Of a DNA stretch of 64,000 nt, positions 1 to 64,000 are shown one piece after another. Numbering within the stretch: position 1 is the first letter of the stretch; each line of letters begins with the position of its first letter. The notes beneath the pieces are model-generated. The model saw only the letters and a program-made list of their open reading frames with translations. It ran no database searches and had not been told where the DNA came from. The stretch spans positions 8,618,001 through 8,682,000 of the forward strand of contig OU015568.1 in the NCBI GenBank assembly GCA_907165135.1, given 5' to 3'. The position numbers were made by a program, and so were the translations under genes. The DNA is from Oikopleura dioica. Its lineage: Eukaryota; Animalia; Chordata.

Positions 1-1254
1 GAATTGACCCTAGAAGAATCTTCATGAATGGAAGCATGAATGTCACTTCTGGCTTTGCTTTCGGACTGAATTACGATTTCCAAGACCCTGAGTTTACGAA
101 GATCGCGGAATATATCGACGGCTATTTTGCTGGACTAATGCATTACAATTTGAAGCAAGTTTGCAGCAATATTGTGCCGAGTTGGGTAATGCGATTTTGA
201 ACAAAATTGAATTTAAAAAGATCTTTCTCAAGGTCAACGAAAGTGATTACTACAATCAAATTTGGCGTAAAACTCCAGTTAGACATTTTGAAGACGCGGT
301 TCCACAGTTTCATGGTTATGTTTTTGAGGTTTGAGTGATTTTATTCTTGAAAATAAAATTGTAAAAGATCATCAAAGAGCAACGAAAAACACTTGACCCG
401 TCGAATCCGCGAAATTATCTAGGTAACCATAAACCTGTCCATTCTTCTCCTAAAAACTGTTTAGATACTCTGCTAATCGACGCAGAAACTGAACCAAAAT
501 GGGGCTACTTTACCGCTGCTGCGACAATTATTGGCATTTTCCTTGGTGCTAGCGACACTCTCGCGTAAGCCTTATATTCTTGAATCCCTCTTTATATATT
601 TAGAAATACGATGACATGGTTATCAATGATCTTAGCAGATCATCCAGACGTTCAGCAAAAAGTTTTCGAAGAAATCAAAGCTGCTCGTTCGATGGATACT
701 GACTTGAAGAAAGAGAACTGTCCGTTTACGAGGTCTGTCTTGCTCGAAAGCAGAAGATTGAATCCGGTGACAGACACACTCATTCATATGGTTTCTGAAG
801 ACACGAAAATCAAAGGGTTCACCTTTCCCAAGAACTCTCAAATCTTAGGTGCACTAATCATCAAATATAATAGCCAATAGATTCTAGGGTCCCTAACGGC
901 GATAATGCACGATCCCAAAAACTTCCGTGAGCCTTCTAAATTTATCCCTGACCGCTTCATCGACGAAAATGGCGAATTCGTAAATGACCCAAAGGTTTGC
1001 GGATTCTCTGTTGGGCTTAGAAATTGTATCGGAAAATCCTTGGCAATTGAGGAGTATTTCGTATTTGCGACGACTTTGGTGGAAAATTTCGAAATAAAGA
1101 GGTACGACCAAATTTTTGGTGTTTAAAAATTGGATTTTTAAGACTTGCTGGAAATATGGACATTGAAGCTCATCCCTTTCTTCGAATTCCAAAAGACGAC
1201 ATTCGCCTTCAATTTATCTCAAGAACCAAACCAAATGAACTTCTAACTAAATAA
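1..1254 (+). CDS. Cytochrome P450, CYP2-clan-like; 5'-partial, multi-exon
   Basis: The spliced reading gives the I-helix IFLGASDTLANT, the ExxR motif (ESRR), PDRF, and the heme motif FSVGLRNCIG. Short GT-AG introns lie at about 330-369, 423-464, 565-603, 849-888 and 1102-1142. The stop TAA is at 1252-1254. Confidence 0.92.
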
Positions 1255-2522
1255 ATAAATCGATCCGAAAGCCAATCAATTTTCATTTATTTTCTGTTGA
1301 GTTCGACTCCCAAAACAAGATCTAAAAATTAACCCGTTTCCGCCGCCCTGTGCACGTTAGGCACATCCTCTGATCGAAATTGATCAAATTTAAAAGTTCG
1401 CGACAATTTGCTCGCGAAATTAACAGCTCCCAAAACCGAGTTGCTTCCTTGCTTCCATTCTAGCGCGCCGATAAGAAACACCGAGCAATCAGCCCGGTTT
1501 TGGCACAGACGTAACTGATAAGCGCCACTTTTGCTCGGCGAAAAATATTTTTCAAACAGAAATGGTCATTATTCACCCGGATGGTCTTCTAAATGACGGC
1601 TCCCAGTTCAAGAAAACTTCGATAATAAATATTTTGAATACGAAAGAGCAAGTCTATAAGACGCAATTTCCAAATGATTCTTCGTTTTTTCGCTAAAAAA
1701 CTCTATGAACTAAAAGTTCATTCATTCTTTCTTACCGCTAAAACTCTTGAAATACTGTTGAAATGATGATGAATCTATCATCTAAGATGATCGTTTTTGA
1801 CCACGACGAATAGTTCACAAAACTCAGCGGCAATCTACGGCGAAGGAAAATGACCGGTTATTATTGTTACGAAAGGAGTTAGATTGAATGGACCGGAAGG
1901 CCCCGACGAGCACTTAGAGCACTCGGCCGCAAGAGAATGATGTTACATGCTCTTTTAAAATGTGGAAATGTGGCGAAAAGCTCTTCACAAGCGCAGCAGC
2001 TCGGGTTTAGAAAGTTTCATCAAAAAAGAAATGGTAGAGTTGTCGAACACCGCTTAAAGCAGCATTTGAACATCGACGTGTTCTCCCCTACTTTTTGAAC
2101 GCAGTGATTTAAAATGAAATTATGTTGAGAAATTTTTGAACGAGGGAATTTCTGATTTCAAGCTCTAATTTGAGAGACTGACGTGGCAAATGATCTAGTG
2201 CGAAAATGTCTTTAATTGATTGTAGAAAAAGTTATATTTAGGGTAGATTAGAGGGTTTTCTTATTCGTAATTTTTGTAACCAAACGTGCCAACGTGCGCA
2301 GATAAGTAGACATCTAGGAAAGATTTATGAGTGCAAATCCGCATGAGTTCAAAATAATACGTTCCATGAAGTCGGGACAGGTGCCTGTTGTAATCGGCAA
2401 TTTTAAGAGCTTTGCGTTATTTCCATCTTTTTCTACCTCCAGAACAAGTATATTTCCGAACATGTAATGCTAATCCTAACCCTTATTTAGCAGCACCAAA
2501 TTGATTCTTGATCATTTTAGAG

Positions 2523-2594
2523 TAGGGTTGGCCATCCTAAATATGACCAAATTTTTCACCCCACGTGACCTCGACCCAAAGATGGCCAACCCTA
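2523..2594. mobile_element. 72-bp hAT-type micro-MITE
   Basis: Perfect 14-bp TIR TAGGGTTGGCCATC...GATGGCCAACCCTA, flanked by an exact 8-bp direct repeat TTTTAGAG (2515-2522 and 2595-2602). Confidence 0.85.
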
Positions 2595-3506
2595 TTTTAG
2601 AGCTCTCTTTGTCCGATTGATTTCACGTAAAAATGCACCTTCCATATTCCGTAACCAAATAGGCCAGCCTGTCCTGTCAAATGTCAATTGTCACTTAGCA
2701 ATGCGCCCTAATCGTAGCGGCATGCATTTTTTCTTCGCTGTAATTCATAATCTTGTAACCGCACGAGATTCAGACAGTTCAGATTGTCGAGCCGCGTGTT
2801 TGTTATTCTACCGAGTATGTTAGGAAATTTTTATGGGTAGGAGATTGCTACTTGAGTTGCCCGGTTGATGCTCAAGCGTTAGGCACGTTTTTTCAAAGAT
2901 TAGATCGTTCATAAACCTTTTGATACAATTTTTACCCGGGGAGAAATTAATGGAGTCCTAGCTATTTTCTCTTGGTGCGAAATTATCGCGGCTTTTCGCT
3001 GTTCCTTGAGTACACCGCATTTCTTTCTCGGCGCTAAATAGTATCCCAGGAGTTTTTTCTTCAATGACTATTTTCGCCTTGAAATAAAAATCAATAGAAC
3101 ATTGTAACAGTTCTGAAAAATACCAGTTCCGGAAGCTTTCTTATAGTCTAAAAGGCGCCTCGTTGCGCGAAAGCGAAAACAAAAAAGTCCCTAAATACAA
3201 AATCATCGGCTTAGGCTTTGAACGGTGCTCGGCTTGATTATATCAGATTCCGGCGACACTAGATCGCGGACAACGTGCGCAACGCGCTGTTCATTATTTG
3301 AGATCCATAATTTTTAATTGAGCCCGCCTAAGTTACGCGCTGAACATAACGCGGGATCCAGCGGATTCTAGGAAGCGAGATTAGTTCAGAACAGATAATG
3401 AAGCTACATGACTCATGTAACATGAGTACTTTTTGTGATAAATCAGTGATACACTGTATGCATTTGCGACATATACAAAACCGATACAGTCCTGAAGATC
3501 TCGATA

Positions 3507-3785
3507 CAGTGAAAACCCAAAAATTGCCCACCCAAAATTTTGCCGCTTTTTGTTTAAATCCGTCTTTTTTGGAACCTGAAATCAACCCAAAAATTGGCCG
3601 CTTTTTCATAAATAAAAAATTTTCCATCAAAATTGGGCCCAAGTGATGCTATTTCTGATCAATTTTAGTTTTTTTAAAGCGTTTTAGTCATTCTTATTTT
3701 AATTCTTTCGGCAAAAAACCCAAAATTTGGCCGCTTTTTTCGGGAATTTATATATGAAACCCGGCCAATTTTTGGGTTTTCACTG
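3507..3785. mobile_element. Tc1/mariner-type MITE (~280 bp)
   Basis: TIR CAGTGAAAACCCAAAAATTG...CAATTTTTGGGTTTTCACTG with TA on both sides (3505-3506, 3786-3787). Internal sub-repeats of CCCAAAAATTGGCCGCTTTTT. Confidence 0.8.
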
Positions 3786-4110
3786 TATATTAAGCTACAA
3801 GATTCCGAAAGTACGTTTCTGGTGTAAGTACATCTATATTCTCAACTGTCGTTGTCCTAGAAAAAAATAAAAATGGCCATATAAATTCAAAATTATGGTC
3901 CTTGTGAAATGAGAAAATCAACAAATGTTTTCAGGTATAAACAGAGCTCCTTAGCAGGAGCAAGATTTTATTGTTCAATTGTTCTCAATAATTCAATTTC
4001 TTACAGATTGAAAAAATCAAAGTCGGCTTTCTTCGGTTAGAATTTTTGTACAGGCTTATTATTATTTTTCTTCTTTATATACATTTGTCAAAAGTACTAG
4101 TTATTAGTTT

Positions 4111-7107
4111 CTAGCAGCTTCCGATTCCGACCAGGCGGTTGTCGCAGCATTGGCTCTTGTTAGCGTCGAAGGGGTGACGTTTTGGATAGCTTCCACAGCA
4201 TTGTTCCGGCTTTTTCGAGGGTCGAGGAAAAATAGAAAAATAGTCAAGGTGAAGCGACTGTCAGAAAAGGCGATAAGGAGAATAAATTCGTTCCCAAACC
4301 CTTCAAAATTGAACTAAATTCGAACTACTGTTCTTTTTGACTTGATTTTCCAGCTTAACTTTTGTAAGATAAAACGAAACGTGGAATAAATGACTGGTAC
4401 TGACTAATTATTATTGATAAGGGGCACGAGCCGATTTCCGGAAGCATAATTCAGAACCTCCGGTGAACAGTCTGACGTGCTGAGAGGCGTAAAATCCCGA
4501 TTCGAAATAACAAATCGCACACGTCTTTATACCGCCGTATTATATTGTTTTAGCCGGCTTAGGGTAACTTTCCAGGTAGTGATTTCCTGGAACTGGAGTC
4601 CTTTGGACCCTTTCCTGTTTGTCCTTGGTTCCATTAAACTTCCATTTTTCCTGAAGAGGCGCGCTGGGCTGCCCACCACCTGAACACATTTGCTCACGAT
4701 TAAAACCAAACCTTTCGTGGAGCTGTTGCTTCCATTGCAAAGATTCTTGAACGATTCCGCGGGCCATTTCTCGGTCGCACTCGCAAAGATTTCGCCGACA
4801 CGAGTTTTGGTTGCTATCTGAAATGCTTGAGGTAAACGACCGTTGTTCCAATGGTAAGCGAATGGTTTTGGCACAAAGACGCTGCCGTGGCATTTGAAAT
4901 TCTTGTGTTTTGATCAATCAACGTGGACGATACCGTGAAGATACCATAATCGACACAGTAAGTCTATTCGAAGCTTGAACTTACCGCAAACGATATTTCT
5001 TTCGCCCGTGATATCATCAATTTCGGCTTTGAAAGAATAGCTGAAAATGGGTCCTATGTTGGTCTTTCTCGACCTTAAAAATTTTCATTAATCGGATTGA
5101 CCCGTTGGACCCAATCTTGTATCCTTGTAGTCGCATCCTTCCATCTCCAAGCATTTGTAGCACTGTCGCAAGTGAAAGCAAGTTCTAAAAAAGCGCATTA
5201 GATGAGCTCATAATTGTACCCATATGGACTAATTTTCATTCACATTCATTCGAGTTTTGCTTCAATTACCACTAATGAGCCTTTTCGGCCTCTTTTTTTA
5301 CCGTTGCCGAAAGTTTTTTTTTTATTTAAAGCTTTATTTTTCTGAAAATTTTTTAACCCTTAAACTCCTTGTTAAAATTTATCATCAAAAATAGTCCCAA
5401 AAACTGCACGTCTCAATCCAACCCCAAGTCAAAAATGAATTTGTAAGAAACGAAAAAGGAGGAGCTACCTCTCGTGGCCATTTCGTCAAATTTGCCTCTC
5501 GTGGCAAGTTGCCTCTCGTGGCCATTTGCCTCTCGTGGTCATCACGTATCGGCTTATTTGACGTAAGGCATTCAGATGATAAGTTGGGTGTGAAAGATTC
5601 TTTCAAAAATACTTCGAGAAGCATGGGTATTACTGGGATATTATTTCTTGAGACAAGCCAAAAGAAATTATTAATAAATATGAACGAATTGATCAAAAGT
5701 CATACTCTTTTCCAGTTTTTTTCTGACAGAAAATAATAAAATTATTCAAAAAAATATTCTATCTTGATATTTCTTTATAGAATACTCGAGAATAACCTGA
5801 CTTCTAAAAAATATGAGGTGCGTGAAATCTCCTCTTCGAGAACAATTTGGATACCCTAAGGTTCGTTAGAAGATACGTGATGACCACGAGAGGCAAATGG
5901 CCACGAGAGGCAACTTGCCACGAGAGGCAAATTTGACGAAATGACCACGAGAGGTAGTTCCCCACGAAAAAGCTGGTCTCGATAAACCTCACCGTGGTTG
6001 ATGAGTCCTTCTGATTTCGGAAAAGGAATGGGAAAGTTTAGCGCGCAGCGCGGTCCAGCGCTTGATCGGACGTTTAGACGCGCGCTGGAAACTTATAACA
6101 AAGCGAGAATTTTCCTGGAGCTGTAAAATTGTAAAATTTTCGAACGGAGTAAATGTGAACATTTACTAGAACTTTCGGGCCGGCTCATCCTTTCGGAACC
6201 ATCTACCAAGGGAACTAGGGGTTTAAAAACTGGATTCTTACCTATCAATTGGGTCAAGTGCGGGTCCTTTTCCAACCATAATGTCCGTCGATCCGTCCGG
6301 AAAGCACCAGCAACCATATCCGCAAAATCTAAAAGAGAAAACCGTGAGGATCCTTTTTCACGAACAGGATTATGCATTTCTCAAACCACAGGGTGGAATA
6401 CTTCCGAACCCGTAATTCGCAATTAGCCCCCAACTGATCAACTCACTTGTCATATTGTCCCATCGCCTTCGCTCCAAGCATAAAGTTGATCAGCTGCTTC
6501 ATCTGAACAAACTTGCGCACTTGGATTTTTTGCTCGCTTGGGCGCGGATTCGGGTATCGAGAAAAGCCTCGGACGGACTGAAAGAACGAGTTTAGTTTTT
6601 CAGAGAAAGCAATAAAGGGGACTTACTCGTTTGTCTTCCAGTTGAGCCTGGATATGGTCCGGGAACTCGGTTATGTTCACGTACCAATCCAGCTTTTGAG
6701 CAGTATCTAAAACCGGTTAGCGATGTCTTTTCATTCACGAAGTTTCTAGTCAACATTTTGAACACCACAATAAAAAAACGAATTCCCCAAATAAATATTC
6801 AATTATTCGCGTGGGTCGTGATTAAATCAATACAAATAAAAGGATAAAGTTCATATACATAACTGGAATACAAGATTGCGTTTAATGTTCCTGAAATAAC
6901 AATTATAAAAATAACTCAATTAATGTCTATTTCAGATAAAAACCACCATCATTCACCATCAATATAATATCTCGGTACTACAGTATAATTTGCACTGCAA
7001 CTAGAAAAAAGCCTTTTTTTCTGCTTACCATAGAAAACAGTCTCTGCTTTTATCATCAAAATCAGCAAAAACAACAAAAGTTTCTTCAACAGCATCATTT
7101 TTCCCAT
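4111..7107 (-). CDS. Secreted phospholipase A2-like protein with substituted catalytic dyad and a Cys-rich C-terminal module; multi-exon
   Basis: Signal peptide MGKMMLLKKLLLFLLILMIKA. Later exons encode RKFVQMKQLINFML, FCGYGCWCFP...GKGPALDPIDR|TCFHLRQCYKC, SCRRNLCECDREMARGI, and a last exon CCGSYPKRHPFDANKSQCCDNRLVGIGSC*. Some internal junctions are unresolved. Confidence 0.75.
5459..5963. mobile_element. Mutator/foldback-like MITE (~505 bp) inside a PLA2-like intron
   Basis: ~90-bp inverted arms built from 4 copies of CCTCTCGTGG (5459-5548 versus 5873-5963). Exact 9-bp direct repeat ACGAAAAAG at 5450-5458 and 5964-5972. Confidence 0.8.
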
Positions 7108-8067
7108 TACAACTGCTCTGACTTTTCGACGATTTGGAAGTGACAAAAAAGGAAATGTGTATATATAAATCACTGGTCTCGAGTTTGAGGCCTTATCAAG
7201 GAGCCAAACGCGCGGTGCTAAGCGCGCGCGTGGATGGCGCATGCGAACGCCGAAAGGTGGCGCTGACATCGAAAATTCACGAAAAGAGTCATCGCGTCGA
7301 TAATGACTGGAACGAGAATGATCACTTCCTTTGGTGACGATTGGGCTTGGTGATTAACTGAAAGCATGATTATTAAAGGTGTTAGGTTCACTGAGGGTCC
7401 TTTTTTATCGACTAATTTTGAGCTTTTCAAACAGAACTTCTGTTACAGAAGTATAAGTAGAATGTTAAAGAGTTCAGGATTATACTGTATTCAGTTAATA
7501 AATCATAACACATTGTTATTTTTTCATATTTGTTCTAGGCTTGAATTTCAAGCTGAATTTCAGGTCATAATCAAGGTATGGTTCAAGAAGTCCAAATGGA
7601 CGAAATATATTTTCACAGGTGATTTTATCAAGATTTTACAGTCTTCGTCTGAGTTGAGGACAAAGTTGTTAGTATCTCATGAAAAACATCAAATAGTAGT
7701 AGATATTCAAAAAACAATTATTACTTGATTTTCTTCATTTTTGTTTCATTTTATTTTGAATGACCTTTTTCGGTATAACCGCCTCTTTATACCTCAGCCC
7801 GTCTCCTTGACCGCTCCCATCGATCTCAGCAGGGGACTATGTCAAGTTTCATGTGTCAATATTTACCATTGTCTTTATATTTGCATAAGGCAAAACCTAA
7901 AAAAGTTCGCTGTGTTTTCCTAAAATGAAAAAAGTAGGGCAAGTTCAATTGAGAGAGGCACTTTATTCACAAGCAGATAATTTGCGAGGCATTCGTGTTG
8001 GATCAAATGTGAGAAACTGGACAGAAACGGAGCTTCAAGAGCTTGAAAAAACAACGGTTCAAGTTGA

Positions 8068-9980
8068 CTACAACCACGGTGCGCTGCCGGCCACGGACGG
8101 ACTCGCCGATGAGTAGTCTGAAGTGGACTCTGCTGTCGACTCTGCAACGGGAATCGGCGCGTATTGCTAGAATAACATCGATGATTAAAAATTTCTCTTA
8201 TTGCATCATTACCTGTGGAGGCCTTGGTTCCATCGGCGACTCAACTTGCCGTTCTTTAAAATCGTGCGCATCGTCACTACAACAGCCCGTCCGGAAAGCT
8301 CTAAAAACTCCTTTATATTCCATCGTAAACGAGGTCATTGCATAATTTGAGCTCGAGAAAAAGTCATCAAGAAAGTGTGTGAGACGATTTTTTCGGAAGC
8401 GGGAGATTTGTTTTATGCAAATTGGAGCTCGTTTAGAGCGCGCTAACGCAGATAACATAAATTTTTAAATTTATCGAAACGTTTTTAAACAAATTTTGAA
8501 TCGATCTTTGGCCTTATATCTCGCTCAGCATTGAAAAAAAATGTTTTATCAACATTGTAACCCAAGATAACCTGGTCTACTGAAGAATACCAGTGAGCTC
8601 GAGAAAGAAAAAAAGATTGAGCTGAAAATTAGCATTACCTCCTCCAATCGGTGTAGAAATAGATTGCTCCAGTAATGTATGTTGAAAACATCATTCCCCA
8701 GCCCATATAAATACACGGCCCGAATTCATAACTTTAATGAGTCCAAATCAATTTTCATTTTCTTTTCGATGATCTTGAGGGTTCATAGACTATGAATTAT
8801 AGTGAGCTTGGACTAGTTTCCTGAATCGCTGATCTTTATGAGGATGTTCATATTCGTATAAAATATTCGATGCATACAATGACACGCATATTCCAAGCAT
8901 CGTTCCCGTGGCAAAATTTAAGCATCCACAAAGAATACCTAGAGAGAATGTCTCAATCATGCGCTAGAAATCTCTAACTTACCGACTCTAGCTTTTCCTC
9001 TCGGACTCATGTCCGCCCAGTTAGAGCAATCTCCTTGTATCAGCCCGAGAAACGCGGCAAGAGCAGAAGTGACAATTGACGCAACAGAAAACGTACTAAA
9101 AACATGTGTTACCGAAGAAGTTCCGAAATCCCCAAGTGTCCCGACCTCTAAATTTTCAAAAAACGGTTCAAACGTGGAGCAGACTTACCGCATCACTTGA
9201 ACCCAAGCAGGGAGCCCCAGGATAGACTTAGCGTAGAAATCGCACTAAAACCACAATTTACTCATTCCAGTTTGTAGCGCAGTAAAAACGATGCTTCTCA
9301 AATATTTTTTCGAACATCCGAATTTCAAAAAAAAATCTATCATTACCTGAATACGAATGATACTGTTCATTGTACAGCGGAACCAAACCCCGTCAAGAAG
9401 AAAGATACCCTTAATTTTTGTCAAATAAAAATCGCTATTCCCAAAATCAGAGTCTGACCTTGACATTGACATTAGCACCGGCTTGATCGTCCCTTCGCCA
9501 GCCGGGATAGAGGCAAATAACAACAGTGATAATACAGTTTGCAACAGAAAGAAAATAAGCAAGTATTGGCAGATAACGAAAGCTGAAGACGTCGTAGCGA
9601 TAAAGGTCGTAATACTTAAATATTCATCTTTGAGAAAACAAAACTTTTATTGATTCAGTAGTATATTACTGTCCGGAATATTCTGACTAGCTAAACTCTA
9701 GTTCAGGGTTAGGGTTATTTTACATAACTTTTATAATTCAAAACTTGATCTAAATTTTAGATTCTAAAACTAACAATTTTAGTCTTATTCTGTCAAGTTT
9801 TCTATCAAAAGACCGAGTCTCTCATAAATAAAAACTGTTGTTTTTTTCCTGAAATTTTCAGATTTTAGAAAATTTTCAGACTCAAAATCCATCACAAACA
9901 AAATTCTGCTCGTTTATTACCTTTTGCGCTGCTTCCTGCAGCGCCTTGGCCTCTTCTTCTTTATTTCTAACCCTTCCCAT
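8068..9980 (-). CDS. Claudin-like tetraspan membrane protein; multi-exon
   Basis: Spliced exons give TM1 ILAYFLSVANCIITVVICLYPGW, loop signature DGVWFRC...CDFYAKSILGLPAWVQVMR, TM2 TFSVASIVTSALAAFLG, TM3 ILCGCLNFATGTMLGICVSLY and YEFGPCIYMGWG before TM4. The assignment of the tail exons (about 8360-8068) is less certain. Confidence 0.75.
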
Positions 9981-11799
9981 CGATCACATTCTCTGTTCAA
10001 AATTCTTCTCCATCCAAAACAATGATTTCCTCAATATCGTGAATATGTTGTTTCAATATCTCTCGAATTCAAATAACGCCGCTGCCAGTTGAGAAAGAAT
10101 CTGCGCCCAGTTGATTTGAGCAAATGTCACAACTCAGATTTTATGCAGTCTTCGCTCTACGGAATTTGTCGAAAATTATTTCTCTTTCTGGCTCTTTTCC
10201 AACGCAGATTTTTGAGAATAAAATTGTTGAACTTCAAGAGCGCTAGAATTTATACTTGTTGGTTTATTCTCAAATGACATCAGGGGCTACATCACGCGAC
10301 GTACGATTGTTATTGTCTTTTTAAAAAAGATCGAATGGCCTTGTAAAAAGCTGTCTATCTTGGCAACCGGATGGAGGCAACCCTGGGTCAAAGCTGGAAC
10401 TAGCCTCAACTAGATTAAAATATATATTTCTCAATCTCTTGTCTAACTGCACACCGATTTATACGGTATTTTATTAGATATAAAGTCGAAAAATTTGGCT
10501 TTCCAAATTATTGTAATAGAACACAGCTTGCCTAAAAATGAATTCAATGAAAAGTGAACGTAGAGTTCTTGTAAGATTGGATTAGCCAAACATTTGTGAC
10601 TAAATTCCGGATTGCTGATGCAGTATTTCAGCAGAAGAGATGCTCACTTTCAAGCTATTTGAATTTTAAAACTTATCAAAATTTGAAAATATAAATCGAA
10701 AACCATTTCTTTTCTTAAAAAAGTAGGGCTGAATGTCAATGTCTGCCATAAACCAGGTCAAAAGCGAACTGCTCTATTTACATTTGTTCTCAATGACGTA
10801 CTAAAGGATGTTTTAAAAGATTCTGCTTTGCTCAATAAAATCTTTATCGCATCGAACTATTTTGGAATATTTCAGGTCAACAGCGAAATTCCCAGTTTCC
10901 CTGCAATCTTCATCCGAATTTCCTGCTTCGAAAGAGTGAAGTAGATATTGCAATGTGAACTTTTTCTGTTCACCCTCTTTCGTTCTTAATCTTTCTCACG
11001 AGAGGACCCATGACAAGTTCGACAAACAGGAGCACGTTGAAAATCGCTGTCAAGCACTAAGGGTCAACTCAGCTTTCAAAGAAAATCAATGCAGCACATT
11101 TTGTGAGCGTTCGTTTTCTGTTTGTAAGCTGTCGGGCGGAGGTTTGTTAGTCTCTAAGAGAAGCGTGGTTTATATCACTGACCATGTCAAAAAGTAGAGG
11201 ATTTTACAAGTTGAGCTCTGTGAGATTTAACTACTCACGTTTTTTCGTTCCAAAAACGATCGTTGTTCCATAAAACTTCATCGAAGAAAAGCCTCTTTCG
11301 CGGAAGAAAATCTTTGTTGAAATAGCTTCCCACGTTCGGGCCCTTCCTTGATGACCGCGAAAAATTCTAGCGCCTGAAATGAACACGTATTGCCGATAAG
11401 CTGGCAACTTTGATAACGATAAGCTAACGGACTTCCGACATTCCATAAGTGCCATTCCGTCATTTTCCCACTTTGACGACCCAAATTCTTTTCCACGAAA
11501 ATCACCTTATTCAGAAATAATTTTTTTCGGCATTTTTGTTTTGCCACATGGTCTTTCCTGGAAAAGAAAATGATACAGTATCATTCAGTCTGAAATCAAG
11601 GAGGACTAATCAACTAAAAATCATTGAAAATTGGAAGACCCTTATTTCTCTAGAATGCTAATTTTCCTTCAGCCGATTTTAGTTGTTTTTCATTTCAGGT
11701 CAAGACCTCCAACGGTCCGTTCTCCCCGTAACAGAGGTAAGTTTGGTTATAATTTTCTTCTCATTACTTTCTTTCGTCCAGTCGTCTGAATAATAAAGA

Positions 11800-12903
11800 A
11801 TGGGAAAGATATCGTTGCTTCAAGCTCCAACATTGGAAATTACTTGTGATGATGATGATATGTTTCTCGGCGATTACGATTCGGATGGCTTTTCCGATGA
11901 CGACAATGAGTACGATGATGAAGAAGAGGATCTTTTAGACGATAAACAGGTGACCTGGCTTTTTACTCGTGAAAAGTAAAGTTTATTTTTTAGTTGAAAA
12001 GAGAGTTTATCTTTTACTGGATGATAATTGTCCCTTTGGGGCTAGCTTTAATCGTGTTCATTTGTGTGGTGCCTTGGCTTACTCAAACCAGTATTGTCAT
12101 GGTAAGAGTCCTTTCAAACTCATTGTTAGGAGTGATTTAGGTACCATGTTGCATATGTGATGACGATTTCAAACTACAGCTGCATGAATACAATGAAGAT
12201 GATAAGGTAGGCCTCGAACATAATTTCCAACATCCCAATTTTTTCCTAACAGACAAGTATCGAAGACTTCATCGCAGCAAATACAGGCAAAGTCAACATA
12301 GAAGGATCAAATAAAACTAAACTCGAGCCTCCTCATCAATCTCTTTGCCTAAGTACTACGAATTTTGGAAGATTTTTGAAAACTATCGACATTTTCAGAG
12401 GTCGCAGCGCAGTATTTCATCCCAGCCTATTATCGAACTCTCCACTCCGAAAATCTGAACCAAACCGAAGCTCAAAGTTTAATGGGACAAAGGTACGTTT
12501 CAGATAGTAACTGGTTCTTAAATCAATTCTAGAGAAGTGTGCCCATCAAACAGGTTCGAAAATTTGCGACTCATCGAGCAAGATGCCAGCGTTGATGAAC
12601 CTAACAACTGGAGAGTTTACGACATCACGTCGAATACGCTTTACAAAGAGATTCTTGCTGGCGACGATTTCTCAAGTCAAACATGTACTCAGGAACGTTC
12701 ACCAAATTTAGCCCGTTCTAGACAATTTTTTGTGAACAAAATTTTGTTATTTCATTTGGAAGTTTTTTGTGAACGGTTAGGATTTTTCTTACAACTCCGA
12801 TTGCTCGGTCGAGTACGACCGAATGACAAAGATGATCGACGGAGAAGAGCATCTTATCCGATCTGAAGGCAACTCCACGACCTTGAATCTTTACTGCAAC
12901 TAA
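11800..12903 (+). CDS. Uncharacterised single-pass (type II-like) membrane protein; multi-exon
   Basis: In-phase chain of GT-AG exons: acidic N-terminus (DDDDMFLGDYDSDGFSDDD), hydrophobic span WMIIVPLGLALIVFICVVPWL, then Cys-containing exons ending NSTTLNLYCN* at 12903. No family recognised. Confidence 0.5.
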
Positions 12904-13194
12904 TAATTTTTATATGAAATAAACTACTATTTATTTAAATTCCGACGTTATTATTGCTTGTTTTTTTCAAAGAAAGAAATATCGACAGCTAACTACTTGG
13001 CGTCAGAAAGCCCAGATTATTTAGATTGAAGTAATTAAGAAGGCAAGGTGCACTTGATCGTTTCGTAGGAGGCATCGTGTGGGCACTTACAATCATCCAC
13101 CTGAAATCTCCCTCCGGCAGGGATATAAGTTGAGTGTCTACGTTAAATCTAGTCATTCAAATAACCAGAAAAACGAGAGAGACTTCCGAAAAAA

Positions 13195-14403
13195 ATGAAA
13201 CTTTCCGGACTTCTCATCCCACTCGCCAATCCCTGCAGCGCTTTTCCCAGCGGAAATCCACTTTTCGCCGAAGTAGAAGCCGTAAAACAAAGAGTTACCG
13301 ACATCTCTAGTTATCTTCTTTCAAACACAGATTTCTCCAAAAACATCGCCGTATCGCCAGTAAATATTTTCAGTGCAATCAAAGTTCTCCAGAAATCAAC
13401 TTCTGGTCCAGCACGAGAAGAGCTCGAGGAAGCATTTGGAAACGAAGATGCTCAGCGGTTTGAAAATCAAATCACCAAATACGCTGGAGACTTGTATGAG
13501 CTGGGAATGGCAAATAAAATCTTCTACCGACCGATCAATGGTTCAGAACCTTCCACAGAAATTGGGCAAATATCTGAAACATTCGATTTCAAAAATCCTC
13601 TTCAAAATCCATCCAAGATCAATGATTTCATTGACGAACAAACAAAAGGAAAGATTCCACAAGCTTTTCCAAAGCCAATCGACCCTGATACATTCTTCCT
13701 GCTCATTTCTACCCTTTACTTCAAAGCAAGCTGGACTTCTTCCTTCAGTCCAACCACCATTTGTTGGAAAATGAACGAGGGACCATGCGAGGAGCGAGAT
13801 GGATTCGTCGGGACCGACCACTTCAACATGTTCTACGATTGGGATGCGAAGAAACCATTCAGAGTGCTTGACCTTCCCCTTGCTTTGCTAAAAGATGATG
13901 ACAGATTCGCTCCTGACCAGAAAACCTTCTCGGCTCTTCAAATCTGGATGCCGGACAAAGTTCTTCAGACCGAAAGCGACCACAAAGAGTTTCTCGAGCT
14001 AATGAACAGAGAAAGCCAATCAGTTGTGAAGAAGATGAGATTGGGCCGCGCCAGATTGTTCATGCCAAAATTTTCGATTTCGACCGAGCTTGAATTGAAA
14101 ACCATGCTTTACGATAAGAACTGCACTTCGATCATGAACCCCGGTCAACATTTGGAGCCAATTTATGGCGATAACGACCCAACTACATCTTTGAACGAAG
14201 CGAAGCACATTGTCCAATTCGACGTCGATGAAAACGGAGTTGAAGGAGCTGCTGTTACCGCATTCTCAATGATGTACCGATCTTTCCCGATGCCAGTCAA
14301 AATTGACCGACCATTCTACTTCCGCCTCATTCTCAAAACCGAGGACGCCAATTTGCCTGAATATGGCGCCCCAATTTTCTCCGGAAGAGTCGTCAATCCT
14401 TAG
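13195..14403 (+). CDS. Serpin (secreted serine protease inhibitor), single exon, 402 aa
   Basis: N-terminal signal-like segment, NIAVSP, LYFKASW, hinge/reactive loop ENGVEGAAVTAFSMMYRSFP and C-terminal KIDRPFYF. Confidence 0.93.
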   Translation: MKLSGLLIPLANPCSAFPSGNPLFAEVEAVKQRVTDISSYLLSNTDFSKNIAVSPVNIFSAIKVLQKSTSGPAREELEEAFGNEDAQRFENQITKYAGDLYELGMANKIFYRPINGSEPSTEIGQISETFDFKNPLQNPSKINDFIDEQTKGKIPQAFPKPIDPDTFFLLISTLYFKASWTSSFSPTTICWKMNEGPCEERDGFVGTDHFNMFYDWDAKKPFRVLDLPLALLKDDDRFAPDQKTFSALQIWMPDKVLQTESDHKEFLELMNRESQSVVKKMRLGRARLFMPKFSISTELELKTMLYDKNCTSIMNPGQHLEPIYGDNDPTTSLNEAKHIVQFDVDENGVEGAAVTAFSMMYRSFPMPVKIDRPFYFRLILKTEDANLPEYGAPIFSGRVVNP

Positions 14404-14604
14404 TCTAAGGACCTTAGATTAGCCTCCAATTCTCCAATTTTACTCGGAAGAGTCGATGATCTCCTAATTATTCCTTCAAAAAATGAAATCTTCCTCTAAA
14501 TGCCTGCCCACTGAATAAAAAATTGAACAAAATGTTGATTTTTGTTATGAAAATATATTTTAGCATGTAAACAGATATTTATATTATAAAAAGCGGTTAA
14601 TTAG

Positions 14605-15794
14605 CTAATTGAGCTGGTGGTTCTTCGAGAGGAGGGCGTCTTTGATCAGCGCTTTTTCGGGTGGAGAGAGCTTCTCGGGGAAGATGATGTCGAACTCGAT
14701 AATGAGGTTGCCGGTTTTGCCGTCCTCGCCCGTGATTGGCATTCCTTCGCCGAAGACTGTCTTTGTATACGTCTGGTGAACTAGAAGAAGGATAGATACG
14801 TCGATTTATGGCAAGACTTACCGATATCATTTATAGGGATAGTGAGTAGTCGACCGTCAAGAGTGGCAACTTCCACGGCGCATCCGACAAGTGCCTGGCC
14901 AAGTGGAATCTTCGCTTTATAGACCAAGTCGTCTCCTCGTCGCTGGAAAAGAGCATGTTCTCGTTCTCTCAGAATGTAAACTGAAAAATTGATGCTATTA
15001 TATCTTGGAGGAAGAACGTACCCATATCAGCAGGAATAGTATTTGGTCCTTGATCTCCTTCTTCTTTGAAAGTGACTCTGGTTCCAGCTTTCCAGCCGCG
15101 CTTGACTCTGATTGAAAGAATTTTGTCGCGTACAGATGATGTGTGTCCATCCTAAACGAATTCAGCGTATAATTCGACTTGTGGTCCCTTACCTCATTCA
15201 TCACGTGTCTCGATATTTTCATTTTCTTATCGCAGCCGAGGTAAAGTTCCTCTAGCGTCAGATAAAGCTCGCGTTTAATTGCTGGATCTTGAATTTTTCC
15301 ACCGAAAGTTCCTTTTTTAGCATCGGGCACCTGAAATTTTAGGAATGAATGAACAGAAAACTAAAGATAGACTTACGGCAAAATCGGCGAAAGGGTTGTC
15401 AGTGCCGAAAAACGCCTTGAAGACCTTGTTAGCATCACCGTGGAAGATGTATCCTTTCGACCAGCCACCATTTGACTAGAAATGATTCAGGGGAGCTCTA
15501 AAACTGAGGAAATTACCTGTGGGAGTCCCTTTTTCAAGCCTTCTTCGCCAAACTGATCAAAAATAGCTCTCAAATCTTGCTGTCTCAATACTTCGTATGC
15601 CTCTGCCACTCGAGCGAATAATTCTAGCAAAAGATCAGCAACGAACATTTATTTCGATAATTACCGTCTTGGCTCTTTCCATCTTTGTTCTTGTCCGGGT
15701 GAAGCTTTAGCGCCAATCTGCGGTACGCCGAGTGAATGTCCGAGAGTTGCGCGGAACGCGGCACATTTAAAATTGCGTAGTAATCGAGGCCCAT
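14605..15794 (-). CDS. DNAJB13: DnaJ homolog subfamily B member 13-like (radial-spoke HSP40)
   Basis: J-domain MGLDYYAIL...LKLHPDK...[10 protein letters not shown]. The C-terminal domain has [25 protein letters not shown]|[12 protein letters not shown]...[11 protein letters not shown] and GEGMP...[11 protein letters not shown]. Confidence 0.85.
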
Positions 15795-16152
15795 TTTTTT
15801 CGTAAACTGATTATCTGATTCTCTGCTGCTTTATTTTCAGGAAAATAAGGGATGTTCTAGAGATTGCTTTGCGAAAATTAAAAAAATTCACAAAAACGCG
15901 TTTTGTTTGGTATCTTAGTAAGTCTTTTTGTGTTGCTAGGGAGAATGAGCGCGATCTGCGCACACTGCCTTCGATTTTTTTCTTTGATTAATTGAGAATT
16001 TTGAATAAGGGAAAGGTTTTCAGCGAAAACTCTTCTTTGACTTTGTTTTGAAGGTCGAATAATTTATTAATAGTTTATCCTTATTTGAGAATGAAGTAAA
16101 TATGACGTAGAACTTTTTATGAACAGTTTTTGAATGAGAATGAATTTTGTTT

Positions 16153-19100
16153 TTATTTCCACAATTTTATGCAGCCATCGCGGGAAGCTGATGCCAGAAG
16201 TTTGTCGCCCGTTTGACTCTGAACATATGATGAGATCTTGATGATAGACTTTCTTTACCTTTGAAATGTACTGTAATGAAGAAATGACATCCCAGTGACC
16301 CGGTGGTGGACCGATCAGTCCCCAGTCTGATTCTTCTAGCGCTACTTGGACGATGTTATCCCTGTTTTCTTCTATCAGTTCGATTCCTTCGAGCTTTCTC
16401 TCGGAATATGTGACATCGTAGCGATGGCCCTCCGCTTGAGAACTGGCCGAATTAACCACCATTCTTGATTTCTTGGCATCGGCAAGATTCCACCCACGAA
16501 TTCGCATATCACTACCACCGGTGAAAAGAACCCCGCCGCTTGGAGAAAAGACCATGGAAGTTGCAGAGTAACCGCTGTGCACTGTAGTGGTTAAAGGAGG
16601 GATACCCTAAATGGAATTCTGTAGACATGATACTTCTGTAGCTTATTACCTTGGCGGACCAAAATGCTTTTTGCCTGAATCCAGAGTTCAAGCTCCAAAT
16701 GCCGACATCGTTATTCATATCGATGCTAATAGCCACTTCACACTGTGTCCCAGGTACTGGAAGAATCTTCTGAATCTTCCTCTCTGCCGCTTGAAAGTTG
16801 ATCACTCTCAGTTGATACCTCAAGTCCCACACAACGACAGATCCTCGAGCAGTCGCTGCAGCAAGCCATTGTTGTCGCTTATCGGAACAAATTGAAGTCA
16901 AGCCACCAAGACGCACGTCATGTTCGAGCTCGTACGACTGAGATACTGTATGTTTACTCCTCGGGTCGAGCGACAAGATCTGTCCGGCAGAGGTGGCCGC
17001 AAAAATCTGCCCCTTGTCCGATTGCGTCGTGCAAAGATCAGTGACGATTCCATATTTCGCGTCAATGACTTTATTCCATAGAGGAGTCTTGAACATTTCA
17101 ATGTCTGAGTAGCAAATACTGCCGGTCGATAAAGAGTCTGGCTTTTCTTTCTGCGCGACTATGGCGATTTTAGAATTGTCGCAAAATTGGACTCTTTTGA
17201 TCGCCATTTCGGAGTCCGGGCGCCACTGGTTCTTCGATTTCAACGCTTCAGAAGGATTGGAATAATTCCAGAATTGATCGATCGACCACGTTTTTACAAA
17301 GCCGTCGTTTCCAGCTGAACACATGAATGAACACTTTGGATTGACAGTGATTTCGTTAATGGAGCCGGTATGCTCCTGGATGTGCCCAACAAGACGACCT
17401 TGTGGAAGCCACTGGTCGTTTGAACTTCCATCAAAACCGTCGAAATTCTCGTCAGAAACGTCCAATAGATCTTCCTCAAACTGATCTCTGATTTCCTTTC
17501 GCTTCTCGTACACGATTTCTCGTAGAGCAATCTTCGAGTTCGAATAGCGTTTAATCACTTTTGTGCCTTCTTTCTTTATTTCTTCCTTCTTTGGCAAGTT
17601 ATGTTCGAAGTAAGAGGTTGCCCAGAGGATTTTCTTGTCGAGGACGTTCTTTTCTTTCTCATTTTTACTCAGCTCGACTTTCAAATGGGCGACATTTCTG
17701 ATCTTCCCGGAGCCCATGCTTCGAGATGGTCTTCGTTGTCGCTCTCCTTCGACTTCGTCCAGATAAATGACGCCAGAAGTCGTTTTCATCGGCGTTCGAG
17801 CTTGATTTTTCAGGTGACGGGTTTCGAGCAAGGTTGACATAAGTTCAAGCGCTTCTCGATCAGTCCCTGTCATCGGAATCTGATTCAATCGGCTGAGGAG
17901 ACTTGCGAATTTTCTTCTCTTTTGACCGAGTTCCCAGGAGCTCGAAGAGTTCGATGTGTCCTTGAGAAATTCATCCAGAGCTTCGGAATTGACGAGATCT
18001 TCCAGCTCATCTAGCTCGTGATGAGGATAGTCTCTTAGAAGCTTTATCAACTCTCTTGAGAATGAACTGGATATTATTTGCTCGTAAACAAGTCTTGATA
18101 GAGGTGGACGAAGGAACGTCAAGAACGTCTGAAGGGAATTCAACGCTGCGTGATTTTTCTTTTTCAAAAACTTCGAAATGACTGGAACCAGTTTAACCAT
18201 CTTCTCTGCTGTATTCATAATCTGACCAAGAGTGACGAAGAATCGGGCAGCTGTGAGCATAATTGCCGAGTTTGGATGAAGAAGAAAAGGAGTCACGCGA
18301 TGAGCAACATCAAGAGTAAGGCTTTTCGACATGAGTCCAGCTTCTACCAAACAGGTGAAGCATTTCAAAGCGGCGAGGATGACTGGATCTTCGGAATCGG
18401 TGAGGCCTTCTTGAATCGGCCCACGGAGAACGTCGACTAAATCGCCGGAGAGTCCGATCGACTATTTCAGGTTTGATTTTTTATTCAATTTATCTTTTTT
18501 GAAATGTAATTAAACCTTTTCCTTCAATACTTTTGGCAGAGAATTGTACATTTCCGCTCTGAGCATCCAGGAATGATTTTTATTCAAATAGGTAATCATG
18601 TGCTTCAAAATTGTATCTCCGATATTCGTTGCGCCCAACACTTCGGCAAGCTCTATCACCGAACTGTGAAGGAACTCCCGGTTGATTTCGGCGGAATCGT
18701 CCGTCATGACATTTGTAACGCAATCGTTGATGACGGTTCTTACGGTTTCAGAGACATGATCATCTTCGCATCGCTTCGAGAGAAGGTAGCAAAAGCGGCC
18801 AAACGTTCCGATGTATTTTGCATAAACACGCTTCACATGAAACATGTCATCGTTGGCGAGATCTTTCAAGTCCTAAAATTATTTTTTGAGGTTCAGAAGT
18901 TGACTTTTTTAGTTACCTTCAATAAATATTCTGCGTTTTGTTCGCAAATTTGTTCACTCAGTCCGGCAGTATCCAAGTTCAAAACTATCTGATGCAAGGC
19001 AGTCAAAGAAGCAGCTCTCAATCTCGAGTCGCTTTCTCTTGTAAATTTCAATAGAGTTGGCATGATTCTCTCCAAAACAATCACACAGTCGAGTTTCGTC

Positions 19101-20351
19101 GACATTTGCACCAGAATATCGAATCCATCGAACCAAGACTGGTGAAAATCACAGCTGCGGATGGCGGAAAGGATGAGATTGAGAGGGATGACGAGTGTTT
19201 CCCGGGAAAGCTTTGAGAGAAAATCTTTCAGGTCGGTTTTCAGGCGGCGAATGACATCGTCTCCTCGCGTTCCTAGAATTCTTTCGTGCTTGAGGATTGA
19301 GATAAAGTTTACCTTTTGACTGATGTTTCTCCCTGTCTTTATAGGCCGTCATTTTCTTGAACAAGAATCCATTAAAACTGGCGGGAAAGATGTCTGAAAA
19401 CAACAAATCCTGCGCTGTTGGTCGATCATTTGGGCATCTCTTGATCATCGACTGGACCATCTCCCTGTAGCCATCTGGGATGTTTGATAGATTCGGCGCT
19501 TTTCCTTCCACAAATGAAAGGAGATCCCCGTATGAAAAGAGGGGATTCCCGTCTTGGAAGATTTCAGCAATGATGCAACCAGCAGAAAAGATGTCCATTT
19601 CAGCGGTTATCTCGTTTCTAATTAATTGATGCGATAGTTTCAATCGGAAATTCAAACCTTTCAGAACACGCATTGTCTTTTGTTAAAAACCTCTCCGGTG
19701 CTAGACACGCTGCTCTTCTTCTCGAGGTGTCGAAAAAGTAAGTGAAGTCGGCTGGATTATCTACAGGCAAGTTACAAGGCTTGAAATGGGCAAAGTCCGC
19801 CAAAACAAGCCAGTCGTCTTGGGTCAGTAGAACATTTTCGCACTTCAAATCGCCGTGAACGATGTTTTTCGAGTGGATATTCGCGAGAGCGTTTATCAGC
19901 TGATACGTGATCCAACTTTTTTCTTCCATCGTCAGAAATGGTCGCATGGAGAGACGATCGTAGAGCGATCGAGACATATGCTTGAAATTTTTGATGAAAA
20001 ATCGAAATCTGATTTTCTTACCTGTCTGATGAGAAACCCAACATGTTCCGTTGAAAGCACCAGTGCCCACGGCAAGCAGTTAGTAAACTCGTCGAGCTCT
20101 TTGGCCACTTCTCTGATCTTCTCTCCATATTGTTCCAGGTCGACATCTTGTTTCTCTGGCGCGACGAATATCTTTACTACGATTTCTCTCTCCACCTCGT
20201 GCTCAAGCTTCGCAACTTTCATAAATCGGGTCGAGCCCATGTGACTCTTGATTGAGCATTTCGACCAAATCACATTTGGAAGGTAGTGTTGGAGATAATG
20301 CTCGATCGGTTGAGTTTGGGAAGGAGAAAGGCCCGTTAGTTGATTTCCCAT
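16153..20351 (-). CDS. PIK3R4: PI3K regulatory subunit 4 / Vps15 (kinase-like domain, HEAT repeats, WD40)
   Basis: MGNQLTG myristoylation start, HMGSTRFMKVAK, HGDLKCENVLLT, DFAHFKP...DFTYFFDTSRRRAACLAPERF, MDIFSAGC, PQGRLVGHIQEH, and C-terminus LLASASRDGCIKLWK*. Confidence 0.93.
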
Positions 20352-20431
20352 TTTTTTACAAAAGATTCAATTTCATTATCTAAAGAATGCAAAGTGAAAG
20401 AAATAATTAAGAATAAAATTGTATTGCAAAG

Positions 20432-20897
20432 TTATCGAACAAATTTAAAAATGTCAATGTCATCGCATCGCAGTTCTTTTGGAACATTTTCTTTTTCGAT
20501 CGACATTTTGAAGCCTGCGTTTTTCATTTTCTGGAAGAATTCTTTCACCAGCGGGACCTTTTCTGGCCGATACTCCATGGACATGAAGATCTCGCAGTTT
20601 TCTTTGGCAAGCGATTCTAGTGTCAAAAACAGCCAATTCACAGCAGCTAAATATGAGTCAGTTATAGTTAAAATACGAGTCCTTACGTTCATAGTAAATG
20701 CAATCGGACAAGATAATCATATCGAAAGGAAGCTCGAGTTTCTTGCTCACTTCAGCTGGGGTTTCCTGCTTCTCATTTTCGTCAAAATATCGCCAGTCAA
20801 GACAGAAAGCGTAGACGGGCGAAGACTTTATGAGTTCCTTATTCTGCTCAATATTTTTCTCAATCAAAGAAAAAAGAGCAAGGGATGAGACACATGT
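20432..20897 (-). pseudogene. C-terminal half of a METTL21/VCPKMT-like lysine methyltransferase, with no in-frame start
   Basis: Encodes LIEKNIEQN...LDW...PFDMIILSDCIYYE|...EYRPEK...ELRCDDIDIF. SAM motif I (ELGxGxG) and an in-frame ATG are absent between the acceptor at 20897 and the ELYS stop at 21020. Confidence 0.55.
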
Positions 20898-21019
20898 CTA
20901 GAAGAATCTGCGAAGTTCGCGAATTTCTTCAATAAGGATTTTTAAAGTGAATCTGTGATTATTTATTTCGAAGATTCAAAAGGCAGTGCTATGTAAAATG
21001 TGTTCTAAGTGAGCATAAA

Positions 21020-24000
21020 TTAGTTTTGTGAGCGGGAAGAGCCTCGTCGGGACCTTGAGCTTCGTCTCAGCGGCGTCTGAAGAATAAAAGCTAAAGGTTA
21101 ACAAACTTTGTTTTGCCTACCGTAGGTTCATTTGCAACGAGCTCACTGGTGACGGGTTGCGAGGCTGATTTTCGAGGTGCCTTGGCGGGCGATTGCGCAG
21201 CATCCTCGAGATCATCGACTGAACGCTTTCTTCCGCGCTTACTAGGGGTTCTGAAAGGCATTTGGTTAAATGAAATCAAGGAAGAGGACACTTACGAAAA
21301 CGAAAAGGGAATGGGCTCGACGTTTTCTTGGTCGCCGTCTTTCGGCTGGCTCTTGCTCAGAGCCCGTGGAGGGGAAAAGAGAGGCTCTTCGTTCTCAGGA
21401 ACGGGCTTGAGCGTGAGTGCTTTCGCAGCAGAAGGCTTTCTAGTCCGACGACTAGCACGAGAGCCAGTTGATTTTGTCGACTTGTTAGACCGAGCTGAGC
21501 CGACGGAACTGACAGAAGCATCCGATTCGTTTCCAGACATATCAGATTCAGACTTGTTTCTGATTCGTGAGGAGCGTCTTAGCGGCGTGTCAACTCTAAA
21601 AACAACGGTAATAAAAAAGAAATGATGGTTTTAAGAGTTACCTGGACGGCGGTGAGGACTTTGATTTCTTTGGAGTCGCCGCAGCCTTCTTTTGCTTTTC
21701 GACGGGCTTTGGAGTAGTTCCTCGCTTTCTCGAGCTAGTGCTTGCACGGCTTGATGATCTGCTACTTTGAGCTGCTCCAGGAGCGATTTCGGCCAGCCTG
21801 TCTTCGATGTGTTTTCGGATTTTCTTCTCATACGTCGCTAGAAGAAGAGTTACAAATCGAATCATAAAAACGCATGATTACCTCTGGTAGTTTTCGAAAC
21901 GACTGCCATCTTGTTGAAGAAAACTTTGTGAAGCTTTCGCAGATCTCCGGCTAAATGAAAGTTAGTTTTGAAAATCTCGGATGCGTTCTTACGTTCAGCG
22001 TCCTCAAGCTCGTTAAGTTTCTGAAGAAGTTCAGATTTCGTCAATGCCGATTGCTGATCAACAGGGTTGAAATAATCTTCATCGGCTTTAGTTAGTTCAG
22101 CGACTTCATCGTCAACCGCTTTTCCTTCTTCGTCAGGAGCGGGTAAGTCGTGACTTTCTTTCTCCGCAACTGTTTCTTCCTCTGGCATCTCCAAGACCGG
22201 CTCCAAAGCTGGCATCTCGCTATCAGGTACGATTTCATCCTCGTCACACGATGATTCTAGATACGTGACACCTTCAATTCCCGTTGACAACTTTTTCTTA
22301 CGTTTTACAGGCTCTTGTTGCACCACCGGCTCTTGAACCATTTCAACCTCGACGAAAGGCTCTTCTTCAGGGATGTCTGGCCGATCATTCTCTTTTCCGA
22401 CCACTTCGAATGACTCGACTTCTTTCTCAACGACTTCAGCTAGTTCTTGCTCAAAGTTTTGGCTCATATTTGCATATTTCTTATCGTTCGGTGGTGTGAC
22501 TGGCCCGGTTTGCTCTTCCTCCTCTTCGACCTTCTCAATTTCCGCCTCCGCGTCTTTCTTTTTCTCATTTTGGTCTTCCTTCATTTCTTCCACAACTTTC
22601 AAAGGCTGAGAAGCGCTCATGTGGACGGTATGTCGCCTCAGGAGCAGATGATCTTCTTGTGCCATGCTTTCGGTATCAGAAACAGTCATGCGATCACCAT
22701 CCATCGACGTATCTTTTCGTAATTCTGCTCCGACTCTTTCGACATCCGGGTTCTACAACAAATATGTTAGAAAAGAATCAAATCAAAATTCGTCCTACCT
22801 TGACCATCTCTGGAATGGCGATAATTGATGGATTCTCTTCCAAATCTGAGTCAGTCGGACCCTTTTGAATTTGATCCAGCACTTCGGCTTCTTCCGATTC
22901 CGAGCCATTCTCAGCAGCTTTTTCTTGCGATTCTTGCTTTTCTTGATGCTGGTTCACGCTAGAGACGTCGATGGTTACAGCACCAGTAGTTCCATTGGAA
23001 CTTCTCGAAGATTCATCCTGAACAGCGACCGTTTCAGATTTGTTAGAGTTGACACTGTCAGGTCGGAGCATCGACACATCGGGTGTATCGTAGACAGAAG
23101 CGTTGTTCTGATCAATCTCCTTGTCAAGAGATGTTTGAAGAACACCTTCGTCTTCGCTTTCGTCGATAATTTCAATCGGAGCCTTCTCTTGCGAGTGGGA
23201 ATCGGGGAAGATGCAGCCAGACTGGTGAGAGTCAGTTCCCTCTGTCGAGATATTTGATTCAACTGCTTTTTCGACAGCTGATTCAGAAGACGTACTGGCC
23301 ATAGAAACATCAAGACCGGAGCATTCCATTGAAGATTCTGACTTGAATCGTATTGGACGGACTCGATCCTCGCGCTCGGATTTCTGAGAGTTGGTCAGAG
23401 AGCTCTGAACTGGCTTTGGAGGCAAAGTGAGTTGCTCGTATGAATTCGGCTCTTGAATCAGGTTTTTCATTTGCAATACACTGGGCGACGAAAAGAGGGC
23501 CTGTGCGATGTCGTCTTTTTCCTGGAAGATCGATGAGTTTCTTCGATCGCGCATCATGGGGCTGAAATATGCCTTGGTGGGAGTTTGGAGTCTTTTTCTT
23601 GAGAGCGGGTGGGGCGTTCCTTTGAGAGTAGGCTTTACTGGCATCGGCGATGAAAAGCTGAGAAGCTTTCTATACAAAGAAGTCGACTGATCATCTGGAG
23701 ATCCTTGAAAAACAAGCTGCTGTTCTTCGTAAGAGAGCTGGCAGCTGAATAGTTCTCTGAGAAGTCCCTGTGCTCGGGCATGTTTGACCATGTAAATGAA
23801 GGCGTTTTCCCAGTCCAGTGAAGGATCCTCGGCTCTCGTTTGTTGAATACATCGGACGCATTCGAAAACAAGTTTGTTCGCCAAGTAAATGTCGATCCTT
23901 AGGTAGGTGATCTCAAGCAGTTCCGCTGAGGAGCTCCATTCTGGCGTGTGAATTGAAGAGATCGCAAAGGCTTCTTTGACGTGGTCATTTTCGAGCAAAA

Positions 24001-26559
24001 TCGAGCAAATGCGCGTCCAGTGGTGAGTGAAGACAATTGGCTCGGCTAACCCGCTGTTGAAAGAGTTCACGGCCTCTTTGTAGTAGCCATTATCTAAGAA
24101 CCAGCAGGCCTGAATGTATTTGACGAGTTTACGATTCATGCCGAGTGCGTTGAGCACCGCAAAGATTTGATCTTCCACCGGCGCTTCATTCTTGGTCAGA
24201 TCATTTGTCCGCAGGATATCAAGAATCGCGTAGCACAGAAGTGATCCAGTGATGACAGGACGCACGTCAATGTTTAAAATCAGGTCGATGATGCACTTCA
24301 GCGACTGCGGAGGGTACTGCATCGCTTTATTCCAAGTCTCCAACTCACAATGAGCCACTTTTTCAACCATTTTGACGACCAAATCGATCATTAGCGCGTC
24401 TTCTTTGCCGTTTCGATGTCTGCCGTAAATGTTCCTGATGCATTCGTAGTTCCAGCCGAAGTTGGAGCGATCCTCAGTTTCGGGCAACATAGAGCTTTTC
24501 ACGAGAAAAGCGAGGACATCTGCATACTTTTGATTGATTTGGCAACCTCGTGTCAAATAATCTTCAGCGTTCGAAATCGTCAAGTAGAATCGATGAAGAT
24601 CGAAGAAAAGCTGCTCGATAACTTTTAGCTGCTTCCAAGTTTCTCGCCTGTTGAATCGTTGCTCAGTTCGCATTACAGGAACGTACAGTATCGCGATGAG
24701 CTTGTTGAATCGCTTCTTGATGCGCTTTATGTTCTCTTTGCCCCACAGATATGCCTTTGACTTTTCATTATCTGTTGCAGATTCGCCATAGAATTTAGTC
24801 AAGTCGTCAAGATGACCAAAATACAGCGCGCTGGTGAGGATACTGTCGACCTTTTCATCGTAAGACAAGTTCGTAATGGCGTCCATTATCGAATACGTAT
24901 CCTTGTAGCCTCCACTGATCTTTTTTACTTGATTCAGCGTCAGTCGCGCAAACTCAAGCTCTTTGTGAACCTCGTTAGCCGACTCCTCCATGTTTCCGAG
25001 CTTCTTGAGTAGCCTTAGCGCCGTGTTTTGCCGACTATGGACGATGTTCTCTTCGTAGAAATTGTCGATGATCGCGTCCAGTGTGAATGTTATGCTCTCA
25101 GGCTCCGTCGGATCCTCCACGTGGCATTCGGTCATCATCAGCGGCCCACCGCGGTCGGAGCACTCGAAATGTTTCAGAAACTTCGACTGGATTCTGATGT
25201 CCTCTGGCTTTTCAACCGAAATGTTGAGAATTGAAAAGAATCGACGATCCCATTTCGACTTTGATCCCAAACTCGCAGGACAGCGCGCGTTGTAGTATCC
25301 ATTGAGCTCGAACATGTAAATGCGGAATTTGTCTTCCTCGACGCCGAAAAATACGTAGCTCTCGCTGGGAGTGGCATAAATATCTGCATCTTCCCAACTA
25401 TCGGAATCAGATGGATGCTCGTGGAAGTTTTCGACGGCAAAGGCGCTAGAGAAAATAATGTTAAAAACTATTTGAGACTCGAATCAAAGAAGAGAGAAAT
25501 CTATTCTTAGTAAGAATCACTTACCTTGTGAGTTTTCCCTGTTGCCAAAACGAGAATCTATGTCCGACGCTCACCAACTCATCGTAAAACATCCTCCTTT
25601 CCTTTTCTTCAATTTTCGTCGGATGCCGCCTTCGAAATTCCAACGCAAACATCTCTAGCTGCACCTGCTCGTCTAACTGCGAGCACTGCCACATGTAGCA
25701 CACTTTCTTCGGGTCGTTTCCAGGCTCTTGGATGATGATCCGATTGATGACGCCGTACTCTTCGTCTTCATTTGGACTCTCGTGGATCGACCTCATTTCT
25801 TTCAGCGCGTAAAAGCTCACAACTCCGTCCTCGTAGCCTATTAGCAGTAGTGACTGTTGGACAGCGACTGTGAGTGTGGAAATGGCCGCGTCTTGCGATC
25901 TACGATGGTTTCCCTCGAAGACAGCTGGGCAGGAGTCGGATTTGTAGAGATCGTTTCTTACTTCTGAAATGACGTCTACGTCCAGGTATTCCAAGTCTGT
26001 GAGCGCAGGAGACATACGATGATCTTCACCGATATTTAAATCGACAAAGAGGATGTTTCCAGAACTGGTTGCGAAAACAGCAAGTCCGTGGAAGTCGATC
26101 AGATCTGGATGAAGGGCAGCTTTGTGAGACAGCGTTGGGCGAAGGAAAACGGGGCGAATGTGAGTGACGGTTTCGGAGCTTATTTTGAATTTTCGGATCG
26201 CCGTCAACGATTTGTTCAATGAGAGCAGGTGCACTTCCCCACAGTGGTCGGTTTTTCTACTCTCGAAGGCGCAGAAGATGATTTTTTCATCTTCCCATGG
26301 CTCGATTACTAAGAATTTCTTAATAGAACAGTCTAGGAGTTTACACACCTGTTATCCTTCCTGGCAGTGTAATGGTTCTAAGACAGGAACCATTCTTTGA
26401 AAGAAACAGTCGCACTTTTGAATCCTCGTCATACTGGATCACATACTTCCCACATATGAAGCTCTTTTGATTTTTATCCGATTTCGATGTCGCGAGCGTG
26501 CACGACTTTAAATTTACAATGTCCGGCGTCCTACGCAATGTTGCATTGATAGCTTCCAT
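21020..26559 (-). CDS. AHCTF1: Nucleoporin ELYS/MEL-28-like protein
   Basis: N-terminal beta-propeller-like exons, a helical ELYS-type region (IQACWFLDNGYYKEAVNSF...HHWTRICSILL), a long acidic disordered region joined in frame across the 22755-22797 intron, and a basic C-terminus with PSKRGRKR ending GSSRSQN*. Confidence 0.72.
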
Positions 26560-26798
26560 TCAATCTAAAAAGAATACGGGCTTTAGCAACGCTAGAGTTT
26601 GAACTAGAAGATTTTTTTTTCGAGTGTGAAGGTCTCAGGCACATATCTTTTTATCAGTGTAAGAATATTAGCTTTTTAATTTCAACCTTTGCGTGGGAAA
26701 ATTTGGGAATAATATCGTATAAAAATGGAGCAAGAAGCAATAGAATTATGGCAGTAGTTAGGTCTTATTTGGGAAACATGTGATAGCATTATTATGAA

Positions 26799-29700
26799 TT
26801 ATTTGTTTTTGCTATATTTTTTGATCTCCTCGCCGATCTTGTTGTCCACGCCCTTGATTTTTTGAATCAGCTCTTTTTGATCGCTGGTGGATTGAATGAG
26901 ATCGAAGACTTCTCTGAGCAGTTCGCGTTTCGCAGTTGCTACTTTTTTCTTCCCTGCTCGGGCCATCGTGTCTTTCAGGTCCTGAACAATTAGTTAGTTG
27001 TGTAACTGATAGGAATGGCCTCTTACCAAGGTGTAAGCCTTTCGCCACGCATCCTCCTTCTCCTTGAATTCATCAAGATTCCAGGAGTCGATATCCTTGT
27101 GGCATAGGCCGGGCTTGTCCCTCCAGCTTGACGGGAAGAAATTCTTCACCGTTTGATGGAGCTTTTTCATGTACTCCTTCTCTCTCTTCTCTACTCTCTC
27201 TCGTGCAGCCTTTTCTTTTTCAACAGTGCGCTCGAGTTCTAGCAAACGCTCCTCGAAGTTTTCCTCCGATTCTTTGCGATGCCGGCGCTTTGGCTACAGA
27301 AAAAGGGTCAGTAAAACCTTTTTGGAATCAAGGCAGACTCACCGGTGGGCTCTTTCCTCCATAATCGCTGTTGTCTTCTTCCGAGCTGTCACCAATCACT
27401 GCTCTGTGTCGATCAAAGCCAGAAGTCACCTCTGCTCCTACTGGCCCATGTCCAGAGCGTCTCTTTCTCAAGTTTCTCTTTCTGACAATAGGCTCGTCGT
27501 CCTCAGAATCCGAAATAATTCGACCTCGGTTCTGAATCGGTGCGTCGCGAATCACTGGCGGTGCTTTTCCACTCGCACTTGTCGTAGCGCCGTTGCCGTT
27601 TTCGCTTGTCTTGGCAGATGGCCGTTGGATTTTTCGACGCTCGGGAGAAACGGCGACTTCTTCGACATCGCGCGATTCCTTTTTGATTACGGGCAACATC
27701 TCGAGCGATTTCGTTGTGATGACTTCTTCGGCGTTTTTGCAGCTGTTGTATTTCTGAACGAAATAATAAATAAACATAAATATCTTTGGTTAAGAAAATT
27801 CTCTTTACAAAGTAATAAGAAAGTCGCTAGAAATTAGCACTTGGCTCGCACACACAAAGTGGGATTTACTTCTGGGTGACAAGAATGGCTTGACCAACGC
27901 TTGACTGAGAGTACTTACAGGATCGGTCAAATCCATGCAGATGAAATAGGCAGGATTCGCATCGTCTGGATTATTGACTTTTCGGAACTTGCCGCAGTCA
28001 TCTCTCGTGCACCGGAAAAATGGAGGTTGAGCCTTTAAAAATGTTGAAAAGAGTAGGTCGAGAAGTGCTTTTTACCTTCTCAACCGCCCGGTTTGTCGCC
28101 TGGGTTTCCTGTCTCTCGCACAATGGATCGCTGGTGGGGTAGCCGAACTGGCACCACTGCTCGAACTCGATTTTGATTCGCTTGTGGTAATCGTGCGCGC
28201 GATCTTGGCACAACTTCACAAGAGTCCTGAATTCAAAATTGATCATTCCATAAAACAACCAATAAAGTAATAAACATACAATCAAACGTACCTAAACTCT
28301 CTATCATCCGCGAATCGCTGCTTGCTCATGCTCGGCTGCATCAACGCTGCTGGAACATCCACCGCCGCCAAAACACCAAGAGGCCATTTCGCCATTTCCG
28401 GTCCTTCGACTTCAACGATGAGGCGATTTTTAGAGAAGATTCGGATCCCGGATTTTTGTCGCTCGCGGATGTTGTAGCCGAGGGTGAGGGTGAAATCGGT
28501 GACATTGGAGATTTTTTCCTTTTGCTTGATTTCCAGGTCGAAGCGGCGAATGTCACTCTCGTACTTGTCGACTGTCATGTTGAGCTTGCGAATTTGCTGG
28601 AGAGAGCTAGCGTTGGTGGACCCTTCTTTCGTCAAAGTGGCGATCTGAAAATGAGTTAATCAAGATTATAGATCCGTGGGTAAGTTTAGAAGATTAATCA
28701 GATTTCGTTTAGTTTCCGGCGAACTATCTTTAAAAAAGCCCAAGTTTCGTACGAAGGAAAAAAGTTTACTGTGCTTACCTCAGATTTGACTTTCTTGATC
28801 TTGTTCAATTTCTTCTTTTTCTGCTCTGTCAAGTCTGCGATTTTAGACTTAGCCGTCGATCGGAATTTGCCCTTTGGAAGATTGTATTTGCGTCTTTCGT
28901 ACATCAGATCGTAGATTCGAGTTGGGCGGATAAATTCGCCGCGGAGGAAGACTTGCATCTTAGGCTTAAGAATATGATGAAAAAGACGAAAAAAGCGTGA
29001 ATTCACCTTGAGGTAGAGGGTTGAGAGGTATTCTTTGAGAGATTTCGCCGCGTTTCCATGATCTCCAACATCGTGAATGTCGTTGTCGTCCAGCTCAGCG
29101 TTCAATTCTGGCTCGCCACTTTCATTCAGGTTGAGCTGGTAAAGAATGATGATGGTTCCTTGGCTTTCCAGGCCATAAAATTGCTCTAGAATGGAATTTT
29201 ATTTGAAGAATCTTCAAAGAAAGGACTAAAACTAGGTTTCTTACCAAGAAGAGTTTCCTCGTTGGAGAAGGGCGAGTAGCTCGTGATAAGATCGACTTCT
29301 GTCTCGTGTCGCATCTTTTCGTCTTTTTCTGGCTTTGATGGATCGTAAATGGGGCGATAGTTGACCGACCCGTCGCTTTCGTAGACCATCTTCCAGCTCG
29401 GCAGAGGGCAGATTACTTCGTTCTGAAAAAAAAGGAGACATTCTAGCACTGGAAGAGGAGATAACTCTTACATTTTCATTCTCATATCCAGCATGAGAGG
29501 ATTTAATGAATGTTTGAGAGATCATGAGTGCGGAGAGCTCGTCATCTTTGATCGACAAGACGAGGCAGTCGTTTCCAACTCTCATCGAGCCAGATTTTAA
29601 CCCGTTGCCGTACATGCCGATCATTTCTGGGTTGTCGTTCTTGCTCGAGTAGCCATAAGCGATGACGTTGAACATTTCTTTCGACGTCATTCCGCAGCTA

Positions 29701-30005
29701 GAAAAAAAAGGAGTAGAAAAGAGGATTACAGATAGGGGACATACCCTAGATCGCGGAAATAAATGTAATTTTTTCCTTGAAGATTTTCGTTTTCTTCCAC
29801 GCTTTTTATGTCGATCTCGAGTTTTGGGGAACCAGAGTCACTGAACAGAAATAAGTCAGTGACATTCGATTGAAATGGGGAGAAAAGAGTGTACTTACTA
29901 TGCATTGTCGACGATTTCAGCGATGGCTCCAAAGACGGACTCATGAGTAGACGCGTTTGACTCAAGAAACGCAGTTGTCAACCGCGCCCGTGGAATCAAC
30001 TCCAT
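26799..30005 (-). CDS. MORC: MORC-family GHKL ATPase with CW-type zinc finger and coiled-coil tail
   Basis: LTTAFLESNASTHESVFGAIAEIVDNAY, YGYSSK...IGMYGNGLKSGSMRVG, CTRDDCGKFRKV...YFICMDLTDP (zf-CW-like), and a coiled-coil end KKYSKNK*. Confidence 0.88.
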
Positions 30006-31274
30006 CGCCCGAAAGAATTCCTCTTCGCTGTCTGAAAATCAAAATGATATGAATTTGATTTCAAGGTACAAATCAGGTAGTTACTTCTAATGAAAATCTC
30101 TCTTTTCTTCAATGTTTTTCTATTTTAGTTTTAAAAAGGAAGTTCTCTGTAGCCGATACAGTAGGTTCATTTCCTACGCCTTTTTCTCTAACAGACAGAA
30201 TACTAAAAAAGGGAAATTTGTAAAATTGGCGCGCACAGTTTTTTGCGCCGAATTGGCCAAGGCGCTGGGACAGAAGCCAATCAGCGCTGCGCTATTTTTT
30301 CCTTTAGGGACGGAAAATCGCGCTCTCGCGCTGCAGCTGATCATCGCGAAATCGGGACTCTAAGAGTAGATTGCCGGAATTGACAACTCAAACAAGCGGA
30401 TAGGCCGATTTCTGACAAGTACCAATCGACCCAATCTGATTGTTTTTTCTATCAGATGTTAACCCTTTTTATGATAATTAAAAAAAAAAGTTAGTCGTTA
30501 CCTTAAAAATCTAGCTTTTTAAAAAATACGAGCTCTCGAATCTCTTACGGTGATCGACTGAAGAAAGTCGTGAAAATATCGGACAGCTGAAATAAAATCT
30601 AGAAAGTTTCAATGACCTCTTCGATCGCGATTCTGGAATGAGCATTTTTTACCTTTTGAATCTTTCTTGTTCTGGTTGACCTGTTCGTCCATCTCCAGCA
30701 GCGTCAAAATATCAATCGGTTCATCATGTCTTACTGTACGAATCAAGTCCAAAATGGGAATATCATCCGAATCTGAAGCATTTCCGCCAGCGCGGCCATC
30801 ATCAGTTTCCTCCTCATCACTTGTAAAAGCTACAGTGATCTTTAGGTTCCGACATGGGTCTTCATCCCTCTTTTGAATCGTCGAGTTCGACACCTCTACT
30901 TGTTCCTTGGATCCCAGGGATTCCAAATCTGGAAAAAAAGTAGGGGTTGGTCACGTGTTTTGGCTCGAAATCGGCGATTTTTCATTTTGGGCCGGAGGAT
31001 TTTCACAAGTTTGTTAAACAATCCTCTGCCTCAGGCAAAACGGAGGTAACCAATGAAAAGAGCGCCCTTTTTTACCCTAGAATCCACCTTCAAACCTTCC
31101 GGCCTCGCTCTCATATCCCTAGAATGAACAAAAGTTTGGAACTTTCTTGTTTGTCGGAAAACACTGAGCGGAGGACTTTCGCTGGTGGAAGACCTCCTGG
31201 AAGACCAATATTAAAATAAATGAATAAATGACCTTCCTCGGTCAGTAAATGGCCACTTGAGGTCAACTTCGGTC

Positions 31275-31720
31275 ACTTTGTGCCGGAGGACCTTCCGGAG
31301 GACCCCTCTGATGGAAGACAAGCTGGTGGAAGACCAAGATTTAAAAACAAAAAAGAAATAAAATAAAGAGCTATGATTGGCTTGTTATTGCCGCTTATGG
31401 CCAATTTCGGCCGTTTTCTGCCGGAGGACCTCCCGGAGGACCTCCTTACTGGAAGACCAACTGCTGGAAGACCAATATAAAAAAAATAAATAAATAGCCT
31501 TGCTTGGTCACATATTGCCACATTTGGCCAACTTCGGCCGCTTTCTGCCGGAGAACCTCCCGGAGGACTCACTTACTGGAAGACAAACTGCTGGAAGACC
31601 AATATAAAAAAAATAAATAAATAGCCTTGCTTGGTCACATATTGCCACATTTGGCCAACTTCCGCCGCTTTCCGCCGGAGGACCTCCCGGAGGACTCACT
31701 AACTGGAAGACCAACTGCTT
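31275..31720. repeat. ~130-bp sub-repeat (4 copies) in the left foldback arm; mirrored at about 34400-34835
   Basis: Recurrent CCGGAGGACCT(C/T)CCGGAGGAC...GGAAGAC...CTG(C/G)TGGAAGACCAA...AAATAAATA...TTGGCCAA blocks. Confidence 0.8.
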
Positions 31721-31771
31721 GTAAACTTGTTGGGAATGAATCTGTCTGGGATAAAGACACGCAAGCACATA

Positions 31772-32400
31772 CAATTCAGTCAGGCAGGGGGCCAAGCCGA
31801 CCCGTAGGGGAGGCCACGCCTGTTTATTGAATTCAGTCAGGGACAGGGCGAAGCCGACCCGAAGGGGAGGCCACGCCTGTTTATTCAATTCAGTCAAGGA
31901 CAGGGCGAAGCCGACCCGAAGGGGAGGCCACGCCAGTTTATTCAATTCAGTCAAGGACAGGGCGAAGCCGACCCGAAGGGGAGGCCACGCCTGTTTATTC
32001 AATCCAGTCAGGGACAGGGCGAAGCCGACCCGAAGGGGAGGCCATGCCTGTTTATTCAATCCAGTCAGGGACAGGGCGAAGCCGACCCGAAGGGGAGGCC
32101 ACGCCAGTTGATTCAATTCAGTCAGGGACAGGGCGAAGCCGACCCGAAGGGGAGGCCATGTCTGTTTATTCAATCCAGTCAGGGACAGGGCGAAGCCGAC
32201 CCGAAGGGGAGGCAACGCCTGTTTATTCAATTCAGTCAGGGACAGGGCAAAGCCGACCCGAAGGGGAGGCCATGCCTGTTAATTCAATTCAGTCAGGGAC
32301 AGGGCGAAGCCGACCCGAAGGGGAGGCCATGCTTTTCATTCAATTCAGTCAGGGACAGGGCGAAGCCGACCCGAAGGGAGGCCACGCCGAGTTATTCGAT
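31772..32400 (+). repeat. 57-bp minisatellite, about 11 copies (left arm)
   Basis: Unit AATTCAGTCAGGGACAGGGCGAAGCCGACCCGAAGGGGAGGCCACGCCTGTTTATTC. Confidence 0.95.
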
Positions 32401-33056
32401 TCAATCAGAGAGAGAATGTAGCTGACCCAAAAGAGAGGCCACGCCCGTTTGTAAAATTAAGTCAGTTATTCTCTCTCGTGCTCGATGCTAGTGTTATTAG
32501 CTTCGCTAACTCTCTCCTTTTTCTGACTACAATAAATGCTAAGCTTATAACCCTAAACTTAATCTTAGATTAAACTCAACTACATTGCACCGCGGTTTAA
32601 AATCATTGACGAGGCTGAGAAATTATTCTTTATGTCGATTTTATTGCAGGATTGTAGAATCTGGACGTACAGGGCAGTATTTAAAATCTGAGAATATTAA
32701 AATTGATTTAAGCCCGAGTTTCTTGCTTCGAAGAGTTAAGCGCAGACCGGGCGGGCGCTCTCGCGAGTCGAGCGAATCTCGGGCCTGGGGCCTATTTCCG
32801 ATCGTCGACGAATCACGGCGCATTTGCGAGTTACTAACACTATCATCGAGAAAAAAGTAATAGAAAGAATTAATTTATCTAGACACTATGGTCAAGCTAT
32901 CTTCGTCCAAGAAATCGTGTTCATTTATACTTAATCGCATATTGTGAGAGCAAGGTTGGAATTTCTATAAATTAACTAGGGACCTTAGACGCATATGAAT
33001 TAAATTATTTTAAATGTGTCCGGGGAGAGCGAATATAGCAAAATCCGCCTGGATCT

Positions 33057-34340
33057 TCGGGTCGGCTTCGCCCTGTCCCTGACTGAATTGAATAAACAGG
33101 CGTGGCCTCCCCTTCGGGTCGGCTTCGCCCTGTCCTTGACTGAATTGAATAAACTGGCGTGGCCTCCCCTTCGGGTCGGCTTCGCCCTGTCCCTGACTGA
33201 ATTGAATAAACAGGCGTGGCCTCCCCTTCGGGTCGGCTTCGCCCTGTCCCTGACTGATTTGAATAAACAGGCGTTGCCTCCCCTTCGAGTCGGCTTCGCC
33301 CTGTCCCTGACTGAATTGAATAAACAGGCGTTGCCTCCCCTTCGGGTCGGCTTCGCCCTGTCCCTGACTGAATTGAATAAACAGGCGTGGCCTCCCCTTC
33401 GGGTCGGCTTCGCCCTGTCCTTGACTGAATTGAATAAACTGGCGTGGCCTCCCCTTCGGGTCGGCTTCGCCCTGTCCCTGACTGAATTGAATAAACAGGC
33501 GTGGCCTCCCCTTCGGGTCGGCTTCGCCCTGTCCCTGACTGATTTGAATAAACAGGCGTTGCCTCCCCTTCGAGTCGGCTTCGCCCTGTCCCTGACTGAA
33601 TTGAATAAACAGGCGTTGCCTCCCCTTCGGGTCGGCTTCGCCCTGTCCCTGACTGAATTGAATAAACAGGCATGGCCTCCCCTTCGGGTCGGCTTCGCCC
33701 TGTCCCTGACTGGATTGAATTAACGAGCGTGGCCTCCCCTTCGGGTCGGCTTCGCCCTGTCCCTGACTGAATTGAATAAACAGGCGTTGCCTCCCCTTCG
33801 GGTCGGCTTCGCCCTGTCCCTGACTGAATTGAATTAAAAGCGTGGCCTCCCCTTCGGGTCGGCTTCGCCCTGTCCCTGACTGAATTGAATAAACAGGCAT
33901 GGCCTCCCCTTCGGGTCGGCTTCGCCCTGTCCCTGACTGGATTGAATTAACGAGCGTGGCCTCCCCTTCGGGTCGGCTTCGCCCTGTCCCTGACTGAATT
34001 GAATAAACAGGCGTTGCCTCCCCTTCGGGTCGGCTTCGCCCTGTCCCTGACTGAATTGAATTAAAGCGTGGCCTCCCCTTCGGGTCGGCTTCGCCCTGTC
34101 CCTGACTGAATTGAATAAACAGGCATGGCCTCCCCTTCGGGTCGGCTTCGCCCTGTCCCTGACTGAATTGAATCAACGAGCGTGGCCTCCCCTTCGGGTC
34201 GGCTTCGCCCTGTCCCTGACTGAATTGAATAAACAGGCGTGGCCTCCCCTTCGGGTCGGCTTCGCCCTGTCCCTGACTGAATTCAATAAACAGGCGTGGC
34301 CTCCCCTACGGGTCGGCTTGGCCCCCTGCCTGACTGAATT
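33057..34340 (-). repeat. 57-bp minisatellite, about 22-23 copies (right arm, inverted)
   Basis: Reverse complement of the same unit. Diagnostic variants recur at 285-bp spacing (33136/33421 and 33256/33541). Confidence 0.95.
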
Positions 34341-35592
34341 GTATGTGCTTGCGTGTCTTTATCCCAGACAGATTCATTCCCAACAAGTTTACAAGCAGTT
34401 GGTCTTCCAGTTAGTGAGTCCTCCGGGAGGTCCTCCGGCGGAAAGCGGCGGAAGTTGGCCAAATGTGGCAATATGTGACCAAGCAAGGCTATTTATTTAT
34501 TTTTTTTATATTGGTCTTCCAGCAGTTTGTCTTCCAGTAAGTGAGTCCTCCGGGAGGTTCTCCGGCAGAAAGCGGCCGAAGTTGGCCAAATGTGGCAATA
34601 TGTGACCAAGCAAGGCTATTTATTTATTTTTTTTATATTGGTCTTCCAGCAGTTGGTCTTCCAGTAAGGAGGTCCTCCGGGAGGTCCTCCGGCAGAAAAC
34701 GGCCGAAATTGGCCATAAGCGGCAATAACAAGCCAATCATAGCTCTTTATTTTATTTCTTTTTTGTTTTTAAATCTTGGTCTTCCACCAGCTTGTCTTCC
34801 ATCAGAGGGGTCCTCCGGAAGGTCCTCCGGCACAAAGTGACCGAAGTTGACCTCAAGTGGCCATTTACTGACCGAGGAAGGTCATTTATTCATTTATTTT
34901 AATATTGGTCTTCCAGGAGGTCTTCCACCAGCGAAAGTCCTCCGCTCAGTGTTTTCCGACAAACAAGAAAGTTCCAAACTTTTGTTCATTCTAGGGATAT
35001 GAGAGCGAGGCCGGAAGGTTTGAAGGTGGATTCTAGGGTAAAAAAAGGGCGCTCTTTTCATTGGTTACCTCCGTTTTGCCTGAGGCAGAGGATTGTTTAA
35101 CAAACTTGTGAAAATCCTCCGGCCCAAAATGAAAAATCGCCGATTTCGAGCCAAAACACGTGACCAACCCCTACTTTTTTTCCAGATTTGGAATCCCTGG
35201 GATCCAAGGAACAAGTAGAGGTGTCGAACTCGACGATTCAAAAGAGGGATGAAGACCCATGTCGGAACCTAGTGATCTTCTTCCCGTTTCGAAGCTTAGA
35301 TGAGCGATAAAAAGACATTTTCAAGAGTCTATTTGTTCGAAAAATGAACTGGTAAAAAGTGAGGAAATCAGGCGCTTTATAAAGAAAGGAAGACTATTCT
35401 GGATTTATCAAAGGGTTGAGATCCGGTTTGAACTTGGTGCACCATTCTTTCATGAGTTATCGAGATATTCTTGATTGATTTGAGTGAAGTATGAACTTTA
35501 TCATTAAAATTTTTTCTGGAAAATCATAACAGTGAAAAGATAAGCTTCCAAATTCAAGCTTCGGATTTCTCGTCCACCATCGATTTCTCCAT

Positions 35593-36659
35593 CTAAAGTT
35601 GAAATTCTGCTTCGTCTTTTGCATCTTCTTCCTCAACTGCGCTCAATATTTGCGTTGCTCGGACGGCCTCAGATTTATTATCCTTATCGGGGGTTCCAGT
35701 AGCTTGAGATTGAGAAATTTCCATGTCTCCTGGCGCCGGAAAGATGAAAACGTCTGGATTCTCGATCGCTTTGTCTTGTTCGTAAGATTGGTAAAGAGAA
35801 GGAGCAGGGAAGGGCGTCAAGGGCTGGGGTTGCTGCTGAGCTACAGTGTTGACTGAAGGTTGAGTAGGAGGAACTGGTTCAGTTTGAAGCACATTTTCGC
35901 CGAGGAATTGATCTGACAGAGGCGCCACGGTCGTTAGGTTCAATGGATCCTTTGAAAATCAATGTTATCGAAGAAAATGATCAGTGTTATTTACGCGACA
36001 ACAGCAGGATGAGCCGTGAAAATTGGCCAAGAAGAAAGAGACGAACATGACGACCATGATACTCAAGAATTGAATCCCATGAAATGTGAAGAAAGAGATC
36101 AAAATCGCTAAAAATGTTTTGACAAGACGGAACGGTATGTTCATACCTTTTCCTAAGACGGCCTCCCAGTAGGAAGGGTACATGGAAACTTGGTAGACAT
36201 GCCAAGCCAGGGATGGTAAGATCCACAAGAAACCGATGATCGAAAGAGATCCAGAAAAATTGCCCTAGATCTCTCAGAAAATGAACACTGAAGGGAGAAT
36301 ACTTACGAGACATCCAGCAGCTCTGAATCTATTGAAGAATGGAGGTGGAGTGTGAAGTTTCGAAGCAACGATTCCTATACTTCCAGCAGCAATGGCGAAG
36401 ATTCCAACGACGATTCCGATTCCGAATGAGGGGATCAAATCGAGTCCGTTTTGCCATTTCACTTCAACAGCGAGGCAAAATGCATCGGATACAACAAGCA
36501 AAATGGAGAATACCAGTAGCACGATACTTTCAAAAGGCTTTTCGTGAACTCAGGCTTAGATAAGATGAAGTTTAAAAGCCCGAGTGCCTTAATCGTTTTG
36601 CCTGCTGTGTCAAAACTTGAAACATAATTCCGTCTCTCTTGAAAATACGCCAAATTCAC
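35593..36659 (-). CDS. Four-TM membrane protein (MS4A/CD20-like topology) with Pro/Gln-rich tail; 5' end uncertain
   Basis: Hydrophobic exons IVLLVFSILLVVSDAFCLAV, GIGIVVGIFAIAAGSIGIVAS, LSIIGFLWILPSLAW and ILISFF...SIMVVMFVSFFLA, followed by SSCCCR and a tail ending AEFQL*. Confidence 0.55.
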
Positions 36660-37769
36660 GCTGGTTAAAAATAGGAAAATACTCTTACGGATGCTGAGGA
36701 CGCTATTAGCCTTCCTGTCGTTTTTATACCTGGCTGCAATGTTTGATAACGATCGTCAATTTATATTATATTTGACGACTGTGATAGCCGAACACCACGA
36801 GATCCTACTGCCCTTGGAAACGTTCTATAAATTTATTCAAAGCAATATGCAGTAGCTAACGGGGTTATTCTCCTACGAGGTTATTTCCACTTTGAAAAAC
36901 AGACCAGTTTAGGATGTTTTTTGGATCAATCCGGGACCAAACCATCATTTTAAGATTGAGATCTTGGGTCGATCTTGGGTTCTCTATAAAAAGACAATAA
37001 TTGAGGATTACTTGAAGCATTTTGAATGATTCTTATATTGAGAAAATGTAGCGAGTAACCATTTGGAGCAATCAATAATCTTTACAAATAAAAACACTAA
37101 CACGCTAAAATGCAATTCATGAAAAACAAGTGGACCGCAATTATTTGTACCTTGTTATTGATCTGTACAATTTAAATAAAGATATCTAAAATTATGAAAT
37201 GATCTTTTATTACTTTTTTTATAGATCTTTAATTGAAATGACAAAAGGGAAGAAAGCATTTATATGACAGGCTCGTTGTTCAGAGAATGCCTTCTTCAAA
37301 TTATTTATCGGGAAAAGATAAAGTGAAATCATGGAGAAGAACTTTTTTGCAAAAATTTTCAACCTAGTTATTTTTTTTTATAAGATGAGGTTTTTGAGGT
37401 TAATCAAGAGATTAAAACTGCCGGAAATCGTAAGGCAGGCCTGAAACAGCGTGGGAAAGAAGGTGAAAATCGTGAAAAGTGAAAACAAGGAGAAGAATCA
37501 GGCGCGCTCATTGGGCGCCCCGTCTGGTGGTTCGATCGCTGCCCCTGATTCGACGACTTTTAGATTTCACAGAAACCCGGATTACTATTCCGTTCTAGAG
37601 AACGCACCACTTTTCATCCCATCCCATCTTATCACGAAAACGTAAGGGTAAAATGACGTCTCCCCCACTCTTTAATTTTCATTCATTTATTAAAAATTGT
37701 TAAATGTGCAAAAATCATTTTTATCTTTCAGATCTCTTCAGAAAAGAATTCACTTTTTGACGCGCAAAA

Positions 37770-40506
<2,737 letters not shown>

Positions 40507-40645
40507 AATGTCCCTCTTTTCAAAAAGTTCCTGAAAGAAAGCAACGACCTGATGATCCTGAAAAAATATAAAATATTTTTCCTCGCTGCCTTAGATTTTT
40601 ATTATAATCAGCCATGATCCTCTATTGAAACTTTTTCTTTTTCAG

Positions 40646-41637
40646 ATGGTCGAGTTAAAACTGAAATGCGTAACCTGCTCCGCTTCTTTTTCCTCCGACG
40701 AAATCTACAGCGCCCATCGGGAGGGGCATAAAAAGGCGGAAGAGTGGCTCCGGGTGAATTTGCCGAAATCGAAATCAACGAAGAGAAAACCGTCTCCAGT
40801 TAAGACCGTCATCGAGGAACCCCCACCCATGTCTATGATTCCTCTTGAATCACAAGGTATTAAAATTTTCTTCCAACCGCCTTTTCATCCCATTTTAGCT
40901 CAAGTTCTCCGACGAGCGGCGAAACCCGCCATTAGCCGTCGATCGGCCCCGATCATGCCAAGCCAAAGCTGGCGAAAAAGCGAACTCATGACAATCTTCT
41001 CGTCACTAGAACTCCCAGTCCCGCTCGCCCAGTCATCCGGAATACATTGAAGCGGTTAGAGCCAACTCCCGCACCAGCGGGTGAATCAGAATTCAACGCG
41101 CGGTTGATGGAATGCACGAATAAGCGAAAAGCGGAAATGCGAATGGACAAGGGTCTTCCACCGCTAAATCCGTACTATTGCCGCAATTTTATGCACAAGG
41201 AAAGGAGTTTGAAAAGTGATTGATGAAAATAATTCAGTAGAAGTTCGCTTGTCAAACTCAAAAATAGGACTGTTTCTTCAGCTCAATTTACTGGGCTTCA
41301 ATGCGACGACATTACGAATCTAAGCATCCTGAGACTCCACTGACCCTTCCTCCTTTGAAAATGCGCCACGCATGCGAATGTGGAAAGACTTTTCTTGAGC
41401 CAAATCGTCTTCAGGAATGCGATTTACAAATTTTCTGAAATAACTAAAGGAGAACTGTATTAACTAAACGAAAACAGTATTACTTTTTAAAAAGAGGGAT
41501 CATATTAAAAATCGCGAAAAAAGGAACACATGAAGTCCCAAAAACACATGTACCAACCAGACAAAAACAAAGTCCCCTACGAAAACGACGACTCGGTCAC
41601 CCACTGGCAAGACCTTGTTGACATGGAGGAAGCCTAA
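40646..41637 (+). CDS. Second, shorter C2H2 zinc-finger protein (tandem paralog-like); apparent 1-nt frameshift near 40960
   Basis: ATG directly after TTTTTCAG. Fingers CVTCSASFSSDEIYSAHREGH, YCRNFMHK|DCFFSSIYWASMRRHYESKH and CECGKTFLEPNRLQ|EHMKSQKH. Confidence 0.72.
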
Positions 41638-42818
41638 ACCCTATTTACTGCCCTAATTCTTTCTTGCACATGTGACATTTTTTTTGAATAAACAATCAAA
41701 CATGATCATCGAGAGGGACGATGTTGGCTGATACTCCACTTGAAGTGATCGTGAATTTGAATCAAGGGCAACCTTGCTTGGATTCTTGAAATTTTAGGGC
41801 GCTTTTTTGGGAATGGATTTCGGTCGGGAGAGGATTCAATTACAGGCGCTCCAGTCTCATGTCCAAATTTTAAAATGTCGCGTCAGAAGCACCTGACAGA
41901 AGTGTGAAAATCTAATTTAGCGGGCGGCTTACGTTTCTGTTGTGTACAAGCATTTGGGAACTGACGGGTCAAAAGGATAGCTGATGTTGGAAATAAGAAA
42001 TCTATGGTCAGATAAAATACTTCGTCGGATAGTTGCTGTGTTAGTTCAGTGTTAATTCATCAAAAATATGTTTTCTGAGAGAAAATACAAAGGTAGTTCG
42101 CTAATTGACCTATTTTCATAAAATTAAAGTTAAAGGTACAGGGCATCACTTGAAAAACTATCAAAAACGGAAAGAAATGCATAAAAAATTCATGCGCCAA
42201 ATGAAACGCGTGGGCGCACTATCCGCTCGCGGTGAATTGCCGCGGGGAAGAGCGCGCCCTCTTTGACTTGAGCTGCTTTCAGCGATTTCGAAATTTTTTC
42301 GTTTTTTCTACTACGCGCTTGACTCAGCGCTAGAAACTCACTTTCGGGCGTCATTTTTTTCTTCAAGAGATTTCTGGACGAAGAACTGAAGATTTTTAAG
42401 AGAATAATGAAATTGAGGAAGACCGGAGAAAAGAACAATTCTAGTGGATAATGATAAGGCTTCGAAATTTAGCATTTTTCGAAAGAAAATAGTTGGAAAA
42501 TCTCAATTTTCAGACTTTCGCTAAAAAATAATCTTTTTCACTGAGAAATATTTAATCGTGTATATTTGAAAATGTTATTAGAAGTAAGATAAAGTGAATC
42601 ATCACTGATTTTAAAAGAAAAATGAGGAAAAATATGGAATGTCGCTGATTTATTTGTCGAACATATCGATTTCGTGGCGTTTTTTTTTTAATTTTGCAAA
42701 AAGAAAGAATTGTAAAGTTCCTGTTAATTAGGCGTATAATTAAAATTGACCGTTGGTGACCTCAACTGACTGTAATTACAAACAAAAAGCGACAAGAGAT
42801 TATTTTTTCGGAGCCAAA

Positions 42819-45800
42819 ATGAGCCCTTCGCCCAGCGGCGAATCCAGCCGGAACTTCTTGTCGAACGATCAGAGCAAAACTCGGCGCCCTTCGAAAGCTT
42901 CTCAGGAAAAGGGATGGAATGAAAAGACGATTATCGATGGCCTCCTCCTCGGTTTATGACCTTTTACGGGTGTTTGAGGGTTAAATAGAAATGTTGAGAG
43001 GCGGTTGATTGATGATAATTAGCGCGAGATTTATTACCAGCGAGGAGAGTTATTTGTCAAGTTTTTTTTTCGAAGGAAAAATGTAACCCATCATTAGCAG
43101 GAAAAATGGCCTTGCAAATATTCTCACTGCTTATTTTCTGTTTACAGTAGGGCTCGCCAAAAAAAAGTCGATGTCGATTCTCCCTTACGAATTTTATCTT
43201 AAAATGATCCCCGTTCTTTTCTGATTCAAATGATGTGCTTATGTCACTCGTAAGTCTTGGGGAAAAAATTCTAGAGCTAGGCCGAAATTCCAGTTTTTGG
43301 ACTTCAATAACGTGCTATGACGTCATCTTTTCGGAAATTTCAATATTTTTTTCAATTTTTTAGCGTAACTTTTTATGCTCTTTTAAATAAGCTACCTTAG
43401 GTACTTTCAAGGGGAGAATCAGGATTTTGACTAAAAATCTTCGCTCAAAATCCTTGAAATTCACCATTTTTTGGCCTCGTTTCAACCTAGAAAACCTTAA
43501 ATATCTCGAGTTCCCCAATTTGCCCCCGCGCGGCAAAGGGCGCAAATAAAGCGCAATGATCTGTTCTATAGGTGATTAATCTCAGATCTACGGAGAATCC
43601 AAGTTAACCATGAAAAAAATTCGAATAACTGATAAAAAAATATCTGAAATTTCGATTTTTCTTCAGAAAAGACCAATTTTTTTTCAGAAGATGTTGTCAT
43701 CAGACCCTCAACGAACCCTTAAATTGAAGCTCAGAATCTAAGCTACAAGTAGAAGTCAATTAAAAGCGCTCTTTTAAGATTTCGTTTGATTATTTTTATA
43801 GAAAACCAATCAGTACCCGAAAAATAGCCATTTTTATCGAAAATTCGCTCTAAAAATTTTTCGCCTGACTTTAAGGGTATGGTTTTATGGGGAGTTTTGG
43901 GTTTTAGAACATGGAGAACAAGAAAAACATAACTGCTGACAGTTTTAAGTTTTCTTGGCGAGCCCTAGTTTACAGTACAAGTTCTACTGCAAACAAACTC
44001 AAGCATTACGTAAGCCAGATTTTTTTTCGCGAAATTTGCTCAAAAATCGAGCTGAGCTGAGCTAGATTTTTTGAGCTGGCTCAGCAAGGTCTGTCAGCCC
44101 AAAATTGAACAAGTTACAACTACAAAAGTAAGTGGCTGGCTGTCAAAATCCATTAGATTTTATGATCAAGCAGATGTGATTTGTTTCCGAATAGCTCGCA
44201 AACATTTTAGATGGATAAGAATTTGATTTGGTAGGAAAATCTTATCGCCAATTATTGATTGATTTTTAGATGAAATTCTTTACCTTTTGGTATTAAATTT
44301 CTTCTAATAAAACCCCGATAACTGGCGATAGAAATGCCTTATCAAATCTGAAGCTTCGAGATTATTCGTATTAAATTTTAAATATTTGCAAATTGCAAGC
44401 TACTCGAAAAATTCCTCCGGCTTGGCTGCTGAGAATAAAAGCTCAGGGGTTTCTCATGTTTGCCTGTAGCCGGGTTTATTTACTGTAGAAAGATAGCTGA
44501 TTCAGGGAGATTATCCTACACTAGTAACGCGCACTTGAGCACCTGAAACTGCGCATTTTTTGTTTACCAAGCTTGTGCTTTTGTTTCTCGAGGAGCTAGA
44601 ATAAAAAATGGTAATTCTAGCTCTAGCGGTAAAATAGAAAATCACTCAACGAAGGTAATAATATTTTTAGAGGCACGCGCGGCAAACGCATAAAAACGGT
44701 ATTTCAAATGGACGTAAATTTAAATGTCATTCAATTTTCTCGCTACTGGAACAAAATTTTCTCATGAAAAATCAAGCAATAGCTCCAGTAAAAGAAGGAC
44801 ACAAGAAACTTGAATTCGCGGGGAATGAGCTTATCGATCTCCTTATCAAATTATATTTCCCGCTGCGCGTAGAATTACCAAACACGATAACGCAGACCTA
44901 GGGTATCTGTTATCATCCCTTCCCACAGACGTATGCAACCAGAATTTGACAAATGTTATCCGGCAACTTTCCTGCCTCGCCGGCCATGCGGAAGAAATCC
45001 TCGGCGAGCATGCTGGCGAACTTTGGGTTCGAAACGAACGAATTCGCAAAATATCCGTTCGCGTAGATGCACTCACGGAGAAAATTAAAAGTCTAAATCC
45101 GAAAACATCAGGTAAGCAATCTTGAAATCATAGAAGAGTACCAAAACCGGATCAATATTTATCCGAATCTTAGATTAGCGGCTGCTAGTTTGATTTCATT
45201 AATCTTGAGATAATATTGAATAATATTCTAGCGGCGGAATAAATCTATTTTAAAACCAACCCGATTCTTATGTTATTTTTAGCGCAACTTCAAAACACGC
45301 CGCGGCGGGTCGTCTCCACTCCTCCTTTCAGGTCGCCCTCTCATGTAGAACGCCGTCTCTTCGCCATCAAAAGCCGTCCACAAAGGTCTGTCTCTTGCTA
45401 TAAATTCTTGATAGCGATGATTATCTTCAGTGTAGTCAGACTGCAGAGACAGCGTTTATTTTAAATGTCACAAAAAACGGCCGAGCTGGGGGATCGATTT
45501 TCTCGCGAAATAATCATCCCAGGGAACTCCCAAAGGGTGGAAATTGTAGCTAAGGGTCTAATCTGTGGCATGGTGGGGTTTAAAAATTCTAGAGATGAGT
45601 CATTATTGCGTAATTGACCTCTAAAGTTGAACTTCTCTAAAAATCGCCATTTTCCCTTTTCTAAAGGGCCGTTTCCCTTTTCTGAAAGAGAAGAACATCT
45701 TTCTAGACTCTCTCTCTCTTTTTTCCAGAATAAGGCCACCATTCAGGCCCCTTCGATAATTTCACGAAACTTAACTAAAAAAAAATAAAATAAAAACCAT

Positions 45801-48800
45801 AAAAAAACCAAAAATAGGGACAAAGTAAATTTTTAAATCAGATGGAGGTGGGCGGGGTTGGGGACGCAACTGAGAATGATCAACTCAGGCTCCTCCCGGC
45901 CTTTGTCAAGCCCCTTAAATTTGAAAATCAAGGGACGGGGCTGAAACGGCCCGAAGGGCCGTCAAGCCCCTTAAATTTGAAAATCAAGGGACGGGGCTGA
46001 AACGGCCCGAAGGGCCGTCAAGCCCCTTAAATTTGAAAATCAAGGGACGGGGCTGAAACGGCCCGAAGGGCCGTCAAGCCCTTAAATTTGAAAATCAAGG
46101 GACGGGGCTGAAACGGCCCGAAGGGCCGTCAAGCCCCTTAAATTTGAAAATCAAGGGACGGGGCTGAAACGGCCCGAAGGGCCGTCAAGCCCTTAAATTT
46201 GAAAATCAAGGGACGGGGCTGAAACGGCCCGAAGGGCCGTCAAGCCCTTAAATTTGAAAATCAAGGGACGGGGCTGAAACGGCCCGAAGGGCCGTCAAGC
46301 CCCTTAAATTTGAAAATCAAGGGACGGGGCTGAAACGGCCCGAAGGGCCGTCAAGCCCCTTAAATTTGAAAATCAAGGGACGGGGCTGAAACGGCCCGAA
46401 GGGCCGTCAAGCCCCTTAAATTTGAAAATCAAGGGACGGGGCTGAAACGGCCCGAAGGGCCGTCAAGCCCTTAAATTTGAAAATCAAGGGACGGGGCTGA
46501 AACGGCCCGAAGGGCCGTCAAGCCCCTTAAATTTGAAAATCAAGGGACGGGGCTGAAACGGCCCGAAGGGCCGTCAAGCCCCTTAAATTTGAAAATCAAG
46601 GGACGGGGCTGAAACGGCCCGAAGGGCCGTCAAGCCCCTTAAATTTGAAAATCAAGGGACGGGGCTGAAACGGCCCGAAGGGCCGTCAAGCCCCTTAAAT
46701 TTGAAAATCAAGGGACGGGGCTGAAACGGCCCGAAGGGCCGTCAAGCCCTTAAATTTGAAAATCAAGGGACGGGGCTGAAACGGCCCGAAGGGCCGTCAA
46801 GCCCCTTAAATTTGAAAATCAAGGGACGGGGCTGAAACGGCCCGAAGGGCCGTCAAGCCCCTTAAATTTGAAAATCAAGGGACGGGGCTGAAACGGCCCG
46901 AAGGGCCGTCAAGCCCCTTAAATTTGAAAATCAAGGGACGGGGCTGAAACGGCCCGAAGGGCCGTCAAGCCCCTTAAATTTGAAAATCAAGGGACGGGGC
47001 TGAAACGGCCCGAAGGGCCGTCAAGCCCTTAAATTTGAAAATCAAGGGACGGGGCTGAAACGGCCCGAAGGGCCGTCAAGCCCCTTAAATTTGAAAATCA
47101 AGGGACGGGGCTGAAACGGCCCGAAGGGCCGTCAAGCCCCTTAAATTTGAAAATCAAGGGACGGGGCTGAAACGGCCCGAAGGGCCGTCAAGCCCCTTAA
47201 ATTTGAAAATCAAGGGACGGGGCTGAAACGGCCCGAAGGGCCGTCAAGCCCCTTAAATTTGAAAATCAAGGGACGGGGCTGAAACGGCCCGAAGGGCCGT
47301 CAAGCCCCTTAAATTTGAAAATCAAGGGACGGGGCTGAAACGGCCCGAAGGGCCGTCAAGCCCCTTAAATTTGAAAATCAAGGGACGGGGCTGAAACGGC
47401 CCGAAGGGCCGTCAAGCCCTTAAATTTGAAAATCAAGGGACGGGGCTGAAACGGCCCGAAGGGCCGTCAAGCCCCTTAAATTTGAAAATCAAGGGACGGG
47501 GCTGAAACGGCCCGAAGGGCCGTCAAGCCCCTTAAATTTGAAAATCAAGGGACGGGGCTGAAACGGCCCGAAGGGCCGTCAAGCCCCTTAAATTTGAAAA
47601 TCAAGGGACGGGGCTGAAACGGCCCGAAGGGCCGTCAAGCCCCTTTAATTTGAAAATCAAGGGACGGGGCTGAAACGGCCCGAAGGGCCGTCAAGCCCCT
47701 TAAATTTGAAAATCAAGGGACGGGGCTGAAACGGCCCGAAGGGCCGTCAAGCCCCTTAAATTTGAAAATCAAGGGACGGGGCTGAAACGGCCCGAAGGGC
47801 CGTCAAGCCCCTTAAATTTGAAAATCAAGGGACGGGGCTGAAACGGCCCGAAGGGCCGTCAAGCCCCTTAAATTTGAAAATCAAGGGACGGGGCTGAAAC
47901 GGCCCGAAGGGCCGTCAAGCCCTTAAATTTGAAAATCAAGGGACGGGGCTGAAACGGCCCGAAGGGCCGTCAAGCCCCTTAAATTTGAAAATCAAGGGAC
48001 GGGGCTGAAACGGCCCGAAGGGCCGTCAAGCCCCTTAAATTTGAAAATCAAGGGACGGGGCTGAAACGGCCCGAAGGGCCGTCAAGCCCCTTAAATTTGA
48101 AAATCAAGGGACGGGGCTGAAACGGCCCGAAGGGCCGTCAAGCCCCTTAAATTTGAAAATCAAGGGACGGGGCTGAAACGGCCCGAAGGGCCGTCAAGCC
48201 CCTTAAATTTGAAAATCAAGGGACGGGGCTGAAACGGCCCGAAGGGCCGTCAAGCCCCTTAAATTTGAAAATCAAGGGACGGGGCTGAAACGGCCCGAAG
48301 GGCCGTCAAGCCCCTTAAATTTGAAAATCAAGGGACGGGGCTGAAACGGCCCGAAGGGCCGTCAAGCCCCTTAAATTTGAAAATCAAGGGACGGGGCTGA
48401 AACGGCCCGAAGGGCCGTCAAGCCCCTTAAATTTGAAAATCAAGGGACGGGGCTGAAACGGCCCGAAGGGCCGTCAAGCCCCTTAAATTTGAAAATCAAG
48501 GGACGGGGCTGAAACGGCCCGAAGGGCCGTCAAGCCCCTTAAATTTGAAAATCAAGGGACGGGGCTGAAACGGCCCGAAGGGCCGTCAAGCCCCTTAAAT
48601 TTGAAAATCAAGGGACGGGGCTGAAACGGCCCGAAGGGCCGTCAAGCCCCTTAAATTTGAAAATCAAGGGACGGGGCTGAAACGGCCCGAAACATTAATT
48701 TTTATCAAAAAAGAGTCGAAAAACCATTGAAAATGGTGTATCAGATGTAAAGTTTTGATATTTTGGGGTCAATCGAGGTCATGTGACCTCAGATGACCTT

Positions 48801-51632
48801 TTATGTTCGTTTATTTTAATCAGCATCAAAAAACAATCAAAATGATGTATGGGACATTATAGTTCCTTGCAGAAAGAAATGAAAGGTCATTTGAGGTCAG
48901 GTGACCTCAACTGACCTCAGACGAAAAAAAGGAAGAAAAATGACGTCGATTGATGGTAAAATCGACGTTTCTATCAATATTATATGTAATTACTCTATAT
49001 CAGGATGAATTACGTAATATTACGTAATTATGACTTATCACTAGAACTTATAAACCCCCCTAAGCCACAGATTAGACCCTAAGCTACAATTTGCGCCCTT
49101 GGGGGACTCTCCATGATGGATATTCTCGGAGAAAATGGATCCCCCAACTTCTGTGACATTTAAAATAAACGCTGTCAGAGCAAGTTGAACATCAACGAGG
49201 ATCCGTTACTTCAGCCATTTGAAGTGAGAAATGGACGATCTGGATCGATGATCAGGCCTAGGTCGCTTGAAAGCGATATTCTTCTCTTATCACTGCCACG
49301 GTACGTATTCTTGAAATCGTGGATCATTTGCGAAAGCTGGTCAATACGCCCAAAGCCCTTTTTCCACCATTTGACTACTGTTTCAGACAAAATTCCGCAC
49401 AATCCAATTCTCCACTGACGCAAATGATAATCAACCCACCAAGTACTCGTCCATCCGAGTCGCTCCCCTCTCCAATCTTCGGCAATCATCAACAAGTCGA
49501 TCCTACCGACCCGCAAAGAACAATCAGAAGAACAAACACGACCGCCACATGTGGCGCCGCTCAATTACCACCGAGCAAAGGCCGTCTCCTCCTTGATTCC
49601 GACGCTTCGACATCCCCGGAGCGGTCCAAGACCACCCATTCTGTTTCTGACATTCATGGCTTCGGTGACACGCGGCTTGCGCTGGTCCGGCGGTCGATGA
49701 TCGCACGGCGCACCCAGCAGCGACTCAGAGAGAAGCGCAGACGAAATCGAACGGTCGCACTTTCGCCTGAAGATGATCGAAGATCCAGCTTTATATCTAC
49801 TTTTCTCGATCAGAAATCGTTAGAAGACAGGTCCACACAAATCCCAAGCCAGCCGTCAACCCTTTCGAAAGAAGCAGAAGAAGCCACCAAGCAGCCTGAA
49901 AAACTGGGCGATCTAAACTCGACACTGACGGCCACTTCTCCAACGCAAATTAAAGAACCGCTAAATATGAACAGCTTGGTGCTACAGGCAGAAAACAATG
50001 AAAGCTCTTCCGGTTATTGGACGGGAGGCAGCACGATTCAAACTCTTCCTGATCGCTGTGTGCAAGAACTGAACGATCATAACCTCATGAAGCACAACTC
50101 TCGCTTCAATAATCACTCCTCCATCAGCGACCATCGCACCTTCTCTCCCCTGCTACAATCAGCAAAATCAGAATTCAGCACGACGGATTCCGAGCCGCTC
50201 CTCTTCGCGCGTCCCAAACCACCACCACCCTCACGCTCAGATTCAATCCCAAACTCGCACTCTGACTCGCAACCGCAAAGTCCCTCGCCCGAGCCGCTCT
50301 TGATTGAAAGGCCCTCGACACTCGTTGGTCTATCGGACAGCTACTTGAGCGCTGTCAATAGCTGCGAAATGTCTGTACTGACGCCGTCTGACGCTTCAGA
50401 ATCAGGCATTTCCTCAAATTTGGAGCAGTTCGCTTTTCCATCTCCTCCAAAGGTAACAAATATTATCACCCAAAAAATGCTATTTCTATTTCTAGAACAT
50501 CCCAAAATCGCCAACTAAAAATCCCCTCCCACCATCGTCTTGCAATCCAATGCAAGATGAACTAGCTGCGCGACTTTTCCACCGCCGCTCAAAGATCGAA
50601 CGAATTGAAAACGGCGAAGAAGAGGCATTTGAAAAGCCTGCTAGAACCTTCTCTTCACCAGAGCCAGAAAAGGTTTCTCTTTCGCCAGTTTCAAGCCCTA
50701 GAAAAGTCTCACCGAAGAAGATTCTTTTCGGAGCCCCCTCAAGCCCGGCGAAAAGTGACAGCACGCTAGAAGAAGACTCGATAGGAAAAGGTCGAAAGTA
50801 CACTGATAAGATTTTCTTGCTAAGCAACCAAAAAAAAAGCTCTTTTCTTTCAACCTTTCGAAAGAAATCACTGTCATCGAGAATCCCAACCGGGCTTTAT
50901 CAGATACTTCTGAAACCGAGCCGCTGCCAAAACCGGAAGACGATGAAGTCTTCGAACGAACCTCTTCCCCTGCTTCACTTTCCCCAATCCGTTCTTCGTC
51001 AGTTTCGCCTGGAAGAAGACCAGCTGGACTTGGCTTAGGCTTGAGAGCCACTCAAAGCTTATCTTCTAGAGGCCGCTCGGATTCAAGACGCGCGAAGAAT
51101 CTCTTGACAAAGGTTCATATCTTGCCAAAGAAGCGGCCAATAAAAATGATTTTAGAATAACACAGCGAATTTCAAATCCCTTCTTCTCCAAAACATCTCA
51201 GGAGGATCAAAGAAAGATCGAATATCCGCCGCAGAAAGACTCAAAGTTCAACCTGGCCAAACTCTTCAGGATCTTTACAAGCCAAAATCAGACTCAGCAT
51301 CAAGTCCGAATCGGTCAAAATCGGAGTCATTAACAACTGATCAAAGGTATCATCAAGCCTTTTTTCTCAACGATTACAGTAATTTTAGCCCGAAAAGACG
51401 GAACAAATCGAAAAACCGCTTCAACTCGGCCCACCGCCTGACCTCTATCGTTGAAGAAAAAGACCTCCAAGCGGCGAAAGAATTCTATCAAAACAACTAC
51501 TGTAATACAAACGGAGACAACTGTAACGATTCTACCGCTACTGCAAAAACGGAAAACTGTACTACCACTAATGACAACTGTACGAGCTCAGAACAACCCG
51601 CCGCCGATCAAAAGAATCAGACAGCAGTTTGA
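42819..51632 (+). CDS. NHS/NHSL-family (WAVE-homology domain) actin regulator; exon 3-4 region interrupted by a TIR element
   Basis: PFAQRRIQPELL...FS|DVCNQNLTNVIRQLSCLAGHAEEILGE...VDALTEKIKSLNPK is WHD-like. The long Ser/Pro-rich exon has LREKRRRNRTVA, SSGYWTGGST and PPPPSRSDSI. Ends QTAV* at 51632. Confidence 0.72.
43148..43967. mobile_element. 820-bp hAT-type MITE in the NHS-like first intron
   Basis: TIR TAGGGCTCGCCAA...TTGGCGAGCCCTA. Exact 8-bp TSD GTTTACAG (43140-43147 and 43968-43975). Confidence 0.87.
45449..49175. mobile_element. 3.7-kb non-autonomous TIR element carrying a 56-bp satellite
   Basis: The outer 24 bp form a perfect inverted repeat (ACAGCGTTTATTTTAAATGTCACA). Imperfect inverted similarity continues for about 160 bp (45449-45612 versus 49019-49175). 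Flanking direct repeat CAGAG (45444-45448 and 49176-49180); an AGA repeat is possible if the ends are 1 bp further out. Confidence 0.8.
45905..48691 (+). repeat. 56-bp satellite, about 50 nearly identical copies
   Basis: Unit AAGCCCCTTAAATTTGAAAATCAAGGGACGGGGCTGAAACGGCCCGAAGGGCCGTC. A few 55-bp copies have CCC instead of CCCC, and one has an A>T change near 47646. Confidence 0.97.
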
Positions 51633-52259
51633 TTGCTTTTTATTTAATTAGTAGTAATTATTATTTAAATCTTATCCTGTTTCATTACGTTTTTTTTTTC
51701 TTATCGTTCGAGTACTTTTTGTATATTTGAAATTCGCAACATCAAATTTTCCGTGCCTTGTTCAAACAAAGAATATCTAGCGCCTAAACTTTTTCAACTC
51801 TTTATTTCCATCCTCGCTTCTTGAAACATAAAAATTAATTTGCTTATATAAAAAATAAATGGTGAATAACTGAACTTTCATTTCTGTCGCTTGCTCTTTC
51901 CCTAAATTACAAAAGAATTTACATTTGCTTCTCTTAAAAAAACATCATCGTTTCAGACCTTGCTTCTTGAAATCATTCCGTACTTTCCATATTGAAATTA
52001 ATAAATTATTAAAAATCACCCTCTTTTCTTTTTTTCTTAAATTGTAAGTCATGAAATGAGTTTACTTCTGACTTTCTTACTTTGTTTACCTAAAGCTCGT
52101 CGCATTGCTCATTTTATAGTTCCCTGGGGAATCGTACGCGCTGTCATTGTATTGATTTCGCACCCCGAGTTTCCCCTCTGGCCGCACATCTTATTTTTCT
52201 TTTTATTCAGAAGCGAAGTGGACTGAGGGAGTAGAGAAGCCTCTGTTTCGCTATCTAAA

Positions 52260-55200
52260 ATGTCGTCGATTCTTCGGTCGGAAGAGATGTGCCTAGCACA
52301 GCTCTTCTTGCAGGTAAGAAAACTCAAGTTTAGACCGATGATTTTATTCAAATTTTGATAAAATTGGCTTTCGTTTCATTTTTTCCTAGTCCGATGCCGC
52401 TTATTCCTGCATTTCTGAGCTTGGCGAACTTGGTCTGGTTCAATTTCGCGACTTGAACGCTGATGTCTCCGCGTTCCAGCGCAAGTTTGTTCCAGAACTT
52501 CGCCGCTGCGACGAGATGGAAAGAAAACTTCGCTACTTGGAAGAAGAGCTTCAAAAGCCGATATTCCGGTCATCGACAACAATGAGAGTCCCGAAGCTCC
52601 CTTGCCTAAGGAAACGCTTCCTTTGGAAAACGACCTGGAACAGCTGGAGAAGCAGATGCGCGAAGTCTCGCAGAATCAAGAACAGCTAAATAAGAACTTT
52701 TCTGAATTGACGGAGCTCAAGCACGTTCTCCGAAAAACCCAGGTCAGTCTGAGCAAGTAGCCATCTTTCAACCCCTTTTCAGAGCTTTTTCGAAGAAGCC
52801 CAAGACTTCGCAGCGCAACGACCGGGCGCTGTCGATCCCGAAACTGGCGAAGAAGAAAGAATTCGGTTACTGAACAGGCCCGCTCACTTCAGATCCATTA
52901 AAAACTTTCATATTGTTATTTTTCATGTTTCACGCGGCTCTGATTTGCTGCACGAGGAAAAACGCATTCGGAAACAAAAAATCGGCCAAGGCGTTTTTCT
53001 TTCTTAATTTTCTTGTCACGTGCATGTTCTTATTTGATGATTACCCATTCCAAGTATTCTCCGAGCATGAAACCTTCAACTATATTTGGTGAATTTTGAT
53101 TAATCTCCTCGTATTCGTCTTGTAAGTCTGTATAAGTCTGATTGTTCATTCTTCGTTTCCATTTTGGGCCGATTAGGTGTTGGCTTAGCCGCTCACAATT
53201 GACGGTACTAGTCGCTTCCGCTTGAAAATTGTGTGTAGGGGAAAAGGTGCTAAACAAATCACGTATCAGTATCAATTTTTACGCAAAAAACTAGAATAGT
53301 GGGTAGATCATCGGCCCTTGCCACATCTTCTTTGGATTGTAATTGAGCCCAAGAATAGCACTGGACATGAGGAGATGTCTACCAATCCTCTTCGACTTGG
53401 ATTCATTGCTGGAGTCATTGTCCGAGAGCGCATTCCGCTCTTTGAACGAATACTCTGGCGAGCCTGCCGAGGTTAGAATTCCGTTTCGATCGATTTGTTT
53501 TAAGAAATGTTTCTTAGGAAATGTATTTTTGCGTCACATCGAAATCGATACACCCCTGAAAGACCCTGTTACTGGACATGAAGTTCACAAGTCCGTGTTT
53601 ATCATCTTTTACCAAGGTATTCCCCAAAGCGTAGATTCACTTTTGCAAGACTTTTCTAGGTGAACAGCTCAGAAGCCGAACAAAGAAAATCTGCGAGTCG
53701 CTCAAAGCCTCGATCTATCCCTGCCCGGAAAACCCTCAAGAGCGCCGCGAAGTCGCTATGAATGTCATGACCCGTATCCAAGACCTCGATCAAGTTCTGA
53801 AAACGACGAACGAGCAGCGAAATCGCATCCTCGCCCAGGTCGCGCGAAACATTCGAGTCTGGTTCATCAAGGTTCGAAAAGTCGCTGCAATTTACCACTC
53901 GCTGAATATGTTCTCCGTTGATCTTGGTCAACGATGCCTGATTGGCGAAATCTGGTGCCCAGTGGCTGAGATTGATCGGATACAACTAGCCCTGCGTCGT
54001 GGAACTGAGCGCTGCGGAGCTTCTGTCAACTCCATTCTTCACCGAATCAAGACGAACATGACCCCTCCGACGTATTTCCGCACGGACAAATTCACCACCG
54101 GTTTCCAGGCCATCATCGAAGCCTATGGCGTCGCTGACTACCGCGAAATTAACCCTGCTTTCTTTACCATCATCTCGTTCCCGTTCCTCTACGGAGTTAT
54201 GTTCGGTGATATGGGCCACGGAATCATCATGGCTTTGGTCGCTGCATTCATGTGTTGGAAGGAAAATGAAATCGGGCGGAAAAAGGACTTGAACGAAATG
54301 ATCGAGATCTTGTTTAGCGGACGCTATATCATTCTGCTCATGGGCTTGTTCTCTACCTACGCCGGTTTTATCTACAACGATATTTTCTCCAAATCTTTGA
54401 ATATCTTCGGCTCTTACTGGACTGTCAGTGACCAACCGGGCATAGAAGATTGGCTGAAAACTGCTCCCGCTGAATCTACGATCCAATTGAACCCGAACTA
54501 CACCTCTGACGGCCCGTATCCTTATGGAATGGACCCGATCTGGCAGCTTTCTAGCAATAAGATCGTCTTCATCGACTCGTTCAAGATGAAGGGCTCCGTT
54601 ATCTTGGGAGTCACTCACATGTGCTTTGGCTTGGTTCTTTCTTACTTTAACCACAAGCACTTCAACGATCACGTGACGATCATTTGGGAGTGGATTCCTC
54701 GATGTCTCTTCATGGGCTGCATCTTCGTCTATCTCTGCTTGACTATCTTCATCAAGTGGATATTCTGGGATGCAACGACTTCTGGCAGTGCTCCTTCTTT
54801 GTTGATCAATCTTATTGGCATGTTCATGTTGAAGACTCCAACAAAGGATGATAACACATGGGTCTACGGTTCCCTAAATGCTGACGGAGAAGCGACGGCG
54901 CAAGGATTGGTTCAGAAGTTCTTGCTTTTCATCGCCTTTGCCAGCTTGCCAGTTATGCTCTGTGCCAAGCCGTACATCAAGTACAAGGAGTGGAAGGACC
55001 GACGAAACCGGAGCACGGCCAATTTTGGCGGAGTCCGAGTTGAAATCGAAGGCAACGACGATACAGAAGGAATCCTCGACGGAGACGAGCTTGCGCGTGA
55101 AAACACTCAAGAACAGCCTCAAGAAGAAGTTGAAGAGTTCGATATCGGCGGAATGGCGATTCTGCAGATTATTCACACGATCGAATTCGCGCTTGGTTGC

Positions 55201-55565
55201 ATTTCGCACACTGCTTCTTACCTTCGTCTCTGGGCCCTGTCCTTGGCTCACGCTGAGTTGTCGGAAGTCCTTTGGAACATGGTTTTGAAAATGGGTCTTT
55301 CTATGTCTAGCTCTGGCTCTGTCGGTGCGATCATGAGCTATTTGGTCTTCTGGGCTTTCGCATGTCTCTCTGTTGGTATTCTCATTTGCATGGAAGGTAT
55401 TAGAGCTCTTATCAGGACGAATTTTAATTATTTTTTCAAGGTCTTTCTGCATTCTTGCACGCGATGCGTCTCCACTGGGTCGAGTTCAACGACAAGTTCT
55501 ACCACGGAGAAGGAATCATCTTCAAACCCTTCTACTTCCAGTCAATTTTGTCCGGTGAAGAGTAG
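52260..55565 (+). CDS. ATP6V0A1: V-type H+-ATPase V0 subunit a (100-116 kDa)
   Basis: [25 protein letters not shown]...[77 protein letters not shown] and LHWVEF. The paralog assignment is approximate. Confidence 0.93.
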
Positions 55566-55850
55566 ACTTCATTCATTATTTAATCATTATTTCACATGTA
55601 TCGTCACAATTATATTCTGTCATCGTTCGTTCGAATTTCTTCATTTCAAAATTTATCTTATCAACATTTCGGCAATAAATATAAACTCCTCATAAAATCA
55701 TCCTTCAAGATATTCGTAAAAACTGATATCTGATCTTGCGAGAAGTGTTTTCTGTGAAAGGATTGAAAAAGAAGTTTTTATGATTGTTTTCGTTGACATT
55801 TAGCAGCTAAGCTTGGTGAAAGGCGAAGGAGGCTGGTAGTGAAACAGAGA

Positions 55851-57578
55851 ATGAGATATTTTGTACTTTTGATTTCGAATTTTGCTTTAGCGTCGAAGAT
55901 AAAAGTTTTAAAAAATTGATAAGGTCTTCGAGATTCAGGAAACGTAAGATTTTCGTCATAATTATGTCAAATTGAAATCTCCAAAAAGCGAAACAGACAT
56001 CGATGGTGGATCAATAAGATGCGAAAATAATGAGTGCTCTCTAACTTGCAATGAAAATCATATTCTCGAGGGAAGAGAGACTTCCAGATGCATCTATCTT
56101 CGAGGCTTTAATCGCTGGGAACTGAAAAGAGAGCTAGGAACTTGCGAGGCCATACGACGAAAACAGGACGGCCTCGATTGCGATGAATTCTCGATCAGCC
56201 ATGAATTCAGAGTCAACTACAAGCATGGCAAGAACGGAAGAAGCAGGGCAATTATAAAATGCACAAACAATCAGCCGGTCAAAATGAAAGGCGAAATCTA
56301 CCCTCGCATTTATGCTGCGTGTTTTTGCAAGCATTCCTTGTGCCAGTGGACTTTCCGGGCGCAAGACTGGAAGTACGAGAGGGAGAATAAGTATGAACGA
56401 GATCATGATATTTTGGAAATAAGCCTCGCCGAGTTGAACCTGAAATGCATGCCTTCCTTTGAGCCACTGGAGAATCAAATTAAATCAAATCTGACGACAT
56501 GTTCTGCAAGAGAAAATGAAACCGGCGAGCGAAAACATCTGAGAATCGTAAATGGCGAAAAAGCTAGCGTAAAAACTTGGCCGGGTTTTGCTTACTTGAG
56601 ATTCTGTGGAGCTACTGTTATTTCCCATGAATGGATCGCTACAGGTTTATTTATTTTCTCTTAATTTTGTTTTATATATATTTTAGCTGCTCATTGTCTC
56701 GACTATAATTTTTTATATGACTTTCATAACCTTGAAATCGAAATTGAAACTCCAAATAATACGCTAGTCAATATAACCACAGAGAGAATTTTTCTTCATC
56801 CTGAGTACCTAACTATTCAATCGAATTATCGACCGATTGAACAGGAAGAATATGATATGGATTATGGTTTTTTATGAGTAATTTTTCAAGCATGAGCATC
56901 AAAAGAACCATGAAAGCGTTGATCAAGATTCCGTCAGTCGAAGAATATGGTATTCAATATCCATGCTTGTCGGACATTAAAAAATTAAACCGTAAGTAAG
57001 AATTTTTCTCATCTTTTTTATACTGAAAATAAGACGGGAAAGCCTGTTGGACTGCTGGACGAGGCTCGCTGTATGAAAAAGGCGATGGTGCTTTTCAGGA
57101 ATTTCAATCAGGTGACTATATTGTTTCCCCAAAAATCAAAAACTATTCTTGAAGTTGGAGTAAATATCATGAGCAGAAATTATGTGGAGTTGAAGACAGA
57201 GCCGATGACAGCGTTCATGAACAGTGACGTTTATAAACATGGTTTTTCTTCCTGCGTATTCTGAGGAATAATATTATCCTAGATTTTAACATTTATGCGG
57301 GGATGCCAGATCTGGATAATGATGGACTGCTCGACGGAAAAATTGATAGCTGCCAAGGTAGCTTTGATGTTGAAGAATCCTATTTAAACTTCTCCTAAGG
57401 CGATTCTGGTGGACCTCTCATCTGTGATGTGGATGGACATGCAACTCTAGTCGGCGTTGTATCGAGAGGTATCGGCTGTGGAAGAGAAGGACAAGCGGGT
57501 GTTTATACCAGCATTGGTCAGAGTTTGTCCTGGATTCAAAAGACTATCAAAAACTTCAAGAAAAAATCTAATGAATAA
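55851..57578 (+). CDS. Secreted trypsin-like serine protease with Cys-rich (CCP-like) N-terminal modules
   Basis: Signal peptide MRYFVLLISNFALA, activation site R|IVNG, catalytic motifs WIAT|AAHC, MDY|ALIKI and DSCQ|GDSGGP, then GVYT. Confidence 0.88.
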
Positions 57579-57761
57579 AATTATTCCAAGAACTCTTCAT
57601 TTATTTTCTTGCCCATCGCCTCAAAATTATCGCCATAGCAACGCGCTCTTTTCCCTCTCCGTAGTAACCAGAAATCTTCGTCATTATCTCAAAAAACTAA
57701 CTCCGAGATTTTTTTAATTGTTAAAATGACGGATTAAAATCCAAGAGAAAAAAATCTAAAA

Positions 57762-60700
57762 ATGAAGAGATCCGTGGTTATCTCGGAAAACCACTCAAAC
57801 TTACCCGATGATCTTCGACAATCAATGGTCAGTTATGTTGTGGCGCCGAGGAATCCTGTGTTGATTAAAGAACCAGAAAATGAGAATTTTGAGAAGATCA
57901 AGCCATCTCAGGAAAGATCGACAAACATTACTCTCGCAAAGATTTTTATCTGTAGTTTGTTTTGAATTTACTTTGTTGAATCAAAAAAGTACATTTCATC
58001 CATGAGTTTGGACACAAACGACCGTTTTAACACGAATCGCCACATGAAAGTCCCCCAAATCGTCGAACTCCTGGAACTCGGCGATAAATCGTACCAGAAA
58101 ACCTGTCGAGTAGACCTTGACCAGACCATTTTCCAGCCTTATCCTTCTGATTTCGTGTTCCAGAATTTCAAGCCATTTCAAACTTATGAGCTTCCTCTTG
58201 AATTGCGAAACAAGGACGCAGTACCAAGACTCGTAAGGGTCAAAGCAGAGGACTCGCCGTATTTCAAAGTGATTGCTCCGCCAGATCATGCGAAGAAAGT
58301 GGCTCCTGGAATGGCCAGTACTTACAAACTCCGGTTTATTCCAGACGCAGTGAAGGATTATTTTCATGAAATCATCGTGACATCAGAGCGGGAGAAGTTC
58401 ATCATTCCCATCAAATGCATTGGAGCAAGAGGAGTCGTTGATTTTCCTGATGTGATCGACGTCGGCGACTCCCCAGTCAAAATGAGTCGAGAGAAGACAC
58501 TGCTGTTGAGAAATATCGGAACAGATACCGCGAGATTCACAGTTGGCTTCAGTTCCGCAGCTTTTTCAGCGAGTCCATCAAGCGGGGAACTTGAACCTGG
58601 GCAGTTGATGCAGATGACGGTAGAATTCAGTCCCCTGTTCGCGATGAAGTACGAGGCGGAAATGAGAATTTCCTACGACACAGGGGAAGAAATTTTCTCT
58701 GATCTTCAAGGAAATGGAATCAGTATCGATGCGCGATTGTCTCACAAGAGTATTTCAATAATGCCTACCTACATTGAAATGGCGAATTTTCAAATCTTCA
58801 AGATAATGAATAACTCAAGCGAAACCGTGAAGTACTTCTTTTCAAGCTACGCATTGAAGGAAGACGAAGATATAGCGAAAACTGCGACGCTAGAATCAAT
58901 TCAAGCGGAAGAAGACAAGGAACGAAAAAGATTTCTTGAAGAACAAAGCGCGAATCCCGAGCTTGCTGATAAGATTTCTATCCTCACAAAATCCTTCCAG
59001 AACCAGCGAGATCTGATTTCTACAGATCCAATGGTGCTAGAAGAAGCAGAGTTGGAAATTTCGCCAGTCGAAGGAATCATCCTTCCGGGCAAAGAAATGG
59101 AGGTTCACGTGGTTTTCAAGCCAGATCGAATCGGACAGTATAAGAAAACTGTTTTCTGTGACATTCAAGGTCGCGAAAATCGAATTCCATTGACGATCGA
59201 AGCTCGCGGAATCGGACCGCAGCTTCGGCTGAGCTACGATTCTGTCAATCTTGGAAAAATTTTCGTCGGTTCAAAGCACACTTATGAAATTGTGATGAAA
59301 AACCGCGGGGAAATTGAGGGAATCTTTTCAATTCGAGAAAAGAAATCAGAAATTCGGAACCAATTTTCGTTCGATCCAACAGAAGGGATTGTCATGAAAG
59401 ATGGTTATCAACTAATCAACCTGTCGATTGATGCGCAGCTTCTTGGATCATTCGAAGAAGAATTCAAGTTTGAAATCGATGGGACAAATACAGAGTTGAG
59501 CCTCAAGGTTTCTGGTGAAGTTATTGCTCCAAGCATGTCGTTCGAACTTGAAAAACTGAATCTCGGCCTGATCTCCACGAGTTTTGAAAAATCAACTACA
59601 ATTTCCCTCAAAAACATTTCCCTCGTTCCTGTGAATTTTGTAATCAAGTCGACAGCGCGAGAAATTTCATTCGATATCAATGAGGGATTTCTTGAAGCAG
59701 AGGAGTCAGTGGAGCTCGAACTGGTTTATAACGGAGATGAACAGAAAGCATTTGAAGGATCTGTCTACGTCGACATTCCAAATATAGCTGAGCGTGTTGC
59801 AGTTCTTCCGATAAAGGCTCAAGTCCAATCACCACCGGTTCAGCTTACAGAAAGCATTCTCGACATTGGCTGCTTATTTCTCGGCCATGAGTACCACGCC
59901 TCTTTGACTCTTCAAAATGACCATGCTCGTCTTTCCGCGCGCTATCGACTTCTACCTCCTGTTGATGCTTCCCTCAAAGTTGAGTCCTTTTATCCTGAAG
60001 GCTGTGTGGATCCAGATTCAAATTTTGTCGTTCCAATAACAGTAACGCCTTCCAAACTTGGCGCGTTTAACAACACCGTCGGCTTAAAAATGGCCGGAAT
60101 AGATGAACCGCTGATGACGACAATAACTGGCACTGTTGCAGGACCTGTATTAATTCCTATCGAGACAAAAGTAGATCTAGGGAATGTGAAAGTGCTTGTG
60201 CCTCAAAAAAATCCTCATAAAATCACGCTGCAGAATGAGTCTCCGATTCCTGCGAAAATATCTGTGTCAATGAGAAAGGATCAGAATATTTGGAAGCTCG
60301 AATACCCAGAAATTGTGGAGCCAGAATCACACGCTGAGATTTTAATAAACGCAGTCCTTGATGATACCCTTGATTTTAGAGATGAAATGGTTATTGATGT
60401 TGAACACGCAAATCAGATCATTATTCCTGTTCGAGCAAAAGGAATCGGTACTACAATCGTGGCCCGACCGGCTCTGGGCGGACCAAAAGCAGGGTTAGAT
60501 CTGGGATGTCAATTTGCTACGAGAGAATTTGGAAAAGAAATCACCTTCACAAATTTCGGAAGAAGGCATCATGCGCTCACTTGGTTTGTAGCCGGTTACG
60601 AACGACTTTCGCAAAGAGACATTAACGAGAGAAGGGCTTATGAAGAGCGGAAAAGATCAAAAGATGTAAAATTCAAAAGCGCACCTGACTTGCCTCCACC

Positions 60701-63700
60701 ACCACAGAGCATTTTCGAGCTGTCAAAGATGGATTTTGAGTTGGAACCAGGGCAAAGTATCAAAGTCAAGCTCTTAGGCCTATCGCCGGAACCTGGAACA
60801 GTTCGAGAGACACTCCAATGCCACGCTGTTATCGGTCGGAAAAAAGGACGAGAGCGAATCTTCAGCATTCCAATTCACTGTCAATTCATCGAACCAGTCC
60901 TTCTTATTTCTCAAAAGAAACTAGAATTCAGATTCGATAAGGATACTAAAGACGAGCTTCAGGATGTTGAAGGATCGACAGAAATTACAAACAGTGGAGA
61001 TGTCGATTTACGCTTTGATCTCAAAACTGTTTCGCCATTTTATGTTGGAAAAGTTGGTGAGAAATGTGTCAGTCACATTTTATCCCCTGGCCAAACTGTA
61101 GAAGTCAACGTCGTTTTCCATACTGGCTTCCAGAAGCATTACAGATCTTCACAAACAATTTCTCAGCTTCTCATTGATTACAAAGATCATCCAAGTAAGG
61201 ATGTCGTCGAGCTTGTTGGCGAACTAAACTTTCCGAATATCGAGTTCAATCACGCGGACATCAACTTTGGCCCGATCAGAAACGGAACTGAAAAAGCAGC
61301 AGTTGTTACAATGTCGAATAAATCGCCAATGACGACAGAATATCGCTGGTGGTTCGAGATTGACGATGAGTTGGGAGTTTTTTCAAATCGAAAAGAGCAA
61401 CAGGACGCTCTTGTTCGATCTGCATCTGGGCTTGGTACAAGTGCGCCTTCTCGTGAAGCCACGAATACTGACGGAACAGAACCTGAGCTTGCTGATTTAG
61501 CCAGAGATTTACCAGGTATCGACGATGTTTTTGACATTCGTCCAATTTTCGGCAAACTGGAGCCTGGAGAGCAAATTCAAACAACAATTCTATTCAATGG
61601 TCATCAAGACATCAATGCTCTCTGTAGAGCTGTTTGTGAAGTAGACGGCGGGCCACAGTACGAGCTGAACATTGCTGGAGCTTCCGCTGATGTGAGATAC
61701 AGTGTGTCAAGCGAGACGATAAAATTTGGAAAAGTGATGTTCGACAGTTTGGCCGAGAGACAATTCACGCTCAAGAATACTTCTCTTGTTCCTTTTGATT
61801 TCTCCCTTTTGGGAGGAATAAAAGATTTGTCAGCAATCAATCACGACGAGTTTTTCATATCTCCAACTCACGGTCATCTTGGATCCTTTGAAGAGGCCAA
61901 GATTACGATAATTTATCTTCCTGGCTTCCCGCACAACTTTGAGAAAGCATTTTCTCTTATTGTTGCTGATTTTCTTCCGGCTGAGATGAAAATTACTGGA
62001 AATGCAGTTTTCCCTAGAATATCTCTTGATTTGCCTAGAAAAGGAGGAGATGAAGATCTTTCCGCTATCATCGATCATATTCGTGGAGATATGGAGAAGG
62101 AACGGCCGGATATTTCGGAGCGGGAAATCGAGCTAGAAGCAGAAAGACTCATCATTTCGGCAAAAGCCCAGGATATGCCTGCTCATGAGCTGATGATCTA
62201 CCAAAAACGACCTCCTTTCTATTTGGCAGACTATGAGCTTGATCTTGGACCGGTTATTCTCGGTGATGTTCGAAAAGCACTCATTAGAATCGATAATTTC
62301 GGAGACATGCCTGTTGCTTTTGCACCTGATGTACGGGAGTTGGATAATTTTGGCTTCTTTTGCGAAGTCTCTAGAATTGGGAAAATGGAGCCGGGTCATA
62401 CCGTCTCAGTAGAAATCACATTCGATCCACGATCTGTTGACTTACCAGTTGGTCAAGTCGGTCCAGTATGTGTTCCTATTCAAATCGAGCGAGGACCGGT
62501 AGTGAATCTTCATATAAAAGCTTTGGTTACAATGCCTAGACTTCTAGCCACTCTGGATAAACAAAACACTCCAGAGCCAAGAATCAACGTTGCTTTTGGC
62601 GAGGTAGAATGTGGTCGAGTAAAAGTCGTGACTGTGCAACTCTACAATGAGCTGCAGGTTGAGTCATCCTGGAAATGGCAAAAGTACAAAGACAAGAGAT
62701 TCTTCATTGATCCTCGACTTCCATTGCACCAGAAAAAGGCACTGAAAGAAGCTCAAAAGCCTCTCCCGCGAATCTTTCAAGTATTTCCAGAAGAAGGCAT
62801 TCTAGCGCCGGGAGAACGATCTACAGTTCAGGTGGAATTCATGCCGACAGAAGAGAGCACTTTCGAAGAAAATCTTCTCATCTTTGTCGACAACTCAACC
62901 CAACGAATGGAATTTAACGTCTCTGGCTCTGGAGTTTGTCCAAGTCTCATTTTCTCCAAATCACCGATTGAGCTCGGTCCCATTATGCCTGATTCTGCGG
63001 GAGCAACAGAAACTTTCAGCATCAAAAATAATTCAAAAGTCGAGGTGGAATTTTACTCGTTGGACTTTGATGAGAAATATTTGAAAGAAGAAGAGATGAT
63101 AAGAAATTTGGCCGAGAAGAACTTTAATGCATTCCAAAACGTAAGAATGCCGACTCGAAGACCCGGGCAGAGCTTACCCTTTATCGAATACATCAAAGAG
63201 GAGACTCCTCCTTCCGTTTCAGAAGACGACGAATTGATCAAAACTGAGCCTAAGGACCCTCTCGAGCTCGCGTTGGAGAAGCACTCTGGAATCGACAATT
63301 CGCCAGAAGGTCTTGCTGCGCGAAATCGACTTGGTTTCAGTGGAATTATCTGGGGAGCGCCGTTCAGTGGCAAGTCAACTTTGGCAAAGCAAATGTCTGA
63401 AAAATACGATACTGTTGTTGTAACCATCGATGAAATACTCGCGAGTGCAGTTCAGTCCCCTAAATCAGCTGCGAGCAAAACAGCTCGCGAAAAGTGCGAA
63501 GAAGAGTCAAGAAGATTGGAACAGGAAAGAATGAATGCATTGGAATCAGAAGATACGACAAAGGAAGCTCCTGCGTTGAGAGATGATGCCTCTGTGATGA
63601 CTATGAGAACCGGTGTCACTCAGAATACAAGCAAGCCGTCGAGAAGAGGAGGAAAGGTCAAGAATATCCCGGAAGAGCCAAAAGTCCAAAGCCTTCTTCC

Positions 63701-64000
63701 CCAGAAAAACATCGAGCGTCTCGAAAGCGAACTTACCGACGCTGCAGAAGCTAACCGCCCACTGGTCTCAACAGTTTTACCAGTCGATCTCGCCGCTGAA
63801 ATCATCTCAGAAAAACTTCAAGAAAAAGAATTCTACAAAGGAGTGATTTTCGACGGAATAGAGTCGAGTTTTCTGACAAAGCTCAAGGACAGCATGGAAG
63901 TTTTGCTGAAAGCACTTAACAATCGAAAACATCTTCGGGTGTTTCATTTGCCACTCACCATGGCAGATTACCTGGAAAGGGTTAAAAAAGCAAAGCGCAA
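57762..64000 (+). CDS. HYDIN: HYDIN axonemal central-pair protein; 3'-partial
   Basis: KIKPSQ|YISSMSL...PQIVELL...DLDQTIFQPYPSDFVFQNF...LRNKDAVPRLVRV, repeated ASH/Ig-like domains and the P-loop-like GAPFSGKST. The frame is the same at every point checked (57990, 60000, 62040, 63960). Confidence 0.92.

Follow-up and report, generated by a model that had tools for sequence, protein, structure and literature searches.

The window, a stretch of 64,000 nucleotides from Oikopleura dioica (GCA_907165135.1, OU015568.1:8618001-8682000), carries on its minus strand the exons of a MORC-type ATPase (28282-29690) and, upstream of them, a conserved first coding exon that is interrupted by a foldback element of 4,429 bp (30843-35271). 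The start codon and first 13 codons of this exon (MSFYRSSKLRNGK) lie at 35280-35318 on the minus strand, while the remainder of its open frame (VAFTSDEEE...; 30609-30834, same strand) lies to the left of the element, the split falling at codon 14-16. On either side of the element stands the target site duplication (TSD) GTGATCTT, at 30835-30842 and 35272-35279, and direct reading shows that the two copies agree at 8 of 8 bases. The initial annotation had described a palindrome of nearly 4.4 kb with an exact 8-bp TSD, built of unique termini, repeats and 57-bp arrays; this description holds and its boundaries proved exact, with the repeats measuring ~127 bp (~130 in the annotation) and the spacer having to be corrected from ~650 bp to 589 bp. 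The location within a coding exon had escaped that annotation.

The element begins at 30843 with TAGGTTCCGACATG, and an inverted copy of these 14 bases ends at 35271. On the plus strand, the left arm consists of a unique terminus of 371 bp (30843-31213), four subterminal tandem repeats of ~127 bp (31214-31732) and a 57-bp minisatellite array of 12.2 units (31772-32465). Beyond the unique central spacer (32466-33054), which holds no credible ORF, the right arm follows on the minus strand, with an inverted 57-bp array of 22.6 units (33055-34341), four repeats of ~127 bp (34381-34899) and a unique terminus of 372 bp (34900-35271). The arms, 1,623 and 2,217 bp out of the 4,429 bp, are 99% complementary in two pairings, 30837-31073 with 35041-35277 and 31065-32047 with 34066-35048. 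Leaving the arrays aside (929 vs 930 bp), they differ by a single base within a run of T, an identity that could be inflated if polishing mixed reads from both arms. The outer 276 bp of the left array mirror the right array at 99%. The asymmetry between the arrays is of recent origin; further inward, the right array consists of a five-unit block of 285 bp that is repeated at 100% identity.

No transposase gene lies within the element, as had been noted at the outset: none of its ORFs holds a credible Pfam domain, the long ones all being translations of the repeats with nothing above the cut-off. An Rfam search gave no match at the gathering score, and the folding of single repeat units was unremarkable (z -1.6 to -2.1). 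In the left arm, the 8-mer GGARGACC occurs as many as four times per ~127-bp repeat, and of its 28 matches in the window 24 belong to the arms (12 in each, all facing inward; 2.9 expected by chance). The element, with its modular arms and exact 8-bp TSD, is a non-autonomous foldback transposon of class II; it has not been described before, although mobile DNA of this kind is known.

Drosophila FB elements make 9-bp TSDs and depend on a MULE-related transposase. Like FB and Tetris of D. virilis, whose non-autonomous copies are mostly two long inverted arms around a short spacer, the element studied here has arms composed of a terminal unique part and internal tandem repeats, the number of which differs between arms; unlike FB, it has an 8-bp TSD and a TAGG end, and the two share no sequence similarity. 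Elements of the FB/Tetris kind are tied to deletions and other rearrangements, and Tetris is reported to seed satellite-like arrays as well (PMC4079207).

Two ENA proteins, P0002 and P0003, run uninterrupted across the insertion site (MSFYRSS[K/E]LRNGKK-ITVAFTSDEE), and their reading corresponds to the two flanks in the window joined with one TSD copy, which is the empty site. The protein P0001, which is 99% identical, begins with MKITVAF at the junction. Within the assembly itself, the left flank is single-copy and no allelic contig carries an empty site there. The insertion is young, as the initial annotation had proposed, since a sister copy elsewhere in the genome is 99.2% identical and relatives have the empty site. 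Together with the exact TSD, these features make the copy a clean, datable insertion, and young DNA transposons in O. dioica are little described. Most likely, the insertion has made a broken allele of the host gene, probably a natural knock-out of the gene adjoining the MORC-type ATPase exons; such an allele could persist because the sequenced animal is diploid at this scaffold.

The family to which the element belongs is very small, comprising the foldback copy, one truncated sister (contig 1:9173172), one diverged relative that is not a foldback (contig 4:14265852) and a remnant of 62 bp (contig 1:16149026). The sister copy, 0.5 Mb away, shows the same succession of terminus (99.5% identical over the left unique terminus), repeats, array, spacer and inverted array, with an overall identity of 99.2-99.3%, and the spacer, 99% identical between the two, occurs nowhere else in the genome. 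The contig-4 relative is 77% identical (~79% over the left unique terminus), has perfect terminal inverted repeats of 330 bp and carries GGARGACC on one side only. It has an 8-bp TSD of its own, GGTTAACC. The 62-bp remnant is laid out as TGCATAAC, the 62 bp, GTTATGCA and again TGCATAAC; it is flanked by a TSD, and the 8 nt inserted at its junction repeat the adjoining flank in reverse complement. Genome queries with the 228-bp terminus, with the 330-bp inverted repeat of the relative and with the spacer recovered only these known copies, and neither the subterminal block nor the MITE terminus had a match in metagenome scans. The TAGG terminus, on the other hand, is common to the foldback and to abundant MITE-like families of the same genome. 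A 23-base terminal pattern, with two mismatches allowed, has 42 matches in the genome vs none for the reversed control, many of them at MITE-like ends, and elements ending in TAGGGTCCGRCAYG have 8-bp TSDs in three cases out of three (GGATGAGT, CCCTGTCC and CATCCAGC).

Taken together, it is probable that the element is a young, non-autonomous foldback moved in trans by a transposase of the hAT type. Such an enzyme would recognise the terminal motif TAGG(G)TNCCG(A)CAYG, which is shared with the abundant MITE-like families, would make 8-bp staggered cuts in the target and would most likely cut the donor by way of a hairpin formed on flanking DNA, a combination that would point to an hAT-type or, less likely, a MULE-type enzyme. 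When TSD lengths were tabulated across copies, as the initial annotation had suggested, the duplication was exactly 8 bp in six of six elements with a TAGG-type terminus. The terminal consensus of hAT elements is YARNG; TAGGT, found in the foldback and in the contig-4 relative, fits four of its five positions (the fifth base of the foldback being T), and TAGGG, found in the MITE-like sister families, fits all five. An exact 8-bp TSD and a YARNG-type end are what non-autonomous hAT elements and MITEs have, and hAT elements share with the foldback family subterminal short repeats and may share excision footprints of flank hairpins. At the one remnant of 62 bp, the palindromic 8-nt insert would point to flank-hairpin cutting, a chemistry in which hAT, MULE and Transib enzymes agree (PMC5499845). 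Transposase genes of the hAT type are present in the same genome, where nine matches to the hAT dimerisation domain were found, seven of them from one 6.1-kb family with the 8-bp TSD GTGTTAGC. The initial annotation had offered an hAT- or P-like mobiliser; of the two, the hAT part is favoured by the duplications, the TAGG terminus and the palindromic insert, and the P part finds no support.

Several observations speak against an hAT enzyme. None of the known target consensus sequences for hAT fits the six TSDs; the inverted repeats of hAT elements are usually short (10-25 bp), and these elements are not foldbacks; and long inverted repeats, subterminal tandem repeats and the foldback form typify MULE and P elements (PMC5499845). 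The hAT family that was inspected (locus L021), a true hAT with an 8-bp TSD, was rejected as the autonomous partner, its terminus (CAGGGTGTCAAATCG) being unrelated and the family showing neither GGARGACC nor BLAST similarity to the foldback. Searches of the genome by terminus, inverted repeat, spacer and motif, with inspection of this one hAT family, found no autonomous partner with matching ends, and none of the matches to the terminal motif (14-mer with one mismatch, 23-mer with two) lies beside an hAT or MULE coding match. By analogy with the foldback MULE Muta1, whose subterminal repeats increase transposase binding and excision (PMC5499845), the GGARGACC 8-mers in the 127-bp repeats could be considered candidate extra binding sites for the transposase, an idea weakened by their presence on one side only in the contig-4 relative.

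A Mutator-like transposase of the MULE/Foldback type, which was absent from the candidates first listed, would be a serious rival mobiliser of the same element, though on balance an unlikely one. [quoted passage not shown] In Muta1 of Aedes aegypti, a MULE of the 'type 2 foldback' class, the long terminal inverted repeats combine a terminal motif with subterminal tandem repeats, the TSD is 8 or 9 bp and a hairpin forms on flanking DNA (PMC5499845). Tm1 of root-knot nematodes, a Mutator/Foldback family, has composite inverted repeats of variable length, includes MITE-like and cargo-bearing members, has some copies that lost the terminal motif after recombination and at one locus was involved in a deletion that removed a gene (PMC3169594). 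Further, the genome holds eight weak MULE-domain matches, of which three lie within open frames of 541-596 aa; MULE loci lie at contig 1:5821086, contig 5:10116858 and contig 2:8822519. Against a MULE stands the constancy of the duplication, 8 bp in six of six with no TSD of 9 or 10 bp, which is unusual for MULE families, in which it generally varies over 8-10 bp; in Tm1 a length of 9 bp predominates (range 8-10) (PMC3169594). Moreover, the TAGG(G) terminus is closer to the hAT-type YARNG than to G-rich MULE ends such as the palindromic GGGTCTACCC of Muta1, and no terminal-motif match lies near a MULE-domain match. Some Tm1 copies, unlike the element here, encode a transposase (PMC3169594), and Muta1 differs in being autonomous, with inverted repeats of 145 bp and subterminal repeats of 12 bp, while the arms here reach 1.6-2.2 kb with 127-bp and 57-bp repeats, lack a transposase and end in TAGG.

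The consequence for the host gene could be read in another way, namely that the foldback acts as a new intron, its hairpin joining the ends so that it is spliced out and the host gene stays functional, as in introners. On paper, a GT donor positioned 3 nt inside the upstream end, paired with an AG acceptor 25 nt short of the downstream end, would leave 36 extra bases in frame and without a stop. However, no frame-exact canonical intron can be drawn, the sole exact option being AT-AG, and the acceptor has no pyrimidine tract; further, about 80 in-frame pairs pass a loose filter, so that one GT-AG pair is expected by chance. An introner-like role is quite improbable and a broken allele the most likely outcome. 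A broader combination likewise deserves little credence: that an hAT-type transposase mobilises true foldbacks, that their arms are homogenised within the element and that folding of the RNA lets the spliceosome remove the copies in exons, giving rise to new introns. If this were so, hairpin elements would be tolerated in the coding exons of a very compact genome and would be a source of new introns.

A foldback mobilised by a P-type transposase, after the manner of Galileo in Drosophila, is very improbable. P elements do make 8-bp TSDs, whereas Galileo, which encodes a P-type THAP transposase, has a TSD of 7 bp and different ends. The likeness lies in the long foldback-like inverted arms with internal tandem repeats, which in Galileo are reported to hold multiple binding sites for the transposase, the element being responsible for chromosomal inversions (PMC3688188, PMC4168063). 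The palindromic insert of 8 nt at the remnant's junction fits flank-hairpin chemistry and not the staggered cut of P-type enzymes (PMC5499845), and the P-type domain PF21787 had no match in the genome in a weak search that also gave none in control genomes. A search of the genome for the Merlin-type domain (PF12762) was likewise negative.

That the structure is not a mobile unit at all, being either a chimeric fold-back read or two head-to-head insertions around host DNA, is already disfavoured and hardly credible: near-perfect palindromes are a known class of artefact, the assembly derives from Nanopore reads of a single male that were then polished (PMC8008620) and polishing could homogenise the arms, but the whole unit is flanked by an exact TSD, the palindrome is asymmetric (12.2 vs 22.6 units) around a unique spacer, the succession of array, spacer and inverted array recurs with the same junctions at a second locus, a diverged relative and abundant MITEs have the same terminus and TSD length, two related public sequences run across the empty site, inner termini are absent and the spacer has no genomic copy beyond the foldback and its sister.

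On its own, the element is an ordinary member of a well-documented kind of mobile DNA. Among the papers covered by a literature search, none dealt with foldback elements in O. dioica. To our knowledge, the foldback architecture has so far been tied to the MULE and P superfamilies, and if the mobiliser is an hAT enzyme, as we favour, it would be extended to a third.

The genome of O. dioica is among the smallest and most rearranged of animals, with a high rate of rearrangement. The arms of the element may be kept identical, or may recently have become so, through the copying of one arm onto the other, and long inverted arms with arrays would render it prone to deletion, as at the sister copy. 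There, one arm has been lost, and with it at least ~100 codons from an ABCG gene. The sequences CGGATCAT and CCGATCAT at that copy were considered as a TSD matching at 7 of 8 bases, a reading that was dropped because the right flank comes from farther downstream in the ABCG gene, whose ATP-binding domain lacks its second half. The initial annotation had held that such an architecture promotes rearrangement, and this deletion of an arm plus part of a gene supplies one concrete example of how elements of this kind could feed the rearrangement of the O. dioica genome.

The 4,429-bp foldback occupies window positions 30843-35271, and the coordinates of the initial annotation proved exact when the ends and flanking duplications were read directly. 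It opens with TAGGTTCCGACATG and closes with the inverted form of this sequence; GTGATCTT stands directly outside both ends as an 8-bp target-site duplication (TSD). Each arm comprises a unique 371-372-bp terminus, four subterminal repeats of ~127 bp, a 39-bp junction and an array of 57-bp units (12.2 on the left, 22.6 on the right), and a 589-bp spacer lies between the arms. With the arrays excluded, a single base within a T run is the only difference between the arms over 930 bp, and the mirror symmetry goes on at 99% identity through the outermost 276 bp of each array. The surplus units of the right array adjoin the spacer and consist of a five-unit, 285-bp block whose copies are 100% identical; the asymmetry of the arrays can thus be ascribed to recent local amplification. 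A Pfam search found no credible domain in any ORF of the foldback, and an Rfam search of it returned nothing at gathering score. The window, contig 1:8618001-8682000, also holds animal genes, namely those for a serpin, ELYS, V-ATPase subunit a and a VPS15-like WD40 protein.

It is evident that the foldback is a mobile element and not an assembly artefact: a search of the genome (64.28 Mb, 19 contigs) with its terminal 228 bp returned three further loci. A sister copy at contig 1:9173172, with a terminus, 127-bp repeats, 13.6 array units, the spacer and 6.4 inverted units, is 99.2-99.3% identical to the foldback and has the same junctions. A 3.27-kb relative at contig 4:14265852-14269126 (~77-79% identity) has perfect terminal inverted repeats of 330 bp and an 8-bp duplication, GGTTAACC, and at contig 1:16149026 there is a 62-bp remnant of one end. 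The spacer occurs in the two young copies only, and a genome search with the inverted repeat of the contig-4 relative found nothing further; since terminus, spacer and this inverted repeat all lead to the same few copies, the family is tiny. The contig-4 relative is not itself a foldback, as its 127/129-bp repeats and its 57-bp repeat (3.6 units) are confined to one side, the other half holding unrelated 43-bp repeats. The family thus has an asymmetric form with long inverted repeats as well as a foldback form, and the 57-bp repeat is old within it and was later expanded.

The close identity of the arms allows more than one explanation. Both arms of the foldback are separated from the sister copy by the same six substitutions and one indel; had the arms mutated independently from a foldback ancestor, all six changes would have to have fallen on the branch of the sister copy, with a probability of ~1 in 64. 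Alternatively, one arm may have been copied onto the other. The contig-4 relative likewise has perfect 330-bp inverted repeats. Further, the OKI2018_I69 assembly rests on Nanopore reads from one male and was polished and merged to a single haplotype (PMC8008620), and polishing could exaggerate the arm identity.

The foldback interrupts a coding exon. On the minus strand, its right flank codes for MSFYRSSKLRNGK followed by the duplicated AAGATCAC, and the frame goes on in the left flank as ITVAFTSDEEE...; when the foldback and one duplication are taken out in silico, a frame of 90 codons from an ATG is open. A word search with the left part of the interrupted exon found matching ENA proteins, among which P0002 and P0003, from short contigs, read MSFYRSS[K/E]LRNGKKITVAFTSDEE... 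uninterrupted. P0002 is 86% identical to the window exon over 76 residues without a gap, and this conservation in both proteins shows that the interrupted exon, including its start codon, is real. The two sequences also show the empty site in related genomes, with the 8-mer present once. A third ENA protein, P0001, from a 539-bp contig, matches the interrupted exon at 99% identity and begins with MKITVAF exactly at the insertion junction; it may stem from an occupied, an empty or a footprint allele. On the same strand, at lower window coordinates, there are exons matching HATPase_c_3 and Morc6_S5 (the latter below the curated Pfam cut-off), which may belong to the same transcript. A check of splice pairs at the element ends showed that no canonical intron could remove the foldback frame-exactly. 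One GT...AG pair across it, 3 nt into the upstream end and 25 nt before the downstream end, would leave 36 bases, in frame; this pair means little, given that the loose filter applied lets through ~80 in-frame combinations of an AG acceptor with a GT or non-canonical donor. The most likely outcome of the insertion is a broken allele. Contig 1, the longest scaffold (17.1 Mb), is an autosome in the assembly paper (PMC8008620), so that the sequenced male could carry the broken allele in single dose. The insertion makes a good natural insertion allele.

The sister copy lies in an ABCG-type transporter gene (L010:2775-6131, contig 1:9172774-9176130). Its left flank covers positions 4-80 of the 137 in the ABC_tran profile and matches ABCG structures as far as about residue 200, and the paralog P0004 extends beyond the break through the ABC signature, Walker B and H-loop motifs. 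The copy stops within its inner array, where it is directly joined to an ORF preceding the ABC2_membrane exons. As the paralog continues and the element breaks into this downstream ORF, the copy lacks its right arm, and the gene has lost at least ~100 codons, among them the later half of the ATP-binding domain with its signature, Walker B and H-loop. This is a single deletion whose breakpoint lies inside the minisatellite. The link between foldback architecture and rearrangement drawn earlier for this element thus has one example, the loss of an arm together with part of a gene.

Further elements were found in the genome with the 14-base terminal motif of the foldback. Three MITE-like elements ending in TAGGGTCCGRCAYG, at L055:501-1873 (1,373 bp), L056:8220-9500 (1,281 bp) and L058:501-735 (235 bp), all have 8-bp duplications, and when TSD lengths were tabulated for elements with the foldback-type end, as the initial annotation had proposed, they were exactly 8 bp in six out of six. 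A 23-base terminal pattern, which also covers the variant TAGGGTTCCGCACGATYGGAGGA, matched the genome 42 times and, when reversed as a control, not once (0); contig 3 (2.9 Mb) holds many of the matches, and the variant itself accounts for at least 24 termini, many on the same contig. Some of these elements are filled by 56-bp arrays, for instance contig 3:2212600-2215614. At the 62-bp remnant (L009:7019-7104) the order is TGCATAAC, 62 bp ending in the terminus, GTTATGCA and again TGCATAAC, where GTTATGCA is an 8-nt insert at the terminus/flank junction and the exact reverse complement of the flank, a match expected by chance at a given place about once in 65,000. The insert resembles the P nucleotides that an opened flank hairpin would leave, and cutting with a hairpin on the flank is the mode of hAT, MULE and Transib enzymes (PMC5499845).

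The TSD and terminus point to a hAT-type mobiliser rather than a MULE or P type, and a hAT enzyme is the probable mover. The hAT dimerisation domain has nine matches in the genome, seven from one 6.1-kb family, represented at L021:1493-7565 (contig 5:13843992-13850064; TSD GTGTTAGC) by an element that contains internal ~30-bp arrays and whose transposase frame is fragmented. This family was rejected as the partner: it ends in CAGGGTGTCAAATCG, lacks GGARGACC and has no sequence in common with the foldback. On contig 1, its copies are paired ~4.87 kb apart (636914/641782 and 732634/737494). A MULE-type enzyme, for which the genome holds eight weak domain matches, three of them within open frames of 541-596 aa, is less likely in view of the TSD and terminus. 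What probability remains after hAT, MULE and P belongs to some other enzyme; a Merlin-type domain search of the genome gave no match. Of the earlier suggestion of a hAT- or P-like mobiliser only the first half is favoured, and a P-type enzyme is very improbable. A P-type domain search of the genome had no match, and every control genome was silent too.

The subterminal repeats carry the 8-mer GGARGACC. Its 24 occurrences in the foldback arms all point inward, and the number expected for the window as a whole is 2.9. The MITE termini contain a GGAGGA motif 17 bases in, which reads GGAGGAC in the copies inspected. In Muta1, subterminal repeats increase transposase binding and excision (PMC5499845). 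By analogy, the GGARGACC copies weakly suggest candidate transposase-binding sites, tentatively so because the motif is one-sided in the contig-4 relative.

Overall, the foldback is a real, young and undescribed element of an already known type. Its architecture is like that of FB, Tetris, Galileo, Tm1 and Muta1, but it has no sequence in common with them. No paper in the library searched names Oikopleura together with foldback elements. A survey covering the mobile elements of chordates found that DNA transposons underwent a very recent burst in Oikopleura (PMC4350176). At window 45449-49175 there is a second repeat-filled terminal-inverted-repeat element, whose ends (CAGCGTTTATTTTAAATGTCAC) differ from those of the foldback and whose 56-bp repeat runs to 50 units; this unit and the 57-bp unit of the foldback are related (score 13 for the best rotation, shuffled maximum 8). 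Moreover, two short 17-bp tandem arrays at window 5492-5538 and 5880-5932, mutually reverse-complementary and ~390 bp apart, could belong to a small foldback or MITE as its arms.

Follow-up and report, generated by a model that had tools for sequence, protein, structure and literature searches.

We describe here two different non-autonomous DNA transposons. Inside each is a tandem array whose unit, about 56 bp long, is of the hairpin type. Both transposons lie in the window, by which we mean the whole stretch of 64,000 nucleotides that was analysed; one is a foldback element with a 57-bp unit, and the other, E2, has a 56-bp unit. What the units have in common is no more than a short G-rich core, and one unit is a major satellite; the pair therefore adds a case to the known association of transposons with satellite DNA and does not reveal a mobile module of a new type. 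The reading that we find best, and towards which we lean, is that this lineage has its own library of hairpin satellites, which expands in place and which non-autonomous terminal inverted repeat (TIR) elements carry.

Anatomy of the two elements

The foldback element is made up as follows, in window coordinates.

30843–35271, no strand assigned: foldback-type non-autonomous TIR element of 4429 bp with hAT-like ends TAGGTTCC (arm comparison, ends read)
30835–30842, no strand assigned: 8-bp target-site duplication GTGATCTT on the left, repeated on the right at 35272–35279 (printed flanks)
31264–31719, forward strand: 127-bp tandem repeats in the left arm, mirrored at 34394–34916 (Tandem Repeats Finder, blastn)
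31772–32465, forward strand: 57-bp array of the left arm, 12 units, the outermost and innermost degenerate
32466–33054, no strand assigned: unique 589-bp centre (self-hit only in blastn)
33055–34341, reverse strand: 57-bp array of the right arm, inverted, 22.6 units (Tandem Repeats Finder)

The inverted arms are 99% complementary and terminate in TAGGTTCC at one end of the element and GGAACCTA at the other. As in foldback transposons, long arms (about 1.6 and 2.2 kb, containing the 127-bp and 57-bp arrays) surround a centre of 589 bp, and a target-site duplication, the 8-bp GTGATCTT, is present on both sides, as in FB-like elements. The Drosophila FB duplication is 9 bp, so the transposase family may differ. 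The terminus consensus of hAT elements is YARNG, and the foldback element has both a terminus of this type, TAGGT, and the 8-bp duplication of a hAT element. Its ORFs lie inside the repeats, with no long ORF outside them, and a transposase domain that could point to an autonomous partner was absent from every ORF of at least 150 aa in the window. The open frames of the 57-bp array, at 19 codons per unit, gave zero matches against 5.8 billion proteins, and the ORFs of the foldback arms and of E2 likewise gave none, by exact look-up and homology search alike.

The right 57-bp array is the reverse complement of the left one, which Tandem Repeats Finder reports as 57 bp x12.2, and it contains an exact duplication of a 285-bp, five-unit block (33055–33386 = 33340–33671). 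This block duplication and the unequal arms, with 12 units versus 22.6, record growth of the arrays in place.

E2 has a different arrangement, with a single central array.

45449–49175, no strand assigned: E2, non-autonomous TIR element of 3727 bp, with the 5-bp target duplication CAGAG at 45444–45448 and 49176–49180
45449–45614, forward strand: left TIR and subterminal inverted repeat, partner at 49019–49175 (blastn)
45800–45904, forward strand: leader upstream of the array, with an A-rich tract, a degenerate proto-unit (about 45826–45853), a G-run motif and a short palindrome
45905–48691, forward strand: 56-bp array, 50 units (Tandem Repeats Finder, 56 bp x49.9)
48692–49018, forward strand: tail 3' of the array, with AGGTCA/TGACCT palindromes

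The E2 TIR is 28 nt long, 96% complementary and begins ACAGCGTTT; the subterminal inverted repeats extend to about 167 nt at 78%. If the TIR begins one base earlier, the duplication is the 3-bp AGA rather than CAGAG. The array is homogeneous, with 40 identical units, eight that have lost one C from the C4 run, one that carries a substitution, and a final unit that is truncated. The leader aligns to the 56-bp unit with p 0.014; read depth climbs through it toward the array, and diverged copies of it appear as loose ends at 45899. E2 resembles the pearl/DTC84/DINE-1 elements in that its tandem array is central and is framed by modules bearing short inverted repeats, but the AA dinucleotide target of those elements is lacking, the flanks showing the CAGAG duplication, and Tandem Repeats Finder at score 50 reported no microsatellite at either edge of the array. 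E2 is an unclassified TIR element. We also note that a permissive Rfam scan of 30.7–49.3 kb placed no family on either unit; it returned a weak snoRNA match and, below threshold, a match to MIR7993 at 48778–48907, a miRNA-like palindrome of the E2 tail.

Likeness between the 56-bp and 57-bp units

Both units follow the same order of segments over nearly equal lengths, 57 and 56 bp by Tandem Repeats Finder, in agreement with the first-pass annotation. An AT-rich linker is followed by a G-rich lead (AGGGAC) and then by a GC hairpin, imperfect and about 35 nt long, the tip of which, as read in the unit consensus, is a C-GAA-G mini-hairpin motif in both units. Folding in silico as DNA predicts equivalent hairpins for the two (z -2.7 and -3.0). 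The motif is defined here as GCGNAGC / C-GAA-G after PMC13037366, where GCGAAGC and CCGAAGG are described as ultra-stable DNA mini-hairpins. All 57-bp units contain GCGAAGC; CCGAAGG lies within CCCGAAGGG in both units, at the predicted hairpin tip. The known mini-hairpins are single phage or plasmid priming or promoter sites and synthetic oligonucleotides, not eukaryotic satellite units (PMC13037366), whereas here the heptamers recur in satellite units and the hairpins are predicted.

The likeness of the units is concentrated in a core of 28 nt. The two cores had been quoted exactly in the first-pass annotation, and our alignment recovers the 24 identical columns of 29 that were reported there. 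The core score of 29 is well above that of dinucleotide shuffles (mean 14.5, sd 2.5), of which 0–1 in 1000 reach it, so that the core is indeed more alike than shuffled sequence, and the pair is a clear outlier among all tandem-repeat unit pairs in the window (z 6.6). A stricter null, in which the AT linker, the G-rich lead, the two GC stems and a fixed C-GAA-G triloop are kept, gives only p 0.025 for the similarity of the two units. With the register held fixed and the triloop left out, the 5' part of the core has p 0.0036. The remaining 28–29 nt are no more similar than shuffles (p 0.24–0.64), identity over the whole units is 40 of 61 columns, and the core score falls to 24 when the genome-wide majority variant of the 56-bp unit replaces that of E2. 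A search for intermediate variants, which had been suggested earlier, recovered none from the window, the public sequence collections or the reads over the E2 stretch; neither whole-monomer similarity nor a chain of intermediates, by which a single monomer family would be recognised, joins the pair. Judged from their sequences, the two units would be at best distant relatives, and through the core only. The earlier description of one and the same minisatellite in two TIR transposons thus stands as regards the arrays, which are real, and the likeness of the core, and fails beyond the core.

A degenerate pattern written to match either core has 73 matches in the window, all of them within the three arrays, and 0 matches in the metagenome, viral and prokaryote-genome collections. 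A looser pattern describing only the hairpin gave at least 120 single matches in unrelated soil and gut contigs, none of them tandem, and we take these as chance.

The 56-bp satellite and the E2 insertion

Reads from three public DNA runs (X1, X4 and X6) were placed on a stretch of E2 containing eight units. The depth of the single-copy flank is 172, 129 and 65 respectively, and that of the 56-bp array peaks at 1.05, 2.07 and 1.07 million, which is about 6,000–16,000 times the flank as summed contig depth, not copy number; the E2 arms reach only about 1–30 times the flank. The proposal that the repeat is a module of its own is therefore borne out to the extent that the 56-bp unit is far commoner than the arms of E2, but no transfer between element families was seen. 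Between 2,849 and 15,743 contigs fall on the E2 stretch, and since most of them are 90–99% alike, there are many variants of the unit. The majority variant differs from the E2 units by G>A at unit index 18 in 90–96% of depth, and at index 29 in 61–80% of depth, and it alters the shared core from AGGGAC to AGGAAC. The 56-bp unit is present in all three runs in head-to-tail arrays and at high abundance at many loci, as a satellite is, and it is a major, very abundant and variant-rich satellite of this genome, with on the order of ten thousand units, of which E2 carries a small homogeneous subfamily. The 57-bp and 56-bp arrays are present in the same subset of runs. No polyA RNA reads were found on the 56-bp array of E2, and this copy is silent in polyA RNA.

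A contig that crosses the E2 junction with 0 differences is found in X1 only among the runs, at a depth of 42.5 versus 113.6 for the other haplotype. The insertion looks private (or polymorphic) and recent, and recent mobility of E2 is indicated by the intact duplication and the near-identical units together with the restriction of the junction contig to X1. E2 is thus a concrete, recently active case in which a TIR element has brought 2.8 kb of a major satellite into a gene.

Origin of the shared core and related systems

A distant common origin of the 56-bp and 57-bp units is plausible, and we incline to it slightly. Both would most likely belong, as remote relatives, to a single 'library' of hairpin satellites peculiar to this lineage. 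Very stable mini-hairpins on single-stranded DNA may promote polymerase slippage and unequal exchange, and arrays in which these are favoured would lengthen and shorten where they stand. A TIR element enclosing an array would copy it to new sites, and an array copied in this way could seed further arrays. The common descent of the units, the amplification driven by the hairpins, and which way sequence passes between transposon and satellite are what we infer here. Of the first-pass annotation, the idea of a satellite hitch-hiking on TIR elements fits best, and this phenomenon was already described.

Independent origin of the arrays, each within its own element, is possible but on the whole doubtful. 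Units that arose separately would be alike if a GC stem with a C-GAA-G mini-hairpin and an AT linker were especially prone to tandem amplification and hence persisted as an array in this genome, and the p of only 0.025 under the layout-preserving null, the dissimilarity of the unit beyond the core, and the ease with which the hairpin-only pattern turns up by chance in large databases are all consistent with this, as is the degenerate proto-unit in the E2 leader, which suggests an array that was born or is decaying locally. However, the AGGGAC-N-GGGC lead is common to both units in the same register to the triloop and is not demanded by the hairpin (the p of 0.0036 above), the unit lengths are nearly equal, and the window has no GC triloop hairpins beyond the 56- and 57-bp arrays. 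Inheritance from an ancestral element, with the hosts as diverged copies of one family and the arrays transmitted vertically, is scarcely credible and largely refuted: both hosts are non-autonomous TIR elements with internal arrays in the same lineage, but blastn with 9-nt words finds zero similarity between them beyond the arrays, no common leader or flank joins them, and they differ in their termini and in target duplications of 8 versus 5 or 3 bp, which implies different transposases. The hosts are thus in all likelihood unrelated, as had been claimed.

We regard it as unlikely that the core is under selection as a site of protein binding or replication priming and is shuttled as a cassette between transposon families. 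Its variability within the foldback 57-bp units is the lowest (3/28 variable sites versus 9/29 elsewhere), but this is a non-significant trend (p 0.10), and while some priming sites of phages and plasmids have mini-hairpins of the C-GAA-G type (PMC13037366) and the 56-bp satellite outnumbers its E2 host, the majority variant is mutated within the core, the array has neither polyA transcripts nor an Rfam match, neither a transfer nor a junction was seen, and the core has no known binding protein. The protein-binding and replication functions envisaged earlier therefore find no support in the RNA reads, in Rfam or in the variability of the core.

Transposon-borne arrays that seed satellites are already documented (PMC4079207, PMC3879986). 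The Tetris foldback / TIR-220 satellite of Drosophila virilis (PMC4079207) is likewise a non-autonomous foldback element with long inverted arms of internal tandem repeats, which also form far larger satellite-like arrays, and it has a modular architecture with rearranged copies. Its unit is about 220 bp versus the hairpin-forming unit of about 56 bp here, where the ends and the target duplication are also hAT-like, and, unlike in Tetris, the abundant satellite sits in the different, non-foldback element E2. The pearl/DTC84/DINE-1 MITEs (PMC3879986) are closer to E2 in having a central array between inverted-repeat flanks that acts as a 'cassette', a palindrome in a repeat segment of low variability, and core repeats distantly similar across elements and satellites. 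They differ in their AA target, an adjoining tetranucleotide microsatellite, no more than about five repeats, each near 160 bp, and a probable Helitron/Helentron affinity (PMC3879986), whereas in E2 the duplication is of 5 (or 3) bp, the TIRs are 28 nt long and the 56-bp repeat occurs 50 times. Helentron-borne arrays are also described in oyster (PMC7492417). The CENP-B box (PMC3879986) is likewise a short conserved motif common to otherwise dissimilar satellites, a possible parallel to the core shared by the two units here.

A further idea, which we consider improbable, is that the G-rich lead and C-GAA-G core together act as a cis 'amplification signal', acquired repeatedly by different transposon families and deciding which sequences become satellites. 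The hairpin could be a target for a protein of replication, repair or chromatin, or could be strongly prone to slippage by itself. A candidate rule would be that the units bearing GNA mini-hairpins are those that amplify, and such a signal, if real, would possibly also govern the centromeric repeats of this lineage. Were one connected monomer family to span several transposon backbones, it would offer a clean system for the birth of satellites and their dispersal by transposons. The host is a marine animal, tentatively a larvacean tunicate, with an apparently very compact genome, in which satellites and centromeres are poorly known. The window sequence also occurs in a marine metagenome run, its genes have very long exons, and they include a V-ATPase a subunit about 51% identical to the Ciona, amphioxus and vertebrate proteins.

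The 56-bp unit as a major satellite

The main new result is that the 56-bp unit arrayed within E2, a transposon with terminal inverted repeats (TIRs), is a major satellite. The elements and arrays concerned are as follows.

30843-35271: foldback element, 4429 bp, with 57-bp arrays in its arms
31772-32465: 57-bp array, 12.2 copies (Tandem Repeats Finder)
33055-34341: 57-bp array, 22.6 copies, reverse complement of the 31772-32465 unit (Tandem Repeats Finder)
45449-49175: E2, 3727 bp, enclosing the 56-bp array
45905-48691: 56-bp array, 49.9 copies, 99% matches (Tandem Repeats Finder)

Word depth of Logan contigs from three DNA runs placed on 45250-46350 (flank is single-copy; E2 arms and the leader's last 60 nt are given as multiples of flank depth)
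X1 (organism A): flank 172; E2 arms about 1-4x; leader 18x; array peak 1.05 million
X4 (organism A): flank 129; E2 arms 5-20x; leader 125x; array peak 2.07 million
X6 (organism B): flank 65; E2 arms 4-30x; leader 132x; array peak 1.07 million

The array peaks at approximately 6,000-16,000 times flank depth, and eight units summed give about 0.6-1.9 Mb equivalents, an order of magnitude only, as summed contig depth is not copy number. Between 2,849 and 15,743 contigs were placed, mostly 90-99% alike, and the 56-bp family is therefore variant-rich. The E2 array is a very homogeneous subfamily, with 40 identical units among its 50, and a minor one because two positions of the E2 unit differ in the genome-wide majority: G>A at index 18 accounts for 90-96% of depth and G>A at index 29 for 61-80%. 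The latter converts AGGGAC to AGGAAC within the core, the 28-nt G-rich segment common to the 56-bp and 57-bp units, and reduces similarity to the 57-bp unit (score 24, z 4.9). Because loose ends at 45899 represent diverged copies of the E2 leader, and further loose ends exit from the array into unrelated sequence, most 56-bp units belong to diverged relatives of E2 or else sit outside elements of this kind.

One small set of runs (X1, X4, X5, X6, and a marine metagenome) contains words from both the E2 arm and the 57-bp array. The 57-bp-array words are present in the run labelled organism B and missing from many DNA runs (X27-X35) under the species label of the other carriers, an absence that concerns these words, as no comparable DNA runs appeared in the E2-arm search. 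Occurrence of the 57-bp repeat is thus lineage-restricted, and this species label seems to span deeply diverged lineages.

The two host elements

The foldback arms are 99% complementary across the outer 1.2 kb, with termini TAGGTTCC.../...GGAACCTA and an exact 8-bp duplication, GTGATCTT, on both flanks; by sequence criteria this is a putative hAT-type non-autonomous foldback. Each arm comprises, in order, about 420 bp of unique sequence, 127-bp repeats, and the 57-bp array, and the 589 bp centre is unique. Block 33055-33386 recurs exactly at 33340-33671, a five-unit block duplication in one arm, and the arms have unequal unit counts (12 and 22.6), so the arrays change in place. E2 has a 28-nt TIR (96% complementary, beginning ACAGCGTTT), subterminal inverted repeats reaching approximately 167 nt (78%), and a flanking duplication of CAGAG, or of AGA if the TIR is extended by one base.

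The first-pass annotation considered these hosts unrelated, and we agree, as their non-array parts yield no blastn match at a word size of 9 nt, Smith-Waterman comparison scores the leaders and tails bordering the arrays like shuffled sequence, and the termini and duplication lengths differ. Because of these last differences we infer that the two were very probably mobilised by different transposases. Neither has a credible open reading frame outside the repeats, and no transposase domain is present among window ORFs of 150 aa or more.

Among X1, X4, and X6, a junction contig matching E2 with zero differences is found only in X1, at a depth of 42.5 versus 113.6 for the alternative haplotype (about one quarter of local depth), and X4 and X6 contain two non-reference haplotypes beside the site. 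We regard this E2 copy as a probable private or polymorphic insertion. When E2 and one CAGAG copy are excised in silico, the two sides join in frame and the frame is continuous. PolyA RNA reads cover 45287-45397 in the flanking gene, and none fall on the E2 arm or the 56-bp array.

Several other observations concern these elements. The gene flanking E2 (45270-45448 and 49181-49418, + strand), which is N-terminal NHS/WAVE-homology-like, has an open reading frame interrupted by the element. A G-quadruplex-like motif with at least four G-tracts lies immediately upstream of the 56-bp array (45843-45866). The E2 tail (48764-48919) contains AGGTCA-NN-TGACCT palindromes, similar to nuclear-receptor half-sites, that form a long hairpin; a sub-threshold Rfam match there to the plant miRNA precursor MIR7993 (44 bits, with 100 needed) is almost certainly merely the palindrome. 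The reconstructed empty site of the foldback element (30609-30842 and 35280-35400, minus strand) is open through the junction and would encode an acidic serine-rich peptide, a putative exon. The 127-bp repeat of the foldback arms (31264-31719 and 34394-34916) has its own CCGAAG-type motif, and its match to the 56-bp unit is weak (z 2.75, p 0.02).

Relationship of the 56-bp and 57-bp units

The cores quoted previously are exact and align at 24 of 29 columns. Over all rotations and both strands the best local score between the units is 29, compared with 14.5 ± 2.5 for dinucleotide shuffles, of which 0-1 in 1000 reach it, so the similarity is better than that of shuffled sequences. When every pairing of tandem-repeat consensus units window-wide is compared, this pair is the outlier (z 6.6), and p is 0.0036 for the 5' part alone (AGGGAC-N-GGGC...), compared in fixed register with the CCCGAAGGG tip excluded. 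The other half of the units shows no significant similarity (p 0.24-0.64), and the 56-bp and 57-bp repeats are therefore not the same minisatellite, contrary to the earlier proposal.

Folded as DNA, both units are predicted to form equivalent imperfect hairpins that span some 35 nt and end in a C-GAA-G tip, with energies of -10.8 and -14.5 kcal/mol (z -2.7 and -3.0). The 57-bp unit contains GCGAAGC, and CCGAAGG is present in both units, heptamers identical to those of DNA mini-hairpins described as 'extraordinarily stable' (review, PMC13037366). A hairpin-aware null, which keeps the linker, the G-rich lead, two stems of equal composition, and the fixed triloop, reaches the observed score in 2.5% of random units. 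Because of this, and of the dissimilar other half, the sequences support common descent moderately, not strongly. Convergence of the two units on an amplification-prone mini-hairpin design is accordingly a tentative alternative, to which we assign a minority share of our confidence. That the core is a selected functional module shuttled between transposons, as the first-pass annotation suggested, we consider improbable, as the core is less variable only non-significantly (p 0.10) and the majority variant of the satellite carries a mutation in it.

We lean modestly towards the two units being distant relatives in one satellite library. The best fit overall is the known interplay of transposons and satellites, of which Tetris with TIR-220 is an example (PMC4079207): foldback and MITE-like elements would carry internal arrays that grow in place and may seed or sample satellites. 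In DTC84/pearl the flanks are termed a 'cassette' and a palindrome lies within the low-variability segment of each repeat (PMC3879986). E2 is only likened in working to the pearl/DINE-1 group, since it lacks the AA target and Tandem Repeats Finder reports no microsatellite beside its array.

Other features of the window

A small foldback-like element at 5461-5961 has 117 nt inverted arms (87% complementary), each with about three 17-bp tandem motifs of the TTGCCTCTCGTGGCAAG type, and an AT-rich centre of 267 bp; the motifs look like putative subterminal transposase-binding repeats. Host genes at 13195-27837 and 53758-55695 (serpin, VPS15-like kinase/WD40, ELYS nucleoporin, and V-ATPase subunit a) are ordinary, with very long exons and a compact, intron-poor structure.

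Follow-up and report, generated by a model that had tools for sequence, protein, structure and literature searches.

A satellite-carrying TIR transposon within a coding exon of a putative NHS-like gene in the Okinawan Oikopleura dioica reference

Two neighbouring gene models in the OKI2018_I69 reference of O. dioica, g10841 and g10842, raise a simple question: are they two genes, or one gene that has been split, and if split, does it still work? The window analysed here is a stretch of 64,000 nucleotides (contig OU015568.1, positions 8,618,001 to 8,682,000), and positions without a chromosome prefix refer to it. Between the conserved parts of the two models lies an element of about 3.7 kb (45449-49175) consisting mostly of a 56-bp repeat. 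The g10841 product is a protein of 133 aa (P0005) and that of g10842 a protein of 696 aa (P0001). The coding parts of the locus are as follows.

42819-42907, plus strand: first conserved coding exon, frame PFAQRRIQPELL... from 42824
44928-45111, plus strand: exon with the WAVE-homology core (NVIRQLSCLAGHAEEILGE...), from the translation
45283-45385, plus strand: exon ending ...RLFAIKSRPQ plus AG (phase 2), aligning to residues 83-105 of the larvacean sequence P0004
45386-45430, plus strand: 45-nt GT-AG intron, spliced out in annotated P0005
45431-45448, plus strand: 5' stub of the split exon, (S)VVRLQ, 18 nt, of which the last 5 nt are the left CAGAG
49181-49300, plus strand: 3' part of the split exon, (S)KLNINEDPLLQPF...SLESDILLLSLPR, with the g10842 ATG at 49248
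49387-50452, 50496-50784, 50865-51112, 51156-51346 and 51389-51634, plus strand: remaining exons, mapped exactly with P0001
50785-50864, plus strand: GA-AG intron

Exons were searched singly and database proteins were used for the remainder; frames across junctions were checked by script. Residues 2-28 of P0006, a protein from a sister lineage, match 42824-42904 (tblastn). Two extra bases after the ATG at 42819-42821 put it out of frame with this exon; the annotated start is elsewhere, in a 12-nt exon at 42572-42583. The gene has two annotated GA-AG introns and one intron of 2,020 nt. The 45-nt intron is in frame and stop-free if retained, and its position and phase are the same in genomic DNA of another larvacean (loci L025 and L026). 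All of the downstream exons are intact and conserved.

Residues 5-121 of P0005 align to residues 6-118 of WAVE1 (3p8c_D, E = 7e-8), with further WAVE1 matches in 7usc_C and 4n78_D. No other WAVE-domain locus was found in the genome; the host gene carries its only detectable WAVE-homology domain. The tail is long, serine-rich and disordered (pLDDT 0.42), and Pfam identifies no WH2/VCA module in it. With the WAVE-homology domain at its N-terminus and this tail behind it, the gene product resembles the NHS/NHSL/GUK-holder proteins in architecture. The Pfam NHS, SCAR and WH2 models, in contrast, find no match in single exons, in the annotated halves or in P0004, P0006 and P0007; for NHS (PF15273) this holds at E <= 0.1 for P0001, P0004 and P0005 and at E <= 1 for P0006 and P0007. 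Atlas similarity to NHS clusters is only 0.78-0.85. The label "NHS-like" given in the original prediction is thus apt for the architecture but finds no backing in PF15273, and the gene is best described as putatively NHS-like, by architecture only. The insertion finding is independent of the exact family name.

The element has the following parts.

45444-45448 (left) and 49176-49180 (right), plus strand: target copies CAGAG, a perfect 5-bp direct repeat
45449-45472, plus strand: left TIR, 24 nt perfect (25 nt, beginning at 45448, under a 3-bp duplication)
45484-45614 (left) and 49019-49149 (right): subterminal inverted repeat, 131 nt, 79% complementary
45743-45904, plus strand: "leader" module, directly 5' of the array, element positions 295-456
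45905-48691, plus strand: 56-bp minisatellite, 50 units, 55% G+C
48692-49151, plus strand: right arm, with a 52-nt hairpin pair (48753-48804 and 48879-48930) and the subterminal repeat 49019-49149
49152-49175, minus strand: right TIR, 24 nt perfect

The limits of the element were predicted exactly. The TIR sequence, ACAGCGTTTATTTTAAATGTCACA, occurs twice and only twice in the window, once at each end; a match of 24 nt is found in none of 100 shuffles, and the chance expectation is 0. The TIRs agree at 24 of 24 nt and at 96% when extended to 28 nt. The CAGAG duplication that had been described is perfect at both flanks, but a 3-bp duplication (AGA, with element ends GAC...GTC) fits equally well. 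The array has a period of 56, 49.9 copies and 99% matches, with TTTGAAAATC as its fixed unit variant. Forty of the 50 units are identical, eight lack one C of a CCCC run and one has a single substitution; the final unit is incomplete. The leader recurs across the genome as a dispersed repeat, matching more than 40 times at 75-92% identity, and it is better conserved than the remainder of the arm. The sole ORF of at least 70 aa within the element encodes 93 aa (45461-45742, minus strand) and has no Pfam match. The element carries no transposase; it is a non-autonomous class II (cut-and-paste) TIR DNA transposon.

The insertion point lies in the VVRLQS|KLN... exon, 18 nt 3' of the conserved 45-nt intron. 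Removal of the element and one CAGAG restores an open frame, ...RPQSVVRLQSKLNINEDPLLQPF..., and the empty-site junction would read ...GACTGCAGAG joined to CAAGTTGAAC... The relatives are uninterrupted over this point (RPQSVVRLQSKLN). Sister lineages contribute an annotated protein and a transcript-like contig, and another larvacean contributes genomic DNA. P0006 (841 aa, on a 2.7-kb contig) and P0007, both from sister lineages, read GRPQSVVRLQSKLNLDEDPLLQPFE, almost identical to the element-free peptide. The stretch (S)VVRLQS... is unbroken in P0004, P0006, P0007, L025 and L026; VVRLQS is invariant in the first three, and in L025 and L026 the unbroken exon stands behind an intron of the same phase. 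An insertion into the coding exon just after the WAVE-homology core had been proposed, with a frame that would be restored on removal. Both points hold, since the insertion falls after residue 127 of P0005 and the WAVE1 homology extends to residue 121. The proposed search for an empty site likewise succeeds, in other lineages only. In the assembly there is no empty-site haplotig, and the upstream flank is single-copy; a metagenome scan returned only the orthologue of another larvacean and no Okinawan DNA, and no further Okinawan copy of the host gene is present among the database proteins.

The annotation reflects the interruption. P0005 ends ...VVRLQRQRLF* (terminal sequence RPQSVVRLQRQRLF), so the g10841 frame runs into the left TIR, where it stops at an in-frame TAA (45462-45464), six codons into the left end. 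The g10842 product starts MIRPRSLESD at a Met 3' of the right end. This is what the prediction of a disrupted allele would lead one to expect. AUGUSTUS produced the models, guided by intron hints that RNA-seq of the same culture supplied (PMC8008620); these hints notwithstanding, the models do not bridge the element. The reference lists one gene as two because the element splits a coding exon. At this locus, where g10841 and g10842 are two halves of one gene, any tally of lost genes, split genes or lost domains based on OKI2018_I69 would be wrong.

We regard the locus as probably a young loss-of-function insertion allele of a non-autonomous cut-and-paste transposon, and probably an unfixed one. 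The satellite-carrying element would have inserted recently into the VVRLQS|KLN... exon. The insertion haplotype would then yield no full-length protein, which would make it a loss-of-function or strongly weakened allele. Most likely it would be heterozygous in the sequenced male, or else rare in the stock. The reference was built with HaploMerger2 from a 99.3-Mb diploid draft (PMC8008620); the insertion allele probably appears in it because one haplotype per locus was kept when the 99-Mb draft was merged to 64 Mb. We infer both that the element is not spliced out and that the allele is not fixed.

Other members of the family bear on the age of the insertion. There are four sister full copies of 1.1-2.8 kb with 5-34 units, three 374-bp MITEs and several solo ends. 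The family is small: the present subfamily has one full copy and the sister subfamily four, and MITEs are few. Copies occupy separate loci, each with its own C-NNN-G duplication, and share the ends (G)ACAG[C/T]G...C[G/A]CTGT(C). The target is always C-NNN-G, read either as a 5-bp duplication or as a 3-bp duplication with G...C as part of the element. Duplications in the nine paired copies include CAGAG, CAAGG, CAAAG, CTATG, CACTG, CAATG and CATTG; they are perfect at 5 bp in eight of the nine and at the inner 3 bp in all nine. A fragment at C3:975798-976280 has an identical 24-nt end and a right arm 96% identical to that of the present element. It was rejected as a second copy, as it consists of one satellite unit and the right arm only.

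The arms of the sister copies are 93-99% alike, yet arm-to-arm complementarity within each is only about 70% (n = 4). Because this imperfection is common to such similar copies, it is an inherited family design and not a sign of age. Each array has its own fixed unit variant, variation within an array is confined to homopolymer lengths, and the number of units differs among copies from 5 to 50. The array thus appears to have expanded or been homogenised within the lineage of the present copy, and the element itself is probably not old. The original prediction had envisaged recent expansion or homogenisation inside an older shell. Its first half agrees with the near-invariant array and its own unit variant, but the sister-copy arms lend no support to an older shell.

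The chief alternative to a broken allele is that the permissive O. dioica spliceosome removes the element and leaves a near-normal protein, perhaps with an intron in the making. We consider this unlikely. The left end, or a point just within it, would supply the donor, and the acceptor would be an AG of the right target copy, which contains two such dinucleotides. In-frame G*-AG pairs do exist: GC45452-AG49180 (+3 nt), GA45446-AG49180 (-3), GC45443-AG49180 (-6) and GT45386-AG49180 (-18). The absence of any donor that would splice the element out in frame, as first claimed, is therefore correct for exact removal and incorrect for these near-exact pairs. The family design is itself suggestive: the exon would retain the left target and ACA, the TIR would provide a G(T/C) donor, and the AG at the end of the right target would act as acceptor, with a net gain of 3 nt. 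At least two further coding sequences are interrupted by family members, and the host gene already has the two GA-AG introns and the 2,020-nt intron described above. The share of non-canonical introns in this assembly, 11% (PMC8008620), also counts in favour.

Against this, none of the six ways of removing the element exactly uses a G*-AG pair: they are CA-GT, AG-TC, GA-CA, AG-AG, GA-GA and AC-AG. The right end has no pyrimidine tract (…AAAATAAACGCTGTCAGAG), and the better of its acceptors, a CAG at 49178, does not keep the frame when paired with the native donor. Most splice options would leave a micro-exon of 12-24 nt between introns of 45 nt and 3.7 kb, and skipping of the stub would delete VVRLQS, which P0004, P0006 and P0007 share without change. 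In the annotation, hints included, the two halves stay unjoined. By chance, any one candidate pair would be in frame one time in three.

A broader form of the same idea is that the family as a whole is built for splicing out at the cost of one added codon, so that elements persisting in exons (NHS-like, SLC35F, FAM221) are introns at birth. This is doubtful, and a shade more so than splicing at the present locus. If true, it would be a live example of how O. dioica has gained its many lineage-specific and non-canonical introns. Non-canonical introns derived from MITEs occur in the larvacean Fritillaria. Introners are intron-generating DNA transposons (Huff, Zilberman & Roy 2016, as cited in PMC13326754). 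As in both of these, the present case has a TIR element with a target duplication in a coding exon, a lineage whose spliceosome is permissive and whose introns turn over fast, and an element end and target that can supply in-frame splice sites. It differs in that there is no exact G*-AG excision, copy number is low and the element is not annotated as an intron. The locus is a test case for the fate of exon insertions: purging as broken alleles, or conversion into introns.

A tolerated gene fission is improbable. Here the insertion would be fixed in the Okinawan lineage, with the 133-aa WAVE-domain stub and the tail working separately; the tail would start at an internal Met, for example through a spliced leader trans-spliced to the right-target acceptor. 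The annotation as two genes and the intact, conserved downstream exons are consistent with this, as are the spliced-leader trans-splicing and operons of O. dioica. However, one protein of 841 aa is expressed in sister lineages, and the perfect TIRs, perfect duplication and near-invariant array mark a very recent event, which leaves too little time to show that a split state has been maintained. An assembly artefact, in which a chimeric long read or a haplotype-merging error placed the element, is most improbable: the assembly is Nanopore-based, array and C-run lengths are details of the kind that such assemblies misread, and the odd 2-nt offset at the host start codon might also be an error, but a misjoin would neither yield a perfect 5-bp repeat of unique exon sequence abutting perfect TIRs nor restore a conserved reading frame upon removal, and the target obeys the C-NNN-G rule of the family.

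The superfamily of the element was sought through its ends, its target and possible autonomous partners. Genome pattern scans for a partner gave only short, satellite-bearing or solo ends. A hAT origin, which calls for an 8-bp duplication and YARNG-type ends, was rejected, as no 8-bp direct repeat fits the element; a resident hAT (C5:13843991-13850066), with TIR CAGGGTGTCAAATCG and an 8-bp duplication, is unlike the present family. PIF/Harbinger was rejected as well, a PF13359 (DDE_Tnp_4) match being absent from the genome. For a Transib/RAG-like origin, PF12940 has 0 genome matches, in a search that also gives 0 in control genomes; the element ends in ACAG or GACAG and not CAC, and a 5-bp duplication is possible but not required. 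A 3-bp duplication, as Sola2-like elements have, fits nine of nine paired copies.

Sola-like copies were compared with the family: a 13.6-kb family (C1:9120147-9133763), a copy in a UFD1 intron and four paralogues. The Sola2-like O. dioica copies show the same 5-bp/3-bp ambiguity, with the outermost G...C part of the TIR, and the C1 copy has AGA at both flanks, as in the 3-bp reading of the present element. Their TIRs differ from those of the present family, with no significant similarity in the six copies retrieved, and no autonomous element with GAC ends was located. As partners the Sola-like copies were rejected, and so was a single-copy paralogue adjoining a related MITE on C4; these have unrelated ends or no TIRs. 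The family is unclassified: its ends, C-NNN-G target and 56-bp unit match no system that we can name.

Satellite-bearing or foldback-like non-autonomous TIR elements and MITEs are described in insects and bivalves. The present family is like them in its short perfect TIRs, longer imperfect subterminal repeats and lack of transposase, and in a minisatellite whose copy number varies between copies and which is homogenised within each. It is unlike them in its ends, its C-NNN-G target and its 56-bp unit, and it is tiny in this genome. It is a satellite-carrying DNA transposon family, active now or very recently, in a highly compact animal genome where nearly every insertion strikes a gene.

Some observations sit less easily with a broken allele. 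An intron of 2 kb and two of the GA-AG type are already tolerated in the host gene, and AUGUSTUS might miss a 3.7-kb non-canonical intron that is in use. Other family copies also lie within coding sequence (the SLC35F MITE, FAM221 and possibly two more). The insertions in SLC35F and FAM221 would be odd if all were strongly harmful; coding insertions are nevertheless expected, because the genome is mostly exons.

The insertion is real and young: a satellite-carrying, non-autonomous TIR element lies in a conserved coding exon of the NHS-like host gene. Its 24-nt end, ACAGCGTTTATTTTAAATGTCACA, is found at 45449-45472 (forward) and 49152-49175 (reverse), its sole occurrences in the window; no match to this end pairing arose in 100 shuffles. 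Both ends are bordered by CAGAG (45444-45448 and 49176-49180), and the subterminal inverted repeat is 131 nt long and 79% complementary. The interior contains a satellite array.

Satellite array of the element
45905-48691, forward strand: period 56, 49.9 copies, 99% matches

The original prediction had described the ends, the CAGAG copies, the inner inverted repeat and the array, and each was found where it had placed them. Forty array units are identical and eight have one C fewer in a CCCC run; a single base is substituted in one further unit, and the final unit is truncated. CCCC versus CCC is the only length variation in this array and is scattered, without higher-order pattern. C-run differences are an error type of Nanopore-based assembly, so the array may truly be even more uniform than assembled. 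Every 56-bp unit includes a perfect hairpin, GGCCC-GAA-GGGCC. The coding capacity of the element is a single ORF of 93 aa without a Pfam match, and nothing else of note.

Because of the insertion, one gene is annotated as two, Oidioi.mRNA.OKI2018_I69.PAR.g10841 and Oidioi.mRNA.OKI2018_I69.PAR.g10842, shortened here to g10841 and g10842.

Host gene and insertion site (all forward strand)
42824-42907: exon
42908-44927: GA-AG intron, 2,020 nt
44928-45111: exon
45283-45385: exon, after a further intron
45386-45430: intron, 45 nt
45431-45448: 18-nt exon stub coding (S)VVRLQ, directly before the element
49181-49300: exon part after the element, coding (S)KLNINED...LLLSLPR
up to 51634: five remaining exons (end of the last)

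Three lines of evidence show that the stub and 49181-49300 were once a single coding exon. The g10841 protein (P0005, 133 aa), modelled with the 45-nt intron removed, ends in ...KSRPQSVVRLQRQRLF; its frame enters the left TIR for six codons and stops at a TAA (45462-45464). The g10842 protein (P0001, 696 aa) begins MIRPRSLESD, from an ATG at 49248. Two sister-lineage homologues are continuous over the insertion point and read ...GRPQSVVRLQSKLNLDEDPLLQPFEIRNGRSGSMIRPRSLESD...: P0006 (841 aa, 81% identity to P0001), which is probably transcript-derived since it occupies the whole of a 2,747-nt contig from a public assembly of reads, and P0007, an NCBI O. dioica protein (716 aa, 78% identity to P0001). 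In a more distantly related larvacean (genomic loci L025, JACLAC010006123.1, and L026) an intron acceptor lies at the identical codon position and is followed by T GTG GTG CGT CTC CAA AGT GGC..., that is (S)VVRLQSG..., unbroken to ...SLESDILLL/gt. VVRLQS is invariant in all these relatives.

P0005 residues 5-121 align with WAVE1 residues 6-118 in WAVE regulatory complex structures (3p8c_D, E = 7e-8). The insertion follows residue 127 and therefore lies just beyond the recognisable WAVE-homology part, in a coding exon, as had been proposed. The tail past this part is disordered (Atlas model pLDDT 0.42) and has no match to a WH2 domain; architecturally, "NHS-like" is thus a fair label, but the Pfam NHS profile does not match the host proteins. 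No further WAVE-domain locus was detected across the Okinawan reference genome, OKI2018_I69.

Other features of the gene should also be noted. Divisible by three in length, the conserved 45-nt intron has no in-frame stop; its retention would add 15 residues and keep the frame. P0006 begins MPFAQRRIQPELL. The corresponding PFAQRRIQ frame of the window starts at 42824; two extra bases (AG) come after the ATG at 42819-42821 and put the conserved start out of frame. The annotated start is a 12-nt exon (42572-42583, MLLE), 250 nt further upstream. The out-of-frame start could be a second lesion on this haplotype, a change in the lineage, or a mistake in the assembly. A partial copy of the 3' end of the gene on contig C5 (5671960-5672965; P0001 residues 423-696, 88-98% identical, internal stops) is probably a pseudogene fragment or a captured piece.

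The insertion is probably an unfixed, loss-of-function allele. In the assembly the upstream flank occurs once, and the host gene has no Okinawan version in the protein database besides that of the window. Merging of a 99.3-Mb diploid draft yielded two haploid sub-assemblies, one of which serves as the reference (PMC8008620). The retained allele can therefore easily be a heterozygous insertion. HaploMerger2 tends toward keeping the longer allele.

The original prediction had found no AG/G donor for in-frame removal of the element by splicing. This holds for exact removal with one target copy, which needs CA-GT, AG-TC, GA-CA, AG-AG, GA-GA or AC-AG boundaries; none of these belongs to the G*-AG class described in O. 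dioica. It does not hold for near-exact removal: enumeration of G* donors at 45386-45475 against AG acceptors at 49100-49261 gives 24 in-frame, stop-free pairs.

In-frame G*-AG pairs nearest to exact removal
GC45452-AG49180: near-exact, +3 nt, QS to QRH
GA45446-AG49180: near-exact, -3 nt, QS to H
GC45443-AG49180: near-exact, -6 nt
GT45435-AG49178: near-exact, -12 nt
GT45386-AG49180: native donor, -18 nt, invariant VVRLQS deleted

Unusual splicing stays conceivable, as the host gene has two annotated GA-AG introns (42908-44927 and 50785-50864, donor AG/GAAAAGG), the first of them 2,020 nt long, which is unusual against a genome-wide intron median of 49 nt. Spliced rescue or intron birth is nevertheless unlikely, even with near-exact pairs available: the right end of the element has no pyrimidine tract, and its better CAG acceptor is not in frame with the native donor; with most options a micro-exon of 12-24 nt would also be left behind. 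The AUGUSTUS models, which drew on STAR intron hints and on Trinity/PASA transcripts of the same culture (PMC8008620), leave the element unbridged. This is a weak argument, because reads from an empty allele would align as a non-canonical "intron" of 3.7 kb and might be dropped. That the host gene tolerates its split is improbable, and an assembly artefact is very unlikely.

The element belongs to a small, undescribed family of satellite-carrying, non-autonomous TIR elements. In the 64,281,565 bases (19 contigs) searched, where the window is C1:8618001-8682000, the window copy is the only full copy of its subfamily; a fragment on C3 has the identical 24-nt end, a right arm that differs at 18 of 484 nt and only one satellite unit, and lacks the left arm. 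A sister subfamily with ends ACAGTGTTTTTTTTAAATTGCAC has four full copies (1.1-2.8 kb, 5-34 units). The family also includes three MITEs of 374 bp and several solo ends. C-NNN-G borders every copy, and the 5-bp repeats are perfect in eight of nine pairs; the ninth, GAAAG / CAAAG, is perfect only at the inner 3 bp. The duplication thus has two readings, 5 bp with 24-nt TIRs or 3 bp with TIRs GACAG...CTGTC inserted into C/NNN/G; both give the identical empty site. A Sola-like copy at C1:9120147 has AGA on both sides, and the Sola-like TIRs retrieved bear no likeness to those of the family. An autonomous partner was searched for and not found. A diverged 378-bp relative (C4:5755997-5756374) has ends GACAACTG / GACACTG. 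Three kb from it is a single-copy multi-exon gene (C4:5759197-5760903) that shares 27-31% identity with the Sola2-like transposase of the 13.6-kb elements; with no TIRs detected nearby, it may be a transposase that was domesticated or has decayed.

The terminal repeats are perfect, as is the duplication of unique exon sequence, and both argue for a recent event. The diverged inner repeats had been taken to indicate an older shell, but sister copies are 93-99% identical to each other in both arms, yet their own subterminal arms are only about 70% complementary. The imperfection is thus a design feature of the family, uninformative on the age of the window copy. The proposed expansion or homogenisation of the array holds: arrays evolve in situ. 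A unit variant of its own is fixed in each copy (TTTGAAAATC in the window element, TTTAAAAATC in the sisters, others elsewhere), unit number ranges from 5 to 50, and homopolymer lengths are the only within-array variation. Between subfamilies the 56-bp unit is about 98% alike, against only about 67% for the arms. The 160-nt "leader" that precedes the array (45743-45904) is a dispersed repeat (more than 40 loci, 75-92% identical, especially on the 2.9-Mb contig C3), and it too is better conserved between subfamilies than other arm sequence. A leader-plus-satellite module may therefore move or homogenise independently of the TIR shell.

Other family members also split coding sequence. The MITE at C2:5777526-5777899 (374 bp) lies in an SLC35F transporter gene and parts Pfam profile positions 29-61 from 68-131, and a 2.7-kb, 33-unit copy (C5:6965042-6967748) adjoins the start of a FAM221 domain. 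For the copies at C2:3722053 and C5:8774619, the empty sites, once rebuilt, are likewise crossed by open frames. With one gene per 3.7 kb and a median intron of 49 nt (PMC8008620), coding insertions are the expected look of unselected recent insertions.
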